Of a DNA stretch of 64,000 bases, positions 1 through 64,000 are shown one piece after another. The stretch is from Mytilus californianus. Its lineage: Eukaryota. How positions within the stretch are numbered: the stretch's first letter is position 1; every line of letters begins with the position of its first letter. The position numbers and the translations under genes are program-made. The stretch covers positions 112,220,001 to 112,284,000 of the forward strand of contig NW_026262690.1 in assembly GCF_021869535.1 (NCBI RefSeq). The letters are read 5' to 3'. Under the pieces are notes generated by a model. It was not told the origin of the DNA. It saw only the letters and a program-made list of their open reading frames with translations, and made no database searches.

Positions 1-1680
1 ATGCCTTTTGTGTTTTGGAAAGAGAACATATTGTTAGACGTTCACGATACGGTACGTCTTTTTTTTTTAAATTTAATTTTTGCAGACTTCTGTACCGAAC
101 GTCAAAAATTTGCACTTTTTACACAGATAACATTTTGATTTTTTACTATTATTTAGTTTAAACATATGTTATTATCGAAATAATACATGACAATAGGATC
201 GGACAGAAGATATACTACTTAGAATTGTCTCCTTCATTACACAAAAAAATATTATTTATTTAAGAAATGGACACTGTTTTTAGAACTGATTATATATTTT
301 TGACATGTAAAACGTTTTTCCCTTCATAATCTTAACTTATTTTAAGTAAATATGTCACTGTCTAAGACTGACAATTATTGCAAAATGCGTCTCTTCTGAC
401 ATGGCCAAGATTCCGTCGTCAAAAGTAACTAAGTCTATGCCTATTTATCGTGTGGTAACAGTCAACTCGCATTCAACTGTTAATTTTTCAAACATCAGTT
501 CGCGAATAATTACAGTGGCTTTTAAAAAATGAGCGCCCCTTTGTTCGGACTATAATATCGACACCTGAAATATGTGTCTTTCCGGAAGCTTTTAATAAAA
601 ACAATCCTCGTTCGGATCATTAGCAGGAACAGTTACTATATATCCTATGTTTAATAGATCTTTAATTTCAATTTCATCCACAAACTATGGAATGAAAACT
701 TCAACTTGGAATTGTTCATTCTAAATTATAAAATGATTTACAGTCCTGGAAAAGCCATGAAATAAGACTATTTTCGTATATGTATGTTTTTTCGGATGCA
801 TGGAAATGAGCATGTGTGTATTTAGAACAAACACTCGTTCCAGCAGAGAAATATGTCTCTGTAACTAGGTTCCGAAAACAAAATAGTCAGTGTTATTAAA
901 GCTTGTTCTTCATACAACTTTCTGTAAATTTCGGATAATTTACGGAATACTTTTACGCGTAAATTAACACTTGAAAATCGAATGAATATTTGATGAGAAT
1001 CGTAGGTAGCAATTTTTTTAACCACGCTACACGCCCCAAAATTTTGCATGAAAAAAAAGTAACCATACTCATGATATTTTTGGCATACGGGAACTCTTGA
1101 ACATAAGCTTACTGAAAATCAAACATCTTATTTTCATTTTTATTGAAAACTGTACATGAGCTTTGTTGATTGGTCATACCTCAATGAAATTTTAGAGGAA
1201 AATCGTCTTTTCTTTATCATATGACACGAGTCTTGCTGTTTTCCAGTATACGCTACGCTGCTGTTAATATTTTGACAATAAGACACTAACTTAACAACAA
1301 AAGATGAAAAGACACCAATAGGTCAATGTATGATCTTTAAGTGTTTGTACCATAAGTCAAGCTGTTAAACTGCTTAAAAGAGAGGCGAAAGATACCAAAG
1401 GGACATTCAAACTCATAAGTGGAAATTAAACTGACAACGTCATGTTCAGAGAGAAGAAAGTTTTGAATGAATCAAAAGAAGACAGCTCAAAGACCTGTTA
1501 CCAAGTCAAAATTTCTGGACGTACACGAAAAAAATATTTATTATAAACATTTGACAAGAGGCGATTTTTCGTTCCCTGTTGTTTTTTTTTTTTTCTTCTT
1601 TTTTACTTAGATATTCCATTGGTCCTTTCTTCCAGTAGGTATATCACCCCAACTCGTTCGCTCAGTCAATATCTCTTGTG

Positions 1681-1789
1681 CAATCTAATCAAAAACCGAT
1701 CTCGCATCGCTTCCGTTTTCTGATATGTCGCCTCGGACACGACATATAGGGAAACGCGAGCGATGCAAGATAGGTTTTTAAATAGATTG
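1681..1789. repeat. Long imperfect palindrome / fold-back
   Basis: caatcta..aaaaacc.atct.gcatcgct..gttt....atatgtcg mirrored by cgacatat...aaac..agcgatgc.agat.ggttttt..tagattg. Confidence 0.75.
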
Positions 1790-2657
1790 TCTTTAGTGAT
1801 ATTTTACATTCCAATTAATATTATATTTATATTGCTGATAAATTAAGAAGTTCGGGGCATTAATAACAAATGACATGGAAACTTTGCTAAATCTTTCAGA
1901 AAAAAGAATTGGTTGGCAAGTTCGGCGATATATGTACTGCTATCCAGGTATTTACACCAAGTCTTGAGGTCTCATCTTTTTGATACTGATATTTTTTCAT
2001 TGCACAAGGTCAGGCTTTATTAAGACTGAATATGACTTCTTTACACTGAATCCATTGAAGGTGTACTGATTGACATTTTAGTCGTGTAGAACATATCTGT
2101 CTTTCTGTCATATTTGCTTTTAGTTTGTTTTCTCATAAATCAGGTAATATGTTGTTTTTTTTAATTTGAATTGTTTCACATATTGTCATGTCGTGACGTT
2201 TTATAGCTGACATTACAGTATGACGTTTTCTCATTGTTCAATGACGAACTGTTACATATTGCAATTCATTAAGACTCTTGAGGATAGAGTCCCATTGACA
2301 AGTATACCACATCTACGTATTTTATATTGTGTATTAATTTGTTGAAACTAAGCTTTGAAATAGCGTTCAGTAACTGCGTGTAATCTTAGATCTGTACTTT
2401 GTTTTTTTTTTCTTCTTCTTTTTCTTATATGTTTTGCGCTAAGTACCGGGTTTTTGCTCATTGTTGAAGGTCTTACGATGACCTGTATATTCACATCTTT
2501 TTCGTTTGGACTTAATGGATAGATGTCTCATTGGCAATTATACCAAATCTCTTTTTTTATATTGATTTCATATACATCTTCCATATCAACCGTTCAAAGG
2601 TGTCCATTCAATTTAAAAGATTTATGTTATATGAATAAAACTGCAGTGTGAGTATTT

Positions 2658-3035
2658 TACAGTTTGTTCTTATGTTGTGCTGCTGCAACACTTTCCCATG
2701 TTAAGGGAGGGTTAGCGCGTCCACAAACCCCCGCCTAATTCTGTATGTGTCTGTCCCAAGTCAGGAGCCTGTGGTTGTCGTTTGTTGCTATATATAATAT
2801 TTGTTTTTCGTTTATCGGTTTTGTACATAAATCAGGCGGTTAGTTTTCTCATTTGAATTGTTTTACGTTGTCACTGCGGGGCATTTTATAGCTTGCTATA
2901 CGGTATGGGTTTTGCTCATTGTTGAAGAATGCCGTACAGTGTCTTATACATGTAGTTGCTTACCTTCTTCGTTATTTTGTCTGTGGCGGAGAGTTTTCTC
3001 ATTGGCAATGAATCCGTTATCCTATCATTTTTATA
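2658..3035 (-). mobile_element. Non-autonomous interspersed repeat, family B (head aggagatgtggtatgattgccaatgagacaact)
   Basis: Reverse-complement match to copies at 23826-24198 and 53430-54010; class unknown. Confidence 0.75.
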
Positions 3036-4224
3036 TAGGAAAACAACTGAGCATCAGTTTGCATTTTATTATTCCATAATTTACAATCTATCAGACATAC
3101 AACAACTATACATATGTACAAAGATTGCAGTGAAATATAATCAACATGTTTATGTTAATATAAAATATACAGATGGATATTTTATAACTTAAAAATGTTT
3201 ATTTTCTCAATAAGAAATTAAAACAACGGCTTTTTTTTACAAGTTACAACTTTTTAATAGACAATGTGAACCATATTAAGTATTTTAGATAAAAATTGAC
3301 TGTTCCGTGTTAAGATTCTAAGATTTTATCTTACTCTATTTCATTATAATGGGAAGACGTTGCCTGTTTTTGTTAACAATTTGTTTAATTGAACGGACCA
3401 AGGGGGAAAAGGGGGGGGAGGTGTTAGAAAAATATTTAAAAAGATTTGTAAATATTTTATCCAATATCTAAGAACCATAACTTACGTAAAGAATCACTTT
3501 AAATGGTGTTGCTGGACAAAAATGAATATAAAAAGAGGAGTTGCAAAGATGTATGATACAATAATGTGAACAGTCTTGGATTTTTATCAATCACTTAGCG
3601 TATATCTATTCTGCACTTATAACCACACCTTTCCTACAACAATTTTGAAGAGATTTATTTATCTTAACCAGGCTTTAGTCTGGTGATGAAATAATAATCA
3701 AAATATCCGAGTTCTGATACTTAAACTAATTACATTAATTATTGTTTATATTTTAATGATTGTCTGTTTGTAATTTCAAAGTCAGTTCTGATGAAAATTC
3801 TAACAGACATTATTGTTTTAGGAGTATAAAACACCGCGAGATTCTGCGTAATTTAAGAGATTTGAAGGAAACAGGAGCTGACAATCACTCAATATGTAAT
3901 TACCCATTTCATTAAAGGCACCACCAGCCTTGGCATATCAGACAGCAATTATCCGTCGGAAATATCATAATATTTCTCATCAGACGATTACCATTATCTC
4001 ACAACAAATACATAGTTAATGTGATGAACAACAGGATTACATATTTCTCAAATGAATCCAAACAGTGACGTAATAATGCTATAATTTATAATGATATTTA
4101 ACAAATGGATCTGTAGGCGAAGTAATAGTGTTTGCTTGCCAACACCGTATGCTGTTTTTGTTCATCACATTGGAATCTTATATTATATATCACAGATATG
4201 TATGAAAGTTCCTAGTCTTTATTG

Positions 4225-4301
4225 TCAGCTTTGTCTCAGAATATTGCTAAAAGGATTAGGACCTCTTCGTCTAGGATCTTCTGTAAATAAACCAGAACTA
4301 C
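4225..4301 (-). CDS. SMOC: SMOC terminal coding exon
   Basis: (G)SSGLFTEDPRRRGPNPFSNILRQS*; acceptor ttttttctattaccag|, phase 1; resembles the RRGxNPF..IL tail I recall from invertebrate SMOCs; TGA at 4225-4227. Confidence 0.85.
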
Positions 4302-7300
4302 CTGGTAATAGAAAAAATAACCAATTAATATAATTTCATTCGTTAATAGTATGATCATAAATGTAGATTTTGCCTTCTTAAGACTTTCCGAAATCTTTAA
4401 CAAACTACATATATCCGACAGAAAGATGCATCGGACCAAGACAGAAATGCTGTTAACGTTATTGTTTTGACCGTTCCGATTGGTCCAGACGTTGAACATT
4501 GTTTTCTTCGATTCGATTGGTTCATACGTCATTACGAAGTTGATATGAACGTTATTGTTTCGACAGTTCCGATTGGTCCAAACGTAAAACGTTATTGTTT
4601 TGGTTGTTCCGATTAGTTCAGACGTACAACGTTATTGTTTTGACCGTTTCGATTGGTCCAGACGTAGAACATCATTGAGTCATCATTATGTTGGTCGTTC
4701 CAGTTCCTCCATACGTCATTACAAAAAGGTGTTGAGACGGCGCAACATACTTTACAAGTACTGAAGTTGCATTGTTGAATTGTGCCTTTTTATGGACATG
4801 AACATTTTTTTATTTGTTTCTACATTTTTATTATTTTCTATGGTGGCTTTTGAACTTCCCAATCCATGATCAATCCTTTTATTTGAGTTTATATTTCGAT
4901 TTTTTAGTTTAATTTTACATAGGTTCAGTTTGATGCTTTGTCCTCCTGTTAATTTCGAAAAATAAACAAGTTTGATTATCATCAAAACAAAAAGCATAGA
5001 ATTCAGCATTATCACATTGCGATTAATTAACATAAACTGTAATAGTGGGATGAGAAATATTTTTGATTTTAGTTATCAGCTATACAAACTTATATGTTAT
5101 TGAAAACTCTCTTCAACAAAATAATATCCAGAGGTATAGAAATTGGTTTCAGTTTCTCTGCATGATGAATTCGCCCGATTTGGCTGTGTTGGATGTATAA
5201 ATAAGCAGACACGTCCGGCTGGAATGGGAACGCTAAATCAGATGCCTCATGTGGCAAAAATGCCTCCTAAAGACTTCCTATCAATAACTCTTTGAGGGGT
5301 CCATATCAAATATAGTTACCCTCTTTTCCAAGAGCAGTCCAAAACTGCATCCTCCTCTTTTGACTTGACAAAGCCCATCTTTTGACATTTTAGAATTATC
5401 TTTGGTCCTATCCTGAATATGCATGAGATATTTGCCACTGGGCGTAACGTAAACAACAATCAATTTCTTTAAATATAATTTTATTCGTTAAAATATCATG
5501 TATATAGTATCAATTAACTCATCGTAGACACCAGGATTATAATGTATGAATGGCAGACGCGCGTTCCGTCTACAAAAAGGCTCATCAGTGACGCACGAAT
5601 AAAAATTATAGAATAGGCCAAATAAAGTACGAAATTGAAGAGCATTGAGGACCCAAAATTCCAAAAGGTTTTGCCAAATAACTTAAGTTAATCTGTAAAG
5701 ATTCCTGGGGTAGAACATCCTTTGTATTTTGAAACTAATAAATACATGTTAACCATGCTCTCCAAGACACTGTTTGACATCGATACTTTCAACCCGAAAT
5801 CTGGACATTTTTCTAACGTAGGTGTTCAATAAGCCGTCTGTTTAAATGTTACTCCGAGCACTCTCTTCTGAAAGGTCTACCTAGTAGGCACTTTATAACA
5901 GACTTTGATGAGACTTCGACGAATATCAATCTTTCTAGATAAATAACTGCATCCGTAATAAGGGTGCTCCCCTAAGGAGGAATCCACCGGAATACAATAA
6001 TTATAATACAAAACTTATTCTGTACATACCGACAATAATGGGATAACCATTTGATAGTCTGGTGGTGGTATTTAAAAAAAAAGATTATTCTTGCCTGGTC
6101 ATCCCTTGTCAAAGACAAGATGAAATTGAATATTATGTCTACCAATATGCAGGGAAATGCAGGAAATAGTTAGAAATAAATACGCCGTACCTTCAACAGA
6201 CGAAAATGAACATTCCATCCACAATGGTCTCCCCTGATGATGACCTTAGCTTGATTTCATAACCTTACCTGAAGTATCCATGCAACCAATCCATTCTTTT
6301 TTAGATACTTTTCTGTCTTTATTTTCATCACAATATCGTATGAAGTTTCTCCTACATCTCCTGGTATCTTTTGTTTGTGGGATTTGTTTTCGGAGTGTCT
6401 TTAGCTCCTTGCGTTCTAAAACCTACAAATAACCGACAGATCTTCAACCAATCGCTATATTACTATTGATTAACTTGTCATGAGAAATGCATAGATAATA
6501 AGAAAATGTAGGATGTAAGATAATTAGAAACAACAAAATGACCAAAGGACTATTGTCTCCATGGTTTTCAAACAGTCAATAATATTAAAATAAATGATTT
6601 GAACTTAATTAGATTTACAATGCACTTATGAAAGTTAAGTCAATCCTATCATTACCCTTTATCTTTATGTTCCACTATAAATGTGATGTCCTCTCACTAA
6701 ATAATTCAAATTAAGTGAATATGTTCAATGCATCTATCCCATCGAAATAAAGGATACAATAGATGCAGTTAAGTCTGCCTCATATCTTGACTTACATCTA
6801 AAAACGGTTGAGAATAATTAACCTTTACGACAAAGAGATAATTTCAGCTTCCCATTTGTGAATTTTCCATTTCTAACTAGCAACATTCCAGCAGCGCCTG
6901 CATATATATATATGGAGTATGTATCCCTAGTTTATACGATATTCCAGAGCTTGCATTTTCTATCATGATTTCCTTCATAGAGAGTTTCTGCCAACAGGGA
7001 GCTATTAAACCAAGAGTTCTGAGTGGTGAAGTTGAAATTATCCCTTCGAATATTTCACGGACGCCATCACCAGATCGTTGACCGTCATGTAATATCTTTT
7101 TAACAGATGGCGACGGACATGTTCCAACTCTCGTTACCACAATCCCGTGCTGTTTTCATCGAATGTGACCTACCGAAATTGACTTATCATCGGATTTGTA
7201 CAGACATGAGGAACATGACGGGTGCCACATGGGGATCAGGATCTGCTAAACCTTCCACAACAGTTGGAACCACCACCGGTTTTTGGTGGGGTTCATTTTG

Positions 7301-7803
7301 TTTAGTCTTTAGTTTTCTATGTTGTGTTTGTGTTTACGGATATTTGTCTTTGTATTGTCAGTTCGTTTTCGGCTGAGGAGTTTGAATATTCCTTTGGTAT
7401 CTTTCGCTTCTCCTTTGTATACTATTTATACTTACAAGGTTTGAATTAGAATCTAACTTCCTAAATTTCCATTCGACAGCTCCGTCAGGGGTTGTGTTTA
7501 CACCGCCTACCTTCAGTACATTTCTGGAAAGGAACCGTTGTCATTAGTGGTCAATCATATAGTAATGCATTTTTTTTACAAAGATATTAAATACACACTT
7601 CTTTTATTCAAAAAGGCAATGGCCAAAAAAAGTGAATCTATTCACGCGCTTGCCTAATAGTCGAATACATTGATCAAATTAGATGAATGATTATACTTTA
7701 AAGATATAAAATGTACTGAGTGATGTTGCTCACTAATTAAACACCCGCTTAAGTTTTCGGCAAACCGAAAGTTAAAGATCGAAGGAAAGATGTTGACGAC
7801 GAC

Positions 7804-7835
<32 letters not shown>

Positions 7836-10800
7836 TGATGATGATGATGATGATGGATAGCTGCTTAACGTCCACCAGCAAATTAATATGCATATTCATG
7901 ACGAGAACATGTTAATGTTAAAAGACTATTAACACTCCTTTGTATTAGACCTTCACGCTTAGTCGGATTTTTAAAGTGCTAGTTTACAAGGTAACAGTCC
8001 ACAGGAAGACATATCACCTTACCCGGACACACTATTCTGACTCCAAGCCGATCAGTCTTTGGTCTTACTCCTTAATGCCGCGTGCTTAGCAGAGAAGCAG
8101 CAAATACCAATTTTAAAGTTTTTCGAAGGAAAGACATATGTATCACACGGTATGGCATACCCAAAAAAAAAATGTTGAAATAAATCAAGAAGCTATGACT
8201 TGTAAGTTGGTAAAATAACAAGACTCAAATGAAATAGACAGACGAGCGCACGAATGGAAAGAGGTTTACCAGTGTATTTTTTTACTTCCTACTTATAGCG
8301 GGGTATAATTATATATGGATGGATGTAGTTTTGAAATATTTGAAAATGATTGATATATAGGAAAGCAATTGATATTTAAGAAAACAACTGATATATCAAT
8401 GTAACACAGACGTCAACTGATATGCCACGTTGGTGTACTTCCTGTTACAGAATTCAAGTTACGACATAAACATTTTGTCAAATGATCTCCATGCTATATT
8501 TTATGATACTTTAGTTCCTGCAATCATGTGCAACAAAACATGATTAAACAGTTGCTGTTTCATGTATGATGTAAACGTATATTGGGGAAATACGAGCCAA
8601 CCGATTCATAGATTATAATTTTCTATACAGCAGATATTGTAACCATAAACTAAAAAATTGAAACCATTAATATATCCAACAACAAAACAATAACGGTGTT
8701 GATGTCCAATGCCCAATGTCCAATTATCATTGTTTTAACCTTTCCATTCTTTCTATTAGGAAATTTGTAAATACTTTGTTGTCCGTAGATTTTCGTTGAT
8801 ATTACCATTCTATTAAATATTGTGAACATTTCATGAAAATTGAGCTATAAATAAATGATAAAGAGATTATTTTACCAAATTCGTTATAACTAAATAGGGG
8901 AAACTCTGTTTTGATCTTGTTATAAGATTACATTCAAATCACTAACCAGTCGCGTCTGTTGTATATTCCAAATATTTCAATATAAAAGTCAAAGGTAACG
9001 TAATGTCTTTCAGTAGATTGAAGGTACAGATCATATAATAAATACAATAAAGAATAGAGTGTTTGAGTTAAAGCTATTGTTGGCGACTAGTAAACAGGAG
9101 CCTCTGGCCTTTGTTAGTCTTGATTTTTTTTTAATTTTAGTTCATTTATATGTTTTGGAGTTTAGTGTGACGCCCATTTTTACTGAACTAGTACACAAAT
9201 TTATTTAGGGGCCGGCTGAGGACTACCTCCGGGTGCGGGAATTTCTCGCTGCGTTGAAGACCCATTGGTGGCCTTCGGTTGTTGTCTGCTCTTTGGTCGG
9301 GTTGTTGTCTCTTTGACATATTCCCCATTTCCATTCTCAATTTTATGAATACCTCACAGTCGTTGGAAACACGGACAAATATGTCATGTCATATGGCAAT
9401 ACTTAATTTTTGTAGTCGTTTTTCAAAACTTTATTTTTAAATACTGACCTTTTAAGACCAGCTGAAATTTTACGCTAATGTGTACATTCATACCGTTACA
9501 ATAACTGTTGTAGGTTTATATACAAAAGCAAACCTTAACTGACAACTATTATCTCGCCCAATCCCCTCCCTAGTATTTCCATCCCCCTCTAAAACATCTA
9601 TGTCTTCGATAGTGTAAAGGAATGACGTAACATCAACTTCGGGGTTTATTATTTTTTTCATTACCTATGATCTTGTTTTACAATTATATCTTGTTAGAAC
9701 TGCATGGTGTTGAAACAAAACAGAGTATTTACCAAGGCTCCGTGTTGAAGACCGTACTTTGACCTATAATGGTTTACTTTTATAAATTTTGACTTGGATG
9801 GAGAGTTGTCTCATTGGCACTCATACCACATCTTCCTTATATCTATTTACAATATGTACTAAATTAATTAAGCATGCATAGTTTGATGCAACACCATCCA
9901 CATCTGTCATAACCACTTGAAAACTGACATCTAAAGTAGTATGGGAATCTTCCCCAATCTTGGATTGTAAAAATAGCAGAAAACAATCAATATATATGTA
10001 GGACTCGGAGATGCGATGGGGACGCTGAAGTGCGATGGTCACGCTGAAGTGCGATGGTCTTCGCCAAATTGCGATGGTCCATTCGCTGATGTGCGATGGT
10101 CTCTATGACGCGTGATGGCTATAGTTAAAATCTGCAGATGTTTAATTATTCCAATTATTTTAAGATTTTGTTCTTTTATTAGTAAGAATAAACTAGTAAA
10201 TACAAACATTCAATATTTTCTCCTGTTGCAGTAAAAACTATCTTGTTCCTTGTTTTCGTTCACAACAGCCGTATAAATTCTCCGCGTATTTTGTTCCATT
10301 CTTACTAATCAAGTAGTATTTGCATTTCAAATAACTACTACGTTTTTCAGTCATTGCAATACGTACTGGTTTTAAAGGAAAATAAACTTTTATGTAGCAT
10401 TTATAGTGGTCAATATCTAAAAGATTGTATGAACTATAATAAATAATTGTATTTTTGTCTGAATCTATTTACAAAGTACACTACAACGTTACAGTTAGGA
10501 CTGGAAAGGCACTGACTATTTATCATGACTGTTTTAAGTTAAACAGGTTATACTCCCGATGTTTTACCTTAAAAAAACTGAAAAGCTATTTCCAACAAAC
10601 AATTCACTTCTACATTTACATGTGAACTATGATTTATGTAATCCATCGCACTTCAGCGTTACCTCCATCGGACTTCGGCGTAGCTATCAACGTGATAGCG
10701 TAACAATCCCACCATTGCACTTCAGCGGATCAAAAACTCACTTCAGCATCAAACCATCGAACTTCAGCGTGACCATCGCGGTTCGGAGTACCATCGCGGT

Positions 10801-13800
10801 TCAGAGTCCTACATATATTTTTAATGAAATTAACAAATTTCAAGGCAAGAATGTGATTCGATTGATAGAATTTTCATTTAAATGAAGAAAACTATGTGAT
10901 TTTATCCTATTTTCACCCCAGTTTGCACAAATACAGAATTTAAAAAAAAAGTCAAAAAAATAAACTTATCATCATAAGGGGAGATAATTCATGTAATTTA
11001 ATTTTACGCAGGAATGTACTTAAAAAATATTTATGTCATAGCAAGAAAAAAGTAAACGGTGACCTTATTTCTCTTTTGATTTTCTTAATTCAAACTTGTC
11101 ATAATTTATCTGATAATTCTGTCATTGAGTTTTCTTTCTATATAATAAAGCTGTTTTCCTTGTATGATTCTTAAAACATTTGTCGATTTTTTACAACCTG
11201 TTAAACGTATCTTTATAACAAGCTTGGTGACTTATAATTGTTATCATATTTGAGACAAAGCACGATATAAACTATATTTGGGAAAGAATAAAAAAAAATC
11301 TGTCATTTTCTGTTTAAACCCCATACTGCCTTAATGGAATTGCAGTATCACCATTTGTACGACGGTTGATCAAGAGTACTTCTCATTTAGAATTAAACTT
11401 TCGAACTTTACAAATTGACCAATAATTAAAAATTTGAAGTGTTCAATATTGACTGGGGCCAAGTACTATTTGGTTACAGTTCACACCTGTGCAAACTTTC
11501 AACACCTGTGGGATTATCGAGATAGTGAATATGATAACATATAGATTTATTTAATATGATGAAGCATGCTTTTATAGGTTTTTGTAAACATTGTTACTGA
11601 CGGTAATTCAGACGTCAGTCAGCCATATAACACATTCACACAAATTTTAGACCTGAGAACTAAATGAAATTATTTACGAGTTATATCATATACTCTATTG
11701 TCATGAACACCAAAAAACAAGATCTTTTTAATATTTTTTTTTTGTCTTTTTCTTATATAAATTCTGCTCGAAAGGATTTCATTTTTTTTTCGAATATGAA
11801 GTGATTGAAATATATAGATACGAAATTAATTCGTAAATCTTAATTCATTTTAATGACAATGAGGTGATACTTATTTATTCCATGTATTAAATAAAAATGA
11901 AATAGTTGTATGATGTTCCTATTCAAATGAAAAATAAACAAAAACAAACCATCCAATTGTAAAATAAAAAATCAAATCTGAAAACGATTTCTTTTGGTTC
12001 CATCCATCAATTTTTGGCAAATATCAATCCAATAATTTTTTTTTAATTATTCTGATCATTATCAATATAATAAATATACTCACAAAGGATTACTTTCATT
12101 CATCTGTTTTATGATGTATTGTAATAAATTGGCAATAAATCTTCTTTTTTTAGAAAACGGACAACCTGTAGAATAACCAAAATATGATTTATTTCTTATA
12201 AAATATACGTCAAATGAATGTGTATGTGAAAAGCAGCCTGTACTGAATGGTAGTTTATTGTGAATAGCAGCTTGTTGTGAATGGCAGTTTGTTGTGAATA
12301 GCAGCTTGTTGTGAATAGCAGCTTGTTGTGAATGGTAGTTTGTTGTGAATAGCAGCTTGTTGTGAATGGCAGTTTGTTGTGAATGGCAGTTTGTTGTTAT
12401 ATTTGCAGTTTGACGTGAATTGCAGTAATGTGGGAATTGCAGTTTCTTGTAAACTGCAATTATTGTGAACGGTAGTTATGTGTGAATGGTTGTTTCTTAT
12501 GAATAGTGAATCTTTATCAGTCTGTGTTGCATCACTTCACCCACAACCTATTCCGGTATAGAAGACAATAAGATAAGATAAGATAAGATAAATTGTATTT
12601 CCAATAGAGGACCCATTATAGGCATAGTCAGTACATTGATTTTTTATATCACATAATTGCAATAGACAATACACAAGAAAATAAAAAAAAAAAGAAATAC
12701 AACTGAAAAAAAAAACATGAAATATAAATTGAGTTAATAATACATGTAGTCACGTAAACCAGTATGTTTAGTGTTTATTATGATTGATTGATTGATTGGT
12801 TGATTTCACGGTGTTTAACACCACTTTCAGCACTGATGATGAAGGAAGCCGGAGTGCACGGAGAGACCATATGTAAATATTAAAAAATATTTAGGTACAC
12901 TATATTAAATACCTTTCATTTCTCGCTCTATCTTGATTTCATTACATTTCGGCAACTGCTTTAAGGCAGACGTCCCTCGGATCGGGTCACCTGTTGATTC
13001 TTTAACACACCAGCAATATCCCGAAGAGTTGTGACACTGTGCCTGTGACCAAAGACCAGTGTTTGTACAGGATGGGATAAATGTTCCACCAGTAGGATCT
13101 TGTCTGTTTTGTATCAGGGCAGCCTCCCTCTCTTCTATACAACTCTTTGTTTCTATTTAATACGATAATGTTACATTATAACATACGATTACATAATATT
13201 ATATATCATGTAATTTTTTTGAAATATTCATACATGCAAAAAGCAAAGCTAAATAGGCTAAATCTACGTAAAATAATATTTTCTACGTGGATTTGTTTTA
13301 CTTTTAAATGCCCTATAAGGTCTTGATCAATTCAGATAAACATGTTTATGAATAGACATATTCAAGTTAGGGTACCCACTTCTTGTACCGCTATGATAAT
13401 ACCTTTGAAGTTTAAATCACAATCTAAAGGTTAACTCTCTGAAAAGGTCAATTTTCTCTGGACCCGAGAGTGACCAGGTTATACTGTACTCAAATTTTCC
13501 CACATTGTCCAAATCAAATATAAAAGAATTAAATACATGATTTATTTGCCATAAAAATACTTAACTAAATCATTTTGGGTTGTTATGCATATAAATTATG
13601 TATTTTCTATCTTATGTAATATATCAAAATAACGTTAAGTTATTACTTTATATTCATGCCATATTCCTAAATCAAATTATATACAATATAAATCAACTGT
13701 GTTACAGATGAAAATATTACTTTACTATAGCAAAGACTGCAAGCAAAAGCTCTTGAATGCAAAATATTGCAGTAAAGTTTGTAACAAAACTATATATTTA

Positions 13801-16800
13801 AGTTTATTTCATGGCAGACGATAAAGATAACACGTTGTCGACCTCACCCACCTAGTTCCAAGTTTGTAAACATAACTGATACCATATTCGTTCTTGTAAA
13901 GAAAATATGAACTTTTTTGCTTGTCTATGTGACAACTATCCAAGAGAATCCAAATGACGTGGATTTAAACAACTATAGGTCACCCTACGGCCTTCATGTG
14001 GTCTTTTTAAAAATTTACTCGCATAGCAAAACAGCACCTTCTGGTTTTGAACAAATCGTATTTAGAAACGCATTTGTATCTTTTGAAAAAAATAATCCTT
14101 TACTAAAAGTGAAAAAGATTATTATAAAATTCTTTTAGTCAACAAAAACTCTGAAAAAACGAGAAGTTCCAGTATATATATATATATATTAGAGCAAAGC
14201 AAGAATAGGTTAGCTAAGGTAAAGTATAAATATCTTACTATCATCCGTGTCTGGTGGCGGGGTGTTACTAGGTTGATGGGGAATAAGCCCTTTTGGAGGC
14301 CAGGGTTTCCTTGACAAATCTATTAGGGAGGTCTTGCTTTCTGTGATACAAAGAAATTACATTCACTTCAACAAAGTCGATTCATTACAATACTATTACA
14401 GTGAAACCGGTCTAAACCGAACCTCTACGGGACTTTATATTTAGTTCGGTTTTGGCAGATGTTCGGTTTAATCAGGTTCACAACACATAACATTTGATAT
14501 GACTGGATTTTAGAGCATGCTTGATTTAGACAAGTTTTTGGTTTATGCAAGATTCGGTTTAGACAGGTTTCACTGTAATTAGTAAAAAAAGATAGCTTTC
14601 AATAATTCGTCACTGCCGTCGGAAATTCTATCAATATAAGTGAAATATATATCAAAATCAGGTAAAATGTAATTAAGTTTGAATTCTCTTATGCAAGTCA
14701 AAACATTCAATATGTGAATTTTTTGCATCTCCCGATTTTGTACTATATTAAACGCATTTTGATAAAATTCGATGCCAGTGGTTCCGTTTCGAACATAAAG
14801 TACTACAGATTAGCCTACCAAGTTTTTTTTCTAAAGAAAATAAGAAGTATGCTTTTTTTCTCACCAGTCAAGATTCAAATGAAGATTGTGTTTGTTTTCT
14901 TGAACATTAAATATTCAAACAATATGATAAAACTAAAAGTATTGTATTTGTCTTTTATTTGATATTAATTAAATGGTCAAACTTTAATGCTCCTTAATAA
15001 TACCACCTTTTTATAATGACCAATAGTCACACTCATTTTTCCTAACTTTAAAGAATGGTATTCATATTTACGAATATATAACTTCACAATTATATCTCCA
15101 ACATCCAAGTTGTGCTCTTATAATATTAAAACTTTACACGTATACACGAATTAACACCTAGCTCTAAAATACGAGCAAATTACATTATTTGTCTATTAGA
15201 GACTGTACTTTAGTCCACGTGTTGTGCTATGTTGTAACACGTTTGTAATTTGGGATCTGTAGATTCTGCTACTAACTTACATAAAAAATTCGAATCTGAC
15301 TGAATAACAAATTAAGTTACAAATGCGCGTAGCGCAGTGTGTTTTTCTGTCATCGAGCACTTTCCGAAATTTGAATTATTGTAATAGTAAAAACACATTG
15401 TTACATTGACTTTAAATGTTAATGAAGTATATAAAATGCGTTGAACTTTATCTTTTTTACGCGTTTCCAAATTTATTTTGCATGTGAAACATCAGATTTT
15501 CTTCGAACTTTGGAATATAATTTGAATTAGCGGTATTTTTGCGCCTGTCCCAAGTCAGAAACCTCTGGTCTTTGTTAGTCTTGTTGATCTTGTATGTTTT
15601 TTTTTATTTTGGTTCATTTATATGTTTCGGGGTTTAGCGTGGCGTCCATTATTGCTGAGCTGTATACATTATTGTTTGGGGGTCAGCTGAAACCCGCCTC
15701 CGGGTGCAGGATTTGCTCGTTGTGTTGAAGACCCATTGGTGGCCTTGGCTGTTTTCTGCTCTTTGGTCGGGTTGTTGCCTCTTTGACACATTCCCCGTTT
15801 CCATTCTCAATTTTATTAAACTGTTTTATCTAATAGGTATGAACAATAATTCCTATGAAATTATTTCAATTGAAGTCTGTTTTAAAAATCTCTTTTGGTC
15901 TTTACATCAATCCAATGTATCATAACAGTTTGGAAATATTTGAAAATGTTTCAACATATTTTCAGTATATTTTACAGAATATTCTAAAATACTGAATTTC
16001 AGATGCATGTCTTTGTATGTTTTTACTACTTTTAATTTGATACAGCGAGTGAAATAAATACGGACGACATTACTACCATATTTTCTTGCCATGGTCTATT
16101 TGGTTATACAACAAATGTGTACAGTAGTCATCGTTCAGTTCAACAATAATTATAAATGTGTAATATATATATAAGTGTGTATACATAACAATGTTCTATC
16201 ATATTACAAAATAAAGCTATTCAATGATAACTGCGACTAAACATTAGCTCTGCACAAAGCATGGAAGCTGCCTCAGAAGCTACACTCATAAAAATAAACA
16301 AAAAAATAAAATATTTCTTGTTATTATGCATGAGGGTCTGGGTGGGGTCCTCTAGTTCTGTTTTCTTTAATTTGTAAGCCTTTTTCTCAATTCTTTATTA
16401 TTTATTATGTTTACCTTTTTTTCTCAGCTCTTTTTTTTAGCTATTTATTCTGCGTGTTTTGCTCATTATTCTCTATTTTGTAAACTCCACCCATACCCTC
16501 ATGCATCATAAGGTAGTTAAAAAATTACTTTTGAAATTCAACATGTATAAATAATATGTTTTGAAACTATTGACGCTTAGAAATTGATTGTAATAAATAA
16601 AAAAAGAAAGGCCAAAAAATATATAATTGTTTCCGGCCTCCTGGCAGTTAAATATAGGGTACATGTAGGTAGATTGATAAAATCATTTTTTTTTAATAAT
16701 TTACATGTTATTTAGGAAAATATTCTGGGCTTAAACGGTGCTTAACCAAACTGTCTGGACTTGAAAAGATTAACCAACAATGTAAAAAAAATATGGAAGG

Positions 16801-19800
16801 ATACGCATGATAATTTAGGTAGGATAGGATGGCAGGAAACATAATTATATTTTTTCAGCCTAAGTACTTCAACTTGTATAACTGTTTGTTTTCTTTTTAA
16901 ACTATTAACTCTGATAACTCTGAAACGATCTAATAAAAATACGGATCATGGGTCTAAGCTTTGCTTACAAGGATCTGAAAACACTCCAATCTACTTTCTG
17001 TTCTGGTAATTATTACATCTGCGAATGAAATTTCAGCCTTCAAATTTTTGAAGGTGTGTATTAATCCGACAAAACCAGAGGATCACAAAAGGCCTTTAAA
17101 ATAGAAAGTAGAACGGAGTGTTTTCAGATCCCTGTATGCAAAGCTCGGACATAGAATCTATATTTTTATCAGATTGAACTAAAACTTGATTTTAATTGAA
17201 GTGAAACAGTAAGTACCTTCAATCTGTGGTGGATCTCTCGGCTTCGTTCTTGCGTTGTCTTCTGATTTTAGGGAATTAAATATATAATACACTATATCAG
17301 ATAGGTTTATATACAACTGTCCTATTTTGATTCTTGGCTATTGCACTTGCCCGGTCTGCCGTTGTTAGTGTGTTAAGAGTTAGTAAAAGATAAGAGATTT
17401 GGAAATTTGGTTTCTCTCAGCACTTTCAATCCACACACAAACTATCTTTCTCTCATACAAACATACGGGCATACATCACACATATAAACAAACGCACACA
17501 CAAATGAATAAACAAGCACACACACAAATAAACAAACAAGCATACACACAAAGGAACAAACAAGCACACACACAAATGAACAAACAAGCACACACACATG
17601 AATAAACAAACACACTCCTAGCTTCCTCTCGTTTTCTCTCTTCATTTTGTCATCAGTCCCATATCTCTCAACCAAGCTTCCATTTCTCCAGAAATAAAGT
17701 TCACTATGCTTAAAATGTGCAATTTGAGAAATTAAGATCTAAATATCATTTTACATTTAAAGCAATGGAGGAACAGGAAAACTATTCTGTTCTGTAAAAG
17801 GAATGAGTTCATAGAGGAATTTAAATAAATGAATAGACTTTTTGTGGAATGCAGTGGGTTAATACTAAAAGCAGAAAAAAAGCCAAAAGAAGTGCAACAG
17901 CAAACCAAGCAAGAACAATAACTCTGGCAAACTGCTGTTCCTGATAAACTAACGTTTGCGTTAAATAACTATACTTGTATGTGTGTTTTGCAATATGGTA
18001 AAAATATGACTATATCTTAATATCAAATTTCGTCTGATCTTCAGACTTAGCAAAAAATGTACAACAACATATTGTGACTTATAACAGTTAATTGTGTAAT
18101 TGTAACTTCAGGATACAAAAGCTCCTCTAGAATAATATTTGAATTCCTGGTAATGTTTTATTGATAACAGATTGTCGTAGCAAATTCAAATGCCTTTCCC
18201 TAAAACCCCATTCCGGAAAATGAAGCTGATTTAAAATAGTTATTCAACAAAACAGGTTATCTCTTTTGCTGAAAAGTAGCGCTGGTGTCCGGCAAAGTTC
18301 ATGATCAGTAACATTGAGAAATAAATAAAGAACTAATACATGTTAAACTTGCAATTATAGTCTATTTCAATCACGAGCAGAAGTTGAAAAATGTATCTAT
18401 TTTAAATATTCCATGGAAATAAAAGACTCATACCAGTACTAGTCTTGTAAAGAGTTTATCTGCTTCAATATTAGCGTTCAGAATTGTATTTCGTTCCAGA
18501 TTTGAGTTTCGGGAAAAGGCTATGGGAACAACAGTTTGAAAACATTTTATTATATCAGTGACATTTAGTCAGTTAGGATCTACAGCAACTAAATATAAAA
18601 GATGTAAAAATTAGCATAGGAAAAGAGTATAGAGAGTACGTCAAATAGAGAGTATAAATTAAGCAAAATTTCTTTCTTTTAGATACTAAGTTTATAGAAA
18701 TACCTTATTAATAATTTATCTCCCATAGAAAACTTTTGGTGTCGAGTGCACCTGACGAATTTAAGTGGAAAACTGTTGGTTTCGAGTGCACCTGACGAAG
18801 TTAATTGTTCACTTACTACCACGTTGGTGATACCACAACTATTGACTGCCACTCTACAAGGGTAACAGCCGCCCGGTAGCCCTTGCTTCAGTTCTAGTCT
18901 AATCAAAATGATACACAGTGTTTTGATATGATAATTTGCAATCAGGTATAAAATAACTTTCGTGGTATATTTAAATGCGCTGTCTATCCCTTCCGCCTCA
19001 TTTCTTGTGAGGGGTGTCGGACTTGAAAGCTTTGATAAAGCCTTGCAATTAAAAAGATGGAGATAGGTATCCCTTATTTTTTAAAGGAGTATTTATCATG
19101 TGGTTATCTTTACAAATCCTAAACGTCCCACAGCTGATATAACATATATTACATTTCCTTAGTAACTTCGAGATATTTAACATGTACAAAAAATATTTTT
19201 ACAGTATTTTCTAGTATTTTAATCAAATAAAGTTAACTTTATGAAGGAAGATCAATTTGTTACTTTAAATCAATTAAATTGAACACAATCTATTTATACA
19301 GAAATAATCTTAGTCATTTTCATAGTTAAAGCCTATTATTATCTATTCCTTTTATTTAAGCGCTCCATTTATTTTTTTTTTTATTTTTTGGTCCTTAATA
19401 ATCTTTTATGTTGACCCCAAGACCCTGATGGATTTTAATAAGTAAGGTATAAAGCAACTAAAGAAACAGATATGAAATCAGATGTTACACAAGATACATG
19501 AAAAATGTTAAACTGAAATAAAAAAATGTCTAAAAATTATAAAATTTTATATGACAACTCTTCATTTAAAATGTTGTTTAAATAATACAATACAAGCCTT
19601 GAGCAGGTAACAAAAAACTCTAAATTTTGCATGACTCTCTCTAAATAATTGAATAAATTTTTGAATAAAGAAATAAATTAGACCTTTAAAAATTAGAATT
19701 TTAAAACAAACAATGCTTTTATGTTATTTCTAAAAGAATAGAAGTTTTTACAAATTGTAAGAAAATGGATGTCTTTTAAAAAAAATCGATATATAATAGA

Positions 19801-22800
19801 AAAGAACGGACTATTTTTGTATTTTAGTAACATGTTCTAACCGAAGTCGTTCGTAGTCTGATAAATGTAATGACTAACATCAAGTAAAACAGAATGGGAT
19901 CATTATAACAATAAGGAAAATATAACTTACTGGTTTCCTGTCTTGTTCTTCCCCTGTTACCTAAATAACGGGAAAAACCAGTATGAAGATAAGGCATGCA
20001 TGCTAAACTTTTTCAAAATAATTGAACTTTGGCAAAGAAACCTATAAGTTAGTTTTAGGATAATTGTTCGATATATCTTTTTAAATCCTGATATCAATTT
20101 TTCAAAGAAATATTATTTTTCTTTACTAATCGTTTGGACAAAAATCGAATTTTTGCTCTTTTCTGACTGCAAAACAAGTTAAATAAAACTGCCGTGCAGA
20201 CATCAAAACATGAAGCGCCATTTGATATTCCATACACTAGTTAATAGAATCATACATAAGGTTATCGTTTTGTTACTCAAAAGTCAACTTTTATGAATCA
20301 ACTAGAAATTAGGATTTTCATCATCTCTAAAAAAAAAGGGGTCCACAAAATTTAAAGGAATAGAATTTAGAAGCATACAGTGAAACAAAAAGAGAAGACA
20401 TCAAGTAAGAGGTCTTGGTGTTTTTTTCAAAAATAGACAAGCATTCACACCAAGTGAAGCTTCGAAGCGTATTAGACAAGCTCTAAAGCGTATCAAACTA
20501 GCTCTAAGGCATATATCTAAAGCAACTTCATCATAAGTAAAGTAAGAAAATTAATTGACAATCAACAGAACATGCATAAAAAAATATTTCTAAAATAGTA
20601 CTTTGTTACGCACACCTTTTCCTAATGACTTGATCATCACATTACCTGCAGGACAGCGTTCGCATCGGGTAATTGTGTTTTGTCTAGTCCGATAGTTGAA
20701 ATTCGTGACTATTTGAACAAAATATAAATCAAATGTATGAAGCAAAAGGAGGCAAATGTTGATTTCAGCACTAATAATAATGTAAGTAGGACTTGTTGTC
20801 TAATTAAAAAAAAAAGTGGAATTTTGCATATGTACTTACCGTTTAAATCCACACCGAGACACGACGTCCATTCTCCCTTTTCTATCCGTTTATTTTGATC
20901 ATAATCACAGTATGAAATAAATGTTTTTGCACATGCCCTTGGCTTAATTACTTTTTTGACCATTTTTTTCAAAGAACGAACTTCTTTTCGTCTTAATTTA
21001 TTGTCTTTATTTCTATCTAGTTCTGAAAACTTCCACTCAGCAACACGTTTCTCACGTGAATTATCTGAATTATTTAAAGAATCCTCTGTTTCTGAAAAAA
21101 AGGTAAAACATTTTTTAGCAATATTTCATTTTTAATTTTTTTTTCACTGAAAATGATTAAGAAAAGATAAAACATATTTTTAGCAATATTTCATTTTTTA
21201 TTTTTTTTTTTTCACTGAAAAGATGAAGAAAAAGATAATCTTGTTTAAAATCCAATCGATTCGAATCTTAAAATCACTTTTATGTCAGTTGCGGAAAATC
21301 TGTTTTGCAGATAACAATGCATATGCTACAGAGATTCTGAAAATCCTTTCCCTCTTTTTACCATCGGCTTGTGACCGGATTTTGATTTTCAAATGTCATG
21401 ACGGGGAGCGACAAGACACGTGTCATTCTAAACAGGAATTGCTTACCCTTACGGAGAACTTGAGTTTAGTGTCGACCCTGATATTTATGAAGTTGCCGAA
21501 TTATAAGTAAAATTATTAAATTTTGCTTGTCTTGTCGTCTCTTTCTCCTAACAATTTTTAGAAACATTGAAAAATTCAGAATCATTTTAACACAGACGTT
21601 TAAAAAACTGAAGTGAAGTTATTCCATTGTGTAAATTTTGATTTTGTTCATGTTCAAGCTGGACAGTGATCCCCCTTTTCCTGTTCCATGATCAGTAAAA
21701 ACCGTATTTGACTTTGTTATTACTATTTTCAGCAAAAGCTCTACATAGTGCTGTCTCTTTATTCAATCTATGAATTTGGTATTTCATATTAATTCTACTA
21801 GTTGGAATGATACTACTCTTTAATACAACAGTTGATCTAAACTTCAATTAAAATCTTTAATTTCAAATCTACCAAAACTGGACTTTGCATCCCATGTGAT
21901 ACAGTTTTTCAACTTGATTTTAAACAGCGTGTTTTTTATTTGGTACTATGCTAAATGTTGTGTCCATTTGTGTGCTTAAGTGTTTTTTGTAAAATGAACA
22001 AAATTTTCCTTTTGAAACTCTGTCCATTAAAACAATTAACAGATTCACCAATGGCAATTGTTTGGAAATTATCACTAAAATATGTAAAAAAAAATTGACA
22101 TGATGTACACACCGTGTATAATCATAAATTTAGATGATTTTATTTTTCCCTTTTGCAAAACAGTTACCTACAAAGTATCTTCTTCCTATAGGGAAAACGA
22201 TGCTTTAGCGTTGATTTATGAATAATAAACGTATTTGTCGCATACAAATATCTTTATGCATATTGTAAAAACAAATAAATAAACTTAAATTGTTATCCTC
22301 GTATATAAATGATACTATAAGTGCCTATAGACAAACATCTGTTAGGTTACGTAACACTATACATATTTGATGGACATGGGAAAGAATTTGATTTACATTT
22401 TTGTTTGTTTGCTATTGAAAATGAAATGAAAAACGGCCGTAAACATCGCCTTCGAAGCGCACGTACTCTTCCTGCGCAGTCATAGTCGGTACACATATAT
22501 ACTAGCTTCTTTGGTGAAGTTTATAGCGCCCAGGCATGTACATTCAAATTGTTTAATGACGATTGGCGCTATAAATAGTGAAAACTAGAGTGATCGGAGA
22601 CCGTACAAGAAAAAGGGAAAATTTCCAACCATTCTATTACTACTAATTAATATTGTTTCACTTTTTAGATATTCTAATAACGCCATACATCACATAAACC
22701 ATTCCTCTATATTTTTCGGTCTTTTTTGTGCATGCTTCATTCTTCCTGCCATTTCAAGAACAAAAAACGTGTCAGTTTTCAGTGTTTTTTACATATATTT

Positions 22801-25800
22801 GTTAACAAAACCGACAATGCCCTGTATGCAAGACAAAACTGCGAACAAATAGGAGTTACTGTAGTTTCTGTTCTGACAATGACGGAAACATTCCCGCATA
22901 CACATAATCAATAAATTAAAGTGTCTAGTTTCTGTTTAATATAATCAACTTAGAGCATCAACGTGTTGTGTGGGATGTTAAAAACCCCAACAAACTACAT
23001 ATAACTGATACATTTCATTAAAAAGCCAATCACGTTGTAATATACAGACTTGCGGGAAAACCTCACTTTCTTTACTGTGTTATTACAGTTTCTGGTATCT
23101 TTATTTTCGTTCACTCCCCCCATGCAATCATTCAAAGGTCTCTTCCAGTAACAAGAGGATAATTTCTTTTCGACCCTTCCAGTTGACTAGTAACCACTCA
23201 TTTCGGTAATGGGGATATATTTAATGAGGTTCAAACCCAAATAGGTTAAACCTTGTCCAGGTATGGAATACAAACTACCGCTAAGATTTAAGACCATTTA
23301 CATATAAAAATAAGGAGATGTGGTATGATTGCCAATGAGATGGTATATGTATATACAAAATACTCACTGCTGCCTGTTGTCAAGCTTTTTGCTCGCTCAT
23401 ATTCTTTTATAAAAGTTTGCATAAGATTTTTATTGAATTCAGCTCTATCTGATTTTCTGCACGCTGCAAAATAAAACGTTTTGTTCATATGAAAAATATG
23501 AAGAATTAACACATATCATATAGTCGACTTATATTTAAAAGATATAATTGGTGATGTCTGTTTCAAAAAACCTAATAAAGAACAACTAAAATATATGTAC
23601 TAAAATTTTATATAAAATATAGTTTATTTCAAACAAACTTCTGCAGTACTTTGTACTTTTTATGCTTATTCAAATTCAAACATTTCAAATCAAAGGAACC
23701 TTTCCCCCTTTGCACACATGTATGTACATGTAGCTTAGAGGTTACACGTGCAACCGTTTTACTCGAACAGACCGACCTGATATCCTACTCAGCGTCTTTA
23801 ATTTGTGGGACCAAACATAACATATTAAAATAAGGAGATGTGGTATGATTGCCAATGAGACAACTATCTACCCAAGTTCAAATGAAATGGATGTAAGCAA
23901 TTATAGGCTATCGCACGGCCTTCAACAATGAGAAAAACCCATACCGTATAGTCGGCTATAAAAGGCCCCAACATGGAAAATATGAAACAATTCAATTGTG
24001 AAAACTAACGGCCTAATTTAGGAAAAAAACACTATACGAAAAGCAAGTTTGACAGACATGAACCAACGACAACCACTGAACTACAGGCTCCTGACTTTGG
24101 ACAGACACATATAGAATGTGGCGGGGTTAAACATGTTTATAAGCGCTCAACCCTCCCCCTAACCTGGGACAGTGGTGTACAGCAACACATAAGAACAATG
24201 TCCTCTTTTATTCGTACAACAAGAAGCACATGCAATAGAGTTCGTACTATGTCTGACAATATTTGACTAATTTGCAGTCGTACATTGAAATATATTGTTG
24301 CAGGATTTTAAAATCGATCTTTTGCCCTCGCTCGTCATGAATTTTTTCGATGGTTTATCGTAGTGACTGGATATAACGGCTCTTTACATAGCAAAACTAC
24401 ACTTGATATTCAACAGATATGAAACCTATAACAACGGGTACGAGTTTCTCATTAGGATATGAATCAATTTTGGAATACTCACCTTTCTTTTTTCTTGATC
24501 TATCTTTATTTCTAAATGATTTCTTCGTTCTAGATTTGCCTAAAATTAGAATTAAATTATATTGGATTAGTAAAGAACTATAAATGTATATATTTTTAAT
24601 GTGCGTATTGTTATGCGTTTACTTTTCTACATTGGCTAGAGGTATAGGGGGAGGGTTGAGATCTCATAAACATGTTTAACCCCGCCGCATTTTTGCGCCT
24701 GTCCCAAGTCAGGAGCCTCTAGCCTTTGTTAGTCTTGTATTATTTTTAATTTTAGTTTCTTGTGTACAATTTGGAGTTAGTATGGCGTTCATTATCACTG
24801 AACTAGTATATATATTTGTTTAGGGGCCAGCTGAAGGACGCCTCCGGGTGCGGGAATTTCTCGCTGCATTGAAGACCTGTTGGTGACCTTCTGCTGTTGT
24901 CTGTTCTATGGTCGGGTTGTTGTCTCTTTGACACATTCCCCATTTCCATTCTCAATTTTATGTTTTTTTCCATAACATATGATTGTGTTCTCTTAATTTG
25001 TTTTTGTTATACAAAATATCAAAGATGCAACGATTGTTCTTGTTTTTATTACAATTATATATTTACATCTTGGTCAAGTTAAACCAGTTTGAATTTTGTT
25101 CAGAATTAAGAGAAACAAAACAAGTCAAAAAGATATAATTTTGGATTTATAAGGGTCTGCGGCTCTTTTCACAAAAAATCTTAAGAGTAAAAATACTCGT
25201 AAGTCATACACATTTCAGTATAACGTACGATCAATTTTAATCGTAAGATTTTTTGTGAAAAGAGTCGCTGGAGCGGAGGGTCCATCTGTATTCTTTTAAT
25301 TTTTAAGTAATTTTTCTCTATTCTATATTGATTTGCTTAATGTTTGAATTCTCTATTGTTTAGATTTAAGCACTCAAACTATTCTCTTTGCTTTATTTGA
25401 ATGATTTTTTCTTTCTATTCTTTATTTATGTGGTCAATTCGTGCCCATTGTATATGCAAATACATATAATACACGTCTGAAAAGTGTCCAACACCACAAA
25501 AACAACAAAAAGAATATTTAATAATAAATATAAAAATTAATTAGTATTTAGGGTAACAAATGTTCCTGATCAGTATAAGAAGTCTGATGAAAAATGGCAA
25601 CAAAAATTATATTGAAAGTTATTCTGATTGAATTAGTTGATTGTTGTTTAATAATGTCCAGTGTAAAGTAAATGTGTATGTTGTATTTCAAGTGGGTATT
25701 AATCCATTATGGTTAAAGATGCCTTTCGATGCAAAATTTCGCCAAAACATGTACAATTTGCAACAATGTCTTAAACACCATTAGTACCGCTGATATTTAG

Positions 25801-28800
25801 ATTTGTAGTTGGTAATGCTTTAAAGTATACTATATACAATACTTCTGAGATTGACCGTTGAGTGAAACAAATACAGGGGAAATTGGCCTTACCTCTTTAC
25901 ATCGACTTTCCCTTGTAATAAATAACCAGTATTTCTGAATGAAGAATTTTCCACACGAATAAAAAACTTTTACATGAAGGCTTTTTCCTCATGATCAAAT
26001 ACCCTTTTATGAAGGCGTTTTCATCTATAATGAAGAACCTTCCACAAAGGCGTTCCCTATAATGAAGTTCCTTACATAAACGCGTTCCCCCATGTAATGA
26101 AGTACCTTAAACAAAGGCGTTCTCCCTGTAATGAAGTACCTCGCAAGAAGATATTCAACCTATAATGAAGTACCTTATATGAAAGCGTTCCCCTATAATG
26201 AAGTACCTTCCATGAAGGCGTTTTCCCTGTAATGAGGTACCTTACATAAAAACGTTCTCCCTATAATGAAATACCTTGCATGAAAGCGTTCTCCCTGTAA
26301 TGAAGTACCTTACATGAAGACGTTCAACCTATAAGGAAGTACCTTACATGAAAGCGTTCCCCTGTAATGAAGTACCTTCCATGAAGGCATTCTTCCTGTA
26401 ATGACGAACCTTGCTTGAGGGCGTTCCGCCTGTAATGAAGTAACTTACACGAAAACGTTCCCCTGTGATTAAGTACCTCACATGAAGGCTTCCACCTGTA
26501 ATGAAGTACCTTACATGAAGGCGTTCAACCTGTACTAAAGTAGCTTACATGAAAGCGTCCCCCTGTAATGAAGTGCGTTACATGAAGGCATTCCATTTGT
26601 AATGAAGTACCTTACATGAAGACTTCCACCCTGTAATGTAGTTGCTTACTTGAAGACGTTCCCCTGTAATGAAATACCTTACATGAAGACTTCCACCCTG
26701 TAATGAGTTCCTTACTTAAAGACGTTCCCCCTGTAACGAAGTAACTTACTTGAAGGCGTCCCCATGTAATGAAGTACATTACACGAAGGCATACACCTGT
26801 AATGAAGAACATTACTTGAAGGCGTTCCGCTTGTAATAAAGTACCTTACTTGAAGGCGTTCTCCTCTGTAAAGAAGTACCTTATATGAAGACTTTCCCCC
26901 TGTTACATGACGTTCTTTACATGAAGACATTTCTCCTGCAATGAAGTACCTTACATGAGGACTTCCTGTAATGAAGTACCTCACATGAAGACTTTCTCCC
27001 TGTTACATGACGTACTTTACATGGACTTTCCCCCTGTTACATGAAGTATTTTACATGAAGGCTTCCCCCTGTAATGAAATAGCTTACATGAAGACTTTCC
27101 CCCTGTTACATGACGTACTTTTCATGAAGACTGTCCCCTTGTTACATGACGTACTTTACATGAAGGCTTTCCCCATGTTACAAATGTACATGACGTACTT
27201 TACATGAAGACTTTCCCCCTGTTACATGACGTACTTTACATGAAGACATGCCTCCTGTTATGAAGTACCTTACATAAAGACTTTCCCCCTGTTACATGAC
27301 GTTCTTTACATGAAGACATTCCTCCTGTAATGAAGTACCTTACTTGAAGACTTCCTGTAATGAGGTACCTTACATGAAGACTTTCTCCCTGTTACAAAAC
27401 GTACTTTACATGAAGACTTTCCCCATTTTACATGACGTATTTTACATGAAGGCTTTCTCCTGTAATGAAATACCTTACATGAAGACTTTCCCCCTGGCAC
27501 ATGACGTACTTTACATGAAGACTTCCCCCCTGTTACATGACGTACTTTACATGAAGACGTTCCCCCTGTTACATGACGTACTTTACATGAAGACTTTCCC
27601 CCTGTTACATGACGTACTTTACATGAAGACTTTCCCACTGTTACAAATGTACATGACGTGCTTTACATGAAGACTTCCCACTATTAAATGACGTACTTTA
27701 CATGAAGACTTTCCCCCTGTTCTATGACGTACTTTACATGAAGGCTTTCTCCCTGTTACATGACGTACTTTACATGAAGACTTTCCCCCTGTTACATGAC
27801 GTACTTTACAAGAATGCTTCCTCTGTAATAAAGAACATTTTATAAGGCTTTCATTCATGTAATGAATTACCTAACATGAATGATTTTCTCTGGAATGAAG
27901 CACCTTTACATGTAATATGATGGCTTTCTCCTTAAATAAAGCACCTCGCATGAAGGTCTTTTCTAAGTGAAGAGTTCCTTTGCATTTAATTCCCCATGTG
28001 AAGCCTTACTATAAGATATTTTCCCCGTTATGAATTACACTGTACCTTGCATTAAGGATTTCAACTATGATGAAGTTCCTTTACATTAAGGTGTTCCCCT
28101 ATAATGAAGTACCTTCACACGAAGGTGTTCCCCTATAATGAAGTACCTTTACACGAAGGCTTTTTTCCCTGTAATGAAGTACCTTTACATTAATGTGTTC
28201 CCCTATAATGAAGTACCTTTACACGAAGGCTTTTTTCCCTGTAATGAAGTACCAGAAATTGGTTTTCCTTCTTTGGTTACACACCAACAATAATTTGTAG
28301 CTGCATGACACTGAACGTCAACATAAGACCCATCTTTCTTACATTCTGGTATAAAAATCCCAGCTGTTGGCCGCCTGGCTATTTTTTGGGCTTCAGTTCT
28401 TTCTTGCTGACATTTTGTAGAACTTTTAGATCCTGAAAGTAACAGATTCTTTAGCCAAAATGAATTATTTACAAAGAAATAATTTATGCAAAAATAGTCA
28501 ATTTTTATACGATTTTCATCAATTTGATGAATTCAGGTACTCCAGGATCAAAACATTCAATCTGTATAACAATAAGAAGATGTGGTATGATCCACCAAAG
28601 AGATAGCTATCCACCAAAGTTCAAATGAAGTGGAAGTAAGCAATTATATTCAACTATAAGGCCTTCAACAATGAGAAAAACCTGGCTCTTTCTTGTTAAA
28701 TATAATCATTTGCTTTATTTCAGAGTAATTTTCATCGCTTGTCATATATGAAGTACTAGATTGACAATTTATTTCAGTGAAATAGTTTTTGTTTATACAT

Positions 28801-31800
28801 TTTTTTAGATTTATATATATTATCCTTTTTTTTTTATCTGAGTACTTATTTAAGAGAGTTTGTCCTTGTACTCGTACATCAATAGTTTCCAAATGCTTTA
28901 AAGAATTTTTAAAATCATACTGTTTTAATGTTTCTTTCTTGTTAGTGCATTTTTGTTTAAAATCCATTAATCTTCTGTTTAATAAACTAAATTTCGTTTC
29001 ATCTTTTTTCGATTATTTTCTTCTCATGAAAACAGACTTAACCAGGCTTAAATTGTGTATTATAATATGTATGATTGTTCCATTTTAACAGACAAATAAA
29101 AGAATGTGTCGTAAATATGTAAACACGAATTTTACCACACCCAACATATGTCTAGTTTAGTGATGAAACCTCGTTATTTGTAAAACGGAAACGAGATATA
29201 CGTCAAATCCGAACTCAACCCGTGTTTAATGTACCACAACCTAATTTAGCCTTGTGTTCCATTTCTATTGGTTTCGTTGAAGCATACTTCAAGTGAATGA
29301 GTTGACATCTCGTACGTGTCTTTTTTTCTTTTCACGTAGAAGCTTACGTTGTTCTTTTCACGTAGACGCTTACTTTGTAAAAAAAAATGGCAGAAGATAC
29401 CAAGTCGACGTACAAAACGCATAAGTCGAAGAGAAACTGACAATGACATGAAACTACAAATAAAAATGTGAGATATTCGAACTATACTTGTGTTTAGTGG
29501 AAATTCTTGATACATGTGGTATATTAATATTTCAAATGATTTTGTTGAATTATACCAAAGCAACTAATCGAAAACTTAAACATTTGTCAACATTTCTCTT
29601 CTCTACATTGAAAAACATGACTAGGGAACGACATGTGTCAACAAGGTCAAAACATGCCATCTACACAAATTTAACAATTCATAGCTTTGTGGCAGAATGA
29701 TTTCTATGAAGCCTAAAAACAGACACTGAATATTTATATACCTTTCACCTACAGTACTTCTCTGATATTCAATCTCGGGAACTTTTTGTCCAAGTATTTT
29801 TCCACTTGTAGAAATTTAAGAAAGATACACAAAACAATTTCACATTCAGTTATCATGGTTATGTCGTTAACAAAGCATTTCAGTTTAAGAAATGAAATCA
29901 ACACGTTATTAATTGCATGCGTCCGAAGCGCTTTTCTGGATTTACCTTCATCAGGAACGCTCAAAGCTGAATATTTGAAAGCCGAGGATGTATAAAAACC
30001 GAAACAGTTGCAGATATATATGACCAAAAAGTACCTAAACAAATAGCCAAATTCTTCGAAGGTCAACTTTGCCTGAGGGAGTTGAAACCTTTGTTTCTTT
30101 ATAATCTTAGAATTTATGAATGGACAATTTTAGAAAGGTTTGTTATAAATCCAAATAGTACCGAATTACTGACTACTGAGCTTATGATACCCTCGGGGAC
30201 CGATAGTTAAAAGAGTTGCCCTTTGGAATGTTTTCTTTTTCTTACTATAGATCTGTGGCAATTTAAATAGGTGTGATTATTGACAAAAACCACAAGGGAA
30301 GATCTACATGACTCTTTTGAGGAACTTAAGCTGTTGTGTTGCGGTTTCATTTTTTTCCCGAACGTCACTAGAATTGAAGTCATTGTCCTAGTCAAGTTGA
30401 TTGCAAAACGTATCCGGGAAAAGTAGACACGCTGATGCCTTTACTGTTTCCCAGAATCTTAATATTAAAATTTAGAGATGTTTACACAAAACTATTTGAA
30501 ACACGACAAAGTTAGATATATATCTCTGAGGGTTTGATTGGGGATATTCATTTCTATATTCTTTATTTTGTATGCCATTTTCTCAACTCATTAATCTCTA
30601 TTCTTTATATTTGTTTGCCCATATTTCTATGATTTTTATTTTTTACAAATCTTTCTCTATACTGTAAACTTTATCAGCTCCCTCACATATGACCGAATTT
30701 ATATAATGTCAAAATATGAACCTCTATATAAAATATTTAACCTCTCAATAATAATATTTCACAAGAAAATATATAATAAAATATAAATATGAAGACTTAT
30801 TTGCATCTAGTGCATAAACATTTAATAGGTAGTAAACTGGGTGTACATAAGAAATATTGAAAACCTATACAAACCACGAATAACATTGTAAAACACCTAC
30901 TAAATAATATAACTGACAAAATTGATGCTAATGGTTTAAAAATTAATTACAATTACACGATAAAAGTTGTAAAATTTCATGGATTGGTACACTACTTTAC
31001 ATCTTCTGAGTTAAATAGACCATTTAATTCAAACATACTCGAGTCAATAGAAAACATTAGCTGTTAAAATCGTATAAATCAGTTTATACGATTTTTTAAT
31101 CCTAAATCATTGAATACGGTGTTTTGATGGAATGCAGACTGAGACGGTAAAAACTACTTCAATTTGTCAAAATTTGTATACATACAATTTACAAAAACTT
31201 ATCTGCCTAATACACGGTGTATGCCATACATTAGTAACGTGAAAATAAAGGTTACCATACCGACCCTTTTTTTATTCCCGAATGAAATATTGTTATTTCA
31301 AAGTTCCAATCTGTAGTTGAGTTGTATCGTTTTTTTATTCCCGAATGAAATATTGTTATTTCAAAGTTCCAATCTGCAGTTGAGTTGTATCGTTTTTTTA
31401 TTCCCGAATGAAATATTGTTATTTCAAAGTTCCAATCTGTAGTTGAGTTGTATCGTTAACTGTCTGTTACAATGTATGGTATAAAAAATATCACCAAAGA
31501 TACTAGGCTTATAAAACATACGAACGTCCAGTAATAATTCGATGATATAACATTGTTTGGGCCTTTTAAGAGCATTATAATTGATTCTAAGGACGAAACT
31601 CGTTTACATTGCAGTATCAACAAAGAAAGTTTATTCCAATTTTTTGCATTTCCATTATATTCCAGATACATGTACAAAAATGTACGTGTATTCTTAAAGG
31701 CAGACGATACTGAAGAAATCGTACATTGAATTTTACTTGAAATTTTGAATACCTTCACGACTTATGTTTTGCGAAATTTCGATTTATTATTCGCTGTTTG

Positions 31801-34800
31801 AGGTTAAAAAGCTAAAATTTAACATTTTGGATGTACATTACAAGTAACTTAATGAAAAAAAAAAACCGATTAACTTGGATTCGTTATTATCTGTCCTTGT
31901 TCAAATGGTCTATTATACCGTATACCCTTAAATGCAATGTTCTTTAAAAACAATTTTGAAAAATTATTTTAAAAATTATTTGAAATCAGACCACCGACGC
32001 AACCTATTTACTAGTTTATAATCAGAAACATAATGTCTTTTTCACTTGACCTTTGACTTTGAGAAAGCAATCCAATCAATTCAAACGAACGAGAATGATA
32101 GCTGGATATATATTATGCATATGACCACTTGGGTGTCATTCTTTTAACACTGATTTATGTGGAGACGTATTTTCGTATCTTTTTATCTTGGTAAGATGCA
32201 TAGAGGCAAGCCAATTATACTCCAACAGCGTGTGAGGACCTGTTGTAGGGCAGAATTCATAATCCAGTGTTCAAAAATTGCACTTGGGGGCATATGCTCC
32301 CCCCTTTTTTTCTTAATTTGTTTCCTTCTATTTTTTGTGTTAGATAGAATGATAAGGAAAATAAATTGATATAAGTTTAAAACAAAATGGATAAAACATC
32401 TTTAAACATCTATCTTACAATAACTATCGTTGATATATATGTGCTGCCCCTCTACTCTTATTACTGTTATCGTGAGATTGGGGTATACGAAAAAGAAGGG
32501 AAAATATGTTGAAATATAAAAGAAAATTTAGTAAAAAAAAGTTTTTTAACACAAAAAAAAGAAACAAATTAAGATAAAGAGGGGGACCATATGCCCCCAA
32601 ACACCAAACATTTTTTTATTTAATGCAAATGTGCAAATTTCATTTTTTTTTTGCAACAAACGTAAGATATATCACAAGTTTTCAAAGAACATCAGGTTCA
32701 GAAAGCTATCATGGTGAAAGAAAGATACGATAAAACTTCGTACTTTATTTGGCCATGTAACTGCTTTGATTCGAGCGTCACTGATGGGTCATTTGTAGAC
32801 TTAACGCGCGTCTGGCTTACAAAAATATAAGTAACATGTTTTGTCGTCACAGAAGAAGCCTTTCAGAATGATGATAGAATGGTATGACGATATAGTTATG
32901 TGTAGATTTTCTTCTTATGTTTTCCACTGTCAATTTGCTAATTTTACAAGGTGAGGTCATTCTACAAGTATATTTTTTAGGTCAAATGTCTGTAGTCTCT
33001 CCAATTTTTTTTTTCGCGAAAAATACACCCCATAAAATTTAACTTGAGCGAAACCTATCAAAGATTGTTTCATGTAAAAATTATCCTTTTTATGATTTCC
33101 TTTCCTTCCTTTCAGATGATTACCGTATACTACACGTCATATTAAAAGTGGCGAATCCGGGGGGTCCAACCCCCCCCCCTTTTTTTTACGATCAATGCTT
33201 TTGAATGGGGACATATGGTTGGACCCCCCTTTTTAAAAGTGGCTGGATCCGCCTCTGCTTACAGTGCATCATTTAAGGAACAACAAATGATAAATGTATA
33301 TGACTGATTTCTCTAAGTCCAGTGACAACTATTACATATGTGTATACTCAATATATTCTATTTGTCGCTGGACGTTAAACAAATAACAATTAATATATAT
33401 ACTAAGATATCTGTTAAAAGAATGAAGCAAACAGTATTAAGCCACGGGGTTTTATTGCAGTATCCATTAAACACTCGTTAATTAAGCCAGCCCTGGATAT
33501 CGCTTAAAGTTTACCCACTGAACGCTCATTATCCAACCTAATCACGACTGACAAAATCTATCGTTAAATTATTTGGTACATGTATTTTTTATGAAAATAT
33601 AAAAAAAATATAAAACACCTTCTATGCAAACCGAATAAAAATATTGAGGCTCTAGAAAAAAAAGGTTTGACTTACGCTTGTCTCCTTTGTCTGTTTTGGC
33701 GTTTGTTGTTAATAGACAAAACAAAAGTACCATAACTTCTAAGAAATACATTTAAACTTAATCCAATTATACGGTGTCATCCGATTGTCCTCTTCAAGTA
33801 TGAATCAATGTTACTGTCTTATATTCCGAAACGTGCATATATAATAGACAACTAATAATTTAGTCATAAGTTTATATTAATAATTATTATATGTACATTT
33901 CTGCCAAAATCACACTGTGTGAAATCAGCATGTCCTTTAGCTGTTTATAAACGTTGTTGTGCCGCTTACGCATGACAATCCATTTCAATGGGAAATAAAC
34001 ATCATTTCATGCACAATATCAAATGCAAATATGCATGGTCTAACAATTAAAATATTTTGATAAAATTAAGTGTGATTATTTATGAAATGAACATCTGTAG
34101 AAAGGTAAAGATAAATCTGAGTAAGTCGAATAAGATCACGTTCAAGACACGTTAGATCTTTACAAATGTAATTTTACGTCATGAAGATTTATGAACTTGT
34201 TTTATTTTTTACCTTTCAGAATCTGTGGTCTTGTATGAACTGTATGCATCGACCAGGTGTGTGATGAATTTATACCAGATACATTTATAACTACCGAAAA
34301 AAAATTGTTTGCAAGTATTCTTTCGTTTTTTTCAATAAACCCTTAAAGTCTGCAGGCATGATTTATTGACAACCATACTCAGTCTGGTAACATATTAAAA
34401 TTCAGAATTTTGAGACTTAAAACCGTTTCCATATAAGATGTGTGAAATTTTGTCGCTCGGCATAAAAATGCATTTAACATCTGGCGGACTATTGTTCCTT
34501 AGCGGGGGTTTTGAAATGCTCACCTGTGTAAATAGGTATATTTATCGTAAAGTGTTTGTTAACATTTATAAAATCTACATGTCATGTTTGGGTAAATTAA
34601 GTACAATTAATTATGTAAGAATTACAAGATAAATATGTATCATACTGCAATATATAGTATACTGTTCTTTTATATAAAAACAGTGGCTATGACATGGCGC
34701 ATGTTTGCACCTTGTCAAAAGATCAAATTTTGTTCTCTTTGTGTCTTTTGATTACGTTTTTTTTTCATCAAAGTTAAACAAAATTATTAACTGATAATAT

Positions 34801-37800
34801 AACCACAGCATATCATTAGCAGATAATATGAACCTGCACTGAATTCTTGACAAGGTATCATTTTTGTAAAAAAGAAGGCGATAAAGAAGACAAAATAAGG
34901 ACATATGTTTTCAGTTTATGTAAAGAGAACGAGAGAGATGGAAAAATGAGGACATTTATTCAGTTTATGTAAAAAAGAGAAGGAGAGAAATTTCGACTCA
35001 TAACAGACAACCTTCTGACCCTTCAAAGCGTTGTTACAGGAGTCATGTGACTTGTAATTAAGCGTGGCACTCTCCGTACATGCAACTCTAGATTTAGCTT
35101 CCCTACTACTAGGACTGGACCAGCGGAGGAAACTTCAGCGTGTTGACATGACATTTTAGCTTAAATAAATCGGGCTTTTTAGCGCCAAAGTATAGCCCAT
35201 ATAAGCGCCAGATTTTTAACCCATTTCAGCGAAAAGTGAAATTGTCAATGCCGGTCCTTCTTAGCGACAGATGTTTTTCTTTATAGTAGAATAATAAATT
35301 TACTAGCATCAAAACATCACAATATACAAAATGTCATATCCATAAACATACAGCAATAAACTCAAATGTTTAATTTTAAATTTATGTCCAAGTGAACGTA
35401 CGAAATGGTTTTTTGATATATCCCCTGTACAGTGTACTGTTCGTAAAATTGTGATAGGAACTTTTTCCTAATCTTTATCTTATCCAAATAAGGGTGCAGA
35501 TTTATCGATATATCTAATAGTCTTCGCAAAACGTAAATGACTATAGGTGACGTTAGCCACATTTTGCACATTTGTTTCCTCTGCTTGTTTCAACAAAATT
35601 TATTTCCATGATTATTAGCATTATGCCCCCATTAATAGAATAACTGTTAACGGTTTTAGTATGGCGATTTCTATTCAACCTGGTAAGTCATCGCAAAAAT
35701 GGGCTATTGAAAATACAGGTGAACTTATTAGTCTTGCGCTGAAATGGGCTATAAAGCTTGTGCTAAAATGCACCTTAGTGGTTTTTAATTTTTCACTAAA
35801 ATTTCCTGGAAGTGACAGCGTATTTGTACATCCCGTTCAATCGAACGCTAAGTCAGAGCTATTTTTACTCCCGGACCGCAGAAGTCTAAGATGATATAGA
35901 TAAAAGGATATGAGTGGTATACACTAACACACCATATTACTATAACCCATGCAGTCAACCTTTGAAAAAAGTGTGTGATAATATTTTTCAAAAAGGGGGA
36001 AAATCCGAGAGGAAATAATTCATGCAAAAAGATACAAACAAAAGTCACATCTATTGATTACTTAGCTCGCATTTATATTTGGCAAATGATTGTTTTAATC
36101 AATTATTATTTTCTTAAATCACCTATACATGAGACAAAATATTTAAACTTCACAATTATCATGTTAAAGAATTTACAGCTACATGGACTGCTGTTTAGCT
36201 TTAAGTAAATTTCATATGTTACACTTATTTTAAAGTTTTTACTACTTGATACCAAAAAAATTTTTTGAAAAGAGACCACGAGTCATAATATGCAATTCGT
36301 ATGATTAAAATTGATATTTAAAATTCCAATCGGAGTATCATCTTTTGTCTTACTAAAGTAGAAAATGTAACTAAAATATCCTTATTTGGAGATCATAAGG
36401 AAGATCTGGACATAACAAATTAAAAATCCCAGTAATGATGGTTGCATATTCAGGCGTAACGCGGACAACGGCGACGTGAATGACAACACAAGGCAACAGA
36501 GGTGATCATAGCTTCGCTGGCTGGCGACACAGAAGGGCGCGCCCACACATACATGGGTGGTTCTGCCCCTAAATGAACCGTAAAAAATGGAAATAACATG
36601 TTAAAATATAACTGATTTAAACAGTATACCTCCAACTGTGAATTCATTTTTATTCGTAGAATACAAATTTTCGGGGATTTCGTGGGTGTAGTAGATATAC
36701 TAACTTAAATGTTCACTGAAATACAAATTTTTTATATGCTTGTATATTATAGACTTTGGCAAAACCACGAAAATAAATTTTTAATCCTTCCACCAAAAAT
36801 TGATATCCACGAAAATAATTAAATTCACAGCTGTTCAAAAATAGAATGAGTCAAATGTTAATACAATATACATACCTGAACACTTTCCTTTTTTCTGTAT
36901 GCTGACTTGACGTTTTTCGCAACGTTTGGCTTTCGTGAGATCACATTTAGATGCATATGTTATACCGTCTGACCCACATACGGGTCTTCGTTGTTTATTT
37001 GAACATTTAATTTTACAGTCAGAGTCTCTTAATGCCCTAAATAGTACCTGAAAATATAAAAAAAAACTGTTCTGTTATAAAGACTGATTAGATCTTACAT
37101 CTTATGTCTGTGTCGTACGTATACATCGTGTTCCTCGATTACAAGAACTCTAGCAAAGAAATGAATTTAGAAAAAAAATAACATATACGTCATGTGTACC
37201 GCAAATTTGGCGTCTGGTATTGTTTTTTGTTACATAGACCGAATCGGCTACTAATATGTGTGTTTCTACAAATAAAATTTCTTGACAGCGGTACCACTGA
37301 TATAACTATAGTCCGTTAAATGAATATTCCTTCTGGTTACTATATCAATGATGTAAATTAACGTTTAGGTGATAGCAACACAAAGATGGTTGTTATAAAC
37401 AAATATAAACAAAAATTCGTAAGGGTTCCGCGGAACCCAGTGTCTCGCCTACTTTTGCTGTTAATCGCAGGCTCAACAAATATGAATAAAATATTCCTCT
37501 CTATACTATCTTTTGATTGTAAGTAGCTTCTGTCCAAGATTGGTAAAAATCCTGGATAGTTTATGAATCTAATAAATGTTTTAAAAACTTAAACTGCAGA
37601 CTGTATGTAATGTTAACTGGAAGAAAAACTAAGTCCATTTATAAGTAAAATACGGAAAAAATGGAACAAAATTTTTAAAAATTTCCTTCTAGATACTAGC
37701 TTTTAATCATAAACAAGCTTCTGTCCATGTTTGGTACAAATCCAGGATAGTTTAAGAAAGTTATTAAAATTTGAAAAACTTTAACCACAGAGTGAATGTA

Positions 37801-40800
37801 ATGTTAACTGGCAGAAAAACTAAGTCCATTTATAGGTAAAATACGGAAAAAATGGATTTTTTTTTTTACAAAATTTACTTCTGGATACTATCTTATGATC
37901 ATAAACAAGCTTCTTTCCAAGTTTGGTAGAAATCCAGGATAGTTTAAGAAAGTTATTAAAATTTCAAAAACTTTAACCACAGAGTGAATGTAATGTTTCC
38001 TGGCAGAAAAACTAAGTCCATTTATAAGTAAATTACGGAAAAAATGGAACAAAATTTTTAAAAATTTCCTTCTAGATACTAGCTTTTAATCATAAACAAG
38101 CTTCTGTCCATGTTTGGTACAAATCCAGGATAGTTTAAGAAAGTTATTAAAATTTGAAAAACTTTAACCACAGAGTGAATGTAATGTTAACTGGCAGAAA
38201 AACTAAGTCCATTTATAGGTAAAATACGGAAAAAATGGATTTTTTTTTTTACAAAATTTACTTTTGAATATTATCTTATCATCATAAACAAGCCTCTGTC
38301 CAAGTTTGGTAGAAATCCAGGATAGTTTAAGAAAGTTATTAAAATTTCAAAAACTTTAACCACAGAGTGAATATTTGTGGACGCCGCCGATGACGACAAC
38401 AACGACGACGACGCCGCCGACGACGGAATGTAGGATCGCTATGTCTCGCTTTTTCGACAAAAGTCGAAGGCTCGACAAAAAGTATATGAAAATTTGACGG
38501 GAAACGAAAGTCAATATAACCTTGTTTCTTTTTTGAGAAAACCGGAATTACATTTTTTTCTAAATTTTGTCGTATAATAAAAAGAGCAAGAACATTGGCC
38601 ATATTGTATCTGGTTACATAATTTTTTCAAATTATTATCTATGAGGGGTTGATTGTACGCTGCTTTACTGTTCATTATTGAATTTATGTTGCAAGTTTTT
38701 TCAAAAGATGTAAAAGGTTTTACTACAAGTATCTTATATAAATTTAACATTATCCCTGGTCTTATATAAATTTAACATTTTCTCTTATATAGATTTAACA
38801 TAATCCCTGATCTTATATAAATTTAACATGATCCCTGGTCTTATATAAATTTAAGATTATCCCTGATCTTATATAAATTTAACATTATCCCTGATCTTAT
38901 ATAAATTTAACATTATCCCTGGTCTTATATAAATTTGACATTATCCCTGATCTTATATAAATTTAACATTATCCCTGATCTTAATTAAATTTAACATTAT
39001 CCCTGATCTTATAAAATTTAACATTATCCCTGATCTTATATAAATTTAACATTATCCCTGATCTTATATAATTTAACGTTAACCCTGATCTCATATAAAT
39101 TTAACATTATCCCTGATCTTATATAAATTTAACATTATCCCTGATCTTATATAAATTTAACATTATTCCTGATCTTATTTAAATTTAACATTATCCCTGA
39201 TCTTATATAAATTTAACATTATCCATGGTCTTATATAAATTTAACATTATCCCTGATCTCATATAATTTAACGTTATCCCTGATCTCATATAAATTTAAT
39301 ATTATCCCTGATCTTATATAAATTTAACGTTATCCCTGATCTTATATAAATTTAACATTATCCCTGGTCTTATATAAATTAAACATTATCCCTGATCTCA
39401 TATAAATTTAACATTATCCCTGGTACATGAAAAAGAGGCTCAGGTCATCAGAACACACAAGACAGACATTTAAACCTTTCAATCATTCCATACTACAAAT
39501 ATAAACAACCTATTGCTTTAAGTCACTGTCTGCATGAGAAACGGACCTAAATGGATTAGACCGTTGATTTTCCTGTTTGAATTGTCTTACACTAGTCATT
39601 TTGGGACCCGTTATAGCTTGCTGTTCGGAGTGAGCCAAGGCTCCGTGTTGAAGTGTACACCTTACAATCATTCAATATACCAAATATTTCGTATAATATT
39701 CCAAAAACTTGTGTTGATCAATGGAAAAAAAAGAAGTAGATGAAGGTCAGATGAGCCCTGTCAGACGGACGTGTACACCTTATAATAATTCCATACACAA
39801 AATATAATAGTTGACCTATTGCTTATGGTTTATAACTGATAAAAGAGGGGCGAAAGATACCAAAGGGACATTCAAACTCATAAGTCGAAAATAAATTGAC
39901 AACGCCATGGCTAAAAAAGAAAAAGACAAACAATAGTACACAAAACATAACATAGAAAACTAAAGACTGAGCAACATGAACCCCACCAAAAACTGGGGGT
40001 GATCTCAGGTGCTCCGGAAGGGTACGCAGATGCTGCTCCACAGGTGGCACCCGTCGTGATAAACGGACTTGACCACGAAATTTAATTGATCACCAATCCA
40101 TTAAACAGGTCAACCAAAAAAAAAGGAGCTATAAACTGGAGCATATACTGATTGGCGCCGCCTTCAAACATGTTTAATCCCGCCCCCTTCTCTATGTGTC
40201 TATTTCAAGTGAAGAGTGTGTAGTACGTTGACTGTCGTTGGTTCATGTCTGTCATATTTGTTATTCGTTAATTGTTTTGTTATAAATTAGGCCTTAGTTT
40301 TCTCAATAGAATTGTTTCATACTTTTCATGTCGGGACCTTTTATAGCCGACACTATACGGGATGGGTTTTTCTCATCGTTGAAGACCGTACGGTGCCTAT
40401 AATTGCTTACATCCACTTCATATGAACATTTACATATAGAATAGAGCTGTCAAAAAGTATGTTCAAGTACATACACTCCTTCTTATCAAGCACATGAGTC
40501 TATGGGACAAAGATATAATTCCAGATTTCAAAACTTTAACTATCTGACGGGTGGGTTAACGAAGTACAAATTACATGACGTAATTTTACATCAGACGATT
40601 TGGAACTGTTTGTTAAAACATGCATTTTATTGTGAATAATATCAAATTATATCCTATAATACTTAGTTAATCAAATGCACTTTAACTTGCTTCATAGATA
40701 GATACCTAGTGAGCACTGCCTTTGTAAACAACTGTTAAAACATCGGGTGTTCTGCAACGCAAATCTTAGACACCGTATATCTATGTCGTAAAACCATTAT

Positions 40801-43800
40801 TCAATTAGTTCGGTGTCTACTTAATAACAATTTCATGTTGTAGAATTACCGAATTTACATTTGTTTTGAAAATAATTACAACAATTTGTAACTACGCAGT
40901 TTGAATTGAAAAAAACATGTTAATCAAAAACATTGTAATTTTCTATTAGTTTGTACACTTTTTTTGGGGGGGGGGGGGGAGGGGGAGGCTCTCGTAGCTA
41001 GTCAGGGCCATGACTAATCCCTTTCAGGTAGGGCTAAAAGAGAGAGGCGAAAACAATGTATATGACGATACCATACCCGAAGCCCCACATTGTCTGTTTA
41101 AATATTAATATATTTTTTAACTAAATAGCTAATATTTCTTTCCTAGTAAATCGTTTCGATAGTTATAGGCTTTTGGAATCATATGAACAAGAGGCTCATA
41201 TGCAATCAAATTAAAATAAAATATCCACTCGCTCTTTTTTAGCGACCACGCATAACAAAACATACAGTAAATGTAATTAACTTTCGACGTAAAAGCCATT
41301 TCAAATATCATGGAAACGTCGACTGCGCTTGTGCAACGTTATTGCAACTCCGACCGTCAACCGTAGAATTGACGGTAAACGATATCCAATCAAAATTTGC
41401 GTTACATCACCATAATACTTTAGTATTGAAGAAAACAGAGGTTGGAAAAACTGACAGTTTATGAAAAACACTAATTTTTTATAATAGTCCAGCAGAGAAT
41501 ATTCGACATGTCATTTTACAGCTATCTTGACAAGTGTCTGATTTACATAACTGAAAAGTTATAATTAACTTTAAATTTGTGTCAATGTATTTACATAACA
41601 TCTTCACCATACTACAGATAAAACTGTTTAAATGACAAATACAAGTGTTTGATATATCATCATTGTGTAGCTAAATAACACTCGTGGTAAGTATGTTACA
41701 GTCAAGAACCTTTCAAATGCTACAAACTTCTATGTTGTTATGCAGAAAACACAATTTGTGTACTATACCAGGTTCGTTTTAGCCGTTATATTTCCCTATT
41801 CGTATATTTACAAACAACACGCGCACATACAACAACAATCTATAATTTCATCAATCTTTATTATTATAAATTGTTTATCATATTTTGTTTTTAATAAATT
41901 GAAGGAAGAAGGTAATTACGATGTTGAAAAAAAAGAAAGAACGGAGAGAAAAAAAGATAAAAAATAATATAATTCAATATATTCAATATCTTGAGAACTA
42001 TGTGTTAGTAACTTTAAGGTCCTTTTTGGTCAAATGACTTTTTTTTTTTTATAAGAAAAACATTTCTACATAATTGTGTGCTGACGGAAAAGAGAGTTTG
42101 TAGGGTAGGAACAGAAATTTTATCACCTTGTCCTCAGGTTTCACCTGTGACATAATATATAAAGAAAAACCTTCGAGATTCTAGTCCCGTTAGTATAATC
42201 AGAGACATATATATGTCTCTGGTATAATGGTCCCAGGTTTTACATATCTTAATACATTTGTAGGCCATTTTACGAAAAAAACAAAGTCACCCTGTTCCAT
42301 AATTCGAACCGTTTCCCATCGAATTATTAAACAAGTCAACTGCACTTATTAATATCGTTGACGTTTTCTCTAAGCTATCATTTTGATGTGAAATTTATAA
42401 TAATTTAGTTCATTCAAATAGAACACCTAAGTAGAACCGAAAAGTTAATTTGTAAGTTAATAAATCAAATTAAACAATAAAAGTGATTGTGTCCTTAGTT
42501 TGTATGAATACTAAGGTTTATATTTAAAGATGACACCTAATATATTATATAACCTTTCAACAGTGAAGTACCCATATACAGAAGTCAACAATATGCAGGT
42601 GTCAAAATGTAATAAATAACCAATCAACAACAGCCATATCTCGTCCTTCTATCTAACCTCGAATCAATAAAATCAAGGGAAAAAATTACTAATACAAACT
42701 TATCAATTAAAAATTTCATAGTCACTGTCAGTCTAGACGTCAAGCCTTATATATAAGCTTCATATCGTAAAAACTACATTTCACAAAATCTGATATATTA
42801 AAAATATTGGGCGAATTGTCGCCAGTAGTCGGAATATTGACGTTCGTCAATAGTCGTATAGTCCGGTTCAATGTTATTTTTAATTTAATAAATTAAACAA
42901 TTGAAATTTTAAGTCAAGTAAAGTGTCTACATATTGTTGTTATATAATCTAGAAAATCACGTTTTTCTTGTATATTTCCATTTCATTTCTAAGGTATATA
43001 ACAAATTAAAAGGCCACTTTTCTGACATGTATATATGACGACAAACAAATAGCAAAATCATTTTTTTTTTATCAAAAATGTATATGAATAAAAGGAGATA
43101 TGGGGTATAATATGTCGATGGGACTGATATCAACCTAACAATAAAAAAAATGATGCATGCATGGGGAATAAAAACGAAACCCAAAATAACGAAACTGGTA
43201 TTATTTTATTTAGATTCTTCTTTGATTGATAAATCATTAAGAAACTAAGGTTCCAACTCTCTCAGGTAAAGTTGATCTTAGATGGAATTGGCTATTATTT
43301 TCTGTTCTTTTTGTTCATATAGCTCTTCACCTGTTTCGGTTCTTATACATTCTTAATTGGCTTTCATTTATTCGGCTTTGAGCGTTCCCGATGAAGGTCA
43401 ATCCAGAAAAGCACTGCGGACGCATATACTTTATAAAGTGTAATGGTCATTTTTTATTCAATCGTCAGTCTGTTGTTTTACGTCGGGTCTGATCGATAAT
43501 GATTAATTTATGTTATCGTAGTTAAAGTAAATCAGTATCAATTCTGTGGACGGGTTTGTAGGTGGCCTTTTGTAAGGTCAAATATCTTACCTTTCCAAAT
43601 ACGAACTTGTATAATTTTCCGATCTTTCCTCCAGTATACACACACAATTTACCTATTACAAACTAATACATATATACCGTGTATATACTTAGTCTAACAA
43701 CCAATCATTCTGACATAATGTTGTAGAAGAGTTAGTATTTTGATATAAATTCTTTAGACAATTGGAACATTAATAACTGTCTTTACTTTTAATATTAATC

Positions 43801-43872
43801 ATATCGTTTTAACAGCCGAGCAAAATATCAATTACCTTCTAGTTCTTTAAAAAAAAAAAACTTTCTCCAGCC

Positions 43873-43905
<33 letters not shown>

Positions 43906-46900
43906 TTTTCCAAAAAAGCTGGAAAAACTGTGAGTAAAAACCACACAAAACTAAGTTTATCTTTTTATTTTTGTAACAAATGTAAGTATAAAGGTATCTC
44001 GAGTAGGTAAAAAAACTATGCAATGTAGTCCTTCTTTAGATAACCTCCTAGTGAAGAAATGTCAAACTTGACATGTTAAGATAACAATCGTATGATATCC
44101 TATCATTACTGTAAGTGACTTTACGTTTTGTTTTTCTGTATGTTTTAGTCCAAATATATGACTAAAATTCTTACCATGTGAAGGGGTGGACCCAGCAACT
44201 TTTGAAAATGTGGTAGACTGATAAATCTTTATCAAAACGAAATATAGCAGGTATCAAGCCAGGGGACAGCACTCGTCAGTCTAGAAATGTGGGAGTACTA
44301 CAATGATATCCTTGGGAAATAACTATCAAGTCTTAATTTTGTTGAACTTTTTACGTATTTTCTTTTAAGTAATAAAATAGAAACTAGGTGTACTACGATC
44401 GAAACTTCTCCCTTTAAATCGCATTTAAAACTACATTAATCAGTCTTCCAATACCAGTTATATAATAGAGGACGACAAGTTGAAAATTACATGTATACAA
44501 ATGTAAAAACTAGAGAAGATACGAAGGGAAAATAAAAAAAAAAAACATCAGTCAAACACTATGACCAATAGGAAAGGACTACAAGAAAGACAGCAGTCCA
44601 TAAAACACAGCACAAAAAAAACTAAAGATGAAACAACACGAAGTCCACAAAAAGCCTGGGGGAAAGGGATCTGTAATCCGGAAGGATAAGCAGTTCTCCG
44701 GAAGGATAAGCAGTGCTCCGGAAGGGTAAGCAGTGCTCCGGAAGGATTAACAGTGCTCCGGAAGGGTAAGCAGTGCTCCGGAAGGGTACGCAGTGCTCCG
44801 GAAGGATTAGCAGTGCTCAGGAAGGATTAACAGTGCTCCGGAAGGATAATCAGTGCTCCGGAAGGGTAAGCAATGCTCCGGAAGGGTAATCAGTGCTCCG
44901 GAAGGATAAGCAGTTCTCCGGAAGGATTAGCAGTGCTCCGGAAGGATAAGCAGTTCTCTGGAAGTATAAGGAGTTCTCCGGAAGGATAAGCAGTGCTCCG
45001 GAAGGATTAGCAGTGCTCCGGAAGGGTAAGCAGTGTTCCGGAGGATAAGCAGTGCTCCGTAAGGGTGCTTCGAAAGGGTAAGCAGTTCCTGCTCTACCAA
45101 TAGAAGAATGTTTGATTCAGAATGCGAATTACACATTCATGAATACTAAATTGAAATCCATTTACTGATAGTACACATATGATACTGAATTTGAGTATAA
45201 GGAGGTTTCCGGAAATGTATGAATCAGGCAGCAATCCAGCAATACAAAAAAAAAAAAACAGAGAGAGAGAGAGAGCTTTGATGCGATGTCGTCCACCTGG
45301 ATTTGCAGGGTATATTAATAAATACGCAGTTATATCTGCTTGAAAATTTGGAAGTCATGCAAATCCAATGCACTGTTGAGAGCATGTAATGCTCTCAAAA
45401 TCTTTTTAACAACTATTGATACCTAAAACATCCTTATATGTTCAACATGCCTACAATGCCAGTTGTATTCCCAATGTCCAGACTATTCGATCACCACCAT
45501 CCATACACTTCAGGGTTGCTATATTGTATGATTGTCTCTATACCTAAATATGCAAGGCAAATGTGTGCCACTAGACGTTAAAATCATATAAAATTACCAC
45601 AGCAATCACTAAGTGTTTTTAATAAGATTTATAATTACTAGTAACATATTACACATTTGTTGCAAATATGATATAGAAATAAAATAATAATTAACTAGGC
45701 TATGGATATAACCACAAAACTGAATAAAAGTTTAAACTAAGAATAATCTACATAAAAAACATATGAAGATACACAACGGAAACCGAACATAGAATAAAAG
45801 TAACAACTATTTCCATGTATACGATTTTCTATTTATACATTGGCGAAAACCAGTTAGGCCAGGTTTTTCTTCTGTTTTTGTTTCGTATTATTTGTTTTAC
45901 TTGTTTTACCGTTGCTCTTTAGTAGTTATGAGAGTGTGGAAGGGGGTTTACAGAATAGAAAATAATGGGCAAAAAATATAAGGAATAGAGAAAAATGGAC
46001 CAAAAAAATAAAGAAGAGAGAGTAATGGGCAAATAGTATATAGAGTAGAGAATAATGGCCTGAAAAATTAATGAATACAGAAATGATGACCCCCCACCCA
46101 GACCCTCAGTTATAAACATTTTTTTTTTTTTCATTTTTTGTATTAAAAAAGGTAAATTACACTACAGGGAGGTAACTCTGTAAAAATCATCTGAACGTTT
46201 TAATCACGTTCTATTGTTAAGGAAATATTAAGCTTCTCAACGATCTAAATTAGTGATTGTCAAACTGCTATATATCCAATGAAATTTTTCCGATAAAGTT
46301 TGTGGTTCAAGTTTTTGAAATTCTAATTTTTTTTCAAAGGGTCAAAGTAAATATTTTGTAAAAATTTTATGAAAATTAAACGAGCCAAATTAATTTTAGT
46401 CAAGATGTTTGGTACCACCTTAAATTTGCAAGCCTTTAAACTGACTGTATTACTAATTTCAAACTCCACAGCTTCAATAAACTGGACTTTATATGTTTTG
46501 GACATGTAAGTTCTGAATGTCTATTCAATAAAAATAAAAGAAAAACTAAAATGAAAAGTTATAACTTGCTCCAAGTGAGACATTTAAGCGCTAATTTTAT
46601 TATTTTCCATTTGCTCCTTCGGATAGGAAAAAAAAATGGGGAACACTTTAATATAACATTTCAAGTAAAATTTTCACTAATGTTGTTATACTCTGTAGTA
46701 TTGCTGTGAACCAAAATGGCGGTAGAAAAACCCCGACACCTTGAATCTTCTGTACTAGTAAGACTCGAGTGTAAGAGAACAACCAGTCATGTTGAAGAGG
46801 ACAAGATAATTTCTTTTCGAAAATTCGAAATTCGATCAATTGATTGATTGATTGATTGTTTCTTGCATCCAGTGTCAACATAACTAGAAAGTCGTAAAAT

Positions 46901-49900
46901 ATTATATTTAAAACATGTAAATAAAATTGTGTATTTTTATGCAATTTTTAAAGGTTCTAAGTGCGTCGAATTTTGGAGTCACATAACTCAATGCTTTCGA
47001 ACCCCTTTAATAAGTAGAAAAACTGTCATTCTTCTAAATCGGACAACAGAAAACATTTACGGGGCTAATCCTTTACTTCTTTGACTAAAACAGAAACAAA
47101 AAAGTTCTACTGAATTTCTAAAAACTGAATGCAAGTAAAACGTAACATTAAGTTAAATTTTCAGACATAAGATATTAGAATTTCACTGATGATATGTTAC
47201 ATTCAAGGCTAACTAATCAGAAACATTCGTGCTTAAACTTTAATGATCTGTCTTGGGGTATTGTTGTGTTTTATACATCAAGCTTTGTAGAAGAACCAGG
47301 TAACACAGGTGTGGAAACCAGTCATCACAGGTGTTGTTTTATATCAGAAACGAGACTGTAATAAATTAAATTCACAGTATCTTTAAAACTATATATCTAT
47401 CAAAATTGTTTTCAACTCGGCTGTTGGATGTCATAAAGAGAGTACAAAGGCATTTTGATCAGGATGTCTGCACAGTACACACCTGTACAAACAAAATACA
47501 TATTATCTAAAAGCATGTCAAATTCCGTCAGTTCTGGATCAATTCAGTCGCATATGTGAAAAATATACATGGAGAACGTTGACATGTGTCCTTGTGCACT
47601 AAGCTTATAGTTGCTTATTTACATCCACTTCATTTAAACTCTGGTGAATAGTTGTCTCATTGGCAATCATACCACATCTCCTTATTTTTATATTAGGTAA
47701 ATGTCTTGCGCTATCCTTTTTTCATGCAATACAAGTCTCCGATTTAACCAACCCCAAGTTTAGGTTTATTGGGTTAGAAATATCGGTTCGTCTTGCTTTG
47801 ATCTTAGATGTTTTTGATTAATATAAATGAGAACAGAGGAAACTCTTGTCTGAGTGTAAGCATAATTACGCAACCTAAGCGGCACCTCCTCTGTTTTTTT
47901 TCTTTTGTCTCTCTTTTGTTGACTAATGTTTTTTTTTTATTGGCCATAACTTATCTTCCCACTTTTTTTTTATAAAATTTCTGGTTGGGTTTTTGCATAA
48001 ATAATTCAAATGCTCCTTAGGAAAGCGATCTTTTAAAGACCAGCTACAAAATTTTGGATCATGTTTATTATGTAGTAAAGGCAACACGAGCCATAACTAA
48101 AATTGCTTTATTTCACTGATGAATGTTTTTATAATCTTACTCAATGCTGTAACATTTCGCACTAGACGTTTCAGACCTTGCTAATGATTGTCATGTCTTA
48201 TCTAGACCCTTAAACATTTACCGCTTAACGTTTTCAAACCCTGATTTGGATTACAAAAAATTCCACTGAACTAGTTCATCCCCAAACTTAAGATGATAAA
48301 TACTAGCAATCTGTAGTTTTCCAATCCATTTTAAAATTATCCAATAGTCTAGGGACTAAAACATTTGTTTTTGTTTTTAATTTACCTTCTTATTAAAGAG
48401 GTTTTAAAGTGCACATACACTCAGAAGAAATAGATATAAGAAGATGTGGTATGAGTGCCAATGAGACAACTCTCCATCCAAGTCAAAATTTATAAAAGTA
48501 AACCATTATAGGTCACAGTACGGTCTTCAACACGGAGCCTTGGCTCACACCGAACAGTAAGCTATAAAGGGCCCCAAAAGATTACTAGTGTAAAACCATT
48601 CAAACGGGAAAACAAACGGTCTAATCTATATAAAAAACGAGAAACGAGAAACACTTATGAACCACATCAACAAACGACAACTACTGAACATCAGATTCCT
48701 GACGTATATTTAGATGTTCAATATGTTTACATTATAAAACACTGGCTGAAAACGATAAAAATGTAATTGACTTTGTTTGTCTGAGCAATCGTTTTCCACC
48801 ACTATGCCTTTTAACGACTGCCAGAACAATTTTGCCTCAATCTTGCCTTAACGATTGCCTAAGCTATTTTGCCTCTATCTTGCCTTGATGTTTGATCAAT
48901 CGTTACTATTAATACCGGGCACGGGCAATGACAGTTTCTCTTAGTCTCAACACCTTGCTATTTTGCCTCTATCTTGTCTTGATCGAATGTTTGATCAATC
49001 GTTACTACTAATACCGGGCATGAACAAATGATAGTTTCTCTTAGTTTCAACGCCTTGCTATTTTGCCTCTATCTTGTCTTGATCGAATGTTTGATCAATT
49101 GTTACTATTAATACCGTGCACGAACCATGACAGTTTCTCTTAGTCTCAACACCTTGCTATTTTGCCTCTATCTTGTCTTGATCGAATGTTTGATCAATCG
49201 TTACTATTAATGCCGGGCACGGGCAATGACAGTTTCTCTTAGTCTCAACACCTTGCTATTTTGCCTCTATCTTGTCTTGATCGAATGTTTGATCAATCGT
49301 TACTAATAATACCGGGCATGAACAAATGATAGTTTCTCTAAGTTTCAACACCTTGCTTTTTTGCCTCTATCTTGTCTTGATCGAATGTTTGATCAATCGT
49401 TACTATTAATACCGTGCACGAACCATGACAGTTTCTCTTAGTTTCATTACTTGCGATTTGTTGCATATCTTGCCTTGATGGAATGTTTAATCAATCGTTA
49501 CTCTGCCTTTCACGAACTATGACAGTTTCTCCTTAAGGATATATAATGTATTTTTAAAGTGGCATTCAATAAGAATAATTAGTACATGTTGGGTAATATT
49601 GGCTGCTGATTCAGAAGCAACAAGCAATGAAAGTCCAATTGTTGTTCACTTTTGACATGTTATTGTTTTTCTTATGATTGCACCGAATTCAATACCTTTA
49701 CTCAATATTTTCCCTTAAAAAAATAGCCCAGACAAGGGTACATGCAGTACAGTTGACAGTTTTAATGGTATGAAATTAAATATCTGGAAATTTGAGACAT
49801 CTGTAAGACCGAAATAAAACCTGTCAAACTTGTGTAGATTTTTCTTACACAATAATGATATTTGGAGTTTGCATGCGATTTATAAACTTCACCTATTATG

Positions 49901-52900
49901 GAGCACATCATCTAACCTTTGATCTCTGTGGTTAAAGTGAATAACAATAAAACGTTAAATCTGACTTGAGGTACGGGTCGTTATTACCTGATGTATAATG
50001 TATATGCTCCATGACATATAGTCCGACATCAGGTACAAACTATTGTAAATATGATGTATGATGTTCTGAGATCTATGGTATGAATTATTTCTATCTGGTC
50101 TTTTATACTCTACGATATTAAGTGTAAATTTGATTTTTTTTTTATGTGGTAAACTGAATATGATTTATACCCTTTAGTTTTGACTTGGTAAGGGGTTGTT
50201 TAAATTTGTTGCATATAGAACGAATTAATTGTAAGTACATTCATTGGTATAATATGCTTCCTGGCCTACTAACAGTACTGAAGAATCGTTTTGATCTGGT
50301 ATATTTTAAAGATTTGTTAACAGTTATATGAAAATAAGGTCCGAGATGATTGCCAATGAGACAAAATTCTATCCACTAAAAAATGCATGTATCAGCAGTT
50401 TGATATAGACAAACTTTGGACAAGGGCTATGTCAAACTGCAGTTTCATTTTTCGGCTCGTGGATGGAAATTATATCTTAAAATAGACTGTTATAGTGAAG
50501 ACATTTGACAATTTTGATATCTTTAAATTTCTTAAATTTAATTAGTCTGTTTTTTGTTCAATTTTCAAACTTCATAACTTAATGAGAGGGGAAAAACCAT
50601 GCAATATGCAGGTTTATTATTAACAGATTACGATGCGTGTAAAGTGTTATATTTGGAACTTAAATGCAAAAATACAAGGGAAATTTACAAAATAAATACT
50701 GATGCCACCGGGTTGAACCGTCACAATATGTACAATACATGCGCATAATACATGTTTCTTTTATCCAATGTTTACATGTCATTATCCAAACAACACCTGC
50801 ATGCACGTGTTTCGTATACTTCAAAGATATATAATCCTAGTATTTATATCCAATTCTGAGCCTTTTGACAATTTAATACACTACTAAACAAAATGTAAAT
50901 AACTTGATAGCCTTTACCGTAATCCTAACACCCTTTACTTCAATTTAACGAGAGGACTTAATTCCACATAAAAGAAACATTTCGCGCTATTAGAGATTAC
51001 GTTAATCCGACAGGTACTATTAATTTATCTGTGTAGACAGGTAAAAATGTGACAAAACTGTCCACCTACATTTCATTAGTAATTGACCACAATTACGTCG
51101 AACAAAAAAATGCACCGTCAGCGTTCAAAGTTCGAGAACATCTATTTCTGCCTGCCCGGAGTTTGATATAACTTAAAAAGTCAATCTGCACTTCCCTCTT
51201 TGCCATTTTACTGAAGCGGATTTAGAAGGCACTCAAGGAAAGGGTGATGTTAATTAGCCCAACATACTTAGAGGTCTTTATAACAGTCAGTACATGATTG
51301 ATTGATCGATTGTTGTTTGCTTAACATCCTGTGAACATTTTATCCATATATATTGAGATCGAGAACAAATTGAACAATATGTACACCAATTTTGAAAAAC
51401 AAAACAAAACATGGACAGTGACTACCGACAAAAGATTCATAACTTGGGACAGGCAGATTACATGTAACTAGTTTATTGGTCACTACTTCCCATCCAACTA
51501 GCTATAAGTCAGCTGTGCCAGTATTATAGAAGACACAGTCTAAAAAATATTCGATCTATTATGGAACAAACTGAGTTCTTTTTCTATAAATAGATAGAAC
51601 AGTATTTGAACACCTGTAATTTTATACAGTTACATCATATAAAGCTTAAGATCGATTGATTGATTGTTTCATGCATGGTTCAGGAAGAAAACAAATTTAC
51701 TATACATACAATATATACAATAGGCAGGTCCAATAATAGAGACCGTCCAGGATGAAGGTCGGAGAAATTTAGACTGTCACTAGAAAACGAGGGTATATTG
51801 GATAGGGACAGCAATTTTACCTTGCAACAGGCCCCCTGTAGACCCCTTAAATATTATTGCAGTGGTTCTCAACCTACTTAAAGCATAAGAAATATACAAC
51901 TAAGCGAGTTGTCTACAGCCCTTTTGTCGGGAAAATAGTGTAGTGTTTGAAAAGGCAGTATTTAATCCAAAATAAATGATGCGAGATTGAATAAGTTCTT
52001 GTCATTAGTATTTCTAAAGAACCTGCCGTTACCCTAATTTGTTGTCTTTTTCGTCTCTACATGTTATTATAATTAATTAGCAGAACACAATAGTGATGCA
52101 CAATATTCCGTGACCGTAGCAATCTTTTTTTATAATTGAATTATACCAAATGTAATTCACCAAATCATACTGGCATTTAAGAATATTCATTTTATATTCA
52201 ATGCAAAAAGTTAAATATTATAATTTGCATTTAAAAGTTAAGTATTCATCGCCCATTTCCATATATTTGAACAATTTTATGGCAATCAGTTTGATATTAG
52301 AGCATCCCAGAACGACGCTGTAGATAAAGGACGTATTCCAACCCATTCAAGTATGGTCAACTTTGAAAATACCGATAAGGTTTTGTATAGTAACAGTCCC
52401 TGATGCCAATAAAGAAATTTGAATCAAGTGGTCTCTGAAGTTTTGATTGCAAGTGATATAGGATACATAGTATACTGTGAAAGTGATCTCTAAAGTTTGA
52501 TTGCAAGTGATATAGGATACATAGTATACTGTTCAAGTGGTCTCTAAAGTGTGATTGCAAGTGATATAGGATACATGTACATATTATACTGTTTCGTATA
52601 TTAAGGGTCGATGTTGTTTTCGTTAGTTATTCAATATAATATAAGTGATTCTGTATGTTTTGAACATTTGACCCAGATGATTACAAAACTTTGAAGCTAA
52701 ATCGTATGACACGACTAACTATTGTTTTGATATTTCAAAATATTTCACATTACCATATTTATAAAGGTAATCATAGCGTCAAGCATATTTTAGTTGTAAA
52801 ATTAAATATCTTGAAACAACATCATCAGTTGTCCGAAAAGAAACAATAATAAGACAACCAAAGGACAAAACTTAAAGCAATTATACCGAATGAATATACT

Positions 52901-55802
52901 AAACTTAATCATGTGAACTCATGGATATATTTTAGCAGTATACAATGATGTAAAACGAATATAAATATTGTCTAATATCTACGAGAAATTCCATAAAACA
53001 TGAGCACTTGCACGTTTAAAGATTTACAAATAGTTTGTTCATACGTGATTATATCCTGTACTACAATAGCATAATACAGTTGATATTGAAATATCTGATG
53101 CAAGTTTTGCTGATTCACTATGAATGGGTTACATGTAAAACTTAATCAGATTCAAATCGTTTAAGCAAACATTCTTGGTTTTTTGTAATAGTTAAAGCGA
53201 TTTCATCTTGAGTAATTTATCAAATATTTACAAATACCTGTTAAATTATACGATAAATTATTCGACGATATAATTTTTATTAATAATATGCATTTTAAAG
53301 TTTATAATCATTATATACCTTAAAATTTTTTTAAGACCTTTTAAAAATGTAATGCGGTACGACTGAAAGGTATTGAATAAGGAAAAGGCAGAAGAGATCC
53401 GAACGGATAGACAAAAGAAGAAGAAATTTGATGAAGTATGATTGCCAATGAGACAACTATCCAAAGTTCAAATAAAGTGGATGTAAGCAATTATAGGCAA
53501 CCGTACGGCCTTCAACAATGAGAAAAACCCATACCGTATGGTCGGCTATAAAAGGCCCCGACATGAAAAATATGAACCAATTCAATTGAGAAAACTAACG
53601 TCTAATTTATAACAAAACAATTAACGAAAAAAAAATATGACAGACATGAACCATCGACAACCACTAAACTACAGGCTCCAGACTTGGGACAGTCACATAA
53701 AAAGTGTGGCAGGGTTAAACATGTTTGTGAGCGCTCAACCCTCCCCTAACCTGGGACAGTAGTGTAACAGCACAACATAAGAACAAACTATAAAAAAATC
53801 AGTTGAAAAAGGCTCAACTCATCAGATCGATACAAAGCAGAAAAACATCAAACATAAACACAAACACAGACCGGACGTGGCAGGGTATTTAACCACCCCT
53901 CATCCCTAACAACAAAAAGGACACTAAGTACAGATCTGAGAGTATTCGAAGTTACTGACAGCTAGTTCAAAGCCAATAACAACTAATAAAAAAAAATCAC
54001 ATTTATCTAAGACTTTGCTTGTTTCTGAATCTTAGCTCTTTATTTCATGTTAATGTATTGTATTGATATTTGACGACTTAATCCAATAAATAGTGGTTTT
54101 ATCTTTATTTCATATTTTTCATAAGGTATAGAAACAAAGCTGAAAATCCTACAAAAACAATTCCTTATATATAGACCGCGATCATAATTACCATCGAAAG
54201 TTCATCATCCGACAGAGTATCAACATATTGGCTACTTGTTCAAAGGGTAAGTTTGAACCAGTTTGTTTATGCCCCCGCCGCTAGGCGAAGGGGGCATTAA
54301 GTGTTATCATTGACCGTCCTTCCATCCGTCCGTCCCAAAGTATTTTCACATATTATAAGCAAGTTTGAGCTGGGCCATACGTTCCTCAGACACATTCTTT
54401 TATTTTTATTTACTGTAATTGATTAACATGTGTTCCAACAATGGCTGTATATATGTCACAGACAAACAACTACGGAAATGATATCTATTCGTTTGTTGAT
54501 GCTTAACCCGAATAATTCAGTCGTTATATTCCGCTGATCTACGATTACTTCATTAACTCTGAAGTAGGAGAGATCGATTACGGGGAGGGACTGAATTATT
54601 CGGGTTAGTTGTTCAAAAATAATTAAGTGGAAAAAATGAATTACGACTGCTGATCTTAATTCAGATAATCGCTGCCCATGGTATTTTTAAACTCATTGTA
54701 ATTTGAAGCAACTGTCGTAAATGTGGTTTTCGCCAAATTACCGATAGGACAATGTAAACGACAGAAACAAAGACCATAACCTTAGATAAACAGATAGAAT
54801 TAGGTATGTATGTAAATATTTTTTTAAAAATAAATTATAAGCATCAAAAGAATTAACCCAACACCGCTAACACTGTACAGAAATAGGTATTCATATCACC
54901 AGGAAACAGCAATTTAGAATATTAAAGTCACAAATGCAGACAGCTATACAGTAACTAATGTCTCAATATTTTAACAACATATAACATAATGACTTATATA
55001 TTAACAATTGTTACAGAAATTCAGAAATAAAACTGTGGTCATATTTTTCTTTGAACATTGCAATGCACCAAAATTGAAAGAATAATCCAGTTTGGCTGGT
55101 ACCAATAATGCCTTAAATGATGCAAGAATATTTAGGATGAAGGTAACTTTGAATTAAACTGCTTTTACTGAGTGGTGGTCCTGTGTCACTGAGAATCGTG
55201 TCACATCAGTAACTGAGAAGATAGAACATTCAACACGCAAAGCTCTAGTAACTCTTATTGTATATATGGCACATGAAGACACCTGGCACATACATTACAG
55301 CTATCATGTGTCCCCCAATAAACCATCACAGATGTCTCAATAACCAAAAGCCACGCCCATTTTATCATTAAATGGGATTTAAACCGCAAATAACAGGTGT
55401 CAAACGATCTCTTTTAAACGATATATTATATGTTTTTTACTATTTAAGTAGTAATATATTTGAAGCGATTGTATTCTGGTATATATATACATATTAACCT
55501 ATTGGCTATGATAGATTCTTACTCTCGAAATTGTCTCTGCACCTGCGATAAATCTTAATTAAGACACAAAAGAATCCTATTTTACAAGAAATAAATACAT
55601 AAGGACACAGAACCTGCAAAAATATGTCTTTAACAAAATCGATTTAAGAAAACTAATACAATTATATGGTATATATATTACGAAATTATATTCCCAGCGA
55701 GTATTCTTGAAAAGTATAACAATATTACACTTACTGCTATTCCAATGTAAAAAGTTTGACAGACAACTCTATGATGCATTGTTAAGCAAAAATAATAAAA
55801 CA

Positions 55803-55867
<65 letters not shown>

Positions 55868-58757
55868 TCAAAAACGTTATTTAGTGGTAAATATATATTT
55901 TTATGCAGCATACAGCTGGTTGACCATTTTTTGAACGGCCGTAAATCGCCGTCACGTCTTTGTGCATGGGTAGAAATAGACTGACAAACCGTTGTTCTCT
56001 CAGTTTCCTTCAAACTGAAATCACACTTGAATTTCACGCTCTTTGATTCTATATAAATAATGAAGAATGGTCAACAAATATGATATTTGCTTATAGGATG
56101 GTTATATTCCTCGTGACAGAAGTTTTAAGGATCACTGAACATTTCAGACAGCCAAATGCCAATGTCATTAATGAAAAATAAAATTTGGCTAAAACATATA
56201 GTGAAAATTTTTTAATTATCTTAAAATTTCTACACCTACTGGTTTTGTTTCAATATTACGATATATAGGAGCTTTTTAATTTAAAAAACATACAGATTCT
56301 TTCACCGAAATTCATAATATAGTTATAGTTTTTTTTTTTATATTAAAGCGTTATTGCAAACAATTCGGCGATCTATGTAAGACTTATAGCGCAAACTCGA
56401 TATACAAACCGAAAAAAAAACCAAATATGTTAGGAAATGGCATTCATCTGTGTAAACACGAGCTGCTACCGTAAATTATGCTATGTTGCAAATCAACAGC
56501 AAGATAAGAGCTTGCCACAACAATACAGATAAGAAACAGTGACAGTCATATGGACAGCTTCTTGAAACAGCTACATGTATTCCTAAACCGTTGTTTTTTC
56601 CTAATTATTATGACTACCAGAATCGATAATCTAAAATTGTTTTGAAGCGAAAGGCGAAATATACCAAAGGAACATTCAAACTCATAAGTCGAAAATAAAC
56701 TGACAACGCTATGGAAAAAAAAGAGGAAAAAGACCAAAAGACAAACAAAAGTTTAAAACACAACATAGAAAAGTAAGACTGAGCAACACGAACCCCACCA
56801 AAAACCGTGGGTGATCTCATGTGTAAACAGATTCTGCTCGAAATGTGGCACCCGTGTTAACTTGTGAAGAAATCCATGTGAGTGATTTGAGAACTTGTAA
56901 TGTGTTGACTTGTGAGGGATTTACCAATTAAATTGTTTGTTGCTTAACTACCATTGCATGGCAAATATTTCATGCATGTTGAGGACGAGAACAACTTAAC
57001 ATTTAATACAATAGTTAGGTCCTGTGGTAGAGTCCGTACCGTATAAAGGTGTACAATTGAACTGCCACTGGCAAATGACGGTATTTTGGAAGGTCAGAAA
57101 TTTTGCCAACAGGCCCCCTACAGACCTCTCAAAGAGTTGTTACATGGGTTTCTAACGTGCAGGAAGCGTGGCACTCTCTCTACTCCATGCCTCCATTCTG
57201 ACCGGACGTGGCTGCGTACTTATACATCCAGTACATAACTTGTGAGGGAATCGTTATTAGTAATGTGTTAACTTGTTGAGGAACAATGTTAATAAAGTGT
57301 TGACTTTGAAGCTCAAGGTGGTATATATTTGTACTGCGTTAACTGTAGAATGTTTGGTATTTGTTAAACGATTAACCTGGGAGGTGTTAATCATAGATAA
57401 GCATGTTATATAATTACTGCAATCATCATCAGGGTGTTGAAACGAAGAAAAATGAAGCATATAACGCAATAATAACGACAGAAATTTGCACTAACTAGCA
57501 TTAAATAGCACATTTTCTTTCTCCTTAACTTCTGGAATTTTAAACTTTACATGTGTATACAGATACTGATAAAACAATCAACTTATTATGTGATTATGAT
57601 AACTCCTGACAGATAGGAACACCTCTGACAGGTGTCATGATCAGTAGCTATATAAATAGGTATTTTAGATACAAGATGTGATCCATTTGAACGTTATATA
57701 AATCATTACAGTTTATCATGAAATAAAATGATTTTATACCGGAAATCACAAACTATATTTAAATCCCAAAAGAAACAAAAACATGTTTCTTCTCTGTTTT
57801 GCGTGTTTTTTGTTTTATGTTATTGTATGCACCAGATGCTCAATCTCAAACTTTTCATGTGGGGTTCTGTGTATATAAATGAGGTCTAAAGTGGTGCTCT
57901 ATCTTGATATGAGAAAAGATACGGAAATAAAAGATAAGAACGAGAAGGCATAGCTTTTACCCGGTAAAATTTCTTATTTTATAAAATTTAAATCTTTAAG
58001 CAAAAACTCATGTTCCCATTATGAAAATATTTATAGAAGCAACAGCATTACGAATAGACCAGACATTATATTTAGTCATAAGTTACGTGTAGGTAATAAA
58101 TAACTTCATTGGGACCTTTCATTTTCGCAACTGGTAACTTTCACTCTTCTCAAAACAATATTATTTTACTCAACAGAAAACACATATTGTAGAGGTACAA
58201 TTCAAAGGGGGGAGGGTGTACAAAACGTATACAACAGCAAGTCGACCAGGATAGATGGAAGACAATCAATAAATAGATTAAAAAGATTGTAACACGATTT
58301 GCTATATTGGTATGCTAAAAGAACTTCAAACAAAATAAATTTTCTTTCTAGTTTATAGATGTAGCTCTTTTTCTAAATCGCCAGTGACTAAAATACAGAA
58401 TCCATAAAACATTTACTACGACTGTATACTATTACACAAACTTATATTACTCGCACTTGAATTCCTTATTTTTTAAAATTTAAATCTTTAAACATTACCT
58501 CGTTTCTCACTTTCATTGATGTGCACTATGTGTTATTGAATGGGATGTTTAAATTGCATATTTTACGAATAAATTATTTTTCTTCACCAACATATTAGTA
58601 TGCAATTTGTATTTGCCTGTCAATCATGTGCAGGGAGACAACATTTTATCAAATTACTTACCCTTCCTGTGGCTTGAATTTCAGCTATAGACAATTCAGC
58701 ACGGACACAATAAAATAATATAAATATCCATGACAACGTCCATATTGATAAATTCAT
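4225..58757 (-). CDS. SMOC: SPARC-related modular calcium-binding protein (SMOC/Pentagone-like), spliced CDS of 14 exons
   Basis: Manual exon assembly: 58662-58757, 36876-37047, 28217-28432, 24483-24539, 23368-23463, 20840-21091, 20646-20708, 19931-19960, 17217-17261, 12913-13152, 12084-12165, 7436-7523, 6269-6422, 4225-4301. Total 1668 nt = 555 aa + stop; all junctions GT-AG with matching phases; domain order Kazal-TY-EC-TY-EC as in invertebrate SMOCs. Confidence 0.93.
4455..4721. repeat. About 40-bp tandem array
   Basis: aacgttattgttttgaccgttccgattggtccagacgt at 4455, 4548, 4589, 4628 plus degenerate units at 4495 and 4668. Confidence 0.85.
5160..5465 (+). mobile_element. SINE-like repeat, family G (Deu/Nin-domain-like)
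   Basis: Shares gatgtataaata.gcag.cacgtccg and tatttgccactgg.cgt.a..caa..caatc tail with 62470-62856, 51655-51895 and 56930-57245; domain assignment from memory. Confidence 0.55.
5515..5735 (-). mobile_element. Hammerhead-bearing repeat, family E (retrozyme/PLE-type), decayed
   Basis: Minus strand 5551-5594: GCGTCA CTGATGA GCC tttttgta GAC GGAA CGCGCG TC TGCCA; second copy at 32715-32830. Confidence 0.65.
6269..6422 (-). CDS. SMOC: SMOC EC domain 2, third exon
   Basis: VLERKELKTLRKQIPQTKDTRRCRRNFIRYCDENKDRKVSKKEWIGCMDTS; acceptor ttatttgtag|, donor CAG|GTAAGG; 154 nt, phase 0 to 1. Confidence 0.95.
6685..7416 (+). mobile_element. Degenerate Penelope-like retroelement: RT C-terminus plus 3' tail (Naiad-like)
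   Basis: Frameshifted DVLSLNNS..CIYPIE-IKDTIDAVKSASYLDLHL..LYDK/RDNFSFPFVNFPFLTSNIPAAPAY..IRYSRACIFYHDFLHR..LLNQEF; no GIY-YIG after the RT; tail matches family D copies. Confidence 0.8.
7436..7523 (-). CDS. SMOC: SMOC EC domain 2, second exon
   Basis: (L)NVLKVGGVNTTPDGAVEWKFRKLDSNSNL; acceptor ttcctttccag|, donor CTT|GTAAGT; 88 nt, phase 2 to 0. Confidence 0.92.
7795..8122 (-). mobile_element. MetaSINE-like fragment with (ATC/GTC)n tail
   Basis: Minus strand aaattggtatttgctgcttctctgctaagcacgcggcattaaggagtaagaccaaagactg resembles the mollusc Meta-domain SINE core (recalled); tRNA head absent; (GAC)/(GAT) microsatellite at 7795-7854. Confidence 0.6.
9095..9346 (+). mobile_element. Interspersed repeat, family C
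   Basis: caggagcctctggcctttgttagtcttg ... ccccatttccattctcaattttat; matches 15530-15816 and 24590-24961. Confidence 0.85.
9732..9845 (-). mobile_element. Interspersed repeat, family A (5' part)
   Basis: Near-identical reverse complement of 48437-48545 (aagatgtggtatgagtgccaatgagacaactctccatccaagtcaaaatttataaaag). Confidence 0.85.
9992..10818. mobile_element. MITE with 15-bp perfect TIR and inverted subterminal arrays
   Basis: atatatgtaggactc (9992-10006) / gagtcctacatatat (10804-10818); cgctgaagtgcgatgg repeats on the left, ccatcgcacttcagcg repeats on the right. Confidence 0.85.
12084..12165 (-). CDS. SMOC: SMOC EC domain 2, first exon
   Basis: (G)CPFSKKRRFIANLLQYIIKQMNESNP; acceptor ttattctacag|, donor TTT|GTGAGT; 82 nt, phase 1 to 2. 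Confidence 0.92.
12238..12500. repeat. 17-bp minisatellite
   Basis: ttgtgaatagcagcttg / ttgtgaatggcagtttg repeated and decaying to the right; starts about 70 bp from the acceptor at 12166. Confidence 0.9.
12913..13152 (-). CDS. SMOC: SMOC thyroglobulin type-1 domain 2 exon
   Basis: TKSCIEEREAALIQNRQDPTGGTFIPSCTNTGLWSQAQCHNSSGYCWCVKESTGDPIRGTSALKQLPKCNEIKIEREMK; 240 nt, phase 1-1; donor AAG|GTATTT. Confidence 0.96.
14399..14575. mobile_element. Tc1/mariner-pogo-type MITE
   Basis: TA|CAGTGAAACCgGTCTAAACCGAA ... TTCGGTTTAGACaGGTTTCACTG|TA: about 23-bp TIR with TA target duplication. Confidence 0.9.
15530..15816 (+). mobile_element. Interspersed repeat, family C
   Basis: tttttgcgcctgtcccaagtcag ... 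ttccattctcaattttat. Confidence 0.85.
16327..16506. mobile_element. MITE, TGAGGGT-TIR family
   Basis: atgcatgagggtctgggtgg / ccacccataccctcatgcat; related copies near 30527-30685 and 45930-46110. Confidence 0.75.
16609..16861. mobile_element. MITE (PIF/Harbinger-like?)
   Basis: aggccaaaaaatatataattgtttcc / ggaaacataattatattttttcagcct imperfect TIRs. Confidence 0.6.
17217..17261 (-). CDS. SMOC: Linker exon (45 nt)
   Basis: Acceptor ttccctaaaatcag|, donor AAG|GTACTT; phase 1-1 reading DNARTKPRDPPQIE leading into TY2. Confidence 0.62.
17460..17615. repeat. CA-rich 20-22 bp minisatellite
   Basis: acacaaatgaataaacaagcac-type units; source of spurious ORFs 17399..17605 and 17442..17675. Confidence 0.85.
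19931..19960 (-). CDS. SMOC: Candidate linker micro-exon (30 nt)
   Basis: Acceptor tttttcccgttatttag|, donor CCA|GTAAGT; phase 1 reading (G)NRGRTRQET; TGCATG at 19995-20000 upstream. Confidence 0.5.
20646..20708 (-). CDS. SMOC: Candidate linker exon (63 nt)
   Basis: Acceptor tatattttgttcaaatag|, donor CAG|GTAATG; open in phase 1: (V)TNFNYRTRQNTITRCERCPA. No recognisable motif. Confidence 0.5.
20840..21091 (-). CDS. SMOC: SMOC EC domain 1, EF-hand pair exon
   Basis: (K)TEDSLNNSDNSREKRVAEWKFSELDRNKDNKLRRKEVRSLKKMVKKVIKPRACAKTFISYCDYDQNKRIEKGEWTSCLGVDLN; W.F..LD.N.D and C...F..YCD.D...I...EW..CL motifs; donor ACG|GTAAGT; 252 nt. Confidence 0.96.
23368..23463 (-). CDS. SMOC: SMOC EC domain 1, N-terminal helix exon
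   Basis: (A)CRKSDRAEFNKNLMQTFIKEYERAKSLTTGS; acceptor ttattttgcag|, donor GCA|GTGAGT; 96 nt, phase 1-1. Confidence 0.92.
23826..24198 (+). mobile_element. Interspersed repeat, family B
   Basis: aaataaggagatgtggtatgattgccaatgagacaactat ... ggcggggttaaacatg ... cataagaacaa. Confidence 0.85.
24483..24539 (-). CDS. SMOC: SMOC polybasic linker exon
   Basis: (G)KSRTKKSFRNKDRSRKKK; acceptor ctaattttag|, donor AAG|GTGAGT; 57 nt, phase 1-1. Confidence 0.85.
24590..24961 (+). mobile_element. Interspersed repeat, family C (longest copy)
   Basis: Includes agggggagggttgag...catgtttaaccccgcc...cctgtcccaagtcaggagcct, a segment shared in inverted form with family B. Confidence 0.88.
25950..28253. repeat. 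About 2.3-kb 33-36 bp minisatellite continuous with the TY1 exon end
   Basis: Units such as cctgtaatgaagtaccttacatgaagactttcc and gttacatgacgtactttacatgaagactttcccct; 28125-28183 is identical to 28195-28253. Confidence 0.95.
28217..28432 (-). CDS. SMOC: SMOC thyroglobulin type-1 domain 1 exon
   Basis: (G)SKSSTKCQQERTEAQKIARRPTAGIFIPECKKDGSYVDVQCHAATNYCWCVTKEGKPISGTSLQGKKPSCK; QC...CWCV...G..I.GT motif; 216 nt, phase 1-1; acceptor tactttcag|, donor AAG|GTACTT. Confidence 0.96.
29885..30215 (-). mobile_element. Hammerhead-bearing repeat, family F (retrozyme-like)
   Basis: Reverse-complement match to 43250-43460; contains the hammerhead at 29919-29960. Confidence 0.7.
29919..29960 (-). ncRNA. 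Minimal type I hammerhead ribozyme
   Basis: GCGUUC CUGAUGA AGGuaaauCCA GAAA AGCGCU UC GGACGC: stem I GCGUUC/GGACGC, core CUGAUGA and GAAA, palindromic stem III AAGCGCUU, UUC cleavage triplet; the pair closing stem II is A-A (non-canonical). Confidence 0.65.
31266..31456. repeat. 63-bp tandem triplication
   Basis: cccgaatgaaatattg at 31277, 31340 and 31403; near-identical units. Confidence 0.95.
32284..32600. mobile_element. MITE with about 40-bp imperfect TIR
   Basis: ttgggggcatatgctccccc..tcttaatttgtttc / gaaacaaattaaga..gggggaccatatgcccccaa. Confidence 0.75.
32715..32830 (+). mobile_element. Family E fragment with decayed hammerhead
   Basis: 32775-32816: GCGTCA CTGATGG GTC atttgta GAC TTAA CGCGCG TC TGGC. 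Confidence 0.6.
33147..33258. mobile_element. Short MITE (gcggatcc-TIR type)
   Basis: gtggcgaatccgggggg ... ctggatccgcctctg. Confidence 0.5.
33676..33751 (-). CDS. SMOC: Putative alternative first exon with its own signal peptide (Kazal-less isoform)
   Basis: MYFLEVMVLLFCLLTTNA-KTDKGDK then donor AGC|GTAAGT in phase 1, matching the TY1 exon acceptor; lies between the Kazal and TY1 exons. Confidence 0.6.
33817..33823 (-). promoter_or_regulatory. Possible TATA box for the alternative first exon
   Basis: TATAAGA about 66 nt upstream of the ATG at 33751; weak on its own in AT-rich DNA. Confidence 0.2.
36636..36830. mobile_element. Tc1-like MITE
   Basis: ctgtgaattcatttttattcgt / acgaaaataattaaattcacag imperfect TIRs; ends 45 bp from the Kazal exon donor. 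Confidence 0.7.
36876..37047 (-). CDS. SMOC: SMOC Kazal/follistatin-like domain exon
   Basis: VLFRALRDSDCKIKCSNKQRRPVCGSDGITYASKCDLTKAKRCEKRQVSIQKKGKCS; PVCGSDG.TY..C Kazal motif; acceptor tattttcag|, donor CAG|GTATGT; 172 nt, phase 0 to 1. Confidence 0.95.
37407..38482 (+). mobile_element. Helentron-associated non-autonomous element (HINE-like) with internal 191-192 bp satellite
   Basis: Palindrome gggttccgcggaaccc (37423-37438); tgtctcgc at 37441 and 38442; units marked by aatcc at 37548, 37739, 37931, 38122 and 38314; (GAC/GCC) microsatellite; terminal hairpin ttcgac-aaaa-gtcgaa. Confidence 0.8.
38733..39424. repeat. 28-bp minisatellite, about 24 copies
   Basis: cttatataaatttaacattatccctgat repeated. 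Confidence 0.97.
39844..40058 (-). mobile_element. Family D: 3' tail of the Penelope-like element
   Basis: Reverse-complement match to 7215-7416; further copies at 1378-1445, 44510-45095, 56648-56857 and 59990-60050. Confidence 0.8.
40155..40430 (-). mobile_element. Interspersed repeat, family B (partial)
   Basis: catgtttaatcccgcc ... cctttt atagccgac ... attgcttacatccacttca. Confidence 0.75.
43250..43460 (+). mobile_element. Family F copy with decayed hammerhead
   Basis: 43382-43423: GCGTTC CCGATGA AGGTCAATCCA GAAA AGCACT GC GGACGC (core and cleavage triplet mutated). Confidence 0.65.
43591..43652 (-). other. Candidate cassette exon B (62 nt)
   Basis: Acceptor tttgtaatag|, donor AAG|GTAAGA; open phase 1 to 0: KLCVYTGGKIGKLYKFVFGK. 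In frame only together with 44175-44217. Confidence 0.3.
44175..44217 (-). other. Candidate cassette exon A (43 nt)
   Basis: Acceptor gatttatcag|, donor ATG|GTAAGA; open phase 0 to 1: STTFSKVAGSTPSH. Confidence 0.25.
44677..45085. repeat. 20-bp minisatellite, about 20 copies, inside a family D copy
   Basis: gtgctccggaagggtaagca units; the same 20-mer region is single-copy at about 40010-40030. Confidence 0.95.
46170..46422. mobile_element. Probable non-autonomous DNA transposon fragment
   Basis: Ends in aaacgagccaaattaattttagt..tgtttggtaccacctt, resembling a common bivalve repeat end (recalled only). Confidence 0.35.
48437..48705 (+). mobile_element. Interspersed repeat, family A
   Basis: ataagaagatgtggtatgagtgccaatgagacaactc ... 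cagattcctgac; heads also at 9732-9845 (inverted) and 63852-63890. Confidence 0.85.
48864..49530. repeat. 99-100 bp tandem repeat with 3-mer higher-order structure
   Basis: Unit starts at 48864, 48958, 49058, 49157, 49256 and 49356; three variants cycle twice. Confidence 0.93.
51655..51895 (-). mobile_element. Family G SINE-like fragment
   Basis: gattgattgatt tail; gagggtatattggatagggacag...ccttgcaacaggccccc.gtagacccc shared with 56930-57245. Confidence 0.6.
52425..52580. repeat. 54-bp tandem triplication
   Basis: gattgcaagtgatataggatacat repeated three times at 54-bp spacing. Confidence 0.88.
53430..54010 (+). mobile_element. Interspersed repeat, family B (longest copy)
   Basis: Full match to 23826-24198 plus a further 3' region. 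Confidence 0.82.
54504..54607. mobile_element. 104-bp mini-MITE
   Basis: Perfect 19-bp TIR taacccgaataattcagtc / gactgaattattcgggtta. Confidence 0.8.
55804..55866. repeat. (AAT)21 microsatellite
   Basis: Direct count; source of the poly-Ile ORF 55678..56037. Confidence 0.98.
56648..56857 (-). mobile_element. Family D Penelope-like tail
   Basis: aggcgaaatataccaaaggaacattcaaactcataagtcgaaaataaactgacaacg ... gtggcacccgtg. Confidence 0.8.
56930..57245 (-). mobile_element. Family G SINE-like fragment
   Basis: ttgtttgttgcttaact...ggcaaatatttcatgcatg ... accggacgtggctgcgtacttatacatcc. Confidence 0.6.
58662..58757 (-). CDS. SMOC: SMOC first coding exon, signal peptide
   Basis: MNLSIWTLSWIFILFYCVRA-ELSIAEIQATGR; hydrophobic core with VRA cleavage motif; donor AGG|GTAAGT in phase 0, matching the Kazal exon; acceptor-like ttttcaatgtttcaag one base before the ATG. 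Confidence 0.8.
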
Positions 58758-60348
58758 CCTTGAAACATTGAAAATGAAATTATTAAATTCCGATGCATTA
58801 ATAATTATATTAATATCAGTAATAATAAAATGAAATAAATTCAAAATCACTGTAACACTTGTATGTTATATTAGTATGTACATTTCACAAGGTATATTTG
58901 ATCCGAAGGAAAGCCACTTTGATACTTCCCAAGTATTTCAGGTGGTGTTGTCTATACATAGTTTGTTACTGACTGCCTTCTCAATGATACACCTTCAGGC
59001 TATATTACCCGTGATAACAGGTGGATAATGCGTTCATTCAAAAGGTGCATTAATTGAATTTAAACCTTTCGTCAATATCCAAGTACTAACTTTAATAATG
59101 TAAACAATCAGTTATGTGTATGTTTTAACTTTTTGTATTACATAATGGTGAAAATATTCCTTGAGATATTGATAAACAATTTATTATTCGGTTAAATGTT
59201 TTGATTATACCCTGATTAGAAGTTATTTATCAAATATTGTCGATCAATTATTCTATAGCTATATTACCCTGTAGATAAACCGTCGATGCTATCTCTACGC
59301 TTCATAAAAATATAATGATAGAGATCGTCTTAAATCAAAATTATTACTTTCGTTATGAATAACAAGCAATGAATAAAATTCATATATAGGTAAAATGCTA
59401 CTGCTGGTAAGTTTCAACGAGGCAACAATACAACAACGTAAAGAAAATCATAAAAAGACATTTAGAAATCATCATTCGAATTACAACAATTTACCAAAAC
59501 CAACACGGTATGACACGCCTTAGGTAGCCCCTAGTCTATACATAATGTTAACAAAATCAGAAAAAGGATGAAAATACCAACAGGGCAATCTAAAACCACG
59601 AATCGAATAATACAGACAATACCAATACCAAAAGAAAAATAATAAATTAATAAATAATATTGAATGAGCATATGTGGTACAATTGCCACTGAGACCTCTC
59701 CGCCAGAGAACAAACATGACATAAATGTTAGCAATTATAGGTCACTGTGAGATCTTCAGCAATTAGCAAAACCAACATCGTATAGCAAGCTTTTAAAAGG
59801 CTCCGAGATGAAAAATGTAACACACTTAATATAGGAAAACTAATTATACTGATTATATCATAAACCATAAACGAAAAGAAAATAATATACAGCAACAAAC
59901 GAAAACCATCGAATTACATGCTTTTAACTTGGGACATCGATCCATCCATCTTACATAAAAAATAAATACTGGGCAACATGAACCGCACAAACAAACAGGG
60001 CAGAAATCAGATACCCCGGAAGGGTAAGCAATTCCTTTCTTCACTAGGGACAGCAAAAACAATCACATATCTGAAACCGACACCCACATATCTAGATCTG
60101 TATATAAAACCATTAAGACGCAGTGAAAATCACTGACAAGTTTCATGATTTTGAATCGTTGAGAAACACGTATAAAAAACGTAACGATTTTATTATATCG
60201 AAATACTTCATTAAAATAGTTATTTTTGATAATAAGAAAAATTACATCTCCACTGCAAACATGCTCATAACATACCAGCTTAGAAACATATACAATTTAA
60301 CTACGAAAAAACCCAACAGATGACCACCATCAAGGGAAAGGAGAGATT

Positions 60349-60616
60349 TAGGCACCGACCATTCATCTTTCGTGGGAAGGGGGCATGTTTTTTTTTTTCA
60401 ATTTAAATGTTTGATTTTAAATTTCTTGGACAAAAGTAATTCGTTTTAAAATAGAAGCTAAAAGATTTTTTTTTGTTTTTGTTGGAAAATAGTAAAAAAT
60501 AAATAAAAAAAATAATTCATGTGAACAACCTTGATTTTATTGAAGTTCACAAACACTTTTTTGTCCGTAGAAAAAAAAACCATGACCACCCAAAAAGATG
60601 AATGGTGTGTTCCTTA
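60349..60616. mobile_element. MITE (PIF/Harbinger-like?)
   Basis: taggcaccgaccattcatcttt / aaagatgaatggtgtgttcctta. Confidence 0.6.
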
Positions 60617-61399
60617 ATAGAAAAAGAAAAGTCATTTCGTTTTCAGACAGGATACACGGAGTATACAATATTTATTTTTTAGAAAATTTAGTTACCATTC
60701 TCTAAGCATAAGTGTCCTCCTTTTTTAAATAAACAAAAATAATCAAATATACATAAATATATCCTTTCTTTTTCTATTATAAATATATATTCCCCAAAAC
60801 TAATCGAGTCCACCATTTAATACGAGACAAAAAGTATGTTAGAATTCCATAAAAGCAAAAGCAAATAGAGCTGAGAGAAAGAATATCATATAGATAAGTA
60901 CAATATTAAGGAAAATGAAACAGAATCACCATGCATAGACTTATTGCTTTAACCCTCTTCCATGCAAACTGGTCCGAGGACACAGTTATAGTTCTTAGTG
61001 TGGTCAGCGTATAACTTGCACATTTTTTTCATAGAGGAAAATTACTACGTTATATCTATTCTCATACCTTTGGGACTACTTACAGTGAAAATGCTTTATT
61101 TCTTAATTCATCGGAAATCAAGAGGCAAAGAAAGAAGTGCAGATTGAATTGAACTATGACAAACATATGAACAAAGTATTTGCACTTGACAAAAACCTTT
61201 CACCTTATTCCTTTAACATTATCTTAATCAGTTTATTGATTATAGACATTATAACCTTATAATAAAAGCGACTTCCGGGCTTCTTGATGTCAACTGCTTG
61301 CTTTTCAAATCGGGTGAAATCCTATACTCTGTATTACTAGTAAATAATTCCAGCCTCGCACTTATATGATTGGAAAGTTGTATAATAAAAGAGGATAGG

Positions 61400-61600
61400 A
61401 ATGCCCTTTATTGTCAAGCGTCAAACGCCCGTTTTTGGTTACCGATAGCGTCAAATGAGCCTCAATTTTTTATCGTCATTCATCAAAACTCAATTTGTAG
61501 CTACCGTTGGCGTTATATGGAGTAAATGTTTATCGTTAACGTTATTTCATCAAATATTTTACTGTCATTCGTCTAGTGGGGTACCCCATTCCTACCCTCA
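61400..61600. mobile_element. MITE
   Basis: gaggataggaatg / cattcctaccctc termini. Confidence 0.55.
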
Positions 61601-62469
61601 TAAAACGTAAGGTTTATCTCTTGCAATGCAACACGAGGTAAATATAACTTTTATACACTTGCATACAGAGACTTCGGTGGAAACATCGTGATCCAATGTG
61701 CCATATAAATGTTATGAGACCACGAATGACTTTTATTTGAAAATGGAGAGATTAGAAGAACAAGGCTTCCATTTGTATTACAGGGGTAGTCAGTTAATAA
61801 GTTAAACAGATGTGAAGAAACCATAAAAAGGAAAGTTTACGACTGATGCATGCTCTATATGCTTGAAAATTGATCTATCACAAAGCGATTTATTAATCGG
61901 ATTATTACTTACTTGGGCAACATGAATCCAGTCATTCCGTTTGTTGATTAGTCGAGTGTTTGGTTTTGTAAGTGTTATTGACTTCCCACTTTTTGAATTA
62001 CGTTTGGTAGTTTTGTTATTACATTTTTAAAGAGTGTGGATTCGCATGACAGGTGCTGCATGCATAGCAAAAGACATTTTTTTTTTAAGTTCATGCAATT
62101 TCCTTGTTCATTGCTTTGATTTGTATATTTTTAATCGATTTATGAGATTTGAAAATCGGTAAACTACTGTTGCTTAATTTAAAAAAAAGAAACTTGCAGC
62201 TCAAAGTCTTTGTCTGTTATTTCAATGTTTTTTGCATGACTTGCATTTTATCCCATTGCCCAACAAGTCCCTGAAAGTGGGTCCGTCGGACGTCAGAGCA
62301 ATAGTTCACTACTATATATGATATCCTTATTTGAATAAAATAGTGCCCTTTTCATGGCTTCAGTTGTTGGGTTGGTGTTTAATTGCCATGTAGTCCTCTT
62401 TTCCCCACCAAAAGAGTTGATTCGGATAAAACAATTTGGTCATCCCTGGACTTCCCAGGTATAGATGTA

Positions 62470-62856
62470 AACCTTTTGCAAAGTACGATTCTATATTAAA
62501 ACGTGCGGGATGTATAAATACGCAGTCACGTCCGATCGGACCGGGGCCGTTAAATTAAAATAATGCCCCGTGTGTGACATTCTAGGGTGAGTACCGCGCT
62601 CTCTACACGTAAATAACCCTTGCATAAACTCTCTGGGGGTCTGTAGTTTGTCTGTGGCAAGATGAATTTCCGCCCCTATCCATTATTCCCTTATTGGTCA
62701 GTGGTAAAGTGCATAGTCCCTGTTCTACATCCTGGTCGACATACATGTGTACCTTGCAGAACGGTCCTTTTGAATTCATTATCAAATTGCCCTCTTCTTT
62801 GTTATGCCTCAAATATTTGCCACTGGACGTTAAGCAAGTTATAATCAATCAATCAC
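62470..62856 (+). mobile_element. Family G SINE-like copy
   Basis: gggatgtataaatacgcagtcacgtccg ... aaatatttgccactggacgttaagcaa..aatcaatcaatc. Confidence 0.65.
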
Positions 62857-64000
62857 TCTACTTCTTCCGTTATATATTTCTATGCAAACCACGACTTACA
62901 CAATAAAATGGATTCATCGATATATAACATCGCATTTTGAAATTGTACTTACTTATTATATATGAGTATGTTGGATAGAAATCAACCTTATGCAAATAAA
63001 TATCAATACATTTGTAACGGTTAACTTATTTCGGGTTGAAAAAATCTCTAACTGTCTGTAACTGTTTGAAAAATTAGTTAATATAAGAAAGAACCCTACA
63101 AAACAAACCAACAGTCATCTTTTATTTCGTATTTGAATGTTCCAAAGTCAATTAATGTCTATACATGTACATGTATACGTGCACTTACATAAGGTCGATT
63201 TCTATCCGACGCAGCTCATATATTATTATGCAGCAATCACAATAAGATCTGGTTTTTACGCAAAATAAGGACTATGCGTTTTGTTAAGAGTTATTTTTAC
63301 GTTCTAAACAATATAAAACACATGCGTTTCCAGATGTATTTCACACATCTAATTTCAATGTTATCAGTGACTCTAATCAATTGTTTGAACTGTTTTATTT
63401 TATTTACATACTATTTTAGATAATACAACCTGATTTCAGAGAAGAACAGGTACTTTTATATATAATTAGTCTTTTCTATTCTTTCTGCGCTCTTTCTTAA
63501 CCTATTTTATAAGAAACCAGTAAGAGACCTCATCGAATTTTTAATAACTTAATTATAGGGTTGTTCAATTCGGTCTTTCCACCTTTCCGCGGAAATAGAT
63601 ACCTTTTGCTATTTTCAGATTATTATTATTTTTATCTTCTGCATATTGTTTTTCGTGCACTGCATTGTGATTTGGCAAGATGTCGATTAGGTATTTGGCA
63701 TATTTTTTTTTTTATTTGTGTTTATTTTTAATGTCTTCGAATTGCGTTTTCTTTCTGATCAGTTCTCTATTCTAGACTAACTCTAGCATTTAAATGTAGA
63801 TCATCTATAGACAAAACGTTCATGTTGGCAACAGATCGTGTACTAATAGATATAAGAAGATGTGGTATGAGTGCCAATGAGACAACTCTAAGTCTGCATT
63901 ACATTATTTGCATATATTTGTAATCCTTAACCATCATGTATAACAGTCTTAACAAATTACGCAATTATTTTTAATGAAATAGTTTAAAAGTTGGACATTT

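Follow-up and report, generated by a model that had tools for sequence, protein, structure and literature searches.

A 2.3-kb tandem array of 34-36-nt units was found in a SMOC-type matrix-protein gene of the mussel Mytilus californianus, within the stretch of 64,000 nt that was analyzed (the window). The array begins 36 nt inside the TY1 (thyroglobulin type-1) exon, crosses the splice donor of that exon and occupies 62 % of the following intron. At a probability of roughly 0.85, it is considered to be a boundary-spanning ("mirage") minisatellite that arose from the ancestral end of the exon and whose repeated donor sequences are silent pseudo-donors, most likely without function.

Host gene and exon structure

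The gene that hosts the minisatellite lies on the minus strand and is of the SMOC/Pentagone type, as judged from sequence comparison. SMOC and Pentagone proteins carry Kazal/follistatin-like, TY, TY and SPARC-type EF-hand calcium-binding domains, in that order. The same order was recovered at the host locus by exon-wise tblastn with the protein P0028 (XP_076100640.1, a Mytilus protein named SMOC1-like isoform X4 by its source) together with Pfam, each exon being compared separately and the exons being left unjoined. The main exons across the window were 80-100 % identical to P0028, the short Lys/Arg-rich exon 77 % and the last exon 76 %, and TY and SPARC_Ca_bdg were found by Pfam on the exons tested.

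The TY1 exon of SMOC (28217-28441, minus strand) was identified by Pfam (PF00086, E 2.5e-22, profile positions 1-67 of 67, a complete domain), by tblastn (97 % identity to residues 89-164 of P0028) and by stranded RNA reads. The Pfam TY model stops at the final Cys of the exon (...GTSLQGKKPSCK). The exon itself stops at 28217, in phase 1, with a single G behind ...GTSLQGKKPSCK. Its authentic 5' splice site reads AAG|GTACTT, lies at 28211-28219 on the minus strand (GT at 28216-28215) and was placed using the P0028 junction and a drop in RNA depth at 28217. The exon junction deduced from P0028 reads K|G-KSRT, and the congener protein has the same TY1 end and is spliced from the authentic donor. 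The intron after the TY1 exon is 3,677 nt long and leads to an exon of 57 nt (24483-24539, minus strand) coding for (G)KSRTKKSFRNKDRSRKKK, which was located by tblastn of P0028 and by reading of the sequence. The non-repeated remainder of the intron, with its acceptor ...ttttag, was assigned by sequence reading to 24540-25892 on the minus strand.

Three further observations were made in this gene. A G+C-richer stretch at 24630-24930 (minus strand view), in the non-repeated part of the intron, resembles a mobile-element fragment. The intron just upstream of the TY1 exon contains a very high-copy repeat at 28546-28690, with summed DNA contig depths of 10^5-10^6 and RNA reads on both strands, which is probably a MITE- or SINE-like element. 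A second SMOC exon, at about 17212 (minus strand), has the same weak donor 9-mer AAG|GTACTT with no array after it.

Anatomy of the array

A single array at 26009-28253 was reported by TRF with periods of 34, 36, 67, 70 and 100 and scores of 1149-1335, the periods of 34 and 36 corresponding to 46-54 copies. Wrap-around alignment against the last 36 nt of the exon split the interval 28252-25893 into 68 units, one exonic and 67 intronic, in agreement with the roughly 65 units estimated in the original prediction from the letters of the sequence. That prediction had also placed the start of the array at the donor, with the exon end serving as a unit, and both the TRF array and a perfect recurrence of the exonic unit at 28182-28147 bear this out.

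The exonic unit, which is the first unit of the array, comprises the last 36 nt of the TY1 exon (28217-28252, minus strand), codes for GTSLQGKKPSCK and starts with a donor-like CTG|GTACTT. Next to it lies a proximal block of four units of 34, 36, 34 and 34 nt (28079-28216, minus strand), delimited by segmentation and exact-copy comparison, in which three exact pseudo-donors stand at +34, +70 and +104 nt from the true donor. Exon end, donor and 22 nt of intron also recur unchanged within the proximal block: the 59 nt at 28125-28183 match those at 28195-28253 without a difference, as had been noted before, and the identity stops at both edges. A degenerate zone of about eight eroded units follows at 27805-28078 (minus strand, by segmentation), the consensus of which matches the exon unit at 33/36 positions.

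The remaining zones, also on the minus strand, were delimited by TRF and segmentation. In the zone at 26980-27804 a 36-nt variant prevails, its unit junctions reading AAA|GTACGT; units of 30-34 nt are interspersed, and three units are identical. All 14 copies of AAA|GTACGT lie between 27015 and 27804, which matches the earlier description of a variant dominating about 27000-27810. The zone at 26039-26979 consists of a 33-35-nt variant with AAG|GTACTT at the unit junction, and an eroded distal tail of about four units, recognized by segmentation, occupies 25893-26038.

The array resembles the exon far more closely than expected by chance, as 28 positions of the 34-nt consensus agree with the exon unit and none of 20,000 shuffles exceeded 20. 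A decay of the units with distance from the exon, as originally proposed, does not describe the array well, given that its decay is not steady: the degenerate zone at 28078-27805 lies near the exon and its units match the exon unit at 20-27/36, whereas the far 34-nt units still match at 25-30/36. Identity between units declines gradually as they lie further apart: it is 0.79 for neighbours and 0.69 at a distance of 60 units. Unit relationships were assessed by block consensus sequences and by identity by lag, as units of 36 nt hold too few informative sites for a tree.

Two other features of the array were considered and set aside. The distal flank was compared with the part of the exon upstream of the unit (AAAGA..CCAATTTC), and the resemblance was attributed to chance, a local alignment score of 20 being reached by 156/2,000 shuffles and by control intron pieces. 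Open reading frames on the minus strand at 27306-27638 (110 aa), 27619-27858 (79 aa) and 26712-26984 (90 aa) are all GKSSCKVRHVTG-type repeats, one of them giving a weak Pfam TIG match (E 8e-5) in which no single stretch passes alone. A 12-codon period free of stops accounts for long reading frames through the 36-nt variant, and these are thus not evidence of a gene.

Splice signals, reads and length variation

Each donor site was given a consensus score (agreement with CAG|GTAAGT) and a modelled duplex energy with the U1 5' end, the sequence of which is established. The true donor AAG|GTACTT matches the consensus at 6/9 positions, has a U1 duplex of -5.6 kcal/mol, ranks among the weaker donors of the SMOC gene and has 16 further exact copies in the intron. 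The AAA|GTACGT variant (14 copies in the intron) also scores 6/9 and has a modelled duplex of -3.0 kcal/mol, and CAT|GTAAGG (8 copies) scores 7/9 with -4.9 kcal/mol. The suggestion that AAA|GTACGT suits U1 better than the true site was accordingly not upheld: the variant gains G at +5 and loses G at -1, leaving the consensus score equal and the modelled duplex weaker (-3.0 against -5.6 kcal/mol). In the same model, the array contains 30 GT sites whose pairing with U1 equals or surpasses that of the true donor, compared with two in the other 1,386 nt of the intron. Pyrimidines make up about 10/20 positions upstream of the CAG of the units, against 11-12/20 at real acceptors of the AT-rich SMOC gene. 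Beyond the TY1 exon, the reading frame continues with GTSL and is closed by a stop after these four codons of intron, so that any transcript spliced at a pseudo-donor would carry a premature stop.

The donor-like CTG|GTACTT inside the exon (28252, minus strand), 36 nt upstream of the true donor, has a consensus score of 6/9, and splicing there would shorten the protein in frame by precisely the 12 residues GTSLQGKKPSCK. No sign of it as the main site was seen in the RNA depth over 28227-28255.

Reads were mapped to 27850-28700 only, with the array body and the acceptor exon lying outside this interval, and about 6 % of one RNA run was used. Stranded raw RNA reads of the same organism label (X21) covered the TY1 exon at a depth of about 4-14, on one strand only. 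RNA depth ends at the authentic donor, where the congener protein also joins, at a depth of about 10 and with no exon-exon joint visible. Across the mapped interval, the same reads gave a depth of 0 in every bin from 28197 downwards, that is, over the nearest pseudo-donors, so that neither read-through nor use of these sites was seen at an exon depth of about 10; transcripts spliced at pseudo-donors may be under-counted, because nonsense-mediated decay would remove them. One contig from an RNA library (X15, depth 2.1) runs from the exon to 28200, 17 nt beyond the donor, and could represent pre-mRNA, DNA in the library or a transcript from a downstream donor.

A DNA contig from another individual of the same organism label (X3) joins about 28058 to 28163, with reads spanning the new junction, and lacks 104 nt. 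The missing length equals 34+34+36, or three units, and the gap is in register, as seen in a single short-read contig at a depth of 5.6. This in-register loss of three units, a classic sign of a VNTR allele, means that the array is variable in length, and the earlier guess of a variable number of tandem repeats (VNTR) is supported by this shorter allele. DNA contigs with a second organism label (X8) align to 27850-28125 at about 92 % identity and to 28224-28591 at 98.6 %, indicating that the proximal part of the array is common to a close relative. Over 28140-28255, the summed depth for the second organism label is 2-3x, a value unsuitable as a copy number.

A functional array is the explanation that competes best with a silent minisatellite, and it is judged unlikely. 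The array would then modulate splicing: its predicted U1-binding sites, about 30 in number, would adjust which donor is chosen, how the intron is removed or how much transcript is made, and length variants would alter SMOC expression. The 30 sites whose modelled U1 pairing is no weaker than that of the true donor, the difference in length between individuals and the 17-nt overrun of the RNA-library contig are compatible with such a role, as is the use of the two nearest pseudo-sites in human IFI6 and CBS (PMC1557585). Against it, the nearest pseudo-donors are without RNA reads at a depth of about 10, the annotated congener protein uses the authentic donor, and pseudo-sites in human F7, whether identical or improved, fail to compete with the first donor (PMC1557585). 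Units about 79 % alike within eroded edges are the pattern expected of neutral turnover, and an outgroup bivalve manages without the array. The original prediction of a decoy splice-site array that could modulate splicing holds as a description, with 16 further exact donor 9-mers in the intron; as to modulation, the reads over 27850-28700 revealed neither use of the nearest decoys nor an effect on splicing. The array is most likely a length-variable (VNTR) stretch of intron that has no function.

Origin and relation to known minisatellites

The array unit was found nowhere else in the 1.65-Gb genome by two DNA searches and two pattern searches (one per variant, with 2 mismatches allowed). These gave 7, 7, 14 and 12 matches, all within the array, and reversed control patterns gave 0. 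The four whole-genome searches ruled out an origin from a dispersed satellite or transposon, and the occurrence of the same satellite at many unrelated loci, named beforehand as an observation that would overturn the exon-born array, was not seen.

In the last 12 residues of the exon, comparison of 12 SMOC TY1 domains retrieved by protein search showed no variation at S68, P74 and C76 and almost none at G66. In other bivalves, short read-through fragments (P0131, P0138) have TY1 ending at the same phase and then enter introns with unrelated starts, and in P0119 TY1 closes with the same conserved ...PSCK. Metagenome contigs of an outgroup bivalve (L035-L043) encode a TY1 that is 88 % identical to P0028 and 84 % to the window exon, the exons being about 81-82 % identical at the DNA level. 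The last 12 residues of the outgroup exon are GTSLQGKKPSCK, as in Mytilus, the six nucleotide differences being silent, and the outgroup intron starts G|GTACAGAATT... without a repeat. TRF and blastn detected no array in the orthologous intron of the outgroup on the 6.9-kb contig L040 (6,909 nt), which carries TY1 and two later exons. Orthologous TY1 exons therefore do not end in unrelated sequence, the other outcome that would have spoken against the original prediction: they share the peptide and the phase. Since the exon-end peptide is conserved in orthologues and the outgroup lacks the array, these comparisons show that the TY1 exon end is ancestral and that the array was derived from it, as first proposed.

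The SMOC segment on L040 is more compact than that of the window, with 4.1 kb against 7.2 kb from TY1 to the first EF-hand exon, and the short Lys/Arg-rich exon was not located in it. A word-based protein search with the exon for congener contigs returned the outgroup cluster P0056 alone. Two pattern scans of metagenome contigs for the array yielded either no match or chance matches of 20 nt, in unrelated contigs of which three are GC-rich.

The reverse order, in which a pre-existing intronic or dispersed satellite converted the exon and rewrote its end, is very improbable. The perfect identity over 59 nt is also compatible with a recent conversion in either direction, but the exon-end peptide is conserved in SMOC across bivalves and beyond, is identical in the array-free outgroup, and belongs to a unit that is absent elsewhere in the genome. 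Least probable of all is that the array or its exact duplicate was made by repeat mis-assembly, for although tandem repeats are error-prone in assembly and the window is the sole full-length copy read, across 27850-28253 independent contigs from another individual and from the second organism label contain the proximal units and show differences in register only.

The derivation of the array from the exon may have proceeded in several stages. G|GTAC occurs twice at a spacing of 36 nt, once where GGT-ACT encodes the conserved Gly-Thr and once at the donor, and slippage or unequal exchange between these two motifs would have produced the first duplication. The exon reads GGT-ACT in the window and GGC-ACT in the outgroup; the GGTAC motif of the exon is thus Mytilus-specific, and may predate or postdate the first duplication. 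Further rounds of unequal exchange would have expanded the array to about 67 units, given rise to the 34-nt and 36-nt subfamilies and left the array edges eroded. The intronic sequence that perfectly matches the present-day exon end would have come later, from a 70-nt duplication or a conversion. The serine codon is TCA in 52/67 intronic units, which is the state of the outgroup exon, and TCG in the present exon and its perfect copy. The TCA majority hints that part of the units form an older layer, consistent with an early amplification and, more recently, the 70-nt duplication or conversion; alternatively, TCA in most units could reflect CpG decay of TCG and not the older state of the exon. 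Splicing would take the first donor, the one adjoining the exon, and the pseudo-donors would stay silent, by analogy with the human F7 experiment. Any use of a pseudo-donor would include the stop after GTSL, and nonsense-mediated decay would probably clear such transcripts.

Elements of this kind have already been described, in human F7, IFI6 and CBS and as amphioxus mirages, and the mussel case differs in degree. Human genes in which the first monomer lies across an exon-intron boundary include IFI6/6-16, CBS, LMNB2, PDGF and F7 (PMC1557585). The VNTR of human F7 intron 7 is a 37-bp minisatellite with its first monomer across the exon 7 / IVS7 boundary (Borensztajn et al. 2006, PMC1557585), and experiments showed that its first donor wins and that identical or improved pseudo-sites do not compete (PMC1557585). 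The unit lengths are similar (37 bp against 34-36 nt), the first unit crosses the boundary in both genes, identical pseudo-donors follow the authentic donor and array length varies; the pseudo-donors are silent in F7, and the nearest ones are without reads in the mussel. The exonic share of the F7 unit is just 4 bp and the copies number about 5-8, whereas in the mussel a whole 36-nt coding unit is repeated in about 67 units that form several diverged subfamilies in a bivalve host, with pseudo-sites that are putative.

The minisatellite in IFI6 (6-16) intron 2 (Turri et al. 1995) has 25 pseudo-sites and the VNTR in CBS intron 13 has 15-20 repeats, as summarized in PMC1557585, so that, as in the mussel array, a donor site is repeated many times. 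According to the same summary, the two nearest pseudo-donors of these human genes are used constitutively and give protein variants, in contrast to the mussel, in which the nearest pseudo-donors are without reads and their use would lead to a stop.

Tandem repeats across exon-intron boundaries, termed mirages, were described from the amphioxus Adh3 and globin genes in PMC3087553 and the work it cites, with length instability, homogenization inside the array and eroded borders (PMC3087553). The mussel array shares the following attributes of a mirage: units are arranged head to tail and fall within about 10-160 bp (TRF and segmentation), the first monomer crosses the exon-intron boundary and the donor 9-mer recurs 16 times in the intron, the exon part is original and the array is restricted to one locus, and length differs by whole units (in one contig, at a depth of 5.6). 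Both are invertebrate minisatellites composed of an exon end and a splice signal, which vary in length between haplotypes and are homogenized inside with eroded edges. Normal splicing is undisturbed in mirages; in the mussel RNA, the nearest pseudo-donors are without reads at a depth of about 10. The amphioxus mirages contain few units, of 10-160 bp (BflGb6 has 3-6), and acceptor boundaries are among those spanned, whereas the mussel array is much longer and lies at a donor.

The novelty of the mussel array is one of degree, residing in the repetition of a whole coding unit of a conserved domain end, in about 67 units in diverged subfamilies and in a bivalve host. The array is unusually large and legible, its apparent older layer of units and its recent exact copy together revealing the direction and the stages of minisatellite birth. 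Bivalves are suggested as a natural system in which to study the choice of the first among many identical donors by the spliceosome outside mammals, and also why tandem duplication often begins at splice junctions. SMOC biology is unchanged by the array on its own. It is doubtful that mussel genomes produce donor-anchored minisatellites systematically and that long arrays act on splicing kinetics or transcript yield. If production were systematic, mutation at the splice junction itself would be the likely cause, for example slippage where GGTA-type microhomology is present, or breakage associated with transcription and splicing. Combined with an effect on splicing by the array and its roughly 30 predicted U1-pairing sites, VNTR alleles would then alter the expression of a matrix gene connected with BMP signalling.

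Five other tandem arrays were recorded in the window, at 12225-12504, 37503-38372, 38731-39422, 44677-45064 and 48863-49502. None begins at a splice donor on the exon map; four of the five sit in SMOC introns, and their units measure 17/34, 191/383, 28, 20 and 99 nt, respectively.

Follow-up and report, generated by a model that had tools for sequence, protein, structure and literature searches.

The SMOC/Pentagone-like gene of Mytilus californianus, as it lies in the 64,000-nucleotide stretch of genomic DNA that was analysed (the window), contains an internal alternative 5' exon that most probably gives rise, through a splice from 33676 to 28432, to a Kazal-less SMOC/Pentagone isoform, the isoform X7 of the existing annotation; this reading is given a probability of roughly 80%. 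The gene extends from 58757 to 4228 on the minus strand and encodes a signal peptide followed by the domains Kazal-TY-EC-TY-EC, where TY is a thyroglobulin type-1 domain and EC a SPARC-type EC domain. The alternative exon is located within the 8.4-kb intron that separates the Kazal exon from the first TY (TY1) exon. The N-terminal Kazal domain is present in the canonical isoform and absent from the alternative one.

All exons of the canonical isoform X1 (XP_052106715.1; P0287) map to the window at 100% identity in tblastn searches, from 58757 to 4228. The first coding exon (58659-58757, minus strand, as are all features below), identified with residues 1-33 at 100% identity, encodes the signal peptide MNLSIWTLSWIFILFYCVRA..., and canonical exon 2 (36874-37050), which is bypassed by the alternative isoform, matches residues 32-90 and the Pfam Kazal_2 profile (E = 1.3e-12). 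The shared TY1 exon (28217-28432) is defined by PF00086 (E = 6.7e-22), by tblastn and by contigs that cover 28216-28432. The remaining shared exons (4228-24540), located with tblastn of P0283 and P0287 and with the SPARC_Ca_bdg and Thyroglobulin_1 profiles, comprise a basic linker, EC1 (20838-21113), linker exons, TY2 (12908-13153) and EC2, which ends at 4228. A Pfam search of the open stretches of the minus strand places the Kazal domain at 36838-37074, the first TY at 28206-28532, the SPARC-type EC at 20712-21125 and the second TY at 12908-13156.

The Pfam matches of the window exons, with Thyroglobulin_1 at E = 6.7e-22 and 1e-18 and SPARC_Ca_bdg at E = 1.4e-13, identify the gene as a member of the SMOC/Pentagone family within the SPARC/BM-40 superfamily, a family in which not all members have an N-terminal follistatin-like (FS)/Kazal domain. 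When the EC exon serves as the query of an exhaustive profile search, full-length relatives match it twice, and one of the full-length relatives (P0003) contains two TY and two EC stretches. The second TY at 13 kb does not come from a tandem gene but belongs to this Pent-type gene as its TY2 exon. A separate TY-EC gene that begins at the alternative exon is likewise ruled out, since all exons downstream are common to the canonical and the alternative isoform.

The elements of the alternative exon that were proposed from the sequence alone, namely an ATG, a hydrophobic stretch, a TNA motif, a C/GTAAGT donor and a phase compatible with the TY1 exon, are all found at the expected positions on the minus strand. 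The coding part of the exon occupies 33676-33751, as delimited by the sequence itself, by tblastn of residues 1-26 of XP_052106722.1 (P0283) and by contigs of runs X1, X13 and X4. From the ATG at 33751-33749, an open reading frame of 76 nt, consisting of MYFLEVMVLLFCLLTTNAKTDKGDK and the first base (C, 33676) of a split Arg codon, exits in phase 1, which is the phase in which the TY1 exon is entered from either upstream exon. The exon ends at 33676 and is followed by the donor GT at 33674-33675 (AGC/GTAAGT), which is kept in M. edulis and M. coruscus. The intron of the alternative transcript, delimited by contig joints, spans 28433-33675 (5243 nt) and leads to the acceptor ttcag/GA at 28432, which is preceded by ...ctgttactttcag. 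The C of the alternative exon and the GA of the TY1 exon together form an Arg codon, after which the frame continues as SKSSTKCQQERTEAQ... (SKSSTKC), the start of the thyroglobulin type-1 domain. An in-frame TAA is present at 33754-33752, immediately 5' of the ATG, and the start codon of the exon therefore cannot be reached in frame from upstream exons. The region of the exon is single copy in the 1.65-Gb genome, which rules out a repeat or a transposon as its origin. Several dispersed repeats with high expression were also observed within the 28433-33675 intron.

The peptide encoded by the exon consists of an 18-residue signal-like segment, MYFLEVMVLLFCLLTTNA, followed by KTDKGDK and the first base of the Arg codon. 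Judged by simple rules, the first 18 residues resemble a cleavable signal peptide: the hydrophobic core VMVLLFCLL has the best nine-residue Kyte-Doolittle mean (3.42, compared with 2.54 for the canonical signal), and in TTNA/K the T at -3 and the A at -1 before K19 fit the small-residue rule for cleavage. The n-region of this putative signal peptide contains one Glu and no basic residue. Translation would start at the ATG at 33751, with the exon supplying a new signal peptide, and this N-terminus is expected to direct secretion. The phase-1 splice from 33676 to 28432 would then yield a protein with both TY-EC units and without the Kazal/FS module. The resulting product is the RefSeq isoform X7 of 514 aa, in which the 90 canonical residues of the signal peptide and the Kazal domain are replaced by 26 residues and both TY-EC units are kept.

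Direct evidence for the splice is obtained from assembled contigs. A 341-base query around the alternative exon gives partial matches in 20 runs from 11 studies, and four runs (X1, X13, X4 and X22) were aligned to the window between 28150 and 34100. The contigs of runs X1 (depth 6.3), X13 (11) and X4 (11) join 33676 to 28432 and skip 5243 nt, so that the exact junction called for by the sequence-only reading is present in three runs, which represent three studies and two organism labels. The joint, from 28431/2 to 33675/6, has CT..AC ends on the plus strand and hence GT..AG ends on the minus strand. Additionally, a 600-nt contig of run X13 combines the 216 nt of the TY1 exon with 233 nt of the alternative exon and extends into the next downstream exon. 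The RNA label of these three runs in the index is a guess; however, they behave as transcriptomes, as most intron bins have zero depth and the exons are covered, and their contig totals are 73-143 Mb compared with a genome of 1.65 Gb. The donor of the exon is thus spliced onto an acceptor that is also used by the canonical transcript, as in an alternative first exon. A word search with the translation of the TY1 exon returned two short fragments only, neither of which has the alternative N-terminus.

The use of the exon differs among the samples. In runs X1 and X4, the TY1 contigs (depths 24.1 and 57.5) terminate exactly at 28432 and overlap the alternative-exon contigs by 29 bases; the termination at this position indicates a branch in the assembly graph and hence a second upstream exon that also joins there. 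In these runs, the contig depth of the alternative form lies between approximately a fifth and a quarter of that of the TY1 exon (6.3/24.1 in X1 and 11/57.5 in X4). In run X13, the alternative join is the sole assembled form, and both exons have a depth of 11. Run X22, which consists of stranded raw reads, covers the TY1 exon approximately 5.5-fold, entirely in the orientation of a minus-strand gene, with 0 reads on the alternative exon. The assembly of the alternative join alone in X13 and the lack of reads on the alternative exon in X22 indicate that usage differs between samples, and the depths in X1, X4, X13 and X22 reveal usage that varies independently of the canonical start.

When the locus is compared with its orthologues in M. 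edulis (L002) and M. coruscus (L003), a sharp conservation footprint emerges. Most of the Kazal-TY1 intron of M. californianus aligns poorly or not at all with that of M. edulis, whereas one block of 1.7 kb around the exon does align. From 34650 to 33651, the identity in 100-nt bins is 90-97%, with the exception of the bin 34350-34251 (83%), where M. edulis has an insertion, and this block of approximately 1 kb ends at the donor. Past the donor the identity drops to 45-69% (57%, 45% and 64% in the immediately downstream bins), and upstream of 34650 it is 70-89%. The ATG, the reading frame and the GTAAGT donor are intact in M. californianus, M. edulis and M. coruscus, so that the ATG and the donor, whose conservation had been proposed as a test of the exon, are kept in three Mytilus species. 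Conservation is no higher in the 76 coding bases than in the leader. The two changes that M. edulis shows in the coding bases each alter an amino acid (T15S and D24N), so the coding part carries no specific coding signature.

The isoform is already represented in the databases. XP_052106722.1 (M. californianus isoform X7, 514 aa) begins with MYFLEVMVLLFCLLTTNAKTDKGDKRSKSSTKC; it maps at 100%, to 33751-33676 with its first exon and to the shared exons with the remainder. Its first 33 residues are identical to the N-terminus predicted from the genomic sequence, and no difference from the predicted isoform is found at the protein level, the database entry itself being a computed model. The same N-terminus, with T15S and D24N or K22T, is found in M. 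edulis isoforms X9-X13, in M. galloprovincialis X8 and in the 2018 models VDI51191.1 and VDI51192.1. Additionally, the gaps of 64 residues between paired isoform lengths (579/515, 569/505, 545/481, 544/480, 537/473 and 578/514) fit the replacement of 90 residues by 26. The spliced contigs, the RefSeq isoforms of three Mytilus species and the conservation footprint together bear out the proposal that an internal 5' exon with its own ATG exchanges the N-terminus and removes the Kazal domain. The exon is real, conserved and already annotated, and the proposal was a correct call and no discovery. The accompanying statement that such a domain switch was not known to be described is correct only with regard to publications: a paper describing a Kazal-less mollusc SMOC isoform was not found in the searchable full-text literature, but the isoform is present in RefSeq and analogues in other molluscs are annotated.

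In these other molluscs, alternative hydrophobic N-termini are joined just before the first Cys of TY1 in Magallana gigas X14, Crassostrea angulata X10, Argopecten irradians X9, Mizuhopecten yessoensis X8, Biomphalaria glabrata X5, B. pfeifferi, Bulinus truncatus and Bradybaena similaris, and the remainder of each protein is common to the Kazal-containing isoforms. Outside Mytilus, the position of the exon was compared at the Biomphalaria locus (L005), where canonical exon 1 (3001-3132) is followed by the Kazal exon (14414-14590), the alternative exon (45346-45454) and TY1 (from 61614). The Biomphalaria exon thus lies in the same intron; it also exits in phase 1 (G/GTCAGT) and has an in-frame stop upstream, so that a bivalve and a gastropod have this arrangement in common. 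An oyster Logan fragment (P0384) is a C-terminal piece and is uninformative for the 5' end. The alternative N-termini of Mytilus and oyster are only loosely similar (MYFLEVMVLLFCLL and MYYVGLLKLIFTLCVLL, respectively). Given this loose resemblance outside Mytilus, common descent of the alternative exon across these molluscs appears likely rather than proven, with convergence as the alternative.

The 5' leader of the alternative transcript extends at least over 33752-34052, where the contigs are collinear with the genome: they continue upstream of the ATG to 33907 (X13), 33956 (X1) and 34052 (X4) with no upstream join. A TATAAGA motif had been noted upstream of the ATG as a possible promoter element. 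The motif is present, at approximately 33823-33817, but since transcripts reach at least 34052 it lies inside the leader. It is also confined to M. californianus, where it results from a 3-nt deletion. Both M. coruscus and M. edulis have TATAACAAGA at this position, and the 3-nt insertion present in the organism-B contigs matches this sequence. The contigs reaching 34052 and the lack of conservation thus rule out the motif as the promoter. The conserved block farther upstream (34053-34750), with 83-97% identity to M. edulis, is a candidate promoter or a further part of the leader. It contains conserved TATAAA motifs at approximately 34290 and 34274, a CRE-like TGACGTAA at approximately 34185 and a donor-like AAG/GTAAAA at approximately 34213, and to judge from the motifs the two TATAAA sites and the CRE-like site would be better promoter candidates than TATAAGA. 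The alternative transcript would accordingly begin at or upstream of 34052 with a long leader, driven by an internal promoter that most likely lies within the conserved block at about 34100-34750.

The absence of a strong acceptor, which had been part of the case for a first exon, does not hold. An acceptor-like site with a pyrimidine-rich tract, TGTATTTCTTAG/AAG, is present inside the exon (AG at 33740-33739), and a well-formed, conserved one, TTTATCTTTACCTTTCTACAG/ATG (CTTTACCTTTCTACAG/ATG; CTACAG/ATG), lies upstream (AG at 34097-34096). The contigs pass straight through the former and end short of the latter. The conserved site at 34096 may leave room for upstream exons, either non-coding or canonical.

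These features of the leader bear on the most serious alternative, in which the transcript is non-productive or regulatory: the spliced RNA would be poorly translated or targeted for decay, and little or no Kazal-less protein would be made. Such a transcript could arise from an intronic promoter with a leader laden with upstream ORFs, or from a conserved "poison" exon entered through the well-formed acceptor at 34096. The 301-nt leader contains 11 upstream ATGs, compared with approximately 5-6 expected from base composition, that is, without depletion. The last upstream ORF begins with the ATG at 33780 and overlaps the main ATG; the latter lies in the context AAATGT with an A at -3. The upstream ATGs and the overlapping upstream ORF argue that scanning-dependent translation of the long-leader form would be inefficient, and translation from this form may be weak or regulated. 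A leader conserved as highly as the coding part, and a stop before the ATG that would truncate any frame coming from the Kazal exon, also favor a non-productive transcript. However, a poison exon requires neither an ATG nor a hydrophobic segment nor a phase-1 exit onto TY1, all of which are kept in three Mytilus species. Clean signal peptides are found in the annotated oyster, scallop and snail counterparts, and the exon occupies the same intron in Biomphalaria. Moreover, run X13 assembles the TY1 exon with the alternative join alone, and no contig joins into 34095. A non-productive transcript is therefore considered unlikely, although it deserves more weight than either alternative below.

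In a second alternative, the segment from 33738 to 33676 (63 nt), entered through the acceptor TTCTTAG/AAG, would be an in-frame internal cassette that inserts EVMVLLFCLLTTNAKTDKGDK into the Kazal-containing protein. The 63 nt preserve phase 1 in and out, and the M. coruscus models CAC5359980.1 and relatives (601, 599 and 589 aa) indeed read ...KGKCS-EVMVLLFCLLTTNAKTDKGDKR-SKSSTKC. Against this, all three junction contigs are collinear with the genome through 33739 for 170-310 nt more, and the RefSeq models of three other Mytilus species begin at the ATG. A nine-residue hydrophobic insert between disulfide-rich extracellular domains also has no obvious rationale. The cassette is thus quite improbable as an account of the exon; the M. 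coruscus cassette may be an artefact of gene prediction, and it could coexist as a minor form.

A chance ORF in the intron, or a joined form derived from DNA as a processed retrocopy, might be suspected in AT-rich sequence where ATGs and GTAAGT-like strings are common and the run type is guessed, but it is effectively refuted by the exact junction in three runs, by the single genomic copy, for which a retrocopy cannot account, by the conservation footprint that stops at the donor and by the annotation of the isoform in several genomes.

The preferred reading therefore remains that of an internal 5' exon that produces a Kazal-less protein, and this form would be a functional and separately regulated variant. 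SMOC/Pentagone proteins shape BMP gradients via their TY and EC domains. The broader proposal, in which bivalves and gastropods share an ancient internal promoter and signal-peptide exon and one gene provides Kazal-plus and Kazal-minus forms in a sample-specific manner, is more tentative and falls slightly short of even odds. If it is correct, the FS/Kazal module is a switchable part of a regulator of BMP and heparan sulfate. The present results are mainly a validation, in that the exon, its phase and its product were predicted from raw sequence alone and agree exactly with the annotated N-terminus; given that the isoform is already in RefSeq, the remaining value lies in its regulation, age and function rather than in its existence.

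We know of no Pent isoform that lacks FS and is produced from an internal promoter. The insect homologues have a sequence identity of approximately 30-35%. The canonical mussel isoform shares its domain order with Drosophila Pentagone (Pent/Magu), in which FS/Kazal precedes two TY and two EC domains in alternation (PMC10464977; Pfam). The vertebrate SMOC1 and SMOC2 belong to the same family and are secreted matricellular proteins with FS, TY and EC modules, but they contain only one EC, in the order FS-TY-(SMOC-specific region)-TY-EC (PMC10464977), whereas the mussel gene has the Pentagone-type order. Two transcript variants are reported for buffalo Smoc-1 (PMC2235864), and SMOC is described as both an antagonist and an expander of BMP signalling (PMC5360445).

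In worm, fly and frog SMOCs, TY contacts BMP and EC binds glypican/heparan sulfate (PMC10464977, PMC5360445). C. elegans SMOC-1 consists of TY and EC only, without FS/Kazal, and binds BMP via TY and glypican via EC (PMC10464977), which indicates that a Kazal-less SMOC can function. By analogy with these TY and EC contacts and with the activity of C. elegans SMOC-1 in the absence of FS, the Kazal-less mussel isoform should retain the core TY/EC activities, and it would differ from the canonical isoform in the contribution of FS/Kazal and in the place and time of its production. The two systems are not equivalent: C. elegans SMOC-1 has one TY-EC unit and FS is absent from the gene, whereas the mussel isoform has two units and FS is dropped through the choice of the first exon. 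A conserved and separately used Kazal-less isoform in molluscs would amount to a domain-deletion experiment performed by nature, in which respect it resembles C. elegans SMOC-1.

In the Mytilus coruscus gene models, the last 63 nt of the alternative 5' exon (33676-33738 of the window, minus strand; 27525-27599 of the orthologous M. coruscus locus) are placed inside the transcript. CAC5359980.1 and its relatives, which are 589, 599 and 601 aa in length, use these nucleotides as an internal cassette that keeps the reading frame and is flanked by the Kazal exon and the thyroglobulin type-1 (TY1) exon, with TTCTTAG|AAG as the acceptor. This internal cassette is probably an artefact of gene prediction.

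A comparison of three Mytilus species reveals a group of motifs 5' of the documented leader, at 34096-34290 on the minus strand, with full or near-full conservation across all three. These motifs include two copies of TATAAA, the CRE-like TGACGTAA, the sequence AAG|GTAAAA, which resembles a donor, at approximately 34213, and an acceptor at 34096 that is composed of a branch-point, a polypyrimidine tract and AG. A 117-nt intron preceded by a tiny leader exon, upstream of the documented leader, is conceivable from this arrangement of motifs.

Four short intronic stretches (28548-28746, 29742-30338, 32727-32925 and 33125-33323) exhibit very high contig depths, from hundreds to approximately 10,000, on both strands in each of the four sequencing runs. 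Numerous consistent base differences and numerous loose ends over these stretches identify them as members of dispersed repeat families that are abundant and expressed. Additionally, the 3' end of the TY1 exon and its donor (28139-28253 of the window), encoding ...GTSLQGKKPSCKGKS, are present in many tandem copies in the downstream intron, and this tandem repetition is common to M. californianus, M. edulis (31280-33300 of the orthologous locus) and M. coruscus (32220-34150).

In the M. edulis isoforms X8 and X13 (proteins P0274 and P0279) and the oyster proteins P0010 and P0382, TY1 is cut off after ...IPECK and the basic linker follows directly; an alternative donor within the TY1 exon is therefore indicated, the use of which would destroy the TY fold. 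The 2599-nt Logan transcript contig P0016 contains an intact SMOC-like ORF of 504 aa that lacks the Kazal module and opens with MYFIARLYLSLALLL.... Its source is an animal at a greater evolutionary distance, with 46% identity in the SPARC-type domain EC1, which hints that Kazal-less forms may be present beyond molluscs. Octopus vulgaris X7, Argonauta hians X7 and one Logan transcript (P0006, P0205 and P0214) adopt the order Kazal-EC-TY-EC, without TY1. These cephalopod isoforms retain the signal peptide and a Kazal-like module, an N-terminal variation opposite to that of the Kazal-less form.
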